Shown here piece after piece: positions 1 to 62,939 of a stretch of DNA of 62,939 nt. A program made the position numbers and the translations under genes. Origin of the DNA: a virus. Taxonomy: Duplodnaviria > Caudoviricetes. Position 1 is the first letter of the stretch. The number at the start of each line of letters is the position of its first letter. The stretch lies in IMG/VR virus record IMGVR_UViG_3300005573_000097, positions 1 to 62,939 of that record; one strand, 5' to 3'. Below the pieces are notes generated by a model. It was not told where the DNA came from and ran no database searches. It worked only from the letters and a program-made list of their open reading frames with translations.

Positions 1-102
1 ATTGAAAAATACAACCATATATATATGGGAAAATTTGCCGGCAAAACATAAACTTTTCTTTTCTCCTCCTGACTCTTTCTTGAAAAAATTTGAGAAATAA
101 AT

Positions 103-131
103 TTGACATTCTTTCCTAATTTTGGTACAAT
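103..131 (+). promoter_or_regulatory. sigma70-type promoter with extended -10
   Basis: TTGACA(103-108), 17 bp spacer containing TG at 123-124, TACAAT(126-131). Confidence 0.75.
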
Positions 132-211
132 TTTAAAAGTGAAGGTTCAATTATCAATTTTTATTCTTAAGAGAGGAGGTGAAAAAAAATAAAGAAACTC
201 AAAAAAAGTTG

Positions 212-240
212 TTGACAATTTCATTAGGATCGTGTACAAT
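212..240 (+). promoter_or_regulatory. sigma70-type promoter (tandem) for the 349..705 gene
   Basis: TTGACA(212-217), 17 bp, TACAAT(235-240). Confidence 0.75.
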
Positions 241-348
241 ATTTTTAGAAGTTGAGATTGAAGGACATCGCAATTTTGTAAGATGTTCCAGAAGGTAAAA
301 AACTAATCCGATTCTCATGAGAGAATCAAAATAAGAAAGGAAAAAGCA

Positions 349-705
349 ATGACTACTCAAAATTTCGAGGTCAAAACGGAAGTAGGCAAGGATTCTCAAG
401 GCAACCCAATCTACAAAACTGGTTCCGCTTCTTTTGTTCAACTCGATACGGTCGATGAGCTAATCGATGTCTTGCAGTCCAACCCTGAGCAGGCAAAGAA
501 GATTTTGGCAGATGTAAATAGGCAGAGGAAGACAGATGCAGGGAACCAAGCCCGATCAGCACTGAAGGCAAAAGATTCGGAAGCGGCAATAAAAAAGACG
601 TTCGTAGCCGAATTCGAAAACATGCTCACAGCGAAAGGCTTGAAATTAACAGATTTAGTCGGGAGAAGCGCTGAGGATATTGCTACTTTGCTGAAAAAGG
701 ATTGA
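349..705 (+). CDS. hypothetical protein, probably a highly expressed early gene
   Basis: 118-aa ORF with AAGGA RBS, two strong promoters upstream and a terminator downstream; weak similarity to 45492..45770 and 62051..62743. Confidence 0.8.
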   Translation: MTTQNFEVKTEVGKDSQGNPIYKTGSASFVQLDTVDELIDVLQSNPEQAKKILADVNRQRKTDAGNQARSALKAKDSEAAIKKTFVAEFENMLTAKGLKLTDLVGRSAEDIATLLKKD

Positions 706-720
706 GGGAATCAGCTTTTC

Positions 721-757
721 AAAAGGCTCATGGTAGAAATGCCATGAGCCTTTTTTT
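721..757 (+). terminator. rho-independent terminator
   Basis: AAAAGGCTCATGG-tagaaatg-CCATGAGCCTTTT hairpin followed by a T run. Confidence 0.9.
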
Positions 758-1512
758 ATTTTTCCCTCCTTAAATCAAGCTTCTTTCAGTCCGTCTCAAG
801 CAAGTTTAGTTAGTACTCATTCATCCTGAGAAAGTTTTTCAAAGTTCTGTCGGGAACCACCCGTCTCTACGAAAATTACCACGGAATTCCGTCCCTAAAT
901 CGATTATAGGGCACTTTTCCCCTTCCTACGTATACTTGCCTTGCCTCACTTTTTGCCCGCCTGTTGCCCGTCTCAGACACATTTCCTGGCTTTGTCTTCT
1001 ATCTCATTGTTTTCATTGCTTTTTCTGGCCTCCCTAAAACTTCAGTATTATATACTTTTCTTTCCTTTTATCTCTTTCACTCCATAACTCATCATTACCT
1101 TTCTTCATCTTTTTTGACTTTCTTTCTTGATTCTTTCAGCCCATCTTGCCTCTTCTCATTTTGAGACTTCCCTTTCCTGACTGTCTCTCAGATGGCGCCA
1201 TCATTGAATCGTTGCAATTTTAGAATCTTTATGGATATCCATTCTGACTCCCTAGAGATTCTCTATGGACTTCCAAGCATGTGTCTTGCTATAGTCTCAG
1301 AATTCTGAGATTCTGGCGGGAAAGCCGCATGAATACTGACTTTCTGCAAGATTTCTCGATCCTGACCCTGAGCGGCACCCTTACAAAATTAATTCAAAAT
1401 TCAAACTAGCTTCTCCCGCAGCTAGAAACTTTAAGTTTTCCTAAGAAACATAAAATTTTAGCTTCAACAGCACACTCAGATGCTAATTTCTTCTCTCCAA
1501 CATAAAATCACA

Positions 1513-1541
1513 TTGACACCACCTTTCAGAGCAGTTATACT
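1513..1541 (+). promoter_or_regulatory. sigma70-type promoter upstream of the packaging genes
   Basis: TTGACA(1513-1518), 17 bp, TATACT(1536-1541). Confidence 0.65.
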
Positions 1542-1661
1542 TTAAGCAGTAACAAGAACTAAGAGCTTAGAGAGATGCAACCACCAAAAGAAAATTAGAT
1601 ATGGCAACAAATGATTTGAAACTCTTAATTGAATCATTAAACTCCACTGAAAGAATCTATC

Positions 1662-2132
1662 ATGGAAAAACAAAAAAAGTTATCTCCAAAAGCCATGTGG
1701 GTTGCCCGAATGAAAGTTCTCAATCATCCAGATTGGATGATTCTAGAAGAGCTCCAGATAGAAGAAGAAACTCTCCAGAGTTGTCTTCAGGAAAACGGCT
1801 TTCAAGACTATTTAAAATCATGTGAAGAGGAAGCCCTTTCTGGCATCCTATCTCGATGCGCAGACGCCAAAGACATCTTAGCAACCTCCTCATCAATGGC
1901 AGCTCTCATCTGTGCTAAAGCCGCCATATCTGGTCGAGTTGGCCTTGAGCAACTCTCTCCAGCAACCCAACTAAAAGCAGCCCAAGATATCCTAGATAGG
2001 ACTGGTCATTCCTCAAAAGGAGCCAACCATCTAGTAGTTGTCGGAGACGTTGAATCTCTTGTAGAAATTTATGAAAAGAGAAAAAATCTTGAGATGGAAA
2101 AATCAAAAAAACTAATCGAAACAACAAACTAG
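1662..2132 (+). CDS. putative terminase small subunit
   Basis: Directly upstream of TerL; QLKAAQDILDRTGH resembles the helical oligomerisation segment of small terminases. Confidence 0.6.
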   Translation: MEKQKKLSPKAMWVARMKVLNHPDWMILEELQIEEETLQSCLQENGFQDYLKSCEEEALSGILSRCADAKDILATSSSMAALICAKAAISGRVGLEQLSPATQLKAAQDILDRTGHSSKGANHLVVVGDVESLVEIYEKRKNLEMEKSKKLIETTN

Positions 2133-2263
2133 AACCTGAAAGATTTAAATTCTCAATTTTCAAAAATGGTTAACTTCAGAAACAGACAATCCTTTGATTG
2201 ACAGTTCTCTATTATTATAAGTTTTTACTGTGAAGTCATTCATGTAAGAACAGAAAATAAAAA

Positions 2264-3952
2264 ATGAAAAGTTGCTATTCAGAAAAAGAAGAAAAAAGAA
2301 TTCTTTCCTTAGAAGATTGGAGAAACCAAGTAGGGTTAAATTCCCATCTAGGGTATCCCTCTGAAAGGAAACAAGATCTTGAAAGTCTCCAAGCCGAATA
2401 TCTCCTTGAAGAATCAATTAAGAAGTTGAGAAGAGATTCAAGTTCTGCCGAAGATGAGATTAAGAAACAAAAATCATTTGAAGCCATCTCCTTCTATGCA
2501 GAACGGCCAGAAGCCTTTTGTGAGGACTTCATCGGAGTCTCCCTTGATGATTGGCAGAAGAAAGCCTTCGATGCTCTCCTTCAACATCGATACATTGCCA
2601 TCAGATCAGGTTCTGGAGTTGGAAAAACAGCTTTCATCTCTTTAGCCCTAATCTGGTTTTTGACCACCCATCCAATGTCAAAAGTACCAGCTACGGCCCC
2701 CAGCCAGCATCAACTTTTTGACCTCCTTTGGTCAGAATGTTTCCGCTGGATTCAAAGATCTAAATATCTTCAGAAGACTCTTGATTGGACAGCCCAAAGA
2801 ATAGCAGTTAAAGGATATGAGCCAACTTGGTATGCTGTGGCTCGAACAGCAACAACTTCTCCTGATGGGGCAGTTTCCGAAGGTTTATCTGGTTTCCATT
2901 CAGAAGATAACCTTTTATTTATCATTGATGAATGTTCGGGCGTACCCGAATCAATCATCCCTGCATTTGAAGGGGCTCTCTCCGGTCAGAATAGTTATGC
3001 TATCTTAACATCAAATCCAACCAGAAGACAAGGTTACTTTTTTGACGTCTTTCATCTACCAAAGACTGGAAATCGCTATTTCAAAATGCACGTTTCCTGT
3101 CTTGATACTAAAAGAGTCTCCCAGCAATATATTGACATGATGAAAGAAAGATATGGAGAAGATCATCCAATTTATCGAATCAAGGTTCTCGGTGAATTTG
3201 CTGAAGCCTCCGATGATCTCTTATTTCCTCCTGATTTTGTAGACTCAATGTTAAATTCAAAGAAAGACGAGATTCAATCACCAAAATGTCCAATTCAGAT
3301 CGGAGTTGACATTGGGCGAACTTCATCAGTCAGTTTCGCTACCATAAGACAGGGAACCAATATTCTTTCCTTTCAGCAGCACAAGAGAAATAAGGGCTCA
3401 ATTAAAGATACAGTAGAAACAGCCAATTGGGTTGAATCCCTCATCAATGATTGGAATCCCTCCATTGTGAGACTTGATGGGACAGGCATCGGAGCAGGAG
3501 TATGTGATATTTTAAAGCGTAAGTTTGGTGACAAAATCTACGCTTTTATTGGTGCCGCATCAGCAATAGAAAATCATCTTTATCTCAACCTTAGAGCGGA
3601 AGGCTATTGGATTCTTAGACAGAAACTTCCATCAATTTGGTCAGCTAGTTGGCCAGAAAAACTAATTCAACAAATCTCTGATATTAGAAAAAAGGATAGT
3701 AGTAATAAAAAGATTCAAATTGAGTCAAAAGAAGAGATGATGGATCGGGCTATGAAATCTCCTGATGAATTAGACTCTATGATGTATGCCTTTGCAGATA
3801 ATACGGATCTAGAAATTAAGAGTGTATCCCCATTGTCGACAGCCCTCATCTCACTCAACAATGAGTTTCACCATGAATCAACCTGGAGCAGTTCATCAAA
3901 TATTTTTTCTATGAATTCAAGAAGGCACAGATTTTCTCATAGTTTAAACTAG
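2264..3952 (+). CDS. terL: terminase large subunit
   Basis: Walker A RSGSGVGKT, Walker B LFIIDE, TSNP coupling motif, nuclease motifs GVDIG and SPDELDS. Confidence 0.93.
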   Translation: MKSCYSEKEEKRILSLEDWRNQVGLNSHLGYPSERKQDLESLQAEYLLEESIKKLRRDSSSAEDEIKKQKSFEAISFYAERPEAFCEDFIGVSLDDWQKKAFDALLQHRYIAIRSGSGVGKTAFISLALIWFLTTHPMSKVPATAPSQHQLFDLLWSECFRWIQRSKYLQKTLDWTAQRIAVKGYEPTWYAVARTATTSPDGAVSEGLSGFHSEDNLLFIIDECSGVPESIIPAFEGALSGQNSYAILTSNPTRRQGYFFDVFHLPKTGNRYFKMHVSCLDTKRVSQQYIDMMKERYGEDHPIYRIKVLGEFAEASDDLLFPPDFVDSMLNSKKDEIQSPKCPIQIGVDIGRTSSVSFATIRQGTNILSFQQHKRNKGSIKDTVETANWVESLINDWNPSIVRLDGTGIGAGVCDILKRKFGDKIYAFIGAASAIENHLYLNLRAEGYWILRQKLPSIWSASWPEKLIQQISDIRKKDSSNKKIQIESKEEMMDRAMKSPDELDSMMYAFADNTDLEIKSVSPLSTALISLNNEFHHESTWSSSSNIFSMNSRRHRFSHSLN

Positions 3953-4006
3953 TTAACTCTCAGATACATTATAAAAGAAGCTACCTGAGAGTTGTTTTAA
4001 AAGAAA

Positions 4007-4813
4007 ATGAATTTTCCACAGAAATTAAAAGATCAGAAGAATTGGATCATTCATTTCAATAAAAAGCCGAAGGTGGCTGACCGATGTAACAAAATGGCAT
4101 CGACCACAGACCCTTCAACATGGAGATCCTATGAAGAGGCAGTTGAAGCCTGGAAGAGAAATAGATGTATTGGGGCCGGCCTTGGATTTGTTTTCTCTTC
4201 AGAAGATGATTTTGTTGGAATTGACCTCGATCATTGTGTAAAAGATGGATTGATAGAGAAATGGGCAGAACAGATTATCTACAAATTAAATTCCTATACG
4301 GAGTATTCTTATTCTGGCTCTGGTTTCCATATAATTCTTGAAGCAAAGAGGTTTGGCTCTGGAAAGAAAAATAATAAGGGATTAGAGATCTATTTTTCGA
4401 ATAGCTTTTTTGCAATGACTGGAAATTGTTTTGATAAGGTTTCCAAAAATATTGAAAATCGAGAAAAAGAATTAGATGATTTAATTAACGAATACAATCT
4501 CAGGAAACCACCAATACAAAAAATTAAAGCTACAAATAGACCAGTACTAACAGATGCACAAATTTTAGCAAAAGCATCTAAAGCAAAAAATGGCAAGAAA
4601 TTTATGTCTCTTTGGAATGGAGATTATTCTAATTATAAAAGTTCATCTGAAGCAGATCTTGCCCTTTGTAAAATTCTTGCATTCTGGTCAAATGGTAATT
4701 TTGAACAAGTTGATAGATTGTTTAGACAATCAAAATTAATGAATGAATTTTGGGATTCCAACAGAGGTTGTGAAACCTATGGAATACAAACAATAAAGAA
4801 AATACTTGGTTGA
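4007..4813 (+). CDS. NrS-1-type primase-polymerase (AEP catalytic domain + helical bundle, no helicase)
   Basis: ASTTDPSTW, GLGFV, GIDLDHC (DxD), YTEYSYSGSGFHI; C-terminal SEADLALCKILAFW...VDRLFRQSKL bundle. Confidence 0.85.
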   Translation: MNFPQKLKDQKNWIIHFNKKPKVADRCNKMASTTDPSTWRSYEEAVEAWKRNRCIGAGLGFVFSSEDDFVGIDLDHCVKDGLIEKWAEQIIYKLNSYTEYSYSGSGFHIILEAKRFGSGKKNNKGLEIYFSNSFFAMTGNCFDKVSKNIENREKELDDLINEYNLRKPPIQKIKATNRPVLTDAQILAKASKAKNGKKFMSLWNGDYSNYKSSSEADLALCKILAFWSNGNFEQVDRLFRQSKLMNEFWDSNRGCETYGIQTIKKILG

Positions 4814-4898
4814 AAAACGCGGGCGCGTGTACTGCCTTTGTCTTTGTTTTTTGTCTTTGTCTTTGTCTTTGTTTTTGTCTTTGTCTTTATTTATCGAA
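4806..4898 (+). repeat. dispersed element copy 1: TTGGTTGAA-CGCG..CGTGTACTGCC-(TTTGTC/TTTGTT)n-TTTATTTATCGAA
   Basis: Also present at 9491..9546 (+) and 53953..54005 (-). Confidence 0.85.
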
Positions 4899-4917
4899 GT
4901 GGTTGGGCGTTAAGCAC

Positions 4918-5077
4918 TCAATAGAGTGTTTGCCTGAGAATCTCAGCTATGGAAGTGTCAATTATCGAAGCGCAGAGTAAAAAATGAGAAAAACATTTCA
5001 ATATTGAACCATAATAAATAGATCGAAGCCAAGTGCAATCAATAAAGTGTTTGCCTGAGAATCTCAGCCGTGGAAAC
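4918..5077 (+). repeat. 37-bp direct repeat pair with the internal palindrome CTGAGA-A-TCTCAG
   Basis: 4918..4954 and 5039..5075, 3 mismatches, period 121 bp. Confidence 0.85.
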
Positions 5078-5137
5078 GAAAGAAGAACTCTTCATCTTTT
5101 AATCTTTTAGTGAAGATAACTGAGAAGAAGCTATAAA

Positions 5138-5569
5138 ATGTTTATCAAAGTAAATCTTAAAGATCTTAAATATAAAAATGAAAAAAGATATTATTGCGAA
5201 AATTGCAATGATGTAGTTGTTGGAATAGTTAAGAATAAATATATTCATAGAGGTTTACATTCTTTAGTCTATTGTGAAATTTGTAATAATTTTTTACAAT
5301 ATCTGAAAGCAAATCCTAGAAACAGTGTTTTAATAAATGATTACTTTAAGTTAAATTTTGGAAAACATAAAGGTAAGACAATAACAGAAATTGTGAATAT
5401 TGATGAAGACTACGCTAATTGGTTTATCAATAATAAATTTAAATCTAAAGCAAAAAATAAAAAGGCAGAATTAGATTCATTAGCTTTAGTCGAACGATTT
5501 AAAGAAGCTCTATCTCTCAAAAAAGAAGTAGATAAACTCCTTTATCAAACTCTTTATAACAATTTATAA
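5138..5569 (+). CDS. Zn-ribbon + DUF3820/ExoX-C-terminal-like domain protein
   Basis: CENC...CEIC pairs; FGKHKGKTITEI...DEDYANW motif. Confidence 0.6.
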   Translation: MFIKVNLKDLKYKNEKRYYCENCNDVVVGIVKNKYIHRGLHSLVYCEICNNFLQYLKANPRNSVLINDYFKLNFGKHKGKTITEIVNIDEDYANWFINNKFKSKAKNKKAELDSLALVERFKEALSLKKEVDKLLYQTLYNNL

Positions 5570-5577
5570 AAATAAAT

Positions 5578-6780
5578 ATGCCAAATCAAATATTAGCTGA
5601 AATAGGTAAATCAGGTATTCGATGGAATTCAGGATATCTTTATGATGAGTTCCTCCCTCAACTTCAGGGCCGAAGAGGAATTCAAATCTATCGAGAGATG
5701 TCTGAAAATGATTCCATCATTGGAGCTTGTCTCTATGCCATTGAACAAACTATGCGAGAGATGAGATGGTCAGTAATGACTCCTAAAGGAAGCTCTGGTG
5801 AACAACTTACATCTTTTCTCTCCGAAAATATGAAGGGTATGACTCATTCTTGGAATGATATGGTAGGAGATATCCTATCTATGCTTCGCTATGGATGGGC
5901 TTACTTTGAGATTGTCTATCGAAGAGATAGAAAAGGTAGAATTCTTTGGCATAAAATTGCTTTAAGAAAACAAGATTCTATGGATAGGTGGGAATTGGAT
6001 GATAATGGTTCCATTCTTGGTATGGTACAAAATCCAGCACCATCCTATCAATATTTATTTATTCCTATTCAGAAAGCTCTTCTATTTCGTACAAAGTTGG
6101 ATGCTGACAATCCAGAAGGAAAATCAATTTTAAGAACAGCTTATCATGATTGGTACTATAAGAAAAATCTTGAAGAGATTGAGGCTATTGGATGTGAAAG
6201 GGATTTAGCTGGAATTCCAATCCTAACTCTTCCTGATAATTTTAATTTTGATGGGGAAATGGAAAAGCAACAATTGGATGCTGCAAAGAGATTGGTTGCT
6301 AATCTTCGTCGAGATGAGCAGGATGGAGTTGTTTTACCATTTGGCTGGAAATTGGAGCTTCTTTCATCTCCAGGAAAGAGACAATTTAATACAACTGAGA
6401 TTATCAATCGTTATAACAAGAGTATCGCTTCATCTGTTTTAGCTGAATTTATTCTTCTTGGCATGGAAAGAACAGGATCTTACGCCCTCTCCAAGGATCT
6501 AACCGACATGTTCTTTCTTTGCCTTGAAGGATGGGCAGATTCAATTTGTTCTGTTTTCAATCGTTTTGCAATACCATCTCTTTTTCGACTTAATGGTATA
6601 ACTGAAAAGAATCTTCCATATATTGTTCATACTAGACTTTCAAAACCTGATTTGAATACATTATCTAATTTTGTATCAAAATTGGCACCTGGAATATCTG
6701 CCTTGGACATTGATGAAAATGTAAAAAGATATCTTAAAAATGTTGCTAGATTATCTGAATATACGGAAAATCCAGAATGA
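5578..6780 (+). CDS. portal protein (DUF935/Mu gp29-like)
   Basis: 400 aa; DNPEGKSILR, ERDLAGIP and TGSYAL motifs; position after the terminase. Confidence 0.88.
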   Translation: MPNQILAEIGKSGIRWNSGYLYDEFLPQLQGRRGIQIYREMSENDSIIGACLYAIEQTMREMRWSVMTPKGSSGEQLTSFLSENMKGMTHSWNDMVGDILSMLRYGWAYFEIVYRRDRKGRILWHKIALRKQDSMDRWELDDNGSILGMVQNPAPSYQYLFIPIQKALLFRTKLDADNPEGKSILRTAYHDWYYKKNLEEIEAIGCERDLAGIPILTLPDNFNFDGEMEKQQLDAAKRLVANLRRDEQDGVVLPFGWKLELLSSPGKRQFNTTEIINRYNKSIASSVLAEFILLGMERTGSYALSKDLTDMFFLCLEGWADSICSVFNRFAIPSLFRLNGITEKNLPYIVHTRLSKPDLNTLSNFVSKLAPGISALDIDENVKRYLKNVARLSEYTENPE

Positions 6781-7055
6781 AACTTCCTAGATGGATTTCT
6801 TCTAAAATAAATAAAACAGGAATTTCAGTATCTTTTGATAAGGAGTCTCTCATGCAAGATTGGATGATCTCTCTTCTAATTCCTATTGTTGAAAGAATAA
6901 TTAATACCGTTTCTCCTCAAATTCGTCAAATGCTTTCAGACTCCCTGATTAAACTTTGGGAAGAGGCTGAGAAGACAAGTAATCCTTGGGATAATATTGT
7001 AGTTGGACTATTAATGTCACTGGTTGGATTATCTACACCGAAGAAAGGAGAATGA
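6777..7055 (+). CDS. small hypothetical protein
   Basis: Translationally coupled ORF (ATGA overlaps); KTSNPWDN followed by a hydrophobic tail. Confidence 0.6.
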   Translation: MKLPRWISSKINKTGISVSFDKESLMQDWMISLLIPIVERIINTVSPQIRQMLSDSLIKLWEEAEKTSNPWDNIVVGLLMSLVGLSTPKKGE

Positions 7056-7669
7056 AGATGCCCGATAAGATAAAGCAAGGTGAAGACGGGTCTGATTATG
7101 AATCCTGTCTTCTAAACTTCTCTGGTGATGGAGATAAATATGCAATTTGTATGGCATCTTATAAACGACATCATGAGAAAAATTCCAATGGAGATTGGGT
7201 TAGAAAGCCTGGGCATACTAAAGATAAGGATGGTTCTTGGCTAATTAATGGAAAGATGCAAAAAGATCTTGAAGAATCCCCTTCTTTTCAAATGTTCAAG
7301 GAAGATAAATCTCGTAACATTATCTATGGTGTTGTTGCTTCTCCTGATGAAGTAGATGCTCATGATGAATATATGACAAAAGATGATATTCTTGATGCTA
7401 TGCATGACTATATGATTAATTATCGAAATATTAAATTAAGTCATGGTAATATAAAAACTCAAACAGGTACTCTTTGTAAGGATGTGAAAATTGTTGAATG
7501 TTATTCTGCACCTTGTGATTTTATTGCTCCTGATGGTCAATTAGTTAAAGAAGGGAGCTGGGTAATGGGAGTTAAGATTCTCAATAAAGAAATTTTAGAA
7601 GCTACTCAATCAGGAGACTTCTTTATAGGATTTAGTATTGGTGGTATGAAAGAGATTATTGAAGATTAA
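7052..7669 (+). CDS. XkdF-like prohead serine protease
   Basis: IIYGVVASPDEVDAH, H, VECY, GSWVMG and GFSIGG motifs. Confidence 0.8.
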   Translation: MKMPDKIKQGEDGSDYESCLLNFSGDGDKYAICMASYKRHHEKNSNGDWVRKPGHTKDKDGSWLINGKMQKDLEESPSFQMFKEDKSRNIIYGVVASPDEVDAHDEYMTKDDILDAMHDYMINYRNIKLSHGNIKTQTGTLCKDVKIVECYSAPCDFIAPDGQLVKEGSWVMGVKILNKEILEATQSGDFFIGFSIGGMKEIIED

Positions 7670-7680
7670 AAGGAGTTTTA

Positions 7681-8313
7681 ATGTTTTCTAATCAAATTCA
7701 GGATCGCAAAACATATTGGGAAAAGAGATATTCAAAACAAGGTAAAAGAACTGTGGGAAATAATTGTCTTTCTGAAGATGAATTTCTCAATTCTACAATG
7801 CAGATTGAATCTTTCATGTCCAATACATTTAAAAATTGTTTTGGATATAAGAGAGTTTTAGATTTTGGTTGTGGTTATGGCCGTATCTCTAAAATGTTAA
7901 TTAAATTTTGTTCTGAGCTTTATGGTGTTGACTTAGCATCTTGGCCAATAGAACAAGCAAAGAAGTTGGTTTCTGCTGGAAATTTTCAGACTTATGATGG
8001 GCAACATCTTCCTTTTAAAGATAAGTTCTTTGGTGGATTTATTACTTGGACAGTTTTACAACACATTCATCCAGATTTAATTTTCCTCATTTGTAAAGAG
8101 CTTGATCGTATAACTGATATTGGTAGTAAAATAATTCTTTATGAAAATACGACTCCCTGGATAGAGGATTCAGATTATACTTGGTATAGATCCTCTGATG
8201 ATTATAAAAATCTTTTTCCAAATTACTCTGAAATTTCAAAAAGTGATATTGATTGGTTTGATGGATCTTCAAAGGAAATTCATACTTTGTTGGTTATGCA
8301 AAAGGTGAAATAA
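7681..8313 (+). CDS. class I SAM-dependent methyltransferase
   Basis: VLDFGCGYGR motif I, GVD, VLQHI. Confidence 0.85.
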   Translation: MFSNQIQDRKTYWEKRYSKQGKRTVGNNCLSEDEFLNSTMQIESFMSNTFKNCFGYKRVLDFGCGYGRISKMLIKFCSELYGVDLASWPIEQAKKLVSAGNFQTYDGQHLPFKDKFFGGFITWTVLQHIHPDLIFLICKELDRITDIGSKIILYENTTPWIEDSDYTWYRSSDDYKNLFPNYSEISKSDIDWFDGSSKEIHTLLVMQKVK

Positions 8314-8654
8314 TGAGTCATAAAATTGAAGATATTGCTAGAATGTGTCATCAAATAAATAAATCTTATTGTGAAGCTATTGGAGATTATTCTCAAGTAG
8401 ATTGGGAGAATGCTCCTGAATGGCAAAAACAATCATAGATGCATTTAGAAAATCCAGATGCACTTCTTAGTATGTCACATGATTGTTGGACGGAAGAAAA
8501 ATTAAATACAGGTTGGAAATATGGCCCTGTTGAAGATTTAAATAAAAAAGAACATTTTGAGAAATTGCCTCAAGTTAAAGATTTTTATTTAAAACAGTTG
8601 AACTCTCGAGGTTATAATGGTAATCATTGTATCAAGTCTAGGACCTATCAATAA
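8313..8654 (+). pseudogene. RyR-domain phage protein, disrupted
   Basis: ATG 8313 reads MSHKIEDIARMCHQINKSYCEAIGD...WENAPEWQKQS, in-frame TAG at 8436-8438, then MHLENPDA...SHDCW...GWKYGP; apparent short deletions. Confidence 0.7.
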
Positions 8655-9414
8655 ATATAAAGATACTGAAATGATGAAAAGAACTTTTCAGGGATTTTTA
8701 TCATCTCTTAGAAATCAAATTGATCAGAATTTTCGTTTATTTTTATCTTTTCATGATATCCCTAATATAGATTATTCTATAGAGAATATGACTTGGTGCA
8801 GTGTTGCAGATCCTAAAGATCGAGAAAGAACTTTACTTTATGATAGACTTCCAAAATTATTAGATGAAAAAATTTCTTATTCTTCTGTTCCATATTCTTG
8901 TCCTATTACAGATTGTGGTAGAAAACAAGTTAATGCTATGATTGAAGCTGGTAAATGGATTTATGAAAGAGGGATTGATAATTTCTGGATGCTGAGATGT
9001 GATTCTGATGATCTCCTTGCAAAAGATTATGTAGCAATTCTGAATCAATTAGATGTAAAAAAAGTTAGGGCTGTTTTTAATAGAAAATGTCATATGTTTG
9101 ATATTCAACAAAGAAAGATTGGTATTGTTGATCATAATTACTCTACTACTTGGAATGCAATTTATCTTGAAAGGATTGATAATGAATTAAAACCTAATTG
9201 GTTTTATCTAAATAATAATCATACTTTATTTATTAATGATATTATCAGGGATAAAATTCCTTCTTTTGAATTGGATTTCAATTGCTGTATAATTACAAAT
9301 TCTGGAAACTCTATATCAAATCGACCAGCTCTTGAGAAAGAACAATTCTTCAAAGAAGAAATTCCTTTAACAAAGGAGCTTATTGATCGTTATGGACTTG
9401 AATCTCTTTTATGA
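8617..9414 (+). CDS. putative glycosyltransferase (GT-A fold, GT2-like)
   Basis: SLRNQIDQNF segment and RCDSDDL (DxDD) motif; sugar-gene context. Confidence 0.6.
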   Translation: MVIIVSSLGPINKYKDTEMMKRTFQGFLSSLRNQIDQNFRLFLSFHDIPNIDYSIENMTWCSVADPKDRERTLLYDRLPKLLDEKISYSSVPYSCPITDCGRKQVNAMIEAGKWIYERGIDNFWMLRCDSDDLLAKDYVAILNQLDVKKVRAVFNRKCHMFDIQQRKIGIVDHNYSTTWNAIYLERIDNELKPNWFYLNNNHTLFINDIIRDKIPSFELDFNCCIITNSGNSISNRPALEKEQFFKEEIPLTKELIDRYGLESLL

Positions 9415-9490
9415 ATATCATAGAGTTGGTAAGTCTCAACAAGATTTTTATGGCTCTTAAATTGATTGTTGAGTTTGGAGAAAGAAAGGG

Positions 9491-9546
9491 TTTGGTTGAA
9501 GACGCGCGCGCGTGTACTGCCTTTGTCTTTGTCTTTATTTATCGAA
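9491..9546 (+). repeat. dispersed element copy 2
   Basis: TTTGGTTGAAGACGCGCGCGCGTGTACTGCCTTTGTCTTTGTCTTTATTTATCGAA. Confidence 0.85.
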
Positions 9547-9620
9547 AGGGCTTAGTCAAGCAAATAAGATTCTATGAATGAAAATTGATTCATCAATCTT
9601 GGGGAGCTTCCTATTAAAAA

Positions 9621-10715
9621 ATGATACCATTATTTCATCCACCTAAAATGAATGTAGAAAAAATTCTTCTCGAAATTCAAAACACTCTTTATAGTCGTTG
9701 GATTGGTCAAGCCTATAAAGTTGATCTCTTTGAGAAGAAATTTTCAGAGAAGTTTAATCTCTCAAATTGTCTTATGACTAATTCTGGAACCTCTGCTCTT
9801 CATCTTGCTTATATTTGTGCTGGAATTCAATCTGGTGATGAGGTCATTGTGCCAGTACTGACCTGTACAGCTACTAATCATCCTCTACTTTGGATGGGAG
9901 CAAAACCAATTTTTGCAGATATTCGATCAGATACTTTAACTATTGATCCAGAAGATGTTGAGAGAAAAATAACAGAGAAAACAAAAGCTATTGTTCAAGT
10001 TCATCTAGGTGGTTCTGTTTTTGATAGAAATGAAATAAAATCAATTTGCTATGAATATAAATTGAAACTTATTGAGGATGCTTGCCAGGCACTTGGTAAT
10101 CCATCTGTTGGATATGGAGATTTTACTTGCTTTTCATTTCAAGCTATCAAGACAATGACCACTGGAGATGGTGGTTTACTTGTTTGTAAGAGTAAAGAAG
10201 ATTATCAGAGAGCCAAGAAACTTCGATGGTTTTCAATAGATAGAGATCAAAAAGCAGAAAAGAATTGGCAAGCTTGGGATAGAAGAGGAATTACATTTGA
10301 TCAAGAGGAAATGGGATATAAATATCAACCAACAGATATTGATGCTTGTATTGGTCTCATTGGGTTGGAAACTATTGATTCTAGTTTAAAACATAGAAAG
10401 ATTCTGTCTGATCTCTACAAGAATCTTCTTAGAGATAATCAGAAAGTTAAACTTCTTACAGTTGACCCAAGGTCAGCTAATTGGCTTTTTATGATTTTAA
10501 TTAAAGATCGAGATACTATTGCCGAAAAACTTCACTCTGCTGGAATTGAAACTAATGTTGCTCATATCCGCAATGATATCTTCAAAGTATTTGGAGGGGA
10601 AAGGTTGGATCTTTCAAATATGAATTCTGTTGAATTTAACTATCTTTGTCTTCCCATTAATGATTATGTTTCAATTGAAGATGTTAAATATATTTGTGAA
10701 AAATTGAATGATTAA
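9621..10715 (+). CDS. DegT/DnrJ/EryC1/StrS PLP-dependent sugar aminotransferase
   Basis: NSGTSALHLA, GDEVIVP, EDACQALG, FSFQAIKTMTTGDGG (PLP lysine), CLPI. Confidence 0.93.
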   Translation: MIPLFHPPKMNVEKILLEIQNTLYSRWIGQAYKVDLFEKKFSEKFNLSNCLMTNSGTSALHLAYICAGIQSGDEVIVPVLTCTATNHPLLWMGAKPIFADIRSDTLTIDPEDVERKITEKTKAIVQVHLGGSVFDRNEIKSICYEYKLKLIEDACQALGNPSVGYGDFTCFSFQAIKTMTTGDGGLLVCKSKEDYQRAKKLRWFSIDRDQKAEKNWQAWDRRGITFDQEEMGYKYQPTDIDACIGLIGLETIDSSLKHRKILSDLYKNLLRDNQKVKLLTVDPRSANWLFMILIKDRDTIAEKLHSAGIETNVAHIRNDIFKVFGGERLDLSNMNSVEFNYLCLPINDYVSIEDVKYICEKLND

Positions 10716-10769
10716 TTTTTAAACTTTTAATTTGTTTGGAAAACTTAAACTTTAATTTTAGGAGACCTT

Positions 10770-11648
10770 ATGGCTAGACGTATTAAACCTTATGTTGAAG
10801 AAGTATCACTGGCCATCAATCCTGCTAACAAGAAGAGATTCTTCCTCTTCAAGGAGACTGACATGGACTTAATTAAACTCAAAAGTATTATCTCTGAAAA
10901 GGATTCTGGTAAAAGAGAATCTCTCATCAAGGAAATGTTGAAAGATCGACTTGATCTCTATCCTGTTGTCAGTATTATGTTTAATCTTCTTAATGATAAA
11001 TCTTCTGATGAAGATTGTAAGAAATTTATAGCAACTGTTGAATCTCTTTTAAAAGATGTTCCAAAACCTGAACAGATTAATAAAGAAGATCTTAAGAAGG
11101 GTCTTGAGGCTGAACTTAAAGAGAATCTCCGAAAAGAGATCAGGGAAGAGTTGGAAAAAGATTCCAAGGCCTCCCCTGAGTTTAAGCTTCTTAAAGATCA
11201 AGTTCTTCAAATGCAGAAGGATCTCAAGTCCACTCAGGAAACTCTTGAGAAGGAGAGAAAAGATAATAGTGAAACAAAAGGAAAACTCCGAAGAGCTGAA
11301 GTGAGAGAAATGTTTAATGAGATTGAAGCTATCGGAGATCTTGATAAAATGGTTGATCGTTTCATCAAGTTGGAAAAACTTGATAAGGAAATAGCTCAAG
11401 AATACTTTGATGGAATTAAAGAGAATACTCTTATGATTAAAGAAGCTGGATATCTTTCTGAAATTGGATCTTCTGGTAGCGGATCAAATTTTAAAACTTC
11501 TGATGATAAAATTATGGTTCTTGCAAAGGAAGAGATGAAGAAAGACTCTAATCTTTCTCTGGATAAGGCTATCAATTTCGTATTGAAAGCAAATCCGGAT
11601 TTATATAAAGATCATATGAAAAGAAGACCATATACTTTTGTTGCTTAA
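10770..11648 (+). CDS. capsid scaffolding protein
   Basis: Coiled-coil and charged; N-terminal EEVSLAINPANK, C-terminal EIGSSG...NPDLY; precedes the capsid genes. Confidence 0.7.
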   Translation: MARRIKPYVEEVSLAINPANKKRFFLFKETDMDLIKLKSIISEKDSGKRESLIKEMLKDRLDLYPVVSIMFNLLNDKSSDEDCKKFIATVESLLKDVPKPEQINKEDLKKGLEAELKENLRKEIREELEKDSKASPEFKLLKDQVLQMQKDLKSTQETLEKERKDNSETKGKLRRAEVREMFNEIEAIGDLDKMVDRFIKLEKLDKEIAQEYFDGIKENTLMIKEAGYLSEIGSSGSGSNFKTSDDKIMVLAKEEMKKDSNLSLDKAINFVLKANPDLYKDHMKRRPYTFVA

Positions 11649-11668
11649 TCTATTAAGGAGACTTTAGT

Positions 11669-12046
11669 ATGGAACAAATAAATCCAAGTGATATTGGAAA
11701 TCTTCTTGCTGGGGAAGATCTTGACAATTATCAATTCTGTCCAGTAGGAATTCTTGCTTCAGATGGTAAGTGTTATCTTGCTGATGGTACTGAGACTATC
11801 GCTCTTGGTATTCTTCAGAATAAACCTAAATCTGGAGAACCTTGCACCATTCGTCATGCCTGTGGCAAGATGACTAAGGTTAAGGTTGGCCCTGGAGGTT
11901 GTACCATTGGAGCCAGAGGTAAAGCATCTGCAGGAACTGTGGTTATGACGACAACATCTACTGATAGAATTCTTGGTATTTTTATGTCAAAGAATTCTCA
12001 GAATGAATATGCATCATTTCTTCTTGAACCTGGGAGGAATGTCTAA
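11669..12046 (+). CDS. capsid cement/decoration protein (DUF2190-like)
   Basis: Small Gly-rich beta protein (ALGILQNKP) immediately before the major capsid gene. Confidence 0.7.
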   Translation: MEQINPSDIGNLLAGEDLDNYQFCPVGILASDGKCYLADGTETIALGILQNKPKSGEPCTIRHACGKMTKVKVGPGGCTIGARGKASAGTVVMTTTSTDRILGIFMSKNSQNEYASFLLEPGRNV

Positions 12047-13062
12047 TGCCTGAACCAACGAGTAGAGATCTACACATTGATAAATTGTTATCTAATGTTA
12101 GTATTCAATATATGAATGCACCTAGTGCTTACGTTTCTGATCAAGTATTTCCTGTTCTTAATGTTGACAAACAATCTGATCAGATTGCCATCTACCGTAC
12201 TGAGGATATGTTTCGTGACGAAGCTCAAGTTAGGGCTCCTTTAACTGAATCAGCTGGTGGTGGATTTGGTGTTGCAACACCATCTAGTTACTTCTGTCCT
12301 GAGTATGGTTATCATCAGGATATTGCTCAAGATGATATTTATAACACCGATGATCCATTCAATCTTGAGGCTGATGCAACTCGTATTGTAACAGAGAAAT
12401 TTCGGATTAAAAGAGAATCTCTTTTTGGAAATACTTATTTCAAAACAGGAGTTTGGGATCTTGATGTAACTGGAGTTACAGATACTCCTGGTGAAGATGA
12501 ATTTAAATGTTGGGATCTAAGTGGTTCAACTCCTGTTGATGATGTTGAAGGATTGAAATCTCAAGTTCATCTTAGGACAGGCCAGGAACCCAATGTCCTT
12601 CTTGTTTCTAAGAGAGTTCATAAGGCTCTTAAAACTCATCCAACTATTAAGGATCTTTACAAGTATACAACTCCAGGAGCAAAGATTACAGAAAAGCTTT
12701 TAGCTGAAATTTTTGAAGTTGATAAATATCTCGTAGCCTCAGCTTTGATTGCCAATAATGCTGAGGGCGCTGCTACTGATCTTGGTTACCTTCTCAATCA
12801 GTATGGAGCTTTACTTGTATATGCTGCTCCTAATCCATCTAAATATCAAATTACTGGAGGTTATACCATTCGATGGAATCGTCCCCAGTTTGGTGGGACT
12901 GGTGGAGAAAAATTTCCTGCTACTATCGCTAGATTAGATATGCCAACTATTAAAGCTGTTAGAATAGAAGGTAGTTTTTATGAGACACAGAAGCTGATAT
13001 GTCCTGGTTGTGGAGTCTTCATTAATAATGCTATTGCTGCAGGGAGAACCCTTACCTCGTAA
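12046..13062 (+). CDS. major capsid protein (HK97 fold)
   Basis: 338 aa; HIDKLLSNVSIQY, DQVFP, PNVLLV, LKTHP; gene position. Confidence 0.88.
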   Translation: MPEPTSRDLHIDKLLSNVSIQYMNAPSAYVSDQVFPVLNVDKQSDQIAIYRTEDMFRDEAQVRAPLTESAGGGFGVATPSSYFCPEYGYHQDIAQDDIYNTDDPFNLEADATRIVTEKFRIKRESLFGNTYFKTGVWDLDVTGVTDTPGEDEFKCWDLSGSTPVDDVEGLKSQVHLRTGQEPNVLLVSKRVHKALKTHPTIKDLYKYTTPGAKITEKLLAEIFEVDKYLVASALIANNAEGAATDLGYLLNQYGALLVYAAPNPSKYQITGGYTIRWNRPQFGGTGGEKFPATIARLDMPTIKAVRIEGSFYETQKLICPGCGVFINNAIAAGRTLTS

Positions 13063-13076
13063 TTTTGGAGACTAAT

Positions 13077-13472
13077 ATGAGTTTCACATACGATCCAGAA
13101 AGTTTAGATGTTGAATTGAATAGAATTCGTCTCGAACTTGGAGACACTGATAAGAATAATCCTTACCTTCTCGATGAAGAAATTGCAATAATCCAGAGTG
13201 AGTTCTCCTCCCTCAACTCTAGATTGGCGAAATGTTGTATTGTTATTGCAAATAAATTATCCGAGAAGAAGGTTAAAATTGGTGACTACAGCGAAGATTC
13301 AGCATCACTTGTAAATCATTTCAAATCTATGGCTATTGAATATGGACATCTAACTTCTGGATCGTATCCTTTTTCTTCATCTTTAACTATTTCAGGAAAG
13401 GAAGCTTTTACATTAGATACTGATATTGTTCAACCTCGATTTTCAAGAGGTATGCATGACAACAATCAATAA
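13077..13472 (+). CDS. head-tail adaptor
   Basis: IRLELGDTD...LLDEEI motif; follows the capsid gene; ATG chosen after GGAG. Confidence 0.7.
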   Translation: MSFTYDPESLDVELNRIRLELGDTDKNNPYLLDEEIAIIQSEFSSLNSRLAKCCIVIANKLSEKKVKIGDYSEDSASLVNHFKSMAIEYGHLTSGSYPFSSSLTISGKEAFTLDTDIVQPRFSRGMHDNNQ

Positions 13473-13767
13473 AAGATTATTAAAATCAAAAGTTAATATT
13501 TTACATGTTACAAAGAACTCTTCTGGAAGAACTGTAACTGGAACTGATCTAGACGTCCCTTGTCGAATCTCTGAATATAAAAGAATTATTAGAGATGAGA
13601 CTGGGGATCATCTAGTTTGTAAAACGCAGTTATTCTTCCATCCAGATGATGCTCCTTCTCTTTCTGATGAGATATCAATTAATGGGAAGGTTTACCAAAT
13701 TGAATCAATCAATACCCTAAGAGATGGATTTGGTATTATTCATCATTATGAGGTATTTTTAAAATGA
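13456..13767 (+). CDS. head closure/stopper protein
   Basis: Beta-rich ~100 aa ending HHYEVFL; synteny. Confidence 0.65.
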   Translation: MTTINKRLLKSKVNILHVTKNSSGRTVTGTDLDVPCRISEYKRIIRDETGDHLVCKTQLFFHPDDAPSLSDEISINGKVYQIESINTLRDGFGIIHHYEVFLK

Positions 13768-14255
13768 GTTGGACAGACATCTCTCCTCCAAATCAACCTT
13801 TTAAAATTAGATTTGATACTAATTCTTTCAAGAGAGAATTGATTCATTTAGTATCAAAAGAAGTTGCTCAATCTCTTGGTGCTGTGGATAAGGCTATGGG
13901 ACAATTTTTACAGGATTGTATAACAGCTGTTCCTAAATGTCCTGTCGATAGTGGAGATTTGATAGGGAGTCATAAAGTTATACCTGCAAAAAGATCTGGT
14001 GATCGGACTGAAGGAACTCTTAGAGTTGAAAAACCTTATGCAGCATCTCTTCATGAAGGAATAACTCCTAAAGGAAAACCTTATCAATTTCATACCCCAG
14101 ATACAGGAAGTCATTGGGTTATTTCTAAACTGCTTATGTATGGAGAGAACTACCTTAGAATTATCTCATCTGGAATTCTTACTTCAAGTAATGAAACTTC
14201 TTATACATCAATACTAAATGACTTTTTAGGAAAATCTGGATTTTCTGAGGACTGA
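13764..14255 (+). CDS. HK97 gp10-like neck/tail completion protein
   Basis: PVDSGDLIGS and PYAASLHEG motifs. Confidence 0.7.
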   Translation: MSWTDISPPNQPFKIRFDTNSFKRELIHLVSKEVAQSLGAVDKAMGQFLQDCITAVPKCPVDSGDLIGSHKVIPAKRSGDRTEGTLRVEKPYAASLHEGITPKGKPYQFHTPDTGSHWVISKLLMYGENYLRIISSGILTSSNETSYTSILNDFLGKSGFSED

Positions 14256-14257
14256 TT

Positions 14258-14629
14258 ATGTTATTAACATCATTAGCATCTTATATCTCAACTCAATTAT
14301 CTCTAGTTTTGGATGTCTCTATCTTTATTGGAGTGGTTCCTCTAGATGTTGATGTAAAACATATGTTAATCAGAAGCATTGCTGGTGGTACTGATTCAGA
14401 GTCTGGATTGATAAGACAACCAATTCAAATTCTTTCTTATGATTTATCATACAAGGATTCAGAAGATTTCTCTTTATCTATTCATAACTTAATATCAAAT
14501 AAAAAAGGATTTCCTGGAGTTACTGGGATTTCCTATTGTTCCTGTATTGGGCGACCTCATTTAATTTTTCAAAATGAAAGGTTTTATATATTTTCAGCAA
14601 CTTATCTTCTTAGTGGATTATTATCTTAA
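14258..14629 (+). CDS. tail terminator / minor capsid family protein
   Basis: IFIG..P and IQILS pattern; synteny. Confidence 0.6.
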   Translation: MLLTSLASYISTQLSLVLDVSIFIGVVPLDVDVKHMLIRSIAGGTDSESGLIRQPIQILSYDLSYKDSEDFSLSIHNLISNKKGFPGVTGISYCSCIGRPHLIFQNERFYIFSATYLLSGLLS

Positions 14630-14639
14630 AAGGTTGACT

Positions 14640-14891
14640 ATGACCCAACAAATAAAAAATTTTTGGATAAATCTTGATTGGTGGATAAAATTTTATACAG
14701 CTATAATTTCCACAATTTTTATGCTGTGGGGATTTATAGTTCGTCCATATGTAAATGCCGAGGTTCAAAAAATTCGACAGAACGATTCTTTAGATAAGAG
14801 AATTGATTTAATCCAGAAAGATTTTAATAATATGAAAGAGAATATAAAAGATATAAAAGATCTTGTGGATAAGTTATACTATAAGAGATAA
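14640..14891 (+). CDS. single-TM coiled-coil membrane protein (holin-like)
   Basis: One hydrophobic helix followed by a charged coiled coil. Confidence 0.45.
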   Translation: MTQQIKNFWINLDWWIKFYTAIISTIFMLWGFIVRPYVNAEVQKIRQNDSLDKRIDLIQKDFNNMKENIKDIKDLVDKLYYKR

Positions 14892-14903
14892 GGAGTAATT
14901 AAT

Positions 14904-15386
14904 ATGGAATCTTTTCATTCTAGATCTGAAGATAAAAATATTTTGAATGATAGAATTGTTCTTGGTGAAACAGATTTGCCAGATACTACACCAGTTCCCA
15001 CAACCCTTGTCACTTCCATTTCATCGGAATTTGATACAATCAACGTTAGTAAGATGAACAAGGGCGGCATAACGGTAGCACACAACGCCATTACGGCTAC
15101 GGCTACCAGCGCAGAAATTGACTGCCGTGGATTTAATGCTGGAGAAATAAACATCGAGATAATATCCGGTTCTGGAACATGGCAGATAGATCTCCTGGGT
15201 TGCCCAGTTTCAGGAGGTACATTTGTACCTCTATATGACGCATACAATGCTCTGATTTCTTTTACAGGTATTAATTCTTCAAGATCGATAGCTATTCCAA
15301 TTATTTCGTCGAATTTTATAAAGATCGTAGCCACTGAAGTGGTTGATGGGGCTACGGTAACCATTCGTTTTACCCCGATGGTGTAA
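14904..15386 (+). CDS. putative virion beta-sandwich protein
   Basis: 160 aa, beta-rich, AGGAG RBS. Confidence 0.6.
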   Translation: MESFHSRSEDKNILNDRIVLGETDLPDTTPVPTTLVTSISSEFDTINVSKMNKGGITVAHNAITATATSAEIDCRGFNAGEINIEIISGSGTWQIDLLGCPVSGGTFVPLYDAYNALISFTGINSSRSIAIPIISSNFIKIVATEVVDGATVTIRFTPMV

Positions 15387-15388
15387 AT

Positions 15389-16264
15389 ATGTTTCATAAA
15401 AGAAGAATAGGAATAGAAAGTTTTTCCCTTTCCCATACTGCCGGAACATTGAACATAACAGTCACAAACGGAAAAAATACGCGTTGGATATTGCCGGATG
15501 GGACTATCGTTGCAGGTAACACCGTGAATAATACGGTCAGCACAGGGAAAACAATTCTACTTTGTTCGAATCTGGCGGATAATAGCATTCAGTTTAATGT
15601 ATTAAGTAACCCGACTATTGTAACGTTTTCCCTTAAGGATTTTAGAAAGAGGTTAACATACTATTTCAGACTATACAACTGTTCCAACATCACAGGTTCT
15701 CTTGTTGATCTTGGAGCGAAGATAACGTATTACCTCGATTTAAATTATTGTCCCAACATCACTGGTTCCCTTGCTGATCTTGGAGCGAAGCTAACGTATT
15801 ATCTCAATTTGAACAGTTGCTCCAACATCACTGGTTCTCTTGCTGATCTTGGAGCGAAGATAACGTATTACCTCAACCTATACAACTGTTCCAACATCAC
15901 AGGTTCTCTAGCTGATCTTGGAGCAAAGTTGACGAATACTCTCATTTTAAGGTCTTGTTCCAACATCACCGGTTCCTTAGCAGATCTTGGTGGGAAGATA
16001 ACGTATTATTTGAGCCTGAGTAATTGTTCATTAATTACCGGCGTATATACCCCTGTAGGGGATGGAATCCCGACCTATACGTATCTGGACTACACTGGAT
16101 TATCCACCGCAGACATGGATTCTACGCTAATCAACTATGCGGCAACTACCAAAGCAAATGGGACATTTAGGGCGTATGAGAAAACCAGATCTTCTGCCAG
16201 TGATGATGCGATTTCCACTTTGGCCGGAAGAGGATGGACTATCAATGGATTAACTAAAGTATAG
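15389..16264 (+). CDS. leucine-rich-repeat protein
   Basis: About five and a half 23-aa (69-nt) repeats of the type CSNITGSLADLGAKITYYLNLYN. Confidence 0.85.
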   Translation: MFHKRRIGIESFSLSHTAGTLNITVTNGKNTRWILPDGTIVAGNTVNNTVSTGKTILLCSNLADNSIQFNVLSNPTIVTFSLKDFRKRLTYYFRLYNCSNITGSLVDLGAKITYYLDLNYCPNITGSLADLGAKLTYYLNLNSCSNITGSLADLGAKITYYLNLYNCSNITGSLADLGAKLTNTLILRSCSNITGSLADLGGKITYYLSLSNCSLITGVYTPVGDGIPTYTYLDYTGLSTADMDSTLINYAATTKANGTFRAYEKTRSSASDDAISTLAGRGWTINGLTKV

Positions 16265-16273
16265 GAGAAAAAT

Positions 16274-16447
16274 ATGGCAAAATACATAAAAATAGTGGAT
16301 TATCATGGTCAAGACCTTGCTAAGGATGAAACAATCTTGATGAGTTTAGCTGAATTTAATGCTGGTGGGAAAGATCTGAAAGGAGTTCCCATTTGTATTA
16401 CACCATCCGGCGAAGAGCCAACTGAAGATCCAAATTTTGATATATAG
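16274..16447 (+). CDS. hypothetical 57-aa protein (not in the ORF track)
   Basis: AGGAG RBS; MAKYIKIVDYHGQ...PNFDI, TAG. Confidence 0.6.
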   Translation: MAKYIKIVDYHGQDLAKDETILMSLAEFNAGGKDLKGVPICITPSGEEPTEDPNFDI

Positions 16448-16488
16448 AGAAAATCATTGAATGATGGATCTTCGAGAGGAGGCATATC

Positions 16489-17952
16489 GTGCCACGATTA
16501 CAATTACCGCAAAACTATCTGCTTAACCAGGGAACTGTAGTAGAAAATTTCAGCAATTTTGCTGGTTGGACAAATGAAACACCGTCAGCGGGGACGATAA
16601 GTGCGGATACTGTCCATTACAGGGGAACGCAGGGAGTAAAATTCACTGCCAACGCTGGTCAATCCTTAACAGCTTATAAAAATGTATCCCTTAACCTCAA
16701 GGAGAGTGGAAGTATATTGAGATTATGGGTATACATCCCAGATCCTTTATATGTGAGCAGTTTTAATCTGGAGATATACTCAAACAATACCTGGTATCAT
16801 ACATGGAAAAGTTTTGATTGCAGTGCACGCCGGTCAGTCATAGGATGGAACTGTCTGACTGTTCATAAAGATTCAATGGGAAGAGACGCCCAGTTTGACT
16901 GGGCAAGCGTCACGAAAATCAGGCTTACCTTTACTGCACTTGCAGGCAGGATAAGCGAGGTTACCTTTGGTGAAATCTCCCTGGGAACTGAGTCTTTATC
17001 TCGAATCATGATCCAGTTTGATGACGCCATAAGCACAGAATATACCAAAGGGTTTGATTATCTCTACAACCAAATGGGGAAAATGGGCACTATCTGGGTA
17101 GTACCTGCCCTGGTTGGGGGCAGCGGATATATGACGAAATCGAACCTGGATATAGTGTATTCTGCCGGCTGGGCATTAGGTAATCATACCTACAGTCATT
17201 CCACCAGGACGAGAATAATTGTTTCTGCGGCGAATACAACAACATCATTGACAATAGGGGCAACACCTTATTCAGTATCGGGAACTGGCATGGATGCGGC
17301 ACAGATTGCTGCTGCACTGGCTGCCGCAATTGGAAGCATTGCTCACGATCTGGGTGATGGATCTTTCTGGCTTGATTCTGGAACCGTAAGCAGTCTGGTA
17401 AATTGTTCGGCCAGTCAAACGGGAATAACTTATTTAGATAAAGACGGTCAAAAGGCTGATATCCTGGCCTGCTCACAATGGCTGATTGCTAACGGCTACA
17501 TAAGAGCCGCGTATCATGTGGCCTGGCCTTCAGGAGTTTCAAACGCTGATACATATAAGGCTATGGATGAACTTGGCATGCTGACGGGAAGGGGCATCGT
17601 TTCCCGTGTTGAACCTGCTCCTGCGGGAGAAAGATATCAGCTTATGGGGCCTCTTGTTACGTGGGGAGATAAGGCAACGCATCCAACTCAACCTGAAATA
17701 ACCGTTGATACGGTAAAATCCTGGATTGATACAGCGGTTTCAACTGGATCTTCATTATCCCTCATATTTCATCATTTGGCAGATGATGTTGCCCATATCA
17801 CGAATACTACAGATTATCTGTTCAGTGATTTCAAGACAATTGTAGATTATGCCATTGCGCGGGGATTGAAATTTGTAACCATAGACGAATGGTACAATGG
17901 ATTGACCAACCCGCGATATAGATCGGTGCCTCTGAGTAGGACGGCGGTGTAA
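16489..17952 (+). CDS. jelly-roll domain + NodB/CE4 polysaccharide deacetylase
   Basis: IQFDDA, LGNHTYSH, AWPSG and LIFHH motifs; GGAGG RBS with GTG start. Confidence 0.82.
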   Translation: MPRLQLPQNYLLNQGTVVENFSNFAGWTNETPSAGTISADTVHYRGTQGVKFTANAGQSLTAYKNVSLNLKESGSILRLWVYIPDPLYVSSFNLEIYSNNTWYHTWKSFDCSARRSVIGWNCLTVHKDSMGRDAQFDWASVTKIRLTFTALAGRISEVTFGEISLGTESLSRIMIQFDDAISTEYTKGFDYLYNQMGKMGTIWVVPALVGGSGYMTKSNLDIVYSAGWALGNHTYSHSTRTRIIVSAANTTTSLTIGATPYSVSGTGMDAAQIAAALAAAIGSIAHDLGDGSFWLDSGTVSSLVNCSASQTGITYLDKDGQKADILACSQWLIANGYIRAAYHVAWPSGVSNADTYKAMDELGMLTGRGIVSRVEPAPAGERYQLMGPLVTWGDKATHPTQPEITVDTVKSWIDTAVSTGSSLSLIFHHLADDVAHITNTTDYLFSDFKTIVDYAIARGLKFVTIDEWYNGLTNPRYRSVPLSRTAV

Positions 17953-18037
17953 GGATGGCTGTAATCATAAATTCCAATATTACCAGATTTAATGGTTTTC
18001 TGCCCACAACTAAAGAAATTCATAAAGGAGGTGTATT

Positions 18038-18421
18038 TTGGCAAGAACACCTTTTATCTCTGTCTCATCAAAATACAAACCATTAACACCAAATTTAAAT
18101 AATTTGGAAAAGAAAATTGTAGATGAAAATTATGATAAACCATTATTTATATATAATGGTAGTATTCCTATTGAAACTAATTATTTTAATTTTAAAAATT
18201 ATAAAGAGATCTTTAACGATCAAGAACTTCTTAATGCTAAAGCTTTTATCTTTTCAGAACTTAATATTCATCTCCTTTCTTTTGGAATCAACTATAATAT
18301 TCCAAATATATGGATTCATAAAACTATAAAACCTGAAAATTGGAATAATCTTTTTAGATTAATTATCATAGGAGAGCAAAATAATATTGAGGTTTGGAGA
18401 TCTATATGGAAACTCGTGTAG
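18038..18421 (+). CDS. hypothetical protein
   Basis: TTG start with AGGAGG RBS; overlaps the next gene. Confidence 0.5.
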   Translation: MARTPFISVSSKYKPLTPNLNNLEKKIVDENYDKPLFIYNGSIPIETNYFNFKNYKEIFNDQELLNAKAFIFSELNIHLLSFGINYNIPNIWIHKTIKPENWNNLFRLIIIGEQNNIEVWRSIWKLV

Positions 18422-20067
18422 GGATTTCTTTCTTTAACACAATGGGAAATCTGATTTTTCTTTCTGCTGCTGTTAAAGTTTTGAGAAACTGGGGATATCA
18501 AAACATTGATTTAATCACTGATTTAAAATCCCCTGGAATTACAAAAAATCAAAGAAATGTCTTGATAGATTTAGGCTCTAAAATTTTTGATAAGGTTCTT
18601 GATAAAGCTGATTGTAAGATTGAAAACTATCAAAAGATCTACTCATGTGGATTTTCAAAGGTTCCTCATTTTGGAAAGGATGTTAAAACTATAAATTGGA
18701 AAGAGACGGGAATTCATGAAATTCTCCTCTATCTAAATATGATTGGAGCAACATGGAATGATTTTGATGGATATATCTTTCCAATTTCAGAGTCTCCAAT
18801 CCTCCCAGAAAAGAAATCTCTTCGGATTGGATTAGCGAATGCTCATGGAACTGAACAGGCTAAAAAGAAATCTTGGAGTAAATTTCCAGAATTGTCTAAA
18901 CAACTTATTAAAATGGGCTTTGAAACTGTTCTTGTTGGATTAGATGGAGAATTAGAAGGATGTGAATTTACCTATGACTATCGTGGAAAATGTTCCATTT
19001 ATGAAACAGCAAAAGTTATTCAACAATGTGATGTAATGATTGCAACATCAACGGGACTTGGTATTATCTCCGATGTTGTTAAAACTCCATTGGTTATGAT
19101 AGATGGCCCAATGCCAGTAACTAAGTTCCATCCTATACAGACTAACTTTACTAATGTTAGAAAATACATTTCTTGTGCTCCTTGTGCGTATACTCAACTT
19201 TGGAATTATTGTACATCTATAAGATGTATGGATCTTATTCAACCTAAAGATGTTATAGAATCTTTAATTAAATTTCTTCCTAAGATGGGGGAGCCTAGAT
19301 GTATAGAGACTCTAGTATCAACTAGAGATTCATATAAACCATCTAAAAAAGAAATTCTTTTAAAGAGATCTATAGCTTATATGGTATCTGTAAAAGATCG
19401 TTTTGAAATGACTAAAAATTTCTTTGAATCTTTTAAAGATAGTAAACCATTACCTGGATCACTTTTCATTTTGAATGATAATAGTAATGATCCAAGAATT
19501 TTAGGATATCTGGATAAATTAAAAATTAAAGATATTGATATTGTTATAAAAAATGCTGATATTTCAAAAGTAAAATATAATGTAGATAGTATTCATTGTT
19601 GTAATGAATTAATCAAAATGGCTAGAGATTCTAAAATTGATTTTGATTATTATCTGTTTCAAGATTCTGATGCTATCTTCAAACAATATTGGATTCAGAA
19701 AATGATTCTTCAGTATGAAGAAGTTTCAAAGAGTCAAAAACTCTGGGGAGTTTCTGGATTTAATAATTCTCTTAATGATAAATATTTCCCTGATAGTACT
19801 TCAACAGATATTTATGAAAATGAATTTGGAAAGTATCGATTAAGAGGAAGTCTTTTATTTAATATTTTAATTCCAAAAGAAATCTTTAATGGTGATTTTG
19901 GAACCTACAATCCATTAGCTCATTCTTCAGATTTATCAAAGTCTGAAGAAATGATAAATAAAGGTTATTGTGGATTGATCACAATACCAAGTTTAGTAGA
20001 ACATATTGGAGCATATTCATCTTTACTTCGTTTTGGAAGTGTTGGTACAACATCTTCAGATTTTTAA
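18406..20067 (+). CDS. glycosyltransferase fusion (GT9 heptosyltransferase-like + GT2-like)
   Basis: N-half MGNLI, KKSWSKF, QQCDVMIATSTG, ISCAPC; C-half LNDNSND, FQDSD, PSLVEHIG. Confidence 0.82.
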   Translation: METRVGISFFNTMGNLIFLSAAVKVLRNWGYQNIDLITDLKSPGITKNQRNVLIDLGSKIFDKVLDKADCKIENYQKIYSCGFSKVPHFGKDVKTINWKETGIHEILLYLNMIGATWNDFDGYIFPISESPILPEKKSLRIGLANAHGTEQAKKKSWSKFPELSKQLIKMGFETVLVGLDGELEGCEFTYDYRGKCSIYETAKVIQQCDVMIATSTGLGIISDVVKTPLVMIDGPMPVTKFHPIQTNFTNVRKYISCAPCAYTQLWNYCTSIRCMDLIQPKDVIESLIKFLPKMGEPRCIETLVSTRDSYKPSKKEILLKRSIAYMVSVKDRFEMTKNFFESFKDSKPLPGSLFILNDNSNDPRILGYLDKLKIKDIDIVIKNADISKVKYNVDSIHCCNELIKMARDSKIDFDYYLFQDSDAIFKQYWIQKMILQYEEVSKSQKLWGVSGFNNSLNDKYFPDSTSTDIYENEFGKYRLRGSLLFNILIPKEIFNGDFGTYNPLAHSSDLSKSEEMINKGYCGLITIPSLVEHIGAYSSLLRFGSVGTTSSDF

Positions 20068-20103
20068 AGTTTAAGTTTTCTAGTTAAACTTACGGAGGTA
20101 CTC

Positions 20104-20637
20104 ATGTCAGATTCAGATATCGTCATACGACCTTGTGCAGTATATTGGGGCGTCGCATCATCAGAGCAATCTCTTGGAAAAACTCAGGGTGGAGTTTCAA
20201 TTAAATTTGAAACTAAAACAGCTGAATTGAAATCAGATCAAAATGGAGACTTACCAATTAATGAAGTTATTATTGGGCAAGGTTGTACAGTAACTGTAAA
20301 CCTTGCAGAAGTAAATTTAGCTAATTTAGCTTATGCATTAAACCAAACTCGAAAAGTACTTAGTGGAAAGTATGGTTTTGCTGGAACTAATAAGATTGGA
20401 ACATCATTACAAGATCTTGCAAAATCTCTTCTTTTAAAACCTTGGATTGGTGGTTCAGCAACAACAAATACTGAACTCTGGTGGAGATTTCCAAAAGCAG
20501 CTCCAATAGCAAATTTTGATCTTGCTTTTACAGTTAATAATCAACAGATTATTCCAGTTGTTTTTAAATGTTTTCCTGATGCTTCATCTAATTGGTATTA
20601 TGCCGGTGATGAAACAGCAGCTATTTCTGGATCTTAA
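20104..20637 (+). CDS. major tail tube protein
   Basis: LGKTQGGVSI, VTVNLAE and FPKA motifs; precedes the chaperones and tape measure. Confidence 0.8.
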   Translation: MSDSDIVIRPCAVYWGVASSEQSLGKTQGGVSIKFETKTAELKSDQNGDLPINEVIIGQGCTVTVNLAEVNLANLAYALNQTRKVLSGKYGFAGTNKIGTSLQDLAKSLLLKPWIGGSATTNTELWWRFPKAAPIANFDLAFTVNNQQIIPVVFKCFPDASSNWYYAGDETAAISGS

Positions 20638-20665
20638 TTTTAATTTAAATCCCTAAGGAGGAGAT

Positions 20666-20980
20666 ATGAGTGAACAGGTTGTAAATATTGATGAGATGTT
20701 AGGCAAAAATGTTTTAAAATTAGTTTTTATGGGAGAGACTTTCATAGTGAAGGATATCCCTATTCAAGTCTTTATGGAGATTACTGCTAAAAGTGAGAAT
20801 GCTGATATTGAAAAAGTTAGAGATTTGATTAGGGAAGTTGTTGATATGCCAGATGAGATTGTTAAGAAGATTGGGATGTTGTCAGCCAACATGATCTTCA
20901 AGGCAATTATGGAATGGTTTTCCATGAAGGATAAAATTGGAGATAAGGGTGAGGTCGGATCAACCAATGTAAACCCTTAA
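20666..20980 (+). CDS. tail assembly chaperone (gpG-like)
   Basis: Position between tube and tape measure; ends at a slippery heptamer. Confidence 0.7.
   Translation: MSEQVVNIDEMLGKNVLKLVFMGETFIVKDIPIQVFMEITAKSENADIEKVRDLIREVVDMPDEIVKKIGMLSANMIFKAIMEWFSMKDKIGDKGEVGSTNVNP
20971..20977 (+). other. putative -1 ribosomal frameshift site A AAC CCT
   Basis: XXXYYYZ heptamer in the correct phase; the -1 frame AAA CCC TTA ATG enters ORF 20980. Confidence 0.6.
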
Positions 20981-21291
20981 TGTTTAGTCATGCCTTCGCC
21001 CTTCTTGCAAAGAGTTTTGGATGGAGGCATGACTACATCCTTTCTTTAAATTCAAGATTGTTTTTTCTCTATTTAAGAGAAGCTGTTAAGTTAAATGCTG
21101 AAGATAATTTTATTCTTCACCAAGCTGCTGCTTTTCCATACATTGAAGAAAAAGAAGTTAGAAATAAAATTCTATCTAGTTTTACTAAACTTTTAGAAAC
21201 TTCTAATGAAAAAGTCGAAGATGAGATTAGAGATGACTCATGGAAACTTCGATTAGGTATTAAGGGGTTTAAACATGGCATTGATGGTTGA
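20980..21291 (+). CDS. tail assembly chaperone (gpT-like)
   Basis: LAKSFGW...IL motif; in the -1 frame relative to the preceding gene. Confidence 0.65.
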   Translation: MFSHAFALLAKSFGWRHDYILSLNSRLFFLYLREAVKLNAEDNFILHQAAAFPYIEEKEVRNKILSSFTKLLETSNEKVEDEIRDDSWKLRLGIKGFKHGIDG

Positions 21292-24200
21292 TACTGAAGG
21301 TAACATCATTGCAAAGATTATCCTTGATGATTCTGAATTTCAAAGTAAGATGCAACAGGTCTCTAAAGATGTTGAAGTTCATACTGAGAAAATCGAGAAA
21401 AGTTTCTATGATAGATTTGTAAAAATTGCTGTAGGATTTTCATTAGTCTATCAAGGTATGCGATTAGTTAGAGAAGGACTTGCTGCTCTTGCTAGAGAAG
21501 CCTGGGACACAATTCCTGCTATAGATGAATTTAATAAATCTGTAATGACTACTACAGCTATAATGACTTCTATGTCCAAAGATCAAAATCCATTTCAAAC
21601 CTTTAAGAATCTTCTTCCAGAAGTTAATGGATTGATGAAAGATTTAGAAAGACATGCTGCTGGATCAATTCTTGAATTTAAAGAATTACAAACCGTCTTT
21701 TCTACTTCTATTAAACAAGGTGTAATTCCAGTAACTGATAAAGATATTAAGAATCTTACAACCATTGCAGAAGTTATTAAAGCAATTCCACCTGAAACTG
21801 GACAGAGTTATAAATTTGAACAAGAACTGAGAAGAGTTTATGAAGGAACTTATGGAAATACAAAAGGTGCTTATGTTGCAAATTTTTTAGCAAATCTTGG
21901 AGTATCAAAGGAGGATCTAGCGTCTTGGAAACAGCTTGGTGTTAATATCTCTGGTGATAATATTCTCTTAGATCAGTTAGCTACAAAATTAAGTGTATTT
22001 AAGGTAATGCATCAGGAAATGCAAAATTCTTGGACAGCTGTCTCCTCTTCTGCTAAAATGTATTGGGATGTAATAAAAAGAATTGGTGGGGAAGAAGTAT
22101 CTAAAGTTCTCGTTGAAGACGTTAAAAAAATTAATGATAGTCTTGTAACATCTTCAGGTTATTCGGAACTTCTTGTAGATTCTGCTAGTCTCTGGCATGA
22201 TTTCTTAGCTATGTGTTATGAAACTGTTAGAACATTAGTTGCTTTTTTATCATTGATGGCTCCTGCTGCTGCAGCTGCTGGAGTTGAATTTAAAGGTATA
22301 GCAGTGTTTATGGCAGAGGTTAAATATCTACTTGATCTCTTTGTTTTAGATATAAAACTTATTGCAGATGAGATGAGAAATGTATGGTCTGGAAAAGGAT
22401 CTATTGATAAATCAATTTTACTTTGGAAAGAATTTATCGCTGACAGTAGAATGGCTAGAGCAAGTTTAGATGAGCAACTTGCTATGATAGGTTCTAATGC
22501 AGAAAAATATTTAAATCCTATTGTAACTTCTAGAGAAAATATAAAACATCTTAGAGAAGAGATTCTGAAAAATGCCGAAGCTGTCAGAGAATCAGAAAGT
22601 AGTTATATAAAATGGGAGGATACTATAAATGATATTAATATGACAATAGAAGGATATAAAGCTGCTTCTAAGGGTTTAAGAAATGGTCTTCTTGATGTTG
22701 CAAGTGTTGAGGAGTATAAAAAGCATCTTGAAGATCTTAAACAATTGGATAAAATTCCATCAGAACTTTCTGGATTGTGGTTAGAGGCTAGTGAAAAAGA
22801 AAGAAAGGCTGCTAGAGAATTATCATTTGAAGAGAAACTTAGAACTATTACAGATGAAACAAAAGCTTATGCAGAAATTTTAAATAAACTTAAAACTGGA
22901 TCTTTAAAGCCTGAAGATGTTGATAATGCCATGACTGAAGTATCTGAGTTAAGCAAATATAAAGATTTACCAAAAGAACTTACTGAAAGACTAGCAGCAG
23001 CTAAAAAAGATTGGAAAGACTATAAAGATGCTATAACAGAAACAGCTAATGAATTAAAAAAGGTTGAGAAGCTTAATTTAGATACAAAAGCATTAATCGA
23101 TAGTAATAAAGCTCTTAAGGATATTTATACACAACTTGATAAGAATTCTCTAAATTTAAATACTGAAGATTCATTTAAACAACAGATTAAAATTATTGAG
23201 CATAGAGGAACTCTAATAAAACAAGGATATGATATTAATTCAAAAGCCTTTGAAAATAATATGAATGAGTTTAAACAGAATCTAGCTCTTGAGTCTGGCG
23301 TTAAAGAACTGGAAGATTTTATATTATCTGGAATTGAAGGTAGAGCTAAAACTTTACAGAAGATAAGTGATTTGAAGATTAATACAGAAAGTCTACAAGA
23401 ACAATCTAAATATTTAGATTTAATTAATAGTAGACTTAAGAATGGTGATATTTTATTTAATACAAAGTATCCAAAAGATTATATTAATATCTTGATTGAA
23501 GTTGAAAAGCATAGAGAGGATTTACTTAAACAAAAATTTGATCCAAATTCTAAAGAGTTTATAGAAAATCTAAAAGCATTTAAAGAAGCACAATTAGCTG
23601 CTTACAATTTAAAAAATACTGAGATGCTCCCAGAAAATTTAAAAAAAGCATCTCAATTACAAATTCAATTTCAAGAAGATCTCAATCTGGATAGACTTCA
23701 AAAAATTAAAGATGAGGCAGATCAGGAACTTGAAATCAATCAAGAAAAGATTAGAGAGTTAAATCTTGAAGATAATTTTCGTGATAAACTTACTGAACAA
23801 GCAATGGAAGTGCATAATAAGAAACTCCTTGTTATTAACGGAAACTATCTAGATGGGATGAAAGAAGGCTGGAAGAATACTGTAAATTCGATGTCAACTG
23901 AGTTTGAAATTTTTGCAACTTTGACAGAAGATGTTATGAAATCTTTAACTTCTGGATTGTCTAATCTCTTTTTTGATCTGGGGAAAAATATTAAAAATAC
24001 TGCTGATGCAGGAAGGAAATTACTTGATGATTTACTTCGTACAATTTCTAATGCTTTAGCTCAAATGGTAATGAGTGGGTTGATTAAAGGAGGAATGGCT
24101 TTATTTGGATCTTTATTTTCACCACCAGCTGCTGGAAGTTTAACTAATTTTAATTCTACACTATCTATTGGAGGTTTGTCCAGCTTTTCACCATCTTTTC

Positions 24201-24478
24201 ATTCTGGAGGTTTTGTTACCTCTGATATGATCCCCCGTTATCACATAGGTGGTCTTGCATCTGATGAAGTTCCTGCAATCCTTCAGACAGGAGAGACTGT
24301 TCTTCCTCGTGGAGTAACTCCAAATACTTATCACATCAGTTTCAATGTTCAAGCTATGGATTCAAAATCTCTTAAAGATTTTGTAGATAGGAATCAAAAT
24401 ATATTTTTGAATCCCATTATTAATGATATAGAGTCTGGTAGAGGTATTATAAGTCATCGACTAAGGAGTATGGAATGA
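21275..24478 (+). CDS. tape measure protein
   Basis: 1067 aa, helical; C-terminal FHSGG...DEVPAILQTGETVLP. Confidence 0.9.
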   Translation: MALMVDTEGNIIAKIILDDSEFQSKMQQVSKDVEVHTEKIEKSFYDRFVKIAVGFSLVYQGMRLVREGLAALAREAWDTIPAIDEFNKSVMTTTAIMTSMSKDQNPFQTFKNLLPEVNGLMKDLERHAAGSILEFKELQTVFSTSIKQGVIPVTDKDIKNLTTIAEVIKAIPPETGQSYKFEQELRRVYEGTYGNTKGAYVANFLANLGVSKEDLASWKQLGVNISGDNILLDQLATKLSVFKVMHQEMQNSWTAVSSSAKMYWDVIKRIGGEEVSKVLVEDVKKINDSLVTSSGYSELLVDSASLWHDFLAMCYETVRTLVAFLSLMAPAAAAAGVEFKGIAVFMAEVKYLLDLFVLDIKLIADEMRNVWSGKGSIDKSILLWKEFIADSRMARASLDEQLAMIGSNAEKYLNPIVTSRENIKHLREEILKNAEAVRESESSYIKWEDTINDINMTIEGYKAASKGLRNGLLDVASVEEYKKHLEDLKQLDKIPSELSGLWLEASEKERKAARELSFEEKLRTITDETKAYAEILNKLKTGSLKPEDVDNAMTEVSELSKYKDLPKELTERLAAAKKDWKDYKDAITETANELKKVEKLNLDTKALIDSNKALKDIYTQLDKNSLNLNTEDSFKQQIKIIEHRGTLIKQGYDINSKAFENNMNEFKQNLALESGVKELEDFILSGIEGRAKTLQKISDLKINTESLQEQSKYLDLINSRLKNGDILFNTKYPKDYINILIEVEKHREDLLKQKFDPNSKEFIENLKAFKEAQLAAYNLKNTEMLPENLKKASQLQIQFQEDLNLDRLQKIKDEADQELEINQEKIRELNLEDNFRDKLTEQAMEVHNKKLLVINGNYLDGMKEGWKNTVNSMSTEFEIFATLTEDVMKSLTSGLSNLFFDLGKNIKNTADAGRKLLDDLLRTISNALAQMVMSGLIKGGMALFGSLFSPPAAGSLTNFNSTLSIGGLSSFSPSFHSGGFVTSDMIPRYHIGGLASDEVPAILQTGETVLPRGVTPNTYHISFNVQAMDSKSLKDFVDRNQNIFLNPIINDIESGRGIISHRLRSME

Positions 24479-25056
24479 GTGCTTTTCCAGATATTTCATC
24501 AGTACCACATATATCTCCAGTTGGAAAGACAATTAGGACAAAATCAATAATTAAGGCATATGAAGATGGCTCTGAATCGGCTAAACAGAAGTGGCTATAT
24601 CCAAAGAGAAATTTCAAACTCAGTTACTCAAATATTTCAAAAGAAGAAGCATTAATTTTGTGGCAGATGTTTATCAATTGTGGAGGTCAATATCTTCCAT
24701 TTTCTTTCTTTGATTATACTTCTAATATCTATACAAAAGAATATGTTGGAGTTGGAGATGGAGTGACAACACAATTTAGCCTTCCCTCTAAATCTGCCAT
24801 AAATAGAACTTTATATCTTGATAACTTAATTCAATCAGAATCAACTAACTGGACATTTACTTCAAATGGTGGAAGCGACTCGGAAGATTTGTGCACTTTC
24901 TCTTCAGCACCTTTAGCTGGATCAATTATAACTTTCTCTTTTACTGGATATCTAAAAGTTAGATGTAGATTTGCAAATGATAATTTTGACTATGATACCT
25001 TTTATAAGATTTTAAATACAACAGGAATAGAATTAAGGGGATTACTTAACTCATGA
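24475..25056 (+). CDS. distal tail protein (DUF2460-like)
   Basis: GVGDGVTTQFSL, FSSAP..G, VRCRF motifs. Confidence 0.72.
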   Translation: MSAFPDISSVPHISPVGKTIRTKSIIKAYEDGSESAKQKWLYPKRNFKLSYSNISKEEALILWQMFINCGGQYLPFSFFDYTSNIYTKEYVGVGDGVTTQFSLPSKSAINRTLYLDNLIQSESTNWTFTSNGGSDSEDLCTFSSAPLAGSIITFSFTGYLKVRCRFANDNFDYDTFYKILNTTGIELRGLLNS

Positions 25057-26315
25057 GAGTTCTAACTGCAAAATCAATAAATGAATTAGGACTTGATAGA
25101 TTTAGAACTTTTCTCCTTTTGGAAATCTATTTTGAGGGAAACTATTATAGATATACGAATTGTGATATCCCTCTTGTCTATCTTGGAAATGTTTATGAAT
25201 CAAGATCCTTTTCTATTGATAATGTATCCTCAAGTATGGATCAAACTGTTGATAGTGTACAAATTAAACTTGCTGAGTTGAATTCAGCTCTTGGAATTGC
25301 TATTAAGGGATCTGAAATTACTGATTATAAAAATCCTCAAAATGCTCAAGTTACGATTTACTGTGCTGTTGTTTATGATAATTTTTCTTGTAATGCATAT
25401 TATTCTAATGCAACAAGATTTAGAATTTCTAAAGAAGAATTAAATAATGTATATGAAGGTATGTCAATAGTTGCATGCTGTGGTTCTGACGGAAATAAAT
25501 ATGGTACTATCTCTAGTATAACACAATATACAAACTGTTTAAAAATTTTAAGAAATGGTATCAATAATCCAGGATTACGGCAAACGTTAAATTTTGAAGT
25601 TGGTTCATCTTATAAAGTATTTTTTAATTTCAAAAAGATTAATGCAACTAGTCTTTGCATTTCAATTGCAGGTCATGCAGTATATGCAAATCCTGATGTA
25701 GATTGGAGTTCAACTCCTTTAAGTTTTACCCATACTCCAACATCAAGTTCAGAAAGTTTATTATTATATGTAGTGACCAATATAGGTACTCAAGGTATGT
25801 ATCTTGATAGTATCGAAGTTAGAAAAATAATAGGTAGTTCTTATGGTCCTAATATAGTTAAAAATGGTTATTTTGATATAGATTTATCATCATGGACCAT
25901 AATAAATTCTGCAAATGCATCAATAGCATCAGGAGGTCTTATTGGAGATGTTTTTATTGAACTTAGTGATTCTGATGATTTAACTAATAATTTATCTTAT
26001 ATAAAAAATAATTTTGAATCTTTTATTATTTTTAGGGGTTTCATTAGTAAATGGTCAATGACAGAAGATGAACTTGAGCTTACAGTAGTATCATCTCTTG
26101 CTAGATGGAATCAAAGAACTCTCTATCGTCATCCTGCAAATTGTCGTTGGAGACAATTTGGGCCTTCTTCTCCCTGTGGATATCCTCTTTATCAAACAAC
26201 AACTTGTGATAGGTCTTATGAAAGATGTTTAGAGCTTGGAAATCAAGCAAATTTTGGTGGATTTAGATTCCTTCCATCGATAGAAAATAAAGAAGTTCTG
26301 TGGGGCCCAAAATGA
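25053..26315 (+). CDS. tail tip/hub protein (lambda gpL/DUF2163-like) with an inserted carbohydrate-binding-like module
   Basis: C-terminal Cys cluster CRW...CGY...CDRSYERC...NFGGF. Confidence 0.75.
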   Translation: MRVLTAKSINELGLDRFRTFLLLEIYFEGNYYRYTNCDIPLVYLGNVYESRSFSIDNVSSSMDQTVDSVQIKLAELNSALGIAIKGSEITDYKNPQNAQVTIYCAVVYDNFSCNAYYSNATRFRISKEELNNVYEGMSIVACCGSDGNKYGTISSITQYTNCLKILRNGINNPGLRQTLNFEVGSSYKVFFNFKKINATSLCISIAGHAVYANPDVDWSSTPLSFTHTPTSSSESLLLYVVTNIGTQGMYLDSIEVRKIIGSSYGPNIVKNGYFDIDLSSWTIINSANASIASGGLIGDVFIELSDSDDLTNNLSYIKNNFESFIIFRGFISKWSMTEDELELTVVSSLARWNQRTLYRHPANCRWRQFGPSSPCGYPLYQTTTCDRSYERCLELGNQANFGGFRFLPSIENKEVLWGPK

Positions 26316-26713
26316 GAAAAGTAAGTCTACATGAGTTAACTACTGATTTTGTGGGAAAGCAATATATTTTAGGTCAAATGGATTGTTTTATTTTAATTTA
26401 TCAATATCTCAAGAAATTAAATATCTCTCTTCCAAATTCTTTTAATGGACAGACAATTAATAGTTATCCAGAGTTATATAAGAAGAATAAATTAGAAGCA
26501 AAAATTGTCATGATAGATTTTATTTCCAGTCTTCTTGAAGAGATTAAACCTCAGTTTTCAAAGGCTGGAGATATTCTTCTTCTCAAATATCGTGGAAATG
26601 AATTTCTTGGAATTAATCTTGGCAATGGCATGATTATGACAGCAGTTCCAGAGTTTGGTGTTACCATCTCATCTAGAAGTCTATATCAAAGTTTAAAAGC
26701 ATGGAGAGTGTAA
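26312..26713 (+). CDS. NlpC/P60-like tail tip protein (gpK-like)
   Basis: GKQY..GQMDCF and AGDILL; synteny. Confidence 0.65.
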   Translation: MRKVSLHELTTDFVGKQYILGQMDCFILIYQYLKKLNISLPNSFNGQTINSYPELYKKNKLEAKIVMIDFISSLLEEIKPQFSKAGDILLLKYRGNEFLGINLGNGMIMTAVPEFGVTISSRSLYQSLKAWRV

Positions 26714-26714
26714 T

Positions 26715-29700
26715 ATGGGAGCTGCAGCACCATTTATTGTAATGTCAGTTTTCTATGTTGGTACTTCTATTCTGGAATATCAATATCGACCAAAACCTCC
26801 AAAACCAAAAGGTAGAATTGTTAATGGAAGATCAACACAAGAGATACTTAAACTTGTCTATGGAGAGGTTCTGGTTGGAGGCAATGATGTTTTTATAGAA
26901 GCTGATGGACAATATCTATGGATAGTTCAAACTCTAAGTGAAGGGCCTTGCCAGGGAGTTTCTACTGATTCTAAAGGAGATATAATCTACTTTTCAGGAA
27001 AGAGAATTCAAGAATACTCTGGTTATGAATCTCACTATTTCATGTCAGGAGAGTTGAATCAATCTGTTGAACCTCATCTCCATGCTGCCCTTCCTACTTT
27101 TGTTGAAACAATGCATGGAGTTTCCTATATTGTTTTTAAATTAAAATATAATCCAAATAAATACTATGGTATTCCTACTAGAGAGGTTCTCTTAAAGGGT
27201 AAGATGCTGTATGATTTCAGGTATAATACTACAGTATATTCAAACAATCCAGTATTGGAATTATATGATTATTTAACAAACCATGTTTATGGACTTTCCA
27301 AAGAAGCTTCAGAAATAGAACTTGGTAGCTGGAGTGATGCTGCAACTTATTGTGATAACAAAGGTTACATGTGTAACATTGCTTTTGATAGTAGAGATAC
27401 AGCAAAAACAATAATAGATACAATTTTAAGTTATTTTAAAGGGACTATAATAAGTAACCAAGGCCAGTTATCTCTTCTCTATGCAGATACTACTGAAGAA
27501 TCCCCTGTAATGGTTATTAATGATAGTCATCTTATTCAAAATGAAGATGGCACTGTGCAGATGACAATTAGTCAACCATCTGTTTTTGATAAAATTGATG
27601 GATTGATTGTAAGTTATACAGATCCAACAAATGATTATAAACCTAATGAGTTAATCATTGGAGAAGATGTTGGCGTTTTGGAAGAGATGGATTTAACTGG
27701 AATTAATGATAAGAAGATTGCAGGAGAACTGGCAACTTACTATCTAGAACGCCGTCAACTTGATAGGACAATTAATGTAACTTTGAGAGATAATGCTGTA
27801 CAGCTACTTGCTCATGATTTGATTATGTTAACCTGTAGCACTATGGGGATTTATAATCAACTTATGAGAGTTACAAAAACATCTATTCAAAGTGATGGAT
27901 CTGTTTCTGTATCTCTTCAATATGAAAATGATTTATTATATAATTCAAGTTACGACATTAAAGAAGCTACTGATGTTTATACCTGTAATCTACCAGATCC
28001 TTATGCAGAACCATCTCAAGTTGAAAATGTAGTTTTCTCTGAAGAAACTTATAATTTAAAAGATAAAACATATAATAGACTTAAAATTTCATGGGAAATT
28101 TCTGAAAGTTATCCATATATTGACCGTGTTGAAGTTTGGGTTTCCTCTGATGGAGAGAACTACACACATTATAATACAGGAACAGATGGAAGTTTCTTTC
28201 AACCTGTTGAGATTGGTGAAACTTGGTTTTTTAAATTCTTACCGATTAATATATGGAAGGTGAAGTTAGCTGAGGAAAGGGCTTCTACATGGATTTATCA
28301 AGTTCAAGGAAAGACTGCAGCACCTTTGAGTAGTGTTCAAAATTTTAATATTCTTGTTGCTGGTGATACTCTCCATCTTTCATGGGATAAGGTTCCAGAT
28401 CAGGATGTTATTGGATATGAAATTAGATATGGATTAGTTTGGGAACAATCCATTCCTCTTTTTATTGTTGATGCAACATCAAAAACAATTATTGGGATGA
28501 AACCTGGAAATCATACTTTTTTAATTAAAGCTAAAGATGCTCTTAACAATTATTCAGAAGATGCGGCAGAAAAAGTTGTTTCTGTCATAGGTCCTCCTAA
28601 TTATGTAGAAAAAAGTTCGACATCTTACGATTTCACTTCTGGAACTTTTTCTAATACAGAGAGATACTATAGTTCTAATTATGGTTATGTTCTTAGAGTT
28701 TTCCGTCAAAACCTTAATGATAAGCTTGGTATTTATGTATCAAATAATAGACTTATTTGTATTGATGATATGACAAGTTACTTAGTTAATGGTCAGACTT
28801 TAAATGTTGATTGTGGTAGTGATGGAATTAAATCATGTACTGTTTTAAAAAGTGAACTTAAAAATTACTGTCTTCTTATGCAACAAGCTGGTACAAAATA
28901 TCCAAAAATGTCTCAAAATCTTTTTAATTTAACAGTAGGACATCTCTATCAAGTTTCTTTTTGTGTTAAAAGATTTAGTACATCAGGAGATAATGTTAGA
29001 ACTTCATTATTTGGAACTTATGTGGATGATACTGTTAATTCTTCATGGTGTATGAAATTTTGTTATTTTACAGCTAATAGTACAACAACTACTTTGATTA
29101 TTGAAACTACAAACATTTTAACTTTAGGTATTGCTTTTATTCGTGTTCTTGATGTTACTACATATAAAACTGTTGTTTCTAATGGTCATTTTGCAGTAGA
29201 TAATTCTGATTGGATAGCTGATGGAAATACAATATTAACTCAAACAGATACTATTGGACCTCCTATTACTGATTTAACTATTAATGAAACTTCTCTAACT
29301 AATAATCTTCTTAATTATGATATTTTAGATTATAATTCTAATTTAGAAGGATCTTGGGAATCCCCTATAATTGATTTAACAACATCTCTTAATAGAAGAT
29401 GGTGGATATTATATTCACTTATTTTTGAGGATTCTTCAACTTCAACATGGACTAATTTATTTTTAGCTAATACCAATAAAACATGGAATGATATTTTAAT
29501 TAACAATCTTACATGGATACAAGCTTTTAATGCCAATGAAGTGGGTGATATGGATGCAGTATTTTATTGGAGCGATGATGGCACTACATGGAATAATGCC
29601 ACTTTTTTTGAAATTCTATCTATGGAAGTAACAGCTAGATACATAAAATTTATAATTCATTTAAAAGATTATTCTATTAATAGAAAAATTATGCTTCGTG

Positions 29701-29735
29701 AAAATTTACTTTTAAAAAGTAATTTTTGGAGTTAA
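26715..29735 (+). CDS. central tail fibre/host specificity protein (gpJ-like, FN3 domains)
   Basis: LVYGEVLVGG, YSNNPVL..YDYL, FN3-like LSWD..GYEIRY. Confidence 0.85.
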   Translation: MGAAAPFIVMSVFYVGTSILEYQYRPKPPKPKGRIVNGRSTQEILKLVYGEVLVGGNDVFIEADGQYLWIVQTLSEGPCQGVSTDSKGDIIYFSGKRIQEYSGYESHYFMSGELNQSVEPHLHAALPTFVETMHGVSYIVFKLKYNPNKYYGIPTREVLLKGKMLYDFRYNTTVYSNNPVLELYDYLTNHVYGLSKEASEIELGSWSDAATYCDNKGYMCNIAFDSRDTAKTIIDTILSYFKGTIISNQGQLSLLYADTTEESPVMVINDSHLIQNEDGTVQMTISQPSVFDKIDGLIVSYTDPTNDYKPNELIIGEDVGVLEEMDLTGINDKKIAGELATYYLERRQLDRTINVTLRDNAVQLLAHDLIMLTCSTMGIYNQLMRVTKTSIQSDGSVSVSLQYENDLLYNSSYDIKEATDVYTCNLPDPYAEPSQVENVVFSEETYNLKDKTYNRLKISWEISESYPYIDRVEVWVSSDGENYTHYNTGTDGSFFQPVEIGETWFFKFLPINIWKVKLAEERASTWIYQVQGKTAAPLSSVQNFNILVAGDTLHLSWDKVPDQDVIGYEIRYGLVWEQSIPLFIVDATSKTIIGMKPGNHTFLIKAKDALNNYSEDAAEKVVSVIGPPNYVEKSSTSYDFTSGTFSNTERYYSSNYGYVLRVFRQNLNDKLGIYVSNNRLICIDDMTSYLVNGQTLNVDCGSDGIKSCTVLKSELKNYCLLMQQAGTKYPKMSQNLFNLTVGHLYQVSFCVKRFSTSGDNVRTSLFGTYVDDTVNSSWCMKFCYFTANSTTTTLIIETTNILTLGIAFIRVLDVTTYKTVVSNGHFAVDNSDWIADGNTILTQTDTIGPPITDLTINETSLTNNLLNYDILDYNSNLEGSWESPIIDLTTSLNRRWWILYSLIFEDSSTSTWTNLFLANTNKTWNDILINNLTWIQAFNANEVGDMDAVFYWSDDGTTWNNATFFEILSMEVTARYIKFIIHLKDYSINRKIMLRENLLLKSNFWS

Positions 29736-29749
29736 CAAGGAGATTTTAA

Positions 29750-30487
29750 ATGGCATACATACCAAACATTCCATCTGTTGGAAATCCTGGATTGTCGGAT
29801 ATTCCAAAAATAGCAGATAATTTTTCCGCTTTAAGATGTAATGAAATTGGCCCTGCAGAACCATCAAATCTTGTTGCTGGTATGTTTTGGATAGATACTA
29901 CAACAAATATACTGAAGTTGTTATTATCAACAAATCCCAAAACATGGTTGTCTGTCATGAATTTCTCTGCTGCTGGATGTCCAAAAGCTCATATTGATAC
30001 AGATATAAGTGTCGGTGGAACAGCACATGGATTGACTAATGGACATGGAGGTAAAATTGATGCTGATAAACTTGATGGAAAACATGTAACTGAATTGTTA
30101 ATACCTAATTATTATTTAGGTAATAATGGTATTTCCCCATATGCTTCTAGTGATTGTGAACGTATTGCATATGCTGAAGGTATAATTAAAGAGTTTAAAC
30201 TGAATATCTTACCATCAACCACAATAAAAACTTATTTTGAAATGAAATCTATGAATGCTGATTATGCCGTAATAGGACAAATTTATAGAAATGGAGTAGC
30301 TGTTGGAACACTTAGAACAACATTTAGTACATCTTATGTTGGATACACGGAAAATATTCCTAATTGTAGTCCTAACGATTTAATTCAATTATATGTAAAC
30401 GTTGCAGGAGCTTGGTGGAATAATAATGTTGCAGTTAGAAATTTTCGTTTATTAGGAACAACTAATATTGAAGTTACTAAGGATTAA
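29750..30487 (+). CDS. tail fibre / receptor-binding protein
   Basis: N-terminal P...GMFWIDT, IDADKLDGKH fibre motif, C-terminal beta domain. Confidence 0.75.
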   Translation: MAYIPNIPSVGNPGLSDIPKIADNFSALRCNEIGPAEPSNLVAGMFWIDTTTNILKLLLSTNPKTWLSVMNFSAAGCPKAHIDTDISVGGTAHGLTNGHGGKIDADKLDGKHVTELLIPNYYLGNNGISPYASSDCERIAYAEGIIKEFKLNILPSTTIKTYFEMKSMNADYAVIGQIYRNGVAVGTLRTTFSTSYVGYTENIPNCSPNDLIQLYVNVAGAWWNNNVAVRNFRLLGTTNIEVTKD

Positions 30488-30501
30488 ATTTAGGATACTC
30501 T

Positions 30502-30882
30502 ATGATAAAACTTAAAAGAATTATAAGAGAAGATATAACTTTTGGAGTTTTAATTAAAGATGATAGAATTCCAATTTGTTTAACATTGGAACTTCCTTGG
30601 AAAGAAAATAAGGAAAATATTTCTTGCATTCCAGAAGGTAAATATCAATGTAAACTTATAAGTTCTGAAAAATTTAAAGAAGCTTATCATGTTTTAAATG
30701 TTAAAGATAGAAGTGGAATTTTAATTCATTCTGGAAACACCATTTCTGATAGCCAGGGTTGTATTATTCTAGGAAAGGAATTTGGAATACTTAATGGAAA
30801 ACTTGCAGTGTTAAAGTCAATTTCTGCATTTTATCTTTTAAAAGATTTTGTTGGAACCGAATTTGAATTAGAAATTTGCTAG
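30502..30882 (+). CDS. DUF5675-family protein (putative endolysin)
   Basis: CLTLELPW, SCIPEGKY, ILIHSGN..DSQGCIILG. Confidence 0.8.
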   Translation: MIKLKRIIREDITFGVLIKDDRIPICLTLELPWKENKENISCIPEGKYQCKLISSEKFKEAYHVLNVKDRSGILIHSGNTISDSQGCIILGKEFGILNGKLAVLKSISAFYLLKDFVGTEFELEIC

Positions 30883-30884
30883 AA

Positions 30885-30918
30885 AAAAGCCAGCTAATCT
30901 TATGAAAAGCTGGCTTTT
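30885..30918. terminator. bidirectional terminator between the convergent arms
   Basis: AAAAGCCAGCT...AGCTGGCTTTT. Confidence 0.8.
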
Positions 30919-30942
30919 GTTTATTACATCTTGAAATAAAAA

Positions 30943-31857
30943 TCACCAAGGTTGAATTAGCATAGGGTTTGTAATTTGATCCATTTCAAGATCTTTCTGA
31001 ACACTTAATTTTCCAAGGATTCTAAAGTTTTTGAAAGCAGCTCTTGTAGCGCCACTATCTGTCATTGCCCATAATTGAATTTCATCTCCATCATGAATAT
31101 TCTTAATAATACATTCCCTTTGTGTACCTCCACGATCACAACTATCTGCAAAAAGATTAGATGAACAAGTATGTTCACCTGTTAGAATTAATGATTGATC
31201 AACAGTTATACGATCTGAAAGATCTACATAACTTTTAGCCCTATCAAGATTCTTGGCTATGTATACAAAAATTCCAGTACCTCCTGCGTGACTAAAGTTT
31301 TTACTACCCATTTTCCAACCTATTCTAAGATTGGAAGCTGGACATTTATTAAGTTTAATAAATTTAATACAATGATAATTACCATCATTGTAACTTCTAA
31401 TCTCCTCTTTATCATTAGCATACCAAACATCTCTGCCATTACAGTCAATGTAGACATTAGAAGATCTTGAACAATAATCTTCAATAAGAGATCTAATTTG
31501 ATTCCACTGAAGAGATGTAAAATTAGTTCCAACAGTACCATATCCATTAATACCTGAAGATGATGAATTTGATCCAGAGGATCTTGATGGATCAAAACCT
31601 AAGACATTATCGGCAAAATCTTTTACAGCATTTGAGAGCCACGAATAACGAACTGTTGAATCTGATTGTTGAATCATAACAGGAATGTAAACTATGGAGT
31701 CATTCTTAGAATAATCTATAGGATTATAAACTGGATTATATATCTGATAGGCTTGATAATAATTTTGTAAATTTGAATAACTACTGAGAGTTTGAGCTTG
31801 AGAAATATTAAGATTTATTGTTACCAACAGTATTATTGTTATTAAGATCTTTTTCAT
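30943..31857 (-). CDS. secreted protein with a tail-fibre-tip-like C-terminal domain
   Basis: Sec signal MKKILITIILLVTINLNISQA; C-terminus aligns by eye with 29750..30487. Confidence 0.75.
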   Translation of the reverse strand: MKKILITIILLVTINLNISQAQTLSSYSNLQNYYQAYQIYNPVYNPIDYSKNDSIVYIPVMIQQSDSTVRYSWLSNAVKDFADNVLGFDPSRSSGSNSSSSGINGYGTVGTNFTSLQWNQIRSLIEDYCSRSSNVYIDCNGRDVWYANDKEEIRSYNDGNYHCIKFIKLNKCPASNLRIGWKMGSKNFSHAGGTGIFVYIAKNLDRAKSYVDLSDRITVDQSLILTGEHTCSSNLFADSCDRGGTQRECIIKNIHDGDEIQLWAMTDSGATRAAFKNFRILGKLSVQKDLEMDQITNPMLIQPW

Positions 31858-31946
31858 TCTTTTTCTCCATCATTTGATTCTAAAATATCTAAACGATCAT
31901 TGATCATATTAAGTTGAACTATGAGTTGATAGTTTATTCATTAGAA

Positions 31947-32462
31947 TTATTCCAATCCATAGAGATATTCTAATCTACAATTTTTAAAATACTTGCAGGA
32001 TAAGCATTCTTGAGACGTAGTTTGATGAGCAGGTAAAGGTGGTTCTATTGTCAATCCTGAAAAATATTTAAATCTGGTGCAATTTAAAATAGAATTTAAT
32101 TCAACATTGTCGAGTCTCTCTTTATCTCTACAAAATTTCATAGATTCAAGAAGAATTAAATAGACGATGACATCTCCAATCTTTTCCTGCCAGAACTCCA
32201 TTGGATGTTCAATATCTTTTTCAAGATCATTAATGGCATCTATGATAGAGATCCATTGTTTATTCATTAATCCTAAGAGATAGGATTCAGCAGTTTCTCC
32301 TTTTGTAATGCAGCCTAAATTAAAGTTGTGAAATCTGTCTCCAGATTGACTGCAATATTCCTGTCCTTTGAACATTAAGAGATTTCTAATCTTGTCAAGA
32401 CGAGATTTAAAGATGTTTTCTATAAAGATATGATCAGTTCCATTGATAGTTTTATTCATCAA
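31947..32462 (-). CDS. helical nucleotide-modification-associated / dNTP pyrophosphatase-like protein
   Basis: KGQEY...DRFHNF...K....EKIGDVIVYLILL pattern. Confidence 0.55.
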   Translation of the reverse strand: MMNKTINGTDHIFIENIFKSRLDKIRNLLMFKGQEYCSQSGDRFHNFNLGCITKGETAESYLLGLMNKQWISIIDAINDLEKDIEHPMEFWQEKIGDVIVYLILLESMKFCRDKERLDNVELNSILNCTRFKYFSGLTIEPPLPAHQTTSQECLSCKYFKNCRLEYLYGLE

Positions 32463-32650
32463 TCTTCCTCCTCAATGGTTATAGCATCTTCGGGACAACT
32501 TTCAATGCAATCTCTACAGTTATTGCAATTCTCTGAAGCAACCACTGAAATTTCACAAGAGGTAAAATCAAAGTAGAAAACATTTTCACAACAGCTTCTT
32601 TCACAATCACCACAGTTGGTACATTTGTCAACATTAATTGAAACTAACAT
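32459..32650 (-). CDS. 2x[4Fe-4S] ferredoxin
   Basis: CTNCGDCERSC and CNNCRDCIESCP. Confidence 0.88.
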   Translation of the reverse strand: MLVSINVDKCTNCGDCERSCCENVFYFDFTSCEISVVASENCNNCRDCIESCPEDAITIEEED

Positions 32651-32674
32651 CTTTTTCCTCCATGCATATAAGGT

Positions 32675-32989
32675 CTATTTATATTTAAGTTCTAATTCTC
32701 TATCAAGATCTATACGTAAATAAGATGCAAGGTCTAAAGTTCTAAATAAGATATCAATTAATTCCGTTGGAAATCCTTCAGGTTTTCCTCCTTTTTTATC
32801 ATTGATGGTTGTTGTTAGATACCCATTTCGATAATCTTCCAGAGCTTCTGAAATCTCAGAATGGATAAGACATAGTTTTGTAGGGATGTCATTTCCTTTC
32901 TTTAACTCTCCATTGATCATTTGATCATTCCAAAAACCTTTATTTAAGGCATTGAAATGAATCTTTTCTGCAAGTTCATTTAGAGTCAT
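32675..32989 (-). CDS. MazG-like NTP pyrophosphohydrolase, C-terminus apparently frameshifted
   Basis: LIHSEISEALE, KPEGFPTELID; the typical tail NRPYMHGGKRC lies in another frame just after the stop. Confidence 0.75.
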   Translation of the reverse strand: MTLNELAEKIHFNALNKGFWNDQMINGELKKGNDIPTKLCLIHSEISEALEDYRNGYLTTTINDKKGGKPEGFPTELIDILFRTLDLASYLRIDLDRELELKYK

Positions 32990-33386
32990 TAGATTTAGTT
33001 TCCTCTATTTTAATAATTTCTTCATAAAATTTTTTGCATTTAGAGCATAGTGACCAATTCTTTATCCACTGAAAAGGCATACTTAGAATCTCTCCATACC
33101 AGGTTGATTCATACATGATGCAACTTCTACTATTTGATAAACACCTTTCCAAACCTTTGATGTGGAGATATTCATGTAGAATAATTTTAGCTATCGCTTT
33201 CTCCCTTTGAAAGAAAATCCATTTTGGAAGATAAACATAGATGTTATTACCTTGATTTCTACCTAAGATATCTAATGTCCATCCACCATCCTTAACAAAG
33301 ATATTTATCTCTGATAGCTTGATATTGTAATCTGATAAATAACTTTGTATCTTATCAATGTCTCCATCAATACTCATCTTAATCAT
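32976..33386 (-). CDS. zinc metallopeptidase (archaemetzincin-like)
   Basis: HEYLHIKGLERC...CIM...LCSKC. Confidence 0.65.
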   Translation of the reverse strand: MIKMSIDGDIDKIQSYLSDYNIKLSEINIFVKDGGWTLDILGRNQGNNIYVYLPKWIFFQREKAIAKIILHEYLHIKGLERCLSNSRSCIMYESTWYGEILSMPFQWIKNWSLCSKCKKFYEEIIKIEETKSNDSK

Positions 33387-33441
33387 AATGATCCTTTAAA
33401 AGTTGATCTCTGAAAGAAATGAGATTTTCAATAAATTCTGA

Positions 33442-33918
33442 CTAGAGAAGTGCTTCATATCCAACATCAATTCTAAAGTTTCCTTCTTTGATAGCTACTC
33501 TAGCTAGTCTATCACATTCATTGTTGATTGGATTTTCTGCATGTCCTTTTATCCATTGAAATTCAACCTTTTGATGTCGATTCAGCTCCTCAAGAAGTTG
33601 TTTCCATAAATCGATATTCTTTACCCTTTCTGTTCCATTCCGATACCAATTAGCTTTCTGCCAGCGGTAGATCCAACCTTTGTTAACACAGTTTATAAGA
33701 TGCTGGCTATCTGTGTAGATAATAATGTTACTTGGATTTTTGATGGTTTGCAATCCTTTAATTACTGCATAGATTTCACATCGGTTGTTAGTTGTTAATT
33801 TAAAAGAACCATACTGAATAATATGAGGAGGCTGTTTATTTAAAATGATAAAGGCCCAACCTCCAGGCCCTGGATTACTGGAGCAAGCTCCATCTGTATA
33901 AAGTTCTAATTTTTCCAT
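33442..33918 (-). CDS. rnhA: ribonuclease HI
   Basis: YTDGACSSNPGPGGW, TTNNRCE, YTDS, KNIDLW, WIKGH..NECDRLA. Confidence 0.95.
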   Translation of the reverse strand: MEKLELYTDGACSSNPGPGGWAFIILNKQPPHIIQYGSFKLTTNNRCEIYAVIKGLQTIKNPSNIIIYTDSQHLINCVNKGWIYRWQKANWYRNGTERVKNIDLWKQLLEELNRHQKVEFQWIKGHAENPINNECDRLARVAIKEGNFRIDVGYEALL

Positions 33919-33991
33919 TAAGTATCCTCTTCAATAGTTTCATGACTTTCAGGATGGCACGAAAACCATCTAACTGTTATTTTAGAATCCA

Positions 33992-34252
33992 TCAATTCAT
34001 TCCATTTTCTCTATCATTTCCTTTCTTGGCAACCATATCAAATTCAAATTTAAACTTTTCTGGCACTTGATTAAATCCAAATTTTGGATTAAATTCATTA
34101 AAAAAGTCTTTTTGTAAATCACCATTTATATAACAATCGGAATTCTTTATAGCTGCAATCCAACATTTATTTACAGAATTGGTACTAAGTAACCAACCTA
34201 TGGAGAAACCTAAAAGGATGCCAAATGATAAGATTTCAAAAAAATTTAACAT
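33992..34252 (-). CDS. hypothetical membrane-anchored protein
   Basis: N-terminal hydrophobic helix; coupled ORF. Confidence 0.55.
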   Translation of the reverse strand: MLNFFEILSFGILLGFSIGWLLSTNSVNKCWIAAIKNSDCYINGDLQKDFFNEFNPKFGFNQVPEKFKFEFDMVAKKGNDRENGMN

Positions 34253-34839
34253 TAAATACCTCCAATCATTTGTGTGAATTTTTTAAAAAGTTCTCTAGTT
34301 GCTATGATATCGGATAAAGCATCATGTGCATTAAATTTAATATCCAAAGCATCACAAATTGTTTTAAGTTTATTATTCTCAAGTTGTGGAATCAATCCAA
34401 CATATTGAAGCCATTTTGCAGCCTCTACTGTATCCAGGGGATGGGTAGAATCAACAAAAGATCCCCAATAAGTATCTCCACCTGCATTTTTAAACCATGA
34501 TCTCATCATATTGAGATCAAAACGAACATTTTGACCAACAGCAATGAACTTGTCATTTTTATTAAATTTATCTACATGATAAGATAGGAGACTTTGAATT
34601 TGAGAATAGGTGTCACTTGGATGAGGGTAACTCTTCAGCATCTCTTTTGTAGTACCATTAGTATCGAGAGCCCTTTGATCGATATTTTCCCATCGGATAG
34701 GTTGAGAATAGAATTCTTTTTGATCTACAACTTCACCGTCGATTTCGATAATCATAGCAATTTGATAAGGATCGTGTTTGTATTCATAGAGGCCAGTGGT
34801 CTCAGTATCTAAAAATAATAATTTTCTATATCGATTCAT
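34252..34839 (-). CDS. DEDDh 3'-5' exonuclease (DnaQ-like)
   Basis: LDTETTG, GQNVRFD, AHDALSD. Confidence 0.9.
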   Translation of the reverse strand: MNRYRKLLFLDTETTGLYEYKHDPYQIAMIIEIDGEVVDQKEFYSQPIRWENIDQRALDTNGTTKEMLKSYPHPSDTYSQIQSLLSYHVDKFNKNDKFIAVGQNVRFDLNMMRSWFKNAGGDTYWGSFVDSTHPLDTVEAAKWLQYVGLIPQLENNKLKTICDALDIKFNAHDALSDIIATRELFKKFTQMIGGI

Positions 34840-34922
34840 AATTAATTTTTCTCCTCTTTTATCATTTCATTAATTCTATCAAATCTAGATAATTTCCAGC
34901 AGCTATAATTGCTATTGACATT

Positions 34923-35312
34923 TTAATTCACCTTTCCAGTAATTTTGCAATACTCCTCATGTTGCTTCATAAATTCATGCCAACCAAAATAAATTGGGAT
35001 ACCCATCTCCGTAGCAAAATCAATTTCGGAAATGACACCTTCTGATGTTGTTCTGCCGGAGATTACTAACATCATATTAGATACTGATAACCACTCTTTT
35101 GAATATTCTCTATACTGTTCAAGAGTGGGTTGATTTTTCTCTTCATTGATAAGAGCAAAGAGAAAATCAAGATGAGGAGTAAATGGTGCATAACCGAGAG
35201 ATAAAAGTTTCGATCCAGCGGAGATTCCCTCTCTGAGATTGGAAAGAACATCACAAACATTAGAAGCATTGATGGAACCTGCAACATAAACTTTTCTCAT
35301 ATAGATTCTCAC
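34923..35312 (-). CDS. nucleoside 2-deoxyribosyltransferase-like (DUF1937/DUF4406-type) protein
   Basis: VYVAGSI, GYAPFTPH, SEGVISEIDFA..GIPI. Confidence 0.7.
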   Translation of the reverse strand: MRIYMRKVYVAGSINASNVCDVLSNLREGISAGSKLLSLGYAPFTPHLDFLFALINEEKNQPTLEQYREYSKEWLSVSNMMLVISGRTTSEGVISEIDFATEMGIPIYFGWHEFMKQHEEYCKITGKVN

Positions 35313-35396
35313 TCCTTATTATGTTGTTTTAATTCTTTCATTTCTTTTAAATGTTCCATTAAATCTGAAAAGTAGTTTCTCTTTAGTCAATCCTTT

Positions 35397-35696
35397 CTAA
35401 TCAATACAACTTTCAATTTTAGATTTGAATTCTGAATTAAATTTATTGACTAAAAATTCTATAAAGTCATCATCAGACAGATATCTTTGTGATAAATCCT
35501 CCATTGATACTGAATATCGAATTTCTAAACCATATTTTAAACTGCGACTAATAAAAATTAAACCATAGCTATCTAATTTTAAATAAATTTCTGTATCAAT
35601 TTTGATTCCTTTTTTTAATTTATAAAGTAATGATTGAACTCCATATAAATATTTCATATCAGTATATCCAAATTTAGAATTTTCCATTTTTAACAC
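35397..35696 (-). CDS. hypothetical protein
   Basis: 99-aa ORF within the operon. Confidence 0.5.
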   Translation of the reverse strand: MLKMENSKFGYTDMKYLYGVQSLLYKLKKGIKIDTEIYLKLDSYGLIFISRSLKYGLEIRYSVSMEDLSQRYLSDDDFIEFLVNKFNSEFKSKIESCID

Positions 35697-35730
35697 CTTA
35701 AAATTTCTTATTAAACTTAAACTTTAAGAC

Positions 35731-36987
35731 TTAATACTTTTTCTTATCCTTTCCTTCCATATATTCCCAAGCAGTATAGTAAAGTCCATTATTCTTTGTT
35801 GCTGCTACTATCATTCTCCCTTCTTGTAAAGTGTCAAGAGCCATTTTTAACTCTACAAATGATGAAAATTTTCTATGATATTTCTTTATAATATCTGTGT
35901 GTAACATCCCTTCTTTTTTAGTTTTTTGAATATCTTCCAGAAGGTCATCTTTAGCAAGGAGATCTTTTGAACCACCAACATATCTCATTGCATGTTCCAT
36001 ATCCTGAGCAGCAGAGTAAATCATCTCCATTGCCATTTCAAGATGCTTCTTTCTTATTATTAATTTTGTAGATTCTGCAAGACTTAATATCATAGCAACT
36101 CTAAAGATATGATCATGAATTCTTTGATAGAAGGCAGCTAGCATTCCAGGAGGTAACTCAAATGGGAGATTCTGGTACCATTCATTGAAGTAAATTTCTG
36201 CATCAGGTTCCATTACCATCTTGCCATAAACTTGACTTACTTTTATTAGATACTCAAGAAGAAATTCCTGAAGATCCATTCTAAGAGTTGGATAACTGAT
36301 TCTGTTTCCAGTTCCTTTACTAGTGATAACTAAAGTTCTACCAAGAAATCCTGATTTCTTTGCATCCTCAGGAATAGCAACTCCAAATTGATCAGGGGTT
36401 GTAGCTGCTAAGATGTTGATGAAAGGATTTCGAACCTGACAATTACCATGATTTCTTGTTAAGAAAGATAGGTTTGATTTACATGTATAAGCTGCTGTAA
36501 AAAATGCTAAGAGATCTTTAGAATAGGCAGAAGAGTTGAAGAGATTTGTTAACTCATCAGCTACTATTATGGCAGATCCGTTAGCGATAGTCTTTGTAGA
36601 ATTTCTTTTATCAAAAGGAATTTGCCACTCTGGAGGGACTATAATTACTTTATTTAATTGATCCATAAGTCCCTCTAAGGTAAGTCTCTCATGAAAGATG
36701 GAGAGATTCTGTGCATAAGCATTCTTTCCTAATCTATGGTTAACTTCATGAAGAAGTTCAATTCCAATTCCATTTGCAACTGATTTTCTACAACCTCCTG
36801 AATCTGCCACAAAGAAGAGATAGAAGTTTGGGTAAATTTGATAAGAACCACGATCTAGCCATACCTTTCTTTGAGTGACAGCAGCTAAAAGGAAGATCCC
36901 TACGTATTTATGAAATATTGTAGGAGCTTCTTGATTAGCTGTATATTCTAAATATACATCAAGCCAACTCTTTCCATCAGACAACAT
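35731..36987 (-). CDS. putative replicative helicase (DUF3987-like P-loop)
   Basis: YPNFY..VADSGGCRKS, ADEL, ILAATTP, SGFLGR; adjacent to the polymerase. Confidence 0.75.
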   Translation of the reverse strand: MLSDGKSWLDVYLEYTANQEAPTIFHKYVGIFLLAAVTQRKVWLDRGSYQIYPNFYLFFVADSGGCRKSVANGIGIELLHEVNHRLGKNAYAQNLSIFHERLTLEGLMDQLNKVIIVPPEWQIPFDKRNSTKTIANGSAIIVADELTNLFNSSAYSKDLLAFFTAAYTCKSNLSFLTRNHGNCQVRNPFINILAATTPDQFGVAIPEDAKKSGFLGRTLVITSKGTGNRISYPTLRMDLQEFLLEYLIKVSQVYGKMVMEPDAEIYFNEWYQNLPFELPPGMLAAFYQRIHDHIFRVAMILSLAESTKLIIRKKHLEMAMEMIYSAAQDMEHAMRYVGGSKDLLAKDDLLEDIQKTKKEGMLHTDIIKKYHRKFSSFVELKMALDTLQEGRMIVAATKNNGLYYTAWEYMEGKDKKKY

Positions 36988-36999
36988 TCTTAACCTACC

Positions 37000-39402
37000 T
37001 TATTTTAATCCAAGATGTTTTGGAACATCAATACCCCTCTTAATAAGAGAATCAACTTCAATTTCCAACTCTTCTGTTTGAACATCTTTCATTTCTAACC
37101 AATTCATTCCAAAGCCAATTTCTATTGGAATCTCATGCCAGATATTAAACAGTTGGAATCTTCCTTGTTTGTAGGCCCAAATTAACATTAAAAAAGATGC
37201 TTCAAGTTTCTTTTCAGGAACAGAGATATTCAGTCCATCATGAGTATCCATAAGAATTGTGAAATAAGGATCGATACTCTGATTAGCTATTTTGTTAACA
37301 TCAGTAACAGTTGACTGCGGGATGAATGCATAGCCTTTCTTATAAGTTTTCCTATCAAGACGACCGAAAAAAATCATTCTTCTACCAAAAGGATTTACTA
37401 ACATTCTTGTTCGATTAATTTGTTCCTCAACTTCTTTATGAAAGACATTTACTATCCCAGGATAGGTGTTATGATAGAGAGTATAGATTTCAGTAGCTGC
37501 TTCCTTAGACATTTTAGACTCAATGGCAAGTTGATTAATTCCCATTCCATAATTACCACCATGTCCACATGCTTTTACATGGATATATTGCTCTGTCTCC
37601 TTATAGGCTTTAACTTTCTCTTTAGTTGACAGGTCGGGACCATAGATGTTTTTGGCATTCTCCAGGTGAAACATTCCAGATTCAGCAGCATCTATCATTT
37701 TTTGATCTCTTGTCAACCAGGCGACAACCCTTGCTTCAGCTTGTTTCTGATCACATTTCACCATAATTTCCCCTTCTTCAGGAAGAAAGAATCTTCTAGC
37801 ATTACCTCTTTTAACATTTTGGAGATTCATTCCTGTTTTGGAGAATGTCTTTTTTGACTCTAATCTACCAAGTTTCGACTTTGATAAACCATACTTAGTT
37901 CTGATTCTACCATCTTCGATATTCTCTTCTGAGAAGAGAGACGATTCCTTTGCAAGGGTTCGATACTCGATAATTAAATATGGAATATCAGAATTATATT
38001 TCAAAGCCATCTTTTGGAGATTCTCTTTATCCATAGAAATGGAATTGGTTCCTCTTTTGTGATAGCCATCCATTCCCATCTTATCGAGAAGAAGATCTTT
38101 AACTTGCTTGGGACTGTTTGGTTTGAAATCAGAACCATATTTTTCATCTAATTCTTTCTTAATTAAAGCCATTCTTTCTTTTGAAAATTTCTGATGATCT
38201 GCAAGATTCTTCATATCAATTCTAACACCACGGAGATTCATCTTGAAGAGTGGCTCATATAGATTAACATAGAGTTTCTTGTAAACATCATAGAGGTTAG
38301 CTTCCCGAAGTTCAATCTCCATTTCTTCAATACACCATAAGGCAGCAATACAATCTAAAGCATTATATCTCCAATGTTCCATCTCTTTTCCAACTCTAAG
38401 AGTAGAACCTTTCATTGGACCTTCATCAGAATCCCTTTCATCTGATTTGTAATATTCAAGATTGGTATAGATGGAAGTTATTACATCTAGTTTATGTGGA
38501 AGATCAGAGTAGAGGCAGTGATGCATGAGCATTGGATCAAATTCTGGAATTTTAAGTTGAATCCCATACTGGAGCATTACCTCAATATCGTACATAAAAT
38601 TCTGATTGGCAAAATTCAGCTTTGGAAGGACTCGCATCATTTCCTTCCAAAGAATAACTTCCTCCTCCTCAGTCCAGTAATTTGTTCGATCTCCATAGAA
38701 GAAAGGAATGCAAATGGCATCAGTTCTACTCCAGCCAAGGCCAATACAAGAGAGAAGTCCATGAGGAGTTTCCACGTCAATAGTAACTATTCTTGGATTA
38801 GTTTCTTCAAGATAACGAAGAGTTTCAATAACTTTGTTAAGAGATGGCTTAAGAATGAAGTTAAATTGAGGCCATTGAAAATTCTGGATATTATCAAGAA
38901 TATTTTTTGCCTTAGACAGGTCGAAAGAGATCAAAGGCCAGCATTCATAATTGTAATTCATAGTAGATGGATGGTAAGTTGGAATTACAATTAGATTCTG
39001 ATTAATTTGTGGAATTGGATGCATAACACTTCCCCTGAAATGGGAGATACCAGATCGACCAGTAACAGCTTGAAGGGCATAATCTCCCAGAGGAATTAAG
39101 ATTTTAGCATTCTCATAACTGTTAAGTTCTGGAATAAGTTTCCTTTCCCAATTTCTAATCTCCTCCATAGAGAGGTTGGCCATCTTAAATCCTGGAGCAG
39201 CCTTTTTTGATAAATTAGTGATTCTCAAATCTGATCTTGAAATTCCTACTTTTCGAAGACAGAAATCTAAGTGATATCCAGATGGGCCAACAAATGGTTT
39301 ATTTTGTTGAATTTCTTGAGATGCAGGAGCTTCTCCAATGAGAATCATTTCGGCATCTAGAGGTCCAACTGCTGGAATTTCTTTTGATGATTGAATTATC
39401 AT
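37000..39402 (-). CDS. polA: family A DNA polymerase with an N-terminal uracil-DNA glycosylase (family 4)-like domain and 3'-5' exonuclease
   Basis: GEAP...PFVGPSG...YHPS; DVET, NFMYD, YNALD; DQKQAEAR, K...NYGMG, THD. Confidence 0.92.
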   Translation of the reverse strand: MIIQSSKEIPAVGPLDAEMILIGEAPASQEIQQNKPFVGPSGYHLDFCLRKVGISRSDLRITNLSKKAAPGFKMANLSMEEIRNWERKLIPELNSYENAKILIPLGDYALQAVTGRSGISHFRGSVMHPIPQINQNLIVIPTYHPSTMNYNYECWPLISFDLSKAKNILDNIQNFQWPQFNFILKPSLNKVIETLRYLEETNPRIVTIDVETPHGLLSCIGLGWSRTDAICIPFFYGDRTNYWTEEEEVILWKEMMRVLPKLNFANQNFMYDIEVMLQYGIQLKIPEFDPMLMHHCLYSDLPHKLDVITSIYTNLEYYKSDERDSDEGPMKGSTLRVGKEMEHWRYNALDCIAALWCIEEMEIELREANLYDVYKKLYVNLYEPLFKMNLRGVRIDMKNLADHQKFSKERMALIKKELDEKYGSDFKPNSPKQVKDLLLDKMGMDGYHKRGTNSISMDKENLQKMALKYNSDIPYLIIEYRTLAKESSLFSEENIEDGRIRTKYGLSKSKLGRLESKKTFSKTGMNLQNVKRGNARRFFLPEEGEIMVKCDQKQAEARVVAWLTRDQKMIDAAESGMFHLENAKNIYGPDLSTKEKVKAYKETEQYIHVKACGHGGNYGMGINQLAIESKMSKEAATEIYTLYHNTYPGIVNVFHKEVEEQINRTRMLVNPFGRRMIFFGRLDRKTYKKGYAFIPQSTVTDVNKIANQSIDPYFTILMDTHDGLNISVPEKKLEASFLMLIWAYKQGRFQLFNIWHEIPIEIGFGMNWLEMKDVQTEELEIEVDSLIKRGIDVPKHLGLK

Positions 39403-39465
39403 AAGATTCTCTTTTCCTATTCTATATGTTATTTAAAAGTTTCCATTCTTTCTGATCTTATAATT

Positions 39466-40791
39466 TTATTCATCAAGTCTTCCTTCGAGATACATCTTAG
39501 CTTTAAGATAGTTCTCTTCATTATTTTCAATACCTATTGATCTTCTTCCAATCAAAGAAGCTGCTTTTAATGTAGAACCGGAGCCACATGTAGGGTCAAG
39601 AATCACCTCTCCTTGAACAGTTGTTAATTTAATTAATTTCTGTAAGAATTCAATACTCTTCTGTTGAGTATGGATTCTCTCTGTATTAGCTGGACGGTTA
39701 TAGATGAAAACATCAGATGAAGGTTCATTTAGTTTCCGAACTCCCTTAGTGCAATGAAGAAATAGTTCGTGTCTTGGCATAAAGTAATAATTTTGATCAG
39801 TGTAACCTCCAGATTCTTTCACCCAGACAAGAGGAACTTCCCTAATATAAGTGAATTTTAAATCTCGAAAAAGGGATTTCCAAAAATCAATAAATTGTGA
39901 TCCAATAAAAGTAAACATATGACAATCATCTTTAAGAACTCTATATAGCTCTGGAGTTAATCTAGTTGCTAAATCCTTAGCATATTCTTCACTATCATCA
40001 TAGTTAGCACCATCTCTAGTAGAAGATCGAGCTCCAATTTCATCGATGGAAATTCCCCAGGGAGGATCAAAAATAATAAGATCAATGCAACCATCTGGAA
40101 GTTTTTTTACCTCTTCAACAGCATCTCCATGAATTATCTTATATGGAATTTCAACTGAAGAGATCTTCTTAACCTTAGCTTCTGGTTTCTTTTCTTCATT
40201 TAAGATAGATGATAGGGGATTGTTTTCTTCGCTTCTTTTTGCAAGTTCTTTAAGGATTAAGATTTCTTCAATCTTGGAAAGCTGAGATAATGCCTGTCCC
40301 CTTGTTCCATATTTTTTCAATTCTGGAAGATCCTGCATAGCCTTATAGAGATTAAGATCTTGGGATAGAATCCCTTTTGTCAATCCTATGGAATTTGCAG
40401 TATCTTCGATTGTCCAACCATCAGGACGACACCTTTCAGCTTTGCCATATTCCTCAACATTTAAGCTATGAATAAGATAACGAAGTTCAACAGTTTCCCA
40501 CCACTCCATTGATTTATGAAGATTCTCCTCATACTCAATTCGACGTTTTGACAGTTCGGAGAGATCTTCATAGATGGTTACTTCAATTTCGGAGAAATTG
40601 AGATTTTTACAACAAGTATATCTTCTACTGCCTGCAATCAATTCGAGATCTTTTGTGACGATAATAGGATTGAGAAGGCCATTTGATTCTATAGATTTCA
40701 TCAATCCTGTTAGATCTCCAAGATCTTTTCTAATTCTACCTTCAACAATAATATCTTTTAATGGTACTTTTTTTGTAACTCCTCTTTTCAT
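39466..40791 (-). CDS. ParB-like N-terminal domain fused to an N6A/N4C DNA methyltransferase
   Basis: GLLNPIIV...LIAGSRR...EEN; IFDPPW catalytic motif, HTQQK, LDPTCGSGST. Confidence 0.88.
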   Translation of the reverse strand: MKRGVTKKVPLKDIIVEGRIRKDLGDLTGLMKSIESNGLLNPIIVTKDLELIAGSRRYTCCKNLNFSEIEVTIYEDLSELSKRRIEYEENLHKSMEWWETVELRYLIHSLNVEEYGKAERCRPDGWTIEDTANSIGLTKGILSQDLNLYKAMQDLPELKKYGTRGQALSQLSKIEEILILKELAKRSEENNPLSSILNEEKKPEAKVKKISSVEIPYKIIHGDAVEEVKKLPDGCIDLIIFDPPWGISIDEIGARSSTRDGANYDDSEEYAKDLATRLTPELYRVLKDDCHMFTFIGSQFIDFWKSLFRDLKFTYIREVPLVWVKESGGYTDQNYYFMPRHELFLHCTKGVRKLNEPSSDVFIYNRPANTERIHTQQKSIEFLQKLIKLTTVQGEVILDPTCGSGSTLKAASLIGRRSIGIENNEENYLKAKMYLEGRLDE

Positions 40792-40962
40792 AAATCCTCC
40801 AATTTTATATCTTCTAGAGTTAAATTAATTTCATTTAAATCTATTTTATTTGAAAATTCAATTTTACAAAATAAGATGTCAGAAATTAATAGTTATTTAG
40901 TTTAAGATTTCTCCCCTTTCGAAATTTAGGTAAGATTCAAATCTTTTGTTTCTATAATAACC

Positions 40963-41256
40963 TCACAAATTTTGAAAGATCAAATCAAAGTAATTCTTTA
41001 CCTTATCTGCGGTTTCCTTATCATATGATTTATATAATGAACTACAGAGAAGGTTATACATCTCTGATAATTTCTCAAAATCTTTAACTAAGGATTCATG
41101 AACCTTCTTAGGTGGTTTTAAACCATTCTCTATATAAGAGATTTGAGATCCACTACAATTTAGTTTCCTTCCCATTTCTTCTATAGTATATCCATGAAAT
41201 CTCCTTATCATTTTCATCTGAACGGCATCTGATAAGTTATAAGTTTTCGTTGCCAT
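40963..41256 (-). CDS. XRE-family helix-turn-helix regulator
   Basis: IRRFHGYTIEEMGRKLNCSGSQISYIENG. Confidence 0.8.
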   Translation of the reverse strand: MATKTYNLSDAVQMKMIRRFHGYTIEEMGRKLNCSGSQISYIENGLKPPKKVHESLVKDFEKLSEMYNLLCSSLYKSYDKETADKVKNYFDLIFQNL

Positions 41257-41293
41257 GATAATGTCTCCTGTTGTCCTCCTTGAGAATTAAATC

Positions 41294-41317
41294 GGGAGAG
41301 GAGTACTCCCCTCTCCC
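41294..41317 (-). terminator. hairpin, possible terminator after the SSB gene
   Basis: GGGAGAGG...CCTCTCCC; weak U tract. Confidence 0.5.
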
Positions 41318-41326
41318 AATAATCAA

Positions 41327-41707
41327 TTAGTGTCCAAGTGGAAAGAATTTCTTGACTTCGTTGCGATCCTCACCTTCATACTTTTTGACTTTTACATCAG
41401 CACCAAATTCCAAGCCAAAACATTCTTCAAGTTCAAAGCCATCCTCATCAAAGTTAATTCCAGCTGCATCGACAAGAGCTTTCAAGGTGAAAAGAGCATT
41501 TGGCATTAAGGAAGTCGTGAAGATCAACTTCTTTCCTTCATATTCCCCATCAATAACCTCAGTTACCCAAACTATCATGGGGTTTCCTGATCTAGATTGA
41601 GTTAATTTTGAAGATTCTAAAATCTTTACTGCATACTTACCTTCAGGAAGAAGATCAATACCACCTTCTATTTCATTAAGATTTACACCAAGATTAATTC
41701 TAGGCAT
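41327..41707 (-). CDS. DUF669-family ssDNA-binding protein
   Basis: LLPEGKY, SRSGNPM, YEGEDRNEVK. Confidence 0.8.
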   Translation of the reverse strand: MPRINLGVNLNEIEGGIDLLPEGKYAVKILESSKLTQSRSGNPMIVWVTEVIDGEYEGKKLIFTTSLMPNALFTLKALVDAAGINFDEDGFELEECFGLEFGADVKVKKYEGEDRNEVKKFFPLGH

Positions 41708-41718
41708 CTTTTTATCTC

Positions 41719-42549
41719 CTATTTCTTATTCTTTACTTCTGTTTTTGGTTTTGGAGAAGAGAAATTCTTCTCCAAGAGGTAGAGATTGGCATCTACAAAT
41801 TCAGGCAAGTCGAAAAAACTTGACCGAGAGCAATATTTATTCCCCTTTGTTCTAAGTTGGAATTGTTCTCCATTTATTTTGGAGTAACTCTTTGTTAAGT
41901 GATAAACTTCATCAAAATAACCTCCTATCTTTCTACGGAATTGGCCATCAACCATTGGCCAATAGCCATTTACTACAGTTACATTGGTTATAGGATCGGT
42001 TTCTGACTCTTCTATTTCATGTGCACAACAAATGAAATTCTTATCAATTTGAACGATATTTGTAAAGACTTCCTCTAGAATGGCAAGGTAAGTACCCCAC
42101 GAAGGCCAATTCATATCTCCATTACTAGATTCTTTTTTATCAGATTCTTTAGGCTTGCCAAACTTTCCTTGAGTCTTGTTGTAGGTCATCAGTCTCTTAA
42201 GATGTTCTGTAAGACGAGTTAAACTATCAAGAACGATCGTATCATATTGTCGATACTCTTCTTTATCATCAATAATATCATTTAAGATATCAACTGCTTT
42301 GAGAAATCCCTCTGGCTGTTTCCTGAGGCCCTGATCAGGATTTAAAGCTCTATGTCGAAGAGACTCCTCGGTTAGTTTCTCCTTAATGGGAAGAAGGGTA
42401 ACTGCTCCTGAGTCCACAAGATGTTTGATATTTAGCATCCTGTGAGCTTTGCAATCGATGTCAATGATAAGAGTTTTTCCAGGAAGGGTGCATGCGCAAG
42501 TAGTTTTACCAGATCCTGGAGGGCTAATAAGTAATATTGTTCTTTTCAT
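41719..42549 (-). CDS. AAA_24/Sak4-like ATPase
   Basis: PPGSGKT, IVLDSLT, CCAHE, GYFDEV. Confidence 0.82.
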   Translation of the reverse strand: MKRTILLISPPGSGKTTCACTLPGKTLIIDIDCKAHRMLNIKHLVDSGAVTLLPIKEKLTEESLRHRALNPDQGLRKQPEGFLKAVDILNDIIDDKEEYRQYDTIVLDSLTRLTEHLKRLMTYNKTQGKFGKPKESDKKESSNGDMNWPSWGTYLAILEEVFTNIVQIDKNFICCAHEIEESETDPITNVTVVNGYWPMVDGQFRRKIGGYFDEVYHLTKSYSKINGEQFQLRTKGNKYCSRSSFFDLPEFVDANLYLLEKNFSSPKPKTEVKNKK

Positions 42550-42582
42550 TTTATCTCCTCCAAATTTTGGCGAAAAACTTTA

Positions 42583-43128
42583 TTAAAGATTTCTAATTAA
42601 TTCTGGTGGGGTTGCTAATTTCAAGGGTTGATCTGAAAGTAGATACTCTCCAGGCCATTCTACATAAACATCTTCAGTAGTAAAGAAAAATATAGCATTT
42701 CCGTTACTGCCATAGCTTCCATCAAGATCGGGACTTTCTACAACGTGAGAATCCCATCTTCCTGGCACATCTGTAAGTATGGTTTGTTGCGTACAGGTAA
42801 GCATGGAATTGACACTTGATACCTTTCCTTTTACGGTATAAAAAGCCATTACTTTACCATAGCTTATAAGATAGATATAGCTTATCTTATTAGCCACATT
42901 AAATCTTTCAAGACGTTTAACAAGATTTCGTCTCTCCTGAGAATCTGTTAATTTTGGAGGTGGTATAATTTTTGATAGTCTTAAAAAATTATCAGCAGTT
43001 ATAGTTTGATCATTATCTTGCATTTTACTTACTTGTCTTACACTTTTAGATCCATTATCACATCCAGGTTGGAATACTCCTATAAGAAAGCAAAACATTA
43101 TTAAAACTCCTGATATAAATTTTTTCAT
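42583..43128 (-). CDS. putative lipoprotein
   Basis: Signal peptide ending PGC; GKVSSVNS, DLDGSYG, FFFTT. Confidence 0.7.
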   Translation of the reverse strand: MKKFISGVLIMFCFLIGVFQPGCDNGSKSVRQVSKMQDNDQTITADNFLRLSKIIPPPKLTDSQERRNLVKRLERFNVANKISYIYLISYGKVMAFYTVKGKVSSVNSMLTCTQQTILTDVPGRWDSHVVESPDLDGSYGSNGNAIFFFTTEDVYVEWPGEYLLSDQPLKLATPPELIRNL

Positions 43129-43140
43129 CTTAGGTCTCCT

Positions 43141-43605
43141 TTAATTAATTTCTGGTGGTATGTCTTTCCCCATAAAAAATTTACGATTCAACATTTTAGC
43201 TCTTGCATTATACTGCGCTGTTAAATCTTGACGATAGTTTTTCAAACCTGTTAAAACTGAAGATAAACGACTCGATTCATTCTTATCTTCAAATGTCCAT
43301 TTATTACGTGATCCAGCCGATTCATTAAAATTTTTGATATCCTCTTGAGCTATAGATATCTTAATATCAGTTGCTTGTATATCATGATAAGTATTCTTAA
43401 ACCATTCATAATTTGAAATTACATTATCAGCATCAAGAGTTTTCTCAATAATCTTTGCCGGTTGACTCATTAAGTTTATTCCATAATTGATTCCTCCTAT
43501 TAGGATTCCAAGTCCCATTAAAGGTAAAATAATGATAAGAAAAACTCTCCAAATTGTCCATCTTGCTTCTTTTGATACATTATTAAATTCATCTTGATAA
43601 CTCAT
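43141..43605 (-). CDS. membrane-anchored coiled-coil protein
   Basis: One TM helix; NYEWF and QYNA. Confidence 0.7.
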   Translation of the reverse strand: MSYQDEFNNVSKEARWTIWRVFLIIILPLMGLGILIGGINYGINLMSQPAKIIEKTLDADNVISNYEWFKNTYHDIQATDIKISIAQEDIKNFNESAGSRNKWTFEDKNESSRLSSVLTGLKNYRQDLTAQYNARAKMLNRKFFMGKDIPPEIN

Positions 43606-43624
43606 AATAAACTTCCTTTCTTAT

Positions 43625-43942
43625 TTAAGAGGTTTCAACAAAATTTAAAACTTCATGAAATACCTTTTCATATTCATATTTTTGTTTAAAATATTCTCCT
43701 AAACGTGATAAACGATCAAAATTATCCCAATCACAAAATTCATAATTTAGTGTTATACTAAAAGTATCATCAATGAGATTATTATTTTCTCTATTCAAAA
43801 AAATCTCTATTAAAACAGAATTTTCGTCAACTTTCTCATATCTAATTTGATGAATCTTATCATCGAAAATATTGGCCTTTCTACAAATGGGATATTTAAC
43901 ATCAGATTCCTTCTTAATTGGAATGTATCTTATGATTAGCAT
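43625..43942 (-). CDS. hypothetical protein
   Basis: ORF with AAGGA RBS. Confidence 0.55.
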   Translation of the reverse strand: MLIIRYIPIKKESDVKYPICRKANIFDDKIHQIRYEKVDENSVLIEIFLNRENNNLIDDTFSITLNYEFCDWDNFDRLSRLGEYFKQKYEYEKVFHEVLNFVETS

Positions 43943-43953
43943 CTTATCCTTTC

Positions 43954-44211
43954 TTAACTTTTAGATTTATAATTTGTTTTTGGATCTCTTTTAAATACTG
44001 TTTTAGTTTCCCTTTCCTTTTTATAGATCTTTAGAATTGTCTTTGTCATAGCCATTGAAAAGGCTTGCTTAACTCCAGCTTTTTCAGCATCTGTCATTCC
44101 TTCAAGAATTGGAAGGTTATCAAGATTCTCTTCAAAAGATCTTGTTACTTCCTCTAAGAAGAATTCAACAAGAGATTGAGATTTCTTTCTTGGCATCTTC
44201 TGTTTCCCCAT
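43954..44211 (-). CDS. hypothetical protein
   Basis: ORF in the operon. Confidence 0.55.
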   Translation of the reverse strand: MGKQKMPRKKSQSLVEFFLEEVTRSFEENLDNLPILEGMTDAEKAGVKQAFSMAMTKTILKIYKKERETKTVFKRDPKTNYKSKS

Positions 44212-45091
44212 CTTTCATTTCTTTAACTATAAAATTCTCTGCAATAATTCTATTCCACATATTAGAATCTTCATCTATCCCTTTCAATGGATAGAATTCG
44301 CATCCACCATAATCCATACATCTTTCATTATTACTAGGCCAGATGCCCCACTCAGAAGAACGATAAATTGTCTCAATCCACTGAATTAGAGATTCCTTTC
44401 CTTCATCAAGAGTCTTATTTGTCTTAATAGTTACCTCTCTTTGAAAGGATGGAGTAGCCGTCTGTTTCTTTGGAGGTTCAAAGATTCGGATTCCATTAAT
44501 AATACATTTTGGTGTTGATGATTTTCCCTTAATAGAAAAGAATCCCATCTCACGAGCGACATAGAGATACCAAAGAATCTGGAAAGAAATTCCCTTTTCT
44601 CGGAAGAAAGAATCTCCCAGTAAAGATGTTGTTTTATCTTCAATAAGGGAAGGGGAACCTCCATCGAGGATACAACCATCAATTCTACCATCAAAGATGA
44701 TATCCTTTCCATAGACCTTGATTGGCAGCTGAAAGGTTACCTCAGGCTGGAGCATCATCTTCATTTCATCAGGATAATGGTCACAATAGTTAAGAAAGAT
44801 GTCACAAAGTCGCTCAACAGATCTCTTTGGATCTATTTCCCTTGAAAAGTCGAGACAATCAGCTTCAGAAGATTTCCAAGCTGAGATGATTCCTTTAATT
44901 CCATCATCTGGATCTCCAGTCTTTCTATATTCGGAGAGGGCTATTGCCATAGCTGCTCCAACGGCAAGGGCTTTTGATTTCCTCTTTGGAGATAAGCCAA
45001 GACAGTAATGAAGATAGAATTTTCTTGGACAGGTGATATAAGAAGAGACTTTACTGTAACTGAAACGAGATAAATCAAGATTGCTTTCCAT
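44165..45091 (-). CDS. PD-(D/E)XK recombination exonuclease (RecB/Cas4-like)
   Basis: SYSK...CPRKF, GRID, EDKTT, Q..WY, C-terminal Cys pair. Confidence 0.85.
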   Translation of the reverse strand: MESNLDLSRFSYSKVSSYITCPRKFYLHYCLGLSPKRKSKALAVGAAMAIALSEYRKTGDPDDGIKGIISAWKSSEADCLDFSREIDPKRSVERLCDIFLNYCDHYPDEMKMMLQPEVTFQLPIKVYGKDIIFDGRIDGCILDGGSPSLIEDKTTSLLGDSFFREKGISFQILWYLYVAREMGFFSIKGKSSTPKCIINGIRIFEPPKKQTATPSFQREVTIKTNKTLDEGKESLIQWIETIYRSSEWGIWPSNNERCMDYGGCEFYPLKGIDEDSNMWNRIIAENFIVKEMKDGETEDAKKEISISC

Positions 45092-45311
45092 CTTTTTCTC
45101 CTTTCATCAACGTATCCAAAAGAACCTTTTTAACATCTTCGGGAAGATTATTTAGAAATTCTTCCGTCTCATTAGTTTTCTTCCTCTTTTGTTTAACTTC
45201 AATACCTTTTTTACGATTTGCCCGAATCCGTCTGAGAGTTTCCAACATTTCTTCTTCTGTCATATCTTCTAATTTAATATAATTCATTCTATTCCTCCTC
45301 ATGATCATCAA
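45075..45311 (-). CDS. hypothetical protein
   Basis: Charged helical ORF, coupled to its neighbours. Confidence 0.55.
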   Translation of the reverse strand: MMIMRRNRMNYIKLEDMTEEEMLETLRRIRANRKKGIEVKQKRKKTNETEEFLNNLPEDVKKVLLDTLMKGEKDGKQS

Positions 45312-45483
45312 ATTTTGAAAGTTGATATCCAGCGTCTTCCATTCTTTTTAGTTTCTCCTTAATGCAGAGAACTACAAAATCTTGAAGACTTTTATCGAGG
45401 ATAGATGCTGCTGTTCTTGCTTTTTCATGAACTTTTTTACTACAGGTTCTAATTGTCAATATTGTATATTCCATAGATAACAT
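45289..45483 (-). CDS. ribbon-helix-helix-like small DNA-binding protein
   Basis: LTIR...VHEKARTAASILDKSLQDFVV pattern. Confidence 0.55.
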   Translation of the reverse strand: MLSMEYTILTIRTCSKKVHEKARTAASILDKSLQDFVVLCIKEKLKRMEDAGYQLSKFDDHEEE

Positions 45484-45491
45484 CCTCCTTC

Positions 45492-45770
45492 TTATTCTTT
45501 CTTTTCTTTATTAATTCTTTCAAATACCTCTTTCATATCTGAAAGAGAAATTCCCATAGATTTTAATTTCTTTATTGTTGATTTTTCCTTACTGTTATTT
45601 CGTAGATCCTGAGTTATCTCCTTCTTCAACATACGGTTGACAAGAGATAAACATCGAGATTCTCCTAGAGAGGAGATAGCTTCTGAAAGAGATTCATATT
45701 CAGGAACTTCTACAATTCCAAGAAGAACTGGAGGTTTTCCTCTATTAACAGGAACTGATTTTATTTTCAT
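45492..45770 (-). CDS. hypothetical protein (shares a motif with 62051..62743)
   Basis: YESLSEAISSLGESRCLSLVN. Confidence 0.7.
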   Translation of the reverse strand: MKIKSVPVNRGKPPVLLGIVEVPEYESLSEAISSLGESRCLSLVNRMLKKEITQDLRNNSKEKSTIKKLKSMGISLSDMKEVFERINKEKKE

Positions 45771-45894
45771 AAGAGACTCCTAAATTTAGTAACAATACTA
45801 TCCTCAAAAGAATTTACTTCATAATCTTCAAGGAAGATATTTATTCTATGCTCCAAAAAGGAAACCTTTGGAAAATTGTCTACTCAACAAAAAT

Positions 45895-45923
45895 ATTATA
45901 CAAGAAAAGGAAACTGAAGTCAA
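45895..45923 (-). promoter_or_regulatory. sigma70-type promoter for the replication operon
   Basis: Minus strand TTGACT, 17 bp, TATAAT. Confidence 0.8.
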
Positions 45924-45972
45924 GAAAAATTTTCTCAAATTATTTCTCCTGTTTAGTCGTTAAACTTAAACT

Positions 45973-55555: not shown

Positions 55556-56355
55556 ATATCTATGCTTTTGCACTTTTGAAGGCCGAAAAACTCCTACCAT
55601 CTAAGGAGGCAAAATTACATTCTTCCCCAGTTTTTGGTGCAAACAATTTTTTGTATTTTCAAGGCTTCATATTGGCCTTGGAATGTCTGCAGTTGAGAGA
55701 GATTCAGTATCAGTGGAATATGAAGTAAATCCAGAGCAAAGTCCTGATCGGGGAAAAGACAGTCTCCTGATATATGGAGCTTGTTTCCTCTCTGGTTTCC
55801 AAGGGAAGCGATCTCACTGGTTTGCAGAGCTTTGAGTTAAGTCCACAGGATTGATCTTCTGTGATCTGTCCTCAGCTTTATCAAATGCTTGATGGTCTTC
55901 CTTTTTGAGTAGTAGCTTACTTTGTTAAGGCTCCTTTCATAGCTTTCTTTGCGCATTCATACGCTGGAACGCAGTCGATCCATAATCAGAACTACCTGGC
56001 AAGAAATAACATAAATCTGTTTCCCATTCAAGAGATTACTATCTTTGGCAAACCTCATATTGTTACCAGAGATCTGTTCAGAAGGTTACCAAAAAATCCA
56101 TCATTTAGTTCTCTACCGATCTCTCGGCCTGCCAGATCTATTTTCTCAGGTTCTTCCTGGAATTGAGTATCTGAAGCAGTACTTTGGCTTCACGGACAGT
56201 TTCTTGGCTATGATTAGCTTCGTAGATCTGGCTCTGAGAGGGTTTTTCAAAGTTTTGCTGCAAACTTCCCTCTGGAGATTATTCGCTTGTAACTCATTTA
56301 TTAGAGATACATTATTCATCCTATGCTTTTACCCAACCAGCAAAAGTATAGTTAT
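55556..56355. other. ~800-nt ORF-poor element with terminal inverted repeats (large ncRNA or MITE-like)
   Basis: CTATGCTTTTGC(55560-71) pairs with GCAAAAGTATAG(56340-51); many internal stems. Confidence 0.5.
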
Positions 56356-56365
56356 TCCTTCTCAA

Positions 56366-57034
56366 TTAATGTAATTCCTGACTGAGAGATATTCCATAAT
56401 TTAAAATTTTTATGTACATCTCCTTTCTGGCGATACCAGAATCACCAGCATGGGATATGGTATCGTAGACTACGGCTGCTGCTGCATCATCGACTGCAGC
56501 TTTGGCGACATTAGCTGCGTCATCAGTTGTAGTTATGGCATGGACAGCCGCAGCAGTAGCTGCGATATAGGCAGCTGTGGCAGTGGCTACAGCTGCAGGA
56601 TAAGTAACCGTAGACAAGGCATCATAGGCTGCAGTATCAGCAGCATCAGCTGCAGCCTGAGCAGACTTGAATGCAGTATCGGCATCAACTGCAGCATGAA
56701 TAGACTGGAATGCATTATAGGCTGCACTATGGTGGGATGCTGTAGGTAAATCAATTAAACGCTTCTTCATAGCTTCGATAGCCAGTCCTAGTCTATTCTC
56801 CTGATACTTTTTTTCATGAAGATTCAAAGCTAATTCAGCTGAGAAAATTGCATATTTAACAATTTCCTCTTTATTTAAAACTCTTGACAATAACCAGTTA
56901 GCCCATTGAAATTTCTCTTCTCCTATGAGCTTGTTAATGATGATCTCCAGATCATCATCTTGTTGATGAATAAACCAATCGATTACTTTTTTATCTGCAT
57001 GATTAGACTTCAAGAATTTAAGAGTTATCTTCAT
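56366..57034 (-). CDS. Ala-rich paralog 2
   Basis: Same architecture. Confidence 0.8.
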   Translation of the reverse strand: MKITLKFLKSNHADKKVIDWFIHQQDDDLEIIINKLIGEEKFQWANWLLSRVLNKEEIVKYAIFSAELALNLHEKKYQENRLGLAIEAMKKRLIDLPTASHHSAAYNAFQSIHAAVDADTAFKSAQAAADAADTAAYDALSTVTYPAAVATATAAYIAATAAAVHAITTTDDAANVAKAAVDDAAAAVVYDTISHAGDSGIARKEMYIKILNYGISLSQELH

Positions 57035-57040
57035 AGTCTG

Positions 57041-57685
57041 TTACTCCTTTTCTATTAATGAGATTCCGTAATTCAAAATTCTTATGTACATATCTCTTCT
57101 TGTGATACTAGCATCGCCGTTATGGGACATGGCATCGTAGACTGCAGCATTAACTGCGTCGTCGACTGCGACTGCGGCATAAGATGCAGCATAGGTGGCT
57201 GTAGTTGTGGCTGTGGCATAGGTAGCTGCTGCTGCGGCTCTGACATAAGCAGCTGTGGCTATGGCTACAGCTGTGGGATAGTTAGTCGTAGAAATGGCAT
57301 CGTAGACGGCAGTATCAGCATCACTGACTGCAGCCTGGGCAGCTGTGACTATGGCTGCTGCTGCAGCATAATCGGCAGACAAATTAATTGAATATTTTTT
57401 TGCCACCTCAAGAGTCGATCTTGGCTTATCGTTTTGATACTTTTCTTTACAAAGATCAAGAACCAACTCTGCTGAGAAAATTGCATACTTAACAAGTTTC
57501 TCTTTATTCAGAATCCTCGAAATTAGCCAATTAGCCCACTGAAATTTTCCTTCTTCAATGAGCTTATGGATGATGATTTCCAAATCATCATCTTGTTGAG
57601 AGACAAACCAATTAATTTCTTCTTTGCCTGCATGATTCGATTTTAGGAAATTGAGTGTAACTTTCATGATTTTTCTCCTTTTCAA
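57041..57685 (-). CDS. Ala-rich paralog 1
   Basis: Same architecture; the true start is probably MKVTL after AAGGAG. Confidence 0.8.
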   Translation of the reverse strand: MKRRKIMKVTLNFLKSNHAGKEEINWFVSQQDDDLEIIIHKLIEEGKFQWANWLISRILNKEKLVKYAIFSAELVLDLCKEKYQNDKPRSTLEVAKKYSINLSADYAAAAAIVTAAQAAVSDADTAVYDAISTTNYPTAVAIATAAYVRAAAAATYATATTTATYAASYAAVAVDDAVNAAVYDAMSHNGDASITRRDMYIRILNYGISLIEKE

Positions 57686-57817
57686 TTAATGTTGCTTTTA
57701 TGAATGTCATTCCATTTTGAGTAGAAATAGCTCTTCATTTAGATTTAATATGTAATCAAAATGTTGTCATTTACTACTGTGTTATCGTTTATCGTTTTTC
57801 GTTTATCGTTATTATTT

Positions 57818-58153
57818 TCATATTTCTTCCTTGTCCTCTCTTTCATTTATTCTTAACTGTATTTCCATGAGCATCTGCATCATGGTATCAATTCTCCCTT
57901 CTATGCCATCAATCCTTTGGTTGAGATGCCGAAAATCTTCTTCCTGATTACTTTTGATTCTTGCTATATCTGCTTTTATTTCTCCTGTTCGATCCTCTAT
58001 TGCCTCGTAGATTACTTCCAGAGATACTTCTTCCGTATCCCCTCGAAATTCATTCAGATTCAGATTCAGCGGATTGAACTTTTCGATCGTCGTCAAAATA
58101 TGGATATTTTTAAGGTATAAATTACTACCAGAGTATTCTCTTATTTGTGGCAT
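57818..58153 (-). CDS. coiled-coil hypothetical protein
   Basis: LNQRIDGIEGRID heptads. Confidence 0.55.
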   Translation of the reverse strand: MPQIREYSGSNLYLKNIHILTTIEKFNPLNLNLNEFRGDTEEVSLEVIYEAIEDRTGEIKADIARIKSNQEEDFRHLNQRIDGIEGRIDTMMQMLMEIQLRINEREDKEEI

Positions 58154-58200
58154 ATTTTCCCTTTCATGGTATACATTTGATTAAATTTTTACACCAAAAG

Positions 58201-58230
58201 ATCCCTGGCAGACAGTGCCTGCCAGGGATT
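58201..58230 (-). terminator. rho-independent terminator
   Basis: ATCCCTGGCAG...CTGCCAGGGAT followed by CTTTT on the minus strand. Confidence 0.8.
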
Positions 58231-58247
58231 CCTCAAAAAAGATGGCA

Positions 58248-58559
58248 TTAAGCCTTTGCGATTCGATCCGCAAAGTATTGCTCTGCTATCTCAGGGAAAT
58301 TGCGTTCAGAAAGCCACTCAAAGGCTTCCCCATCCGTGAGGGAATAGATATCTTTTCCTCCAGAATACATAGATCCACAATGGGTGGCATATATGGACAT
58401 TGCGCCACCTTCTCCGTAGAGAAACCATCTACCACCCTTTGTTCGATAAAGGGTTTGGGAACAATACTTGAAGTTCCCTTCAGGGTATCCATTGTTCCAC
58501 GTGGTGATTGTTTCAGCTGTGTTGGTATCGTATATTTTATTATCAATAATCTTCTTCAT
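58248..58559 (-). CDS. hypothetical protein, paralog A
   Basis: MKKIID.K.YDT.TAE...LYRTK.GRWFLYGEGG. Confidence 0.8.
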   Translation of the reverse strand: MKKIIDNKIYDTNTAETITTWNNGYPEGNFKYCSQTLYRTKGGRWFLYGEGGAMSIYATHCGSMYSGGKDIYSLTDGEAFEWLSERNFPEIAEQYFADRIAKA

Positions 58560-58611
58560 GGCTTTTTCTCCTTTTGCTGTTTTTTAAGGTTATCTTGTCT
58601 GAAAAATTTTA

Positions 58612-58923
58612 TTAAGCTACCCTGATCCTATCAGGGAAGTATTGTTGTACTTCGTCTACAAAATTTCGCTTTGTTAGCCACACAAATGCCTCCCCATCAG
58701 TGAAGGCGAAAACATCTCTTCCTCCGCAGGGAATAGATTCATGGATTGTTCCATATATGGAGAGGTAACCTCCCTCTCCATAGAGAAACCATCTTCCTTC
58801 ATTTGTTCGATACAACTTTTGCAGGCAGTGCCGGATATCCTCTTTCGGATATCCATTCCACCAGGTTACGAGTACTTCGGCCGTATCTGTATCGTACACT
58901 TTATAATCGACGATTTTTTTCAT
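58612..58923 (-). CDS. hypothetical protein, paralog B
   Basis: Same length (103 aa) and motifs as 58248..58559. Confidence 0.8.
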   Translation of the reverse strand: MKKIVDYKVYDTDTAEVLVTWWNGYPKEDIRHCLQKLYRTNEGRWFLYGEGGYLSIYGTIHESIPCGGRDVFAFTDGEAFVWLTKRNFVDEVQQYFPDRIRVA

Positions 58924-59009
58924 GACTATTCTCCTTTTTAATTTCTGATTTGATTTTTCTATTATAGTTACTTCGACTTGGTTGATACTATTCCTTTTGG
59001 CGTGATAAC

Positions 59010-59339
59010 TTATGCAGTGAATATGACCTCTTCATATTTCAGAAGAGATGAACGCCATGTTTGTATTTCATGTATACGGCGCATGATGTCATCGCGTATT
59101 TCTTCTAATTTTCCTGTGACTAAATCCACGGTATTTCCCCAATCGAACTTTTTCAATTGGTCTCCCCAGACTAGGGTCGGCATCTTATCAAAGATTGTTC
59201 CATTCCAGGAATCAACCTGGCATAATTTTTGCCCGAATGTGAATTTATCACATTCCTCCCCATCTACAAAAAGCAGAATTGTATTTTTTCCGTCTTCCTT
59301 GATAGAACGTATGATCTTAACTTCGTGATTCTTGTCCAT
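59010..59339 (-). CDS. hypothetical protein
   Basis: AAGGAG RBS. Confidence 0.65.
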   Translation of the reverse strand: MDKNHEVKIIRSIKEDGKNTILLFVDGEECDKFTFGQKLCQVDSWNGTIFDKMPTLVWGDQLKKFDWGNTVDLVTGKLEEIRDDIMRRIHEIQTWRSSLLKYEEVIFTA

Positions 59340-59509
59340 TTTTTCTCCTTCATAATTTCCCTCTTGTTTTTCTTGAGACGAGGAGTGGAGGGCATCTCCA
59401 TCATCTCCATCACATATTCGGTTGATACTGTTTATGGTAATTTTAACATTTTATCAAGCTTTTGTGGTTAATGACTAAATAATGTTTTTAATTTATGATT
59501 GTTTGACTC

Positions 59510-59989
59510 CTAGAGAGATTTCAAGGCCGATTCTATAATCAGCCTTTCTTTTGGTGAGAGAGAGGAAAGATAAAGTTCCACCGGAGATTTCCCTTTCTTT
59601 GATTTTTGTGAATCAGCGGTAATCGACTTAATATGTTTTATCTTATTTTCTGCTGCTGCCCTATCAAGAAGGGCTTTCTTTAATGTAGTGAAAATCATGT
59701 TACAGGGAATAAATAAGAAGCAACTTTGACATTTGGGATTTCCTGAATTATAGGAAATCCCCAGACAGGACGGTCTGAGATTGAGAAATTGATATTCTGA
59801 GAATTCTTCGGTTACTGAAGAATTTTGATCAGAAAATAACAATTTCTTTGGAGTGGAGATAATTTTTTCCACTCCTTTTTTATGGTCGATTGATTGAGAA
59901 ACGATTTCTGAATCTTTCAAAATTTCTTTTTTGGAATCGGAAGGAAGTGGATCTTTCCTTCCCTTAAAGGGAGGAATTATCGTTGACAT
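59510..59989 (-). CDS. hypothetical protein with a 4-Cys cluster
   Basis: Start moved to MSTIIPP after AAGGAG; SCLG...CQSC....C. Confidence 0.6.
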   Translation of the reverse strand: MSTIIPPFKGRKDPLPSDSKKEILKDSEIVSQSIDHKKGVEKIISTPKKLLFSDQNSSVTEEFSEYQFLNLRPSCLGISYNSGNPKCQSCFLFIPCNMIFTTLKKALLDRAAAENKIKHIKSITADSQKSKKGKSPVELYLSSLSPKERLIIESALKSL

Positions 59990-60064
59990 ATCGATTCTCC
60001 TTAAGCTTATCTTTTTGTAGTGTAAAGTTTCCAAAAAGGTTCGGTCTTTTTTTTCTATGCTAAT

Positions 60065-60094
60065 ATGGTACCACTTCTTTGCCGGCAAAGTCAA
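60065..60094 (-). promoter_or_regulatory. leftward promoter with a palindromic operator candidate in the spacer
   Basis: TTGACT, 18 bp spacer ending TGG, TACCAT; TTTGCCGGCAAA at 60078-60089. Confidence 0.5.
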
Positions 60095-60321
60095 GAAAAA
60101 AATTCGGAAAAAGTTTCGGAAAAAAGTTTGGGTTGGTTCTTTGGGTCTTCGGTTCTTCGGTTCTTTGGTTCTTTGGCTTTTTTGGCTATAAATCCCTTAC
60201 TAATGTGGGTTGCTTTGTCTCTTGTGAAGAACTAAGGCTTTTACTTTGGTGGTCTTAAATTGATTCTCTAACTTGTTGTTTTATTTGATTTATTTAATGG
60301 TTTGGTTTGTTTTTGAAAGGA

Positions 60322-60358
60322 AAGACGGGATACTTAGCTTAAATTTGTATCCCGTCTT
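60322..60358 (-). terminator. hairpin terminator after the RHH gene
   Basis: AAGACGGGATAC...GTATCCCGTCTT. Confidence 0.7.
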
Positions 60359-60366
60359 GATATTTC

Positions 60367-60525
60367 TTATTTTTCCTCCTCAATAATTCTATCTTCCTCC
60401 TCTTCATATTTTTTGAAAAAATCATCTACAATGTCATTTATGAACTTCTTTATTGTGATTCTGTTTGTTGCTGTGTAGATTTTAAGTTTGTCATGCAAAT
60501 TTTTGTTAAGATCGACGAATAACAT
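60367..60525 (-). CDS. 52-aa ribbon-helix-helix-like protein (not in the ORF track)
   Basis: AGGAGG RBS; MLFVDLNKNLHDKLKIYTATNRITIKKFINDIVDDFF; has its own promoter and terminator. Confidence 0.7.
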   Translation of the reverse strand: MLFVDLNKNLHDKLKIYTATNRITIKKFINDIVDDFFKKYEEEEDRIIEEEK

Positions 60526-60571
60526 AGTATCCTCCTTTTGATTTATGGATTAACACAAGATTAATTTGGAC

Positions 60572-60600
60572 AATATAGCATACTTTTCGAAATATGTAAA
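60572..60600 (-). promoter_or_regulatory. promoter of the RHH gene
   Basis: TTTACA, 17 bp spacer ending TGC, TATATT. Confidence 0.6.
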
Positions 60601-60640
60601 TAAATAATTTTGGGATTGAGGTAAGTTGCTGATTAGACTG

Positions 60641-60810
60641 GGTTTCTTATTTTCTTCAATAATTTTATCTTTTTTCGAGATTTTTAGTGTAATACTATAA
60701 TATTGAGTAAATTTTAAGTTTGTTACGCAAATTTTTATTAAAATCGACTAATAGTATAGTGTAATTTCTCCTTTTTAATTTATGGTTTATTATAAGAATA
60801 ACTTGAAAAA
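60641..60810 (-). pseudogene. degenerate duplicate of the RHH gene and its upstream region
   Basis: Reads ILLVDFNKNLRNKLKIYSIL*; ATG lost; RBS and flanks resemble 60360..60570. Confidence 0.7.
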
Positions 60811-60839
60811 CTTGTTGGATAAAAAATTCCTCGTTAAAA

Positions 60840-62020
60840 CTCGACTTCGCTTGTAACTCATTGTTTTTATTTAGATTTTTTGAGTTTTTTGCTTTGTAAA
60901 AATAGCGAAGTAAATGAGAATGAAAAATGAACTTCGCTTCTAAGTCTTTGTAATTTCTAGTTTTATTCCGTTTTGTTAAAGTTTGTATTTTCTAAAAAAG
61001 AAATTCTATCGAGAAATTAAGGGTTTGATTTTTCAAGCGAAAATGGCTATGAAAGTTAGCGAAGGAGAAAAGGTCGTCTGAAAGGTGAACTTTAATAAAT
61101 ATTCTAGTATAGTATATTTATATTATATATATTATATATATTATATATATTATATATATATTATATATATAATATATATAATATAAAGTAATATGTGTAT
61201 GTAAAATTATATAAAAAATTTGTACACCACAAGAGAGGGGGGCTTTTTTAGGTAGTTTCTTCTTCGCTTCGATTGTGCTAAATCATTGATTTTGTTAAAA
61301 GTCGTTTTTTCAACCTCTAATAAAATCAATGAGTTATGCCCACCTTTTCTTTATGAGAGTTACAACAATAAAATCAATAGGTTGTTGGCCATATAGCATT
61401 TTTGAGAAAATTCCCGAAAAGTTTTTTTCTTGATATGTTTCTTCAATAAAATCAAAAAATTAATTGCGAAGATGAATTTTTTGACGTCTCTACTTCGCTA
61501 TTTAGCAAGACTAACATTTCCTCGGAAAATCAAAGATTTTGTTGCGAAGACGATTTTTTTCAGCCCTTTTTTTAGCACAGTATTGACCTGTATCTCTTTG
61601 TATGTTATGATATTTTTACTTACTTTTTTTTAAGGATTTTCAATAAAAACAAATACTTAGAAGAAAAGGAGATAAATTATGTTTTACAAAAGTAACTAAT
61701 TTCTCAATATTTTCAATGGTTTGGGAGCGAAGTTTAATTTTTAGACTTAATTATTTAATAATTTTTTTTGTGAGTTACTTTTTTTTAATTTGGCAAAAGT
61801 ACTTAAACCTTTGAAAAATATAACGTTTTAAAATGACTCCGCTTCTAATTTGTTGTTTTTATTGAACTAAAGTTATCTTTAAAAAGTTTGAGGCAAAGAT
61901 TTTTTCAGTAAATTAGGAATTTTGCCGAATAATTCAGTATGCAAGATTTGTGCCAAACTTAACTTATTGATTTTGTTGGTTAAAAAGTAACTTCGCTTAC
62001 AACCTATTGTTTTTATTAAC
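60840..62020. other. putative replication origin
   Basis: 10 CTTCGC/GCGAAG hexamers, 5 perfect WATCAANNNNTTR sites, A/T-only tract 61113-61187, no credible ORF. Confidence 0.6.
61583..61611 (+). promoter_or_regulatory. rightward sigma70-type promoter
   Basis: TTGACC, 17 bp spacer ending TGT, TATGAT. Confidence 0.6.
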
Positions 62021-62050
62021 CTTTAATTAATTTAAGAAAGGAGTAAAGTT

Positions 62051-62743
62051 TTGAAAAAAAGAACAGAATTACAGGAACTTCTATACATTTATGGCGATTC
62101 TACTTGCTTATCTCTCATAAATCTCTCTTATAAAAAGAAGTTTTTCAAATCTATGGAGACCGCAAGATCGGAAATATCCGCAAAATATTGTGAAATCTTG
62201 ATTAAGAAGGGTATCCATCGATTGAAAAAACTCAATTTAAACAATAGAATTGCAGATGCAAGAAAACATGGAACAAATCTCATCTATAGAGACTTAGATT
62301 CAGCTATAAAAGAACTTGGAGAAACTCTTGTTCTTGATATGCTAAATCATAATCTTAGATATCGATTTGAACAAAATATTCCTCTTTTTAAACTTTGTGA
62401 AACAACAGATAGAGATTTAATTATTGCAGAGGAGAACTGGATAAAAATGAAATATGAAAAACAATGGAAGTCAAGAATTGATAAAGAAGGTTTCTCCTTC
62501 TCCTATCCTTCGGATAGGGGAGTTCTTCCTAGAAGAGAATTAACATCTTTGGAAAGGAGAGATGAGGAATTTCAAAGAGAATGTAGGAAGAGACAACGAG
62601 AAAAATCTCTTGATAATTATGATCCAGATGCTGACCAACCAGAAGTCATTAAGTTGGAAAGTCTCAATGAGAGAAAATTGAAAAATCTGGAAATTCAACA
62701 TGAGGATTCAGAGAAATCAGAGAAAGATGAAAATCTCAAATAA
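62051..62743 (+). CDS. hypothetical protein with two copies of the motif shared with 45492..45770
   Basis: AAGGAG RBS, TTG start; YGDSTCLSLIN and LGETLVLDMLN. Confidence 0.7.
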   Translation: MKKRTELQELLYIYGDSTCLSLINLSYKKKFFKSMETARSEISAKYCEILIKKGIHRLKKLNLNNRIADARKHGTNLIYRDLDSAIKELGETLVLDMLNHNLRYRFEQNIPLFKLCETTDRDLIIAEENWIKMKYEKQWKSRIDKEGFSFSYPSDRGVLPRRELTSLERRDEEFQRECRKRQREKSLDNYDPDADQPEVIKLESLNERKLKNLEIQHEDSEKSEKDENLK

Positions 62744-62939
62744 GAATCAAATGAGCTGTATGATCTTAAATGGGATTCTCAATCGGATTTTCTTTTCTAT
62801 AGATTTGGGCATCTTCTAATTAAGAGATATTTAGATTTCCATATCAGGAAATTCCATGAAGTAAAGAATAGTTAAAGAGTTATGATGGGAGATAAGAGAA
62901 AAAGTTTAAGATTTCTTATCAAACTTAAACTTTTCTTAT

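Follow-up and report, generated by a model that had tools for sequence, protein, structure and literature searches.

A leader-bearing relative of a tail-fibre tip domain encoded on the replication arm of a Caudoviricetes virus

A Caudoviricetes genome from IMG/VR (record IMGVR_UViG_3300005573_000097; hereafter, the window, comprising all 62,939 nucleotides analyzed) encodes two proteins, A and B, that have a homologous C-terminal domain of ~150 residues and are specified by genes on opposite strands. Protein A is small and fibre-like. We can state with little reservation that gene B is a real gene, and that its product consists of a leader of the Sec/signal peptidase I (SPI) type, a Tyr-rich region, a Ser-rich linker, and a module made of a neck and a jelly roll. 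We propose, with a probability of roughly 0.35, that B is a "lytic conversion" factor, a leader-bearing, lectin-like protein that would bind the envelope of the cell producing it and thereby lower phage adsorption or entry, or losses to debris.

Results

The open reading frames of both genes are present in the window and carry the peptides that a first-pass annotation had quoted for them (Table 1). Gene A has an AAGGAG motif 8 nt upstream of its start and follows the gene for a J-like protein that matches Pfam Phage-tail_3 (1.8e-6) and PHROG 31, "central tail fiber J" (7.9e-49), and whose best isolate matches are tail proteins of Pelagibacter and Roseobacter phages (~25% identity). Protein A, which holds 4 Cys, matches no Pfam, PHROG, or NCBIfam family; at a cut-off of E ≤ 0.01 it shows 8 relatives, a count that includes the copy in the window. 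Its orthologue P0016, on viral contig L005, is also placed after a J-like gene. From this position and the identical position of the orthologue we infer that A is a fibre. The virion arm ends with a DUF5675 protein (Pfam PF18925, 8.2e-31; PHROG 1501, 4.3e-26) that is possibly Tlde1-like, with a weak Tlde1_dom match (0.0022, below the cut-off), and thus a candidate peptidoglycan peptidase; no holin or spanin was recognized adjoining this gene in the ORF list of the window.

Gene B, the final gene of the minus-strand replication arm, ends 60 nt from the end of the DUF5675 gene on the opposite strand and converges on the virion arm across a predicted two-way terminator. The terminator hairpin has a GCCAGC stem with an A-run on its 5' side and a T-run on its 3' side, and its folding energy (−18.9 kcal/mol on the plus strand and −19.3 kcal/mol on the minus strand; z −4.3 and −3.7) was reached by 0 of 200 shuffles on either strand; a simple terminator scan did not pick it up. 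The RNase H, exonuclease, Pol A, ligase, and ThyX genes lie on the strand of gene B, in agreement with the earlier description of B as convergent with the fibre gene and grouped with replication rather than virion genes. A Shine-Dalgarno core precedes 52 of the 71 window genes, compared with a frequency of 0.146 at random positions, while a promoter scan of the window was uninformative (16 sites, 23.9 expected). No integrase was found among the Pfam hits of the window, and the genome looks lytic-type.

Table 1 Features of the locus and their positions in the window.
Feature	Position	Strand	Basis or remark
J-like central tail-tip / host-specificity protein, 1006 aa	26715..29735	+	directly upstream of gene A
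Gene A, small fibre-like protein, 245 aa	29750..30487	+	ORF
Parts of protein A: N-terminal anchor domain (~residues 1-75); collar with ..GHGGKIDADKLDGKH.. motif; C-terminal jelly-roll tip			
Tip domain of A, residues 118-239, homologous to B	30101..30466	+	hhalign range
DUF5675 protein, 126 aa, last gene of the virion arm	30502..30882	+	Pfam, PHROG matches
Two-way intrinsic terminator between the convergent genes of the A side and B	30880..30930	.	predicted fold
Gene B, leader-bearing paralogue, 304 aa	30943..31857	-	ORF
Fibre-like module of B, residues 113-285	31003..31521	-	hhalign, HMMs, AF2
Ser-rich linker of B, residues 91-102, SRSSGSNSSSSG	31552..31587	-	sequence
Tyr/Asn/Gln-rich N-terminal region of mature B, residues 22-90	31588..31794	-	one predicted helix, 72-86
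Predicted signal peptide of B, residues 1-21	31795..31857	-	MKK, hydrophobic stretch, SQA↓Q
Shine-Dalgarno GGAG of gene B	31865..31868	-	7 nt before ATG

Homology between the C-termini of the two proteins, as claimed in the first-pass annotation, is supported by several comparisons. BLASTP of A against B (A120-241 vs B134-287) gave 25.4 bits and an E value, for a single comparison, of 9e-4, with 39 of 157 positions identical (25%) and 24% gaps. Shuffled sequences matched the observed local alignment score of 64 once in 2000 trials with full-length B (z 5.8) and 0 times in 2000 with its C-terminal part (z 7.9). When the B family (2 sequences) was compared with the A family (8 sequences) by hhalign, B136-285 aligned with A118-239 over 117 columns at 97.1% probability (E 6.7e-11). 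Profile searches of the window's 520 stop-to-stop frames were reciprocal: an HMM of the A family alone found B at E 1.1e-9, the next frame scoring E 1.9, and an HMM built from B only found A at E 4.4e-5, with the next frame at 0.9. Profile similarity across the entire domain places B in the tip-domain family of A (A and P0004-P0019). This tip domain represents an undescribed family, without sequence matches in Pfam, PHROGs, NCBIfam, or the PDB, that occurs on fibres and also as leader-bearing proteins.

AF2 predicted a beta jelly roll for the common domain in both proteins, with pLDDT values mostly of 70-90 (68-94 over residues 131-230 of the A tip); neither model is wholly independent of the other, because the alignment used for each protein included the other's family. 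Fold likeness was judged from the ranked PDB matches of each model. In a wide VIA-align search, the same four chains came out on top for A and B, namely 6yf6_B, 7ay3_A, 1ux7_A, and 2dcj_A, with Z values of 10.8, 10.7, 10.6, and 10.5 for A and of 9.2, 9.0, 8.8, and 8.7 for B, to be read against best Z values of 7-8 that are common for models without clear relatives. These matches spanned 98-104 aligned residues at an rmsd of 2.2-2.8 Å (B against 6yf6_B, 104 residues at 2.8 Å). The best fold matches were sugar-binding modules and lectins (the EclA C-domain, CBM36, CBM35/6, the TNF-like lectin PLTL, and the Bd2734 tip, 8okw, the last with Z 7.4 for B and 8.9 for A), and C1q/TNF-like trimers scored slightly lower (Z 8.3-8.6 for A). 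The sugar-binding jelly rolls of CBM36 and the EclA C-terminus thus appear to have the same fold as the modelled A tip and B domain, but show no sequence relationship to them (Pfam E ≤ 1; family profile against the PDB, E ≤ 1). A BFVD fold search brought up nothing beyond generic jelly rolls (capsids and collagen-repeat fibres, for instance), and the ESM Atlas gave no usable lead (best feature score 0.83, structure rows under the bar).

The leader of B starts with MKK, continues with ILITIILLVTINL, a stretch of 13 hydrophobic residues, and ends with SQA↓QT; its Kyte-Doolittle 12-residue maximum is 2.77, and the first site fitting the −3/−1 rule comes after residue 21. The signal peptide was called by inspection and a simple script rather than by a trained predictor, and by inspection its charged n-region, h-region, and small residues at −3 and −1 fit the Sec/SPI layout. 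A crude hydrophobicity screen of the 199 window ORFs of at least 50 aa found this to be the only SPI-type leader, the other leader candidates elsewhere in the window being one lipoprotein-like and one membrane-anchored protein. The leader has no Cys and no lipobox (Cys first occurs at residue 129), and no recognizable secretion tag was seen in B. In P0002, one of the two database relatives of B, the leader has the same layout (MKK..CSA↓Q).

Behind the leader, the Tyr/Asn/Gln-rich region is modelled with pLDDT < 50 and has no relatives outside the B family, within which two patches are conserved between B and P0002 (YIP and RYSW.S.A...D..L..DP); P0002 has a longer Ser/Asn run at the position of the linker. 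The fibre-like module comprises a neck helix (residues 118-131, LQWNQIRSLIEDY) and a jelly roll, with 7 Cys and two insertions. At their N-termini, the short fibre-like proteins P0012, P0013, and P0015 align with this neck, and residues 113-304 of B correspond to an entire protein of this kind, such as P0013. All 7 Cys lie in the mature part, compared with 4 in A and 0-5 in the 15 family members lacking a hydrophobic N-terminus. The signal peptide, Ser/Gly linker, and extra Cys described in the first-pass annotation were all found, the signal peptide as a predicted leader and the linker as a Ser-rich stretch. B and P0002 have the leader, the linker, and the high Cys content in common although they are only 34-41% identical, and on this ground we argue that export is a selected feature. 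Searches of Pfam (E ≤ 1), PHROGs (E ≤ 0.1), and NCBIfam (E ≤ 0.1) matched B to no family. Gene B does not resemble a virion fibre gene: it is on the opposite strand with the replication genes, it encodes a leader, and its N-terminal region is unrelated to the anchor domain of A.

The first-pass annotation went further and regarded B as a copy of the phage's own receptor-binding domain, a view that the family tree does not bear out. In a tree of 19 distinct members of the tip-domain family, the B family (B and P0002) has a long branch (1.04 plus 1.0 changes per column), grouping near P0013 and other short fibre-like proteins rather than with the A family. The path between A and B amounts to 3.69 changes per column, and the A tip is closer to tips from other contigs than to B. 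A tree constrained to unite the A and B families in a single clade is 9.1 log-likelihood units worse; such a grouping is not favoured, short of formal rejection (p-AU 0.063 and 0.0565). The tip signature of the family reads YFE ... IYRNG..VGT ... TE ... GD.xQLY ... NFRxLG. The 17 non-B members conserve 35 columns, 19 of which are unchanged in B (25 if similar residues are counted), and the 16 changed columns cluster in YFE, IYRNG, and VGT, beside the two insertions. B thus lacks YFE, YRNG, and VGT but retains DGD.IQLW and NFRILG, as well as KEI.LNK.P, residues at both ends of the domain. On the sequence evidence, the B module is an old relative of the neighbouring A tip and no fresh copy, and given its long branch and partly lost tip signature, a ligand common to A and B should not be presumed. 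Hydrophobic leaders occur in 4 of the 19 family members (B, P0002, P0011, and P0018), at three separate places in the tree.

The B family is very rare, with three sequences in the databases searched. A search of 5.8 billion proteins yielded 2 relatives among 1074 candidates, P0001 (99% identical) and P0002 (34% identical by BLASTP, 41% in the alignment). A search of 1.84 billion representatives with a B profile gave 7 matches at E ≤ 1e-3. P0001 and P0002 alone matched over their full length; the other five were proteins of 159-206 aa (E 1.7e-5 to 4.9e-4) with fibre-tip motifs. Neither A nor B was matched in 50,697 phage records. None of the pattern matches to B was confirmed in two scans of viral contigs (2 and 56 matches) or one of metagenome contigs (94 matches), nor were any of the 55 matches in genome contigs when P0002 was included.

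When viral contigs were scanned for the wider family, A alone recovered only L002, which shares just the N-terminal motif, while a scan with P0016 led to L005, which has the same tail module and one tip domain. L005, the one other contig with an A orthologue, is 60% complete and contains no B and no second tip-domain gene. The 32 loci recovered with P0018 matched only the collar motif, a scan with P0011 found nothing, and the tip HMM matched only L005 among 34 loci; an A-family alignment scan of metagenomes gave 10 loci, 0 of them with a tip domain or B.

Discussion

In the proposed lytic conversion, infection would lead to synthesis of B from the replication arm, and B would be exported across the cytoplasmic membrane, where it would fold with disulfides. 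Its lectin-like domain would then bind a glycan or another envelope structure of the infected cell, possibly a ligand other than that of fibre A, and this binding would change the surface offered to phages, with the outcome that further phages adsorb or enter less or that fewer progeny are lost on debris. Indirect support comes from the fold matches to sugar-binding modules and lectins, from the place of gene B next to receptor-recognition genes, from the early, exported nature of known receptor blockers, and from the leaders found at three points of the family tree. Receptor masking by B is plausible as one form of such an effect, and we hold it tentatively. Several considerations weigh against a role in coating the envelope. 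The B family is confined to three sequences in the databases searched, and L005, although 60% complete, showed no second tip-domain gene. B has diverged in the most conserved tip signature, and its ligand may be unrelated to phage receptors. One-to-one masking of an abundant surface glycan would be costly. The host is probably diderm, as the nearest isolates of the J-like protein infect diderms, and in a diderm host a Sec/SPI protein ends in the periplasm and would not cover an outer-surface receptor without a further export step. High Shine-Dalgarno usage is not known to be typical of Bacteroidota. We considered a Bacteroidota host because the A↓Q cleavage sites fit the "Q-rule" (PMC5837995), and did not adopt it in view of the 52 of 71 genes with a Shine-Dalgarno core.

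The idea that B is a self-derived decoy, binding and occupying the receptor of fibre A itself, draws on the adjacency of the two genes, on their common domain and fold, and on the retention of both domain ends (DGD.IQLW, NFRILG, and KEI.LNK.P). We consider it unlikely, because A and B are 25% identical and lie 3.69 changes per column apart, the free tree does not make them sisters (AU p 0.063), the 16 of 35 conserved tip columns that changed are clustered in YFE/IYRNG/VGT and accompanied by two insertions, and A and B do not co-occur in L005, the single relative examined, which is 60% complete. An exported wall- or envelope-binding B could instead aid or time lysis, for instance as a factor that directs or controls a wall-degrading activity. 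Exported proteins are common in phage lysis modules, B lies 60 nt from the candidate peptidase gene, and no holin or spanin was recognized adjoining that gene; but B is on the opposite strand, in a separate transcription unit with a terminator between, and resembles no known lysis protein in Pfam, PHROGs, or NCBIfam; we judge a lysis accessory to be quite improbable.

B could also be secreted to act as an adhesin or to bind polysaccharides, changing how the infected cell attaches, aggregates, or captures nutrients. Precedent would lie in the exported phage-fibre-like adhesins of cells, the Bdellovibrio MAT fibres (PMC10769870), and the CBM-like fold of B and the presence of the Bd2734 tip (8okw) among its matches point the same way. 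This benefit to the host seems improbable enough to rank low, since a lytic-type genome with no integrase among its Pfam hits leaves little time for it, and the Z values are within the range reached by common arrangements. A periplasmic trap, in which B stops DNA entry and not adsorption by binding either an incoming phage part (the tail tip or ejected proteins) or a protein of the envelope, would suit the expected location of a Sec/SPI protein in a diderm host. T4 Spackle blocks DNA entry in this manner, and fibre-like modules are capable of protein-protein contacts; nothing specific favours such a trap, however, and the fold matches are mostly sugar binders, making it very unlikely. Slighter still is the chance that B is not exported at all and is a second virion fibre or fibre accessory, its hydrophobic N-terminus having another role, or has a leader that serves as a membrane anchor in assembly. 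The match of residues 113-304 to an entire short fibre-like protein such as P0013 would fit this, as would the hydrophobic N-termini that P0011 and P0018 carry too, but B has the typical n-h-c layout with SQA↓Q, has 7 Cys as opposed to 0-5 in the 15 members without a hydrophobic N-terminus, and is encoded on the replication arm, apart from the virion genes.

If B does bind the envelope and lower adsorption, as lytic conversion would have it, the phage would have drawn an exclusion factor from among its own means of receptor recognition. Leader-bearing tail-tip paralogues would then offer a sequence-based route to exclusion genes and receptor-binding domains in uncultured phages, and phage biology would be tied to the receptor-interference principle of retroviruses. 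More broadly, phages might repeatedly turn tail-fibre tip modules into exported envelope binders that interfere with receptor use, with B as one case and P0002, P0011, and P0018 as independent ones; we regard this generalization as doubtful, but if true it would describe a bacterial-virus counterpart of retroviral Env-mediated receptor interference. In retroviral Env-derived interference, for example by Fv4-type host genes, a copy of the receptor-binding protein made in the cell blocks the receptor. This is the same logic as the decoy idea for B, although it concerns eukaryotic viruses and serves as an analogy only.

Receptor-blocking superinfection-exclusion proteins of siphophages such as Llp (PMC9586334) and Rtp45 (PMC12685063) are exported to the envelope, made early, and stop adsorption to infected cells and debris. 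A full-text search of main articles, mostly outside subscription journals, found no phage exclusion protein derived from a tail-fibre tip. To our knowledge, all well-studied receptor blockers (Llp, Cor, and Rtp45) are small lipoproteins unrelated to the phage's own receptor-recognition proteins. B is like T5 Llp, T1/phi80 Cor, and Rtp45 in being phage-encoded and, by its predicted leader, envelope-directed. Those small lipoproteins, however, work on an outer-membrane protein from its periplasmic side and bear no relation to their phages' own receptor-binding proteins, whereas B, at 304 aa and without a lipobox, derives from a fibre-tip module, looks from its model like a glycan binder, and has no sequence match to any described family (Pfam, PHROGs, NCBIfam). 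The mosaic adhesive trimer (MAT) fibres of Bdellovibrio are exported, surface-displayed, phage-fibre-like proteins whose adhesive tips are interchangeable and in some cases jelly-roll/TNF-like and disulfide-bearing (PMC10769870). MAT fibres are bacterium-encoded, serve predation, and are long (600-1100 aa), whereas B is short, phage-encoded, and located beside a phage fibre gene. Gene B adjoins receptor-recognition genes yet sits on the other arm. In T5, the llp gene adjoins the receptor-binding gene.

Homology and predicted fold of the A and B domains

We class gene B, a leader-bearing gene convergent with the small fibre-like gene A, as encoding a predicted exported phage envelope factor made of fibre-like adhesin modules. 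The first-pass annotation had aligned the C-terminus of B with the fibre tip, the C-terminal domain of A, and this similarity proved real: the observation itself is solid, with profile comparisons settling what BLASTP alone leaves borderline at the sequence level (25.4 bits, E 9e-4, 25% identity over 157 columns with 24% gaps). Shuffling reached the alignment score once in 2000 trials with whole B and never in 2000 with the C-terminal parts. Comparison by hhalign of the B family (B and its relative P0002) with eight A-family sequences collected with A alone gave a probability of 97.1% (E 6.7e-11, 117 columns). An A-only HMM recovered B from the 520 frames of the window at E 1.1e-9 (runner-up 1.9), and a B-only HMM recovered A at 4.4e-5 (runner-up 0.9). 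Against 1.84 billion representatives, the B profile matched only seven proteins at E<=1e-3, two of them B-family members and the other five short proteins (159–206 aa) with the fibre-tip motifs KEI.L...P...LKIYFE, YRNG..VGT, GD.LQLY and RNFRILG. A profile that included both copies found no third tip domain in the window, and searches of Pfam, PHROGs, NCBIfam and PDB sequences gave no match to the family.

AF2 models of B and A, based on 16- and 15-sequence alignments that each included the other family, were confident for the shared domain, which was the only confident part of B (residues 133–291, pLDDT mostly 70–90); in A (residues 131–236, pLDDT up to 94) a small N-terminal beta domain was likewise confident. 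Ranked PDB matches indicated a jelly roll in both, so the two domains did not separate into different folds. Foldseek matched each to jelly rolls, including CBMs and the cyanophage short-tail-fibre domains 9k09_A and 8ke9_A. A VIA search, independent of Foldseek, returned four identical top chains, with Z for B and A of 9.2 and 10.8 (6yf6_B, EclA C-terminal sugar-binding domain), 9.0 and 10.7 (7ay3_A, CBM36), 8.8 and 10.6 (1ux7_A, CBM36) and 8.7 and 10.5 (2dcj_A, XynJ), on a scale where 7–8 is common for any model. Slightly below these were C1q/TNF-like trimers and lectins, including PLTL and the Bd2734 MAT tip (8okw). Because the top four chains are the same, the modelled domains of A and B share one fold, of a kind that is usually sugar-binding.

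Genomic context

The window, a linear IMG/VR virus record of 62,939 bases, has an estimated completeness of 62%. Virion genes, including a Mu-type portal, a prohead protease and a GTA/lambda-type tail module (DUF2460, phiJL001 gp84-like hub, NlpC/P60 and J-like proteins), occupy the plus strand from ~5.1 to 30.9 kb, and replication and nucleotide genes (RNase H, exonuclease, the possible primase/helicase DUF3987, DNA methylase, NAD-ligase, ThyX and Pol A) the minus strand from 30.9 to ~53 kb. No close isolated phage was found, the best matches of the polymerase and J protein being ~25–27% identical; phages with the nearest J-like proteins infect diderm hosts. A Shine-Dalgarno core lies within 20 nt of the start in 52 of 71 genes, against 0.146 of random positions, and a promoter scan of the window gave 16 sites against 23.9 expected.

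Gene B has a ribosome-binding site (GGAG, 7 nt before the ATG) and is separated from its upstream gene by 89 nt. The arms are separated by a hairpin flanked by an A-run at one end and a T-run at the other, with folding energies of -18.9 (plus strand) and -19.3 kcal/mol (minus strand); 0 of 200 shuffles matched this stability on either strand. This stability on both strands, together with the flanking runs, indicates a two-way terminator, and B is the last gene of the replication arm, where the first-pass annotation had placed it rather than in the virion arm.

Coordinates of genes A and B and of other features discussed
Feature	Position	Strand	Size, match value or remark
Methyltransferase	7681-8313	+	
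Rhamnosyl-transferase-like protein	8617-9414	+	weak match
DegT/DnrJ aminotransferase	9621-10715	+	4.6e-81
Polysaccharide-deacetylase-like protein	16489-17952	+	
GT9 glycosyltransferase-like protein	18394-20067	+	
Hub-like protein	25053-26315	+	common domain, residues 136-314
J-like protein	26715-29735	+	1006 aa; common domain, residues 693-865
Gene A	29750-30487	+	245 aa; start 15 nt after J-like gene
DUF5675 gene	30502-30882	+	Pfam 8.2e-31; 3' of gene A; last gene of virion arm
Gene B	30943-31857	-	304 aa; converges on A and DUF5675 gene
Ferredoxin-like 2x[4Fe-4S] gene	32459-32650	-	63 aa; Fer4_6 4.9e-12; two genes upstream of B, same arm
Pol A (family A DNA polymerase)	37000-39402	-	N-terminal uracil-DNA-glycosylase-superfamily (UDG) domain
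Membrane-anchored protein	within 42583-43605	-	154 aa; transmembrane stretch ~residues 18-40
Lipoprotein-like protein	within 42583-43605	-	181 aa; MKKFISGVLIMFCFLIGVFQPGC...
Paralogous gene array	54353-57685	-	higher-G+C stretch

Architecture and relatives of B

The leader, Ser-rich linker and extra Cys reported for B are all present on inspection of the sequence. The leader consists of MKK, 13 hydrophobic residues and SQA|Q; that of P0002, at only 34–41% identity to B, of MKK, 16 hydrophobic residues and CSA|Q. B also has a Tyr-, Asn- and Gln-rich region of ~70 residues that includes a single predicted helix; it shows patchy conservation with P0002 and has no other relatives. Short fibre-like proteins, P0013 and P0015 among them, align over their whole length with residues 113–304; their N-terminal helix (..DWNKL..) corresponds to LQWNQIRSLIEDY in B. 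Two insertions interrupt the jelly roll. Mature B has seven Cys and mature P0002 six, three at aligned positions, against 0–5 in those 15 family members whose N-terminus is not hydrophobic. That leader, linker and extra Cys were kept over the divergence of B and P0002 argues that the predicted export is a selected state. In Porphyromonas phages, proteins of unknown function whose leaders obey the Bacteroidetes Q-rule are reported (PMC10367356).

A strongly hydrophobic N-terminus occurs in 4 of 19 distinct domain-family members (B, P0002, P0011 and P0018), with Kyte-Doolittle 12-residue maxima of 2.77–3.73 against at most 1.71 in the other 15. By inspection these four occupy three separate places in the tree, P0011 being sister to the leaderless P0017 (support 95/92) and P0018 lying in the other half; P0011 and P0018 may be cellular. 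P0018 (308 aa) combines a lipoprotein-like leader (..LLLIVCSAC..), two DKLDGQHGSYY collar repeats and a tip domain.

Comparative evidence on B is thin. Its family comprises three known sequences, B, P0001 (99% identical) and P0002, and no member gene was found in the viral, metagenome and genome contigs of the locus collections scanned. Only one other readable contig contains an A orthologue, P0016 (L005/G001; 30.7 kb, 60% complete); its tail genes follow the same order and it encodes a single tip domain, but B is absent. Ten metagenome loci and 33 further viral loci had only N-terminal or collar fibre parts in common.

Origin of B

B is not a recent copy of the phage's own tip: it lies on a long branch apart from the A family and has partly lost the tip signature. 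A maximum-likelihood tree was built from 19 rows and 183 kept columns, omitting P0001 and P0003, which nearly duplicate B and A. In it the five rows of the A family (A, P0004–P0007) grouped together (support 90/87, unstarred) with P0016 just outside. The pairing of B with P0002 was starred; their branch, 1.04 long, fell in the opposite half of the tree from the A family, alongside P0013/P0015 and P0012, and the path from A to B was 3.69 changes per column. Forcing the A and B families together cost 9.1 log-likelihood units (p-AU 0.063), and forcing A and P0004 with B and P0002 cost 13.8 (p 0.0565); both groupings are unfavoured, formally not rejected. Agreement among at least 60% of the 17 non-B rows defined 35 conserved columns, of which B retains 19 and P0002 21, or 25 and 27 if similar residues are counted. 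The positions lost in B concentrate in YFE, IYRNG and VGT, the core where fibre tips are best conserved. Either its recruitment was ancient and rapid change followed, or B derives from the short fibre of another phage; with either origin there is less reason to expect a common ligand for A and B.

Candidate functions of B

We propose a candidate role for B, at a probability of roughly 0.35, in which the protein would be exported and fold with disulfides, its lectin-like domain would bind an envelope structure, and B so bound would alter the surface met by phages, as a lytic-conversion or exclusion factor. PMC9586334 and PMC12685063 describe Llp, Cor and Rtp45 as exported proteins, produced early, that keep phages from adsorbing to infected cells and debris. 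Unlike B, these are small lipoproteins; they act on a protein receptor from within the periplasm and are unrelated to the phage receptor-binding protein. Full-text literature searches, covering few subscription journals and no supplements, found no phage exclusion protein derived from a tail-fibre tip.

The first-pass annotation had favoured a narrower version, in which B is a secreted copy of the phage's own receptor-binding domain and occupies the receptor of fibre A. The shared domain invites this reading, but it appears unlikely, since B is not a recent copy of A's tip and the conserved tip core has changed; moreover, in a diderm host a Sec/SPI protein would stop in the periplasm, and no lipobox or secretion tag for passage to the surface was seen in B. 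Somewhat less probable is a lysis or cell-wall accessory, a role suggested by the adjoining DUF5675 gene, and a host-directed adhesin, like the Bdellovibrio MAT fibres (PMC10769870), is less probable again. That B is a periplasmic trap for parts of incoming phage seems very doubtful, and that it is a second, non-exported fibre is the least likely of these roles.

Additional genes

The match of the DUF5675 protein to the Tlde1 domain is weak (0.0022, below cut-off); the protein may be a peptidoglycan L,D-peptidase, as lysin or virion-associated enzyme, and no holin was recognised beside its gene. Sugar-modifying genes lie within the virion arm (7681-20067) and could serve to glycosylate the proteins of the virion or to change sugars on the host surface; the latter, if true, bears on receptor biology. 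The ~180-residue domain common to the hub-like and J-like proteins (28% identity, E 6e-9) is a second binding-type domain used twice in this tail tip. In the replication arm, two adjoining genes for envelope proteins (42583-43605), with no NCBIfam match, could encode a spanin-like pair or further envelope modifiers. Two genes of the paralogous array carry Imm5-like immunity domains, and over the first 118 residues the products of 54353-54991 and 56366-57034 share 54% identity.

Follow-up and report, generated by a model that had tools for sequence, protein, structure and literature searches.

The DNA analysed here, called the window throughout, is the complete 62,939-nt (62.9-kb) record of an IMG/VR virus that is classed as linear and 62% complete, and that is present in two hot-spring metagenome runs, X1 and X2. 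Its gene content is that of a tailed phage. A portal of the Mu / P23-45 type is encoded on the plus strand together with tail and baseplate proteins, and the minus strand encodes a fused UDG-family A DNA polymerase (UDG-PolA, 800 aa), an NAD-dependent ligase, a methylase, a PD-(D/E)XK nuclease and ThyX. The portal/tail block also includes, between nucleotides 9621 and 20067 of the plus strand, genes for a DegT/DnrJ aminotransferase, a polysaccharide-deacetylase-like protein and a family 9 glycosyltransferase-like protein. A stretch of about 2 kb (60095-62050) that has no ORF of 90 amino acids or longer shows the lowest GC content of the record (26-29%) and could be an origin or a regulatory region.

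The Imm5-like array and its 834-nt gap

The minus strand between nucleotides 54353 and 57685 includes an array of four paralogs of 212, 177, 222 and 214 amino acids, which are 55-57% identical to the 177-aa copy (p177). Two of the four match the Pfam family Imm5_like (PF21805). The paralogs share a conserved N-terminal half of about 100 amino acids and a conserved C-terminal end (...ILNYGISLIEKE), and their middle portions are highly variable, rich in Ala, Asp, Thr and Tyr, and of differing lengths. In the 222-aa copy, p222, a 17-nt insertion near the 3' end (56366-56400) shifts the frame before the ancestral LIEKE stop, whose sequence persists in a different frame. Upstream of p214 (57690-57720) there is also a leftover array-gene 3' end, ATTAATTGAAAAGGAG, so that the array must formerly have had more copies. 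Relatives of the array proteins were scarce, with none found in one search and three distant viral loci in another. Beside the array there is a second small tandem duplication, consisting of two adjacent paralogous 103-aa ORFs on the minus strand (58248-58559 and 58612-58923; MKKI.D.K.YDT.TAE...), the first of which had no match in Pfam.

Copies 1 and 2 of the array, as well as copies 3 and 4, are separated by 6-nt spacers with the same junction sequence. In contrast, 834 nt (55532-56365) lie between copies 2 and 3, and because the other two junctions measure only 6 nt this DNA must be an insertion. The gap includes no ORF of at least 110 amino acids (table 11), and each of its six frames has a codon-usage score of about 0, compared to 0.2-0.5 for real genes. 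A recoded gene could be excluded because all three types of stop codon are present in each of the six frames. A decayed copy of the array gene was excluded as well, as none of the four array proteins matched the gap in tblastn at E ≤ 10. No match was found by blastn between the gap and the phage GenBank collection, and no tRNA or tmRNA gene was detected. The original prediction, which read this DNA as a closed, highly paired element of about 800 nt and a candidate large non-coding RNA, had seen no convincing gene in it; this is correct for intact genes, but a decayed transposase gene fills the element. The features of the region are collected in Table 1.

Table 1. Features of the gap and of the two array copies that border it
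Feature	Coordinates	Strand	Basis or remarks
Array copy p177 (Imm5-like, PF21805)	54998-55531	-	E 9.7e-10, 38.9 bits (cutoff 25); downstream neighbour
28-nt spacer, IS to p177 start codon	55532-55559	-	Similar to the final codons of an array gene, with a ribosome-binding site (AAGGAG); junction comparison
4-bp flank ATAT	55556-55559		Possible half of a 4-bp target-site duplication
Left terminal inverted repeat (IRL) CTATGCTTTTGC	55560-55571		Unique in the window; pairing extendable outward to 55556
AAGGAGG, ribosome-binding-site-like motif ahead of the remnant	55603-55609	+	Sequence reading; putative function
Transposase pseudogene (IS701 family)	55617-56292	+	Colinear P0044 matches, broken frames, stops
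Match to P0044 residues 17-81	55624-55746	+	tblastn
Match to P0044 residues 90-97	55758-55781	+	tblastn
Match to P0044 residues 262-289	56011-56079	+	tblastn
Match to P0044 residues 302-338	56076-56171	+	tblastn
Match to P0044 residues 311-374	56054-56281	+	tblastn
Match to P0044 residues 403-434	56218-56289	+	tblastn
Local hairpin CTATGCTTTT + 11-nt loop + AAAAGTATAG	56321-56351		Stem predicted on the minus strand; "alternative partner" of the original prediction
Right terminal inverted repeat (IRR) GCAAAAGTATAG	56340-56351		11/12 complementary to IRL
4-bp flank TTAT	56352-56355		Partner of ATAT; 3/4 alike
Array copy p222	56366-57034	-	No Pfam match of its own, 55-57% identical to p177; upstream neighbour

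A transposase remnant fills the element

A plus-strand frame of the gap, translated with X at the stops (P0006), retrieved from 5.8 billion proteins a 436-aa protein, P0044, that includes PF01609 and PF13546 and matches DDE_5 and DDE_Tnp_1. P0044 scores 193.4 bits with the NCBIfam model NF049999 "IS701 family transposase", for which the cutoff is 170. It has 703 relatives at E ≤ 1e-10, most of them 440-455 amino acids long and encoded on contigs of about 1.5 kb, and several carry the source names transposase or DDE endonuclease.

When P0044 was compared to the whole window three matches were obtained (E = 7e-8, 1e-4 and 3e-4), all within the gap. Tblastn against the region resolved plus-strand matches that are colinear with P0044, running from residue 17 to residue 434 between nucleotides 55624 and 56289 through frames 3, 2, 3, 2, 1 and 3, with 36-57% identity in the matched blocks. 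These alignments establish the homology of the remnant, its colinearity, its strand and its breaks in frame. There are five frame changes among the matched pieces, and stop codons are found within two of the matches. The pseudogene retains about 676 nt of the approximately 1308 nt that correspond to 436 codons (about 52%). No ATG is present where the start of the relative would be, and the C-terminal sequence EIIRL (56275-56289) is followed by TAA. Short local alignments placed the N-terminal motif TFFP at 55617-55631 and indicated that STD and LELxI are kept, and that the family sequence RWDAV reads RWNAV in the window. At least 97% of 103 relatives share five acidic residues, E63, D103, D223, D316 and E335. 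Of these, the window has N in place of D223 and retains D316 and E335; E63 lies in a part that has been deleted, and the block including D103 could not be aligned. Those among them that are catalytic would be the ones indicated by analogy with the IS4-type Y-R-E-K spacing.

The remnant is too decayed to be recognized by family models directly. The six frames of the gap, with X at the stops, had no match in Pfam, the three plus frames had none in NCBIfam, and the two matches of the six frames to PHROGs (E 0.048 and 0.25) were dismissed. A profile built from the 103 transposases matched the six frames of the whole window weakly, with a best sequence E value of 7.9e-5 and single domains at 0.002-0.7. 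Since the frames of the window itself stay below every model threshold, the family assignment rests on the intact relative P0044. Through homology to this protein the element can be traced to a DDE transposase, and it has terminal inverted repeats; the full set of conserved acidic residues is not intact, and the size and the single intact ORF of an autonomous element are lacking. Among 120 listed members of the family, 22 matched the window at E ≤ 1e-3 and 98 gave no match, and 34 of the 35 matches produced by those 22 were located in the gap on the plus strand.

Minus-strand ORFs in the same DNA

A minus-strand frame of the gap (P0001) led to P0007, a protein of 446 amino acids, and was considered as a real gene family or as an RNA conserved at the nucleotide level. 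A full HMMER search yielded 35 relatives, which align with few gaps and include one with a full-length identity of 63%. The group (P0007-P0042) consists of 35 database "hypothetical proteins" of up to 471 amino acids, which come from metagenome contigs ranging from low to high GC. Searches with P0007 or its alignments against viral contigs and genome contigs found no DNA of relatives. Both interpretations were abandoned, and P0007 and the proteins like it are probably spurious antisense ORFs of IS701 transposase genes. Several results led us to this reading: the minus-strand matches sit at the same coordinates as the plus-strand matches of P0044; P0007 has no Pfam or PHROG match; the language-model recognition value of P0008 was 996, while 91 of 100 proteins of known families reach 2300; the AlphaFold2 model of P0007, made from a 34-sequence alignment, had a mean pLDDT of 41.8 and a pTM of 0.22; and, of the ten clusters looked up, nine had a single member and one had two.

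Terminal inverted repeats and flanking sequences

The arms of the element (55556-55571 and 56340-56355) are 16 nt long and 88% complementary, with a 12-nt core (CTATGCTTTTGC / GCAAAAGTATAG) that includes one mismatch, and the sequence shared by the element termini is CTATRCTTTTGC. The pairing of the ends was thus described correctly in the original prediction, and it is not a chance event: terminal 12-mers with at most one mismatch, located no more than 40 nt from both ends, occurred in only 2 of 1000 dinucleotide shuffles of the 834 nt. Among the pairings that had been noted it is the only one that exceeds chance. It is the inverted repeat of an IS and not the closing stem of an RNA; the ends of the element appear to close because both terminal inverted repeats have been retained. 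The second CTATGCTTTT at 56321, proposed as a switch-like alternative partner, is indeed present and pairs locally with the right inverted repeat to form a 10-bp hairpin, which may be a terminator or a hairpin that sequesters the end.

IS701, a family of ISfinder, is an emerging group that was separated from IS4 (De Palmenaer et al. 2008, PMC2266710). According to that paper its members measure 1400-1550 bp, make direct repeats of exactly 4 bp and have the end consensus ---YACT-Y--YR, which, as the paper warns, is not valid for the whole family. Over these first 13 positions IRL (CTATGCTTTTGCA) and the reverse complement of IRR (CTATACTTTTGCT) each agree with six of the seven specified bases, in a register that was picked after the repeat had been seen. 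The 4-bp flanks, ATAT and TTAT, agree at three of four positions, a weak likeness in AT-rich DNA that may reflect chance or, as we tentatively infer, a worn target duplication. The earlier statement that there is no target-site duplication holds insofar as there is no perfect one.

The right boundary can be set at nucleotide 56351 because the sequence past this point is homologous to the 3' ends of array genes. On the left side, similarity to a related IS copy in runs X1 and X2 continues for 22 nt outside the left repeat (55538-55559) before the sequences diverge. This counts against a simple IS boundary at 55560, which would not predict it. The 28-nt stretch next to p177 and the 22 shared nucleotides might be explained by an IS-adjacent deletion of a fifth array copy, by a shared insertion context, or by an end located farther out than the repeat.

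Related copies in the same metagenomes

Contigs of runs X1 and X2 carry blocks of the element at 85% identity or higher, surrounded by sequence that is unlike the window outside 55538 and 56340. Because the flanks differ, these blocks establish that related copies are present in other contexts within the same metagenomes. They include longer internal segments, such as 97 letters where the window has 25. In both runs the contigs of the phage itself extend through the entire element and its two neighbours, showing 0-2 differences. Within the 62.9-kb record the element is present once, and it is absent from the three distant viral loci that carry relatives of the array proteins (best match E 0.13). 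Exact probes from the element had no match in viral contigs and a single one in metagenome contigs, a 24-nt identity between the transposase remnant (LKQYFGFT; window 56171-56194) and a GC-rich contig (L005:1803-1826), where it falls in the N-terminal motif region of a RecQ-like gene. We judged this identity to be due to chance because there is no similarity around it.

Identity and origin of the element

Taken with the transposase homology and the inverted repeats, these copies lead us to conclude, with high confidence, that nucleotides 55560-56351 (792 bp) are a degenerate, internally deleted IS701-family insertion sequence. As in other IS701 elements, there is homology to a DDE transposase, here P0044, which passes NF049999, and multiple related copies are found in different contexts in the same community; the fit of the ends to six of seven consensus bases and the 4-bp flanks are possible further likenesses. 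The differences are these: compared to the 1400-1550 bp given by De Palmenaer et al. (PMC2266710) the element has 792 bp, five or more frame changes, stop codons and about half of the gene missing, an Asn in place of the family-conserved Asp, and flanks that agree in only three of four positions.

The locus could have been generated as follows. An IS of about 1.4-1.5 kb would have inserted in the short spacer between two copies of the Imm5-like array, after p222, with its transposase gene on the plus strand and the array on the opposite one. After insertion, about half of the transposase gene would have been deleted, and frameshifts, point mutations and stop codons would have been gained, including at least one change at a family-conserved residue (D to N in RWDAV). 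What was left over would be both terminal inverted repeats and dispersed blocks of transposase coding sequence, from which no transposase can be made. The insertion probably preceded the decay, and the element is presumably inert at present.

Possible mobility or function of the remnant

Since both inverted repeats have been kept, an intact IS701 relative could in principle move the dead element in trans, and the element would then be a still-mobilisable, non-autonomous, MITE-like deletion derivative dependent on such a relative in the host. We consider this unlikely. The inverted repeats both survive with 11 of 12 positions complementary, and less-deleted related copies are found in the same metagenomes, as such a reading would have it; but the repeats differ at one position and the flanks form no clean duplication. 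Moreover, the deletion form has no second copy and occurs once in the record, the three exact probes detected no relative of the element in viral or metagenome contigs, and the contigs of X1 and X2 that are at least 99% identical to it are exclusively the phage's own. An empty-site joint was not found in the X1 and X2 contigs, and no RNA run was among those listed for the record, both of which are neutral as evidence. MITEs are usually under about 600 bp. The element resembles them, and IS deletion derivatives in general, in that it has no working transposase and keeps both inverted repeats, but it is larger (792 bp), has no family of identical copies that could be found, and its transposase coding blocks are still recognizable. 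The suggestion that this DNA is a non-autonomous mobile element therefore came close, in that it is a transposase-dead, deleted IS with both inverted repeats, although an ordinary dead one. Nothing favours the further suggestion that it drives the duplication of the array, as it occurs once and the two other junctions consist of 6 nt without the element.

It is also improbable, to a greater degree, that the dead IS, retained in a phage genome of limited size, is not inert and either insulates or terminates transcription between two units of the array, or provided a substrate for recombination by which a fifth array copy was lost. The latter idea comes from the 28-nt remnant resembling an array-gene 3' end that adjoins the left end of the element. 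Very improbable, too, is an exapted remnant, in which the dead IS would be kept for a regulatory role, as a spacer dividing the minus-strand array between two transcription units, perhaps by means of a terminator-like hairpin. A consensus search does predict such a hairpin a short way upstream of p177 (55608-55591, minus strand), the phage contigs of both runs carry the remnant, and phages tolerate IS DNA poorly according to PMC3429520. However, terminator-like sites in the region amount to only about twice the shuffled expectation (9 compared to 4.6 ± 2.1).

Folding of the element

A large structured non-coding RNA closed by the terminal stem, the form in which the element was originally predicted, is scarcely credible. 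The 800-nt element folds with a z-score of -2.94 on the plus strand and -2.59 on the minus strand (100 shuffles per strand, of which 1/100 was as good on each), and separate runs with 20 shuffles gave -2.23 and -3.05. These values of -2.6 to -2.9 are on the low side, though matched by two of the seven controls. The controls, 800-nt stretches of coding sequence from this phage folded with 22 shuffles each, scored +0.78, +0.20, -0.60, -1.59, -1.93, -2.39 and -3.53. As two of the seven lie at or below -2.39, folding does not single out the element, and its description as "highly paired" is not a distinctive one. The perfect 10-bp inverted repeat GCCAGATCTA / TAGATCTGGC at 56131 / 56223 does exist as reported but is at chance level, perfect inverted repeats of at least 10 bp being found in 375 of 1000 dinucleotide shuffles of the 834 nt; the internal stems are therefore no evidence of structure. 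The GC content, 40-41% in the 1-kb windows that include the element compared to about 26-46% elsewhere in the record, agrees with a structured RNA, and so does the pairing of the ends, but the colinear transposase remnants account for the whole length. In addition, the relatives align in one frame at 40% identity with 3 gaps in 282 amino acids, which is the signature of protein-coding and not RNA constraint.

The comparison with Rfam, suggested as a check along with the original prediction, gave no match at the gathering score in the whole window, and at E values up to 10 the seven weak matches between 55300 and 56600 fell in the flanking genes or elsewhere beyond the element. GOLLD and ROOL are both Rfam families. 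The element is similar to these RNAs only in its size range and in its location in a phage genome, and differs from them in having no Rfam match and in that its sequence is explained by a protein pseudogene. The proposal of a new large structured RNA is thus not supported, as translated searches reveal a decayed protein gene, one of the outcomes that the original prediction had named as refuting it, and folding is no better than that of some coding windows.

Concluding remarks

The 792-bp element is a new decayed member of an already known sort of IS, the IS701 family, and not a novel structured RNA. The value of this outcome is mostly one of annotation: one candidate large RNA is struck off, and the case illustrates that the inverted repeats of a decayed IS, together with a GC content above that of much of the record, can imitate a closed structured RNA. 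The search also turned up database "proteins" that are apparently antisense ORFs of IS701 transposases. Phages are reported to tolerate IS DNA poorly (Leclercq et al. 2012, PMC3429520), and on this account the persistence of a dead copy in a hot-spring phage would be mildly notable.
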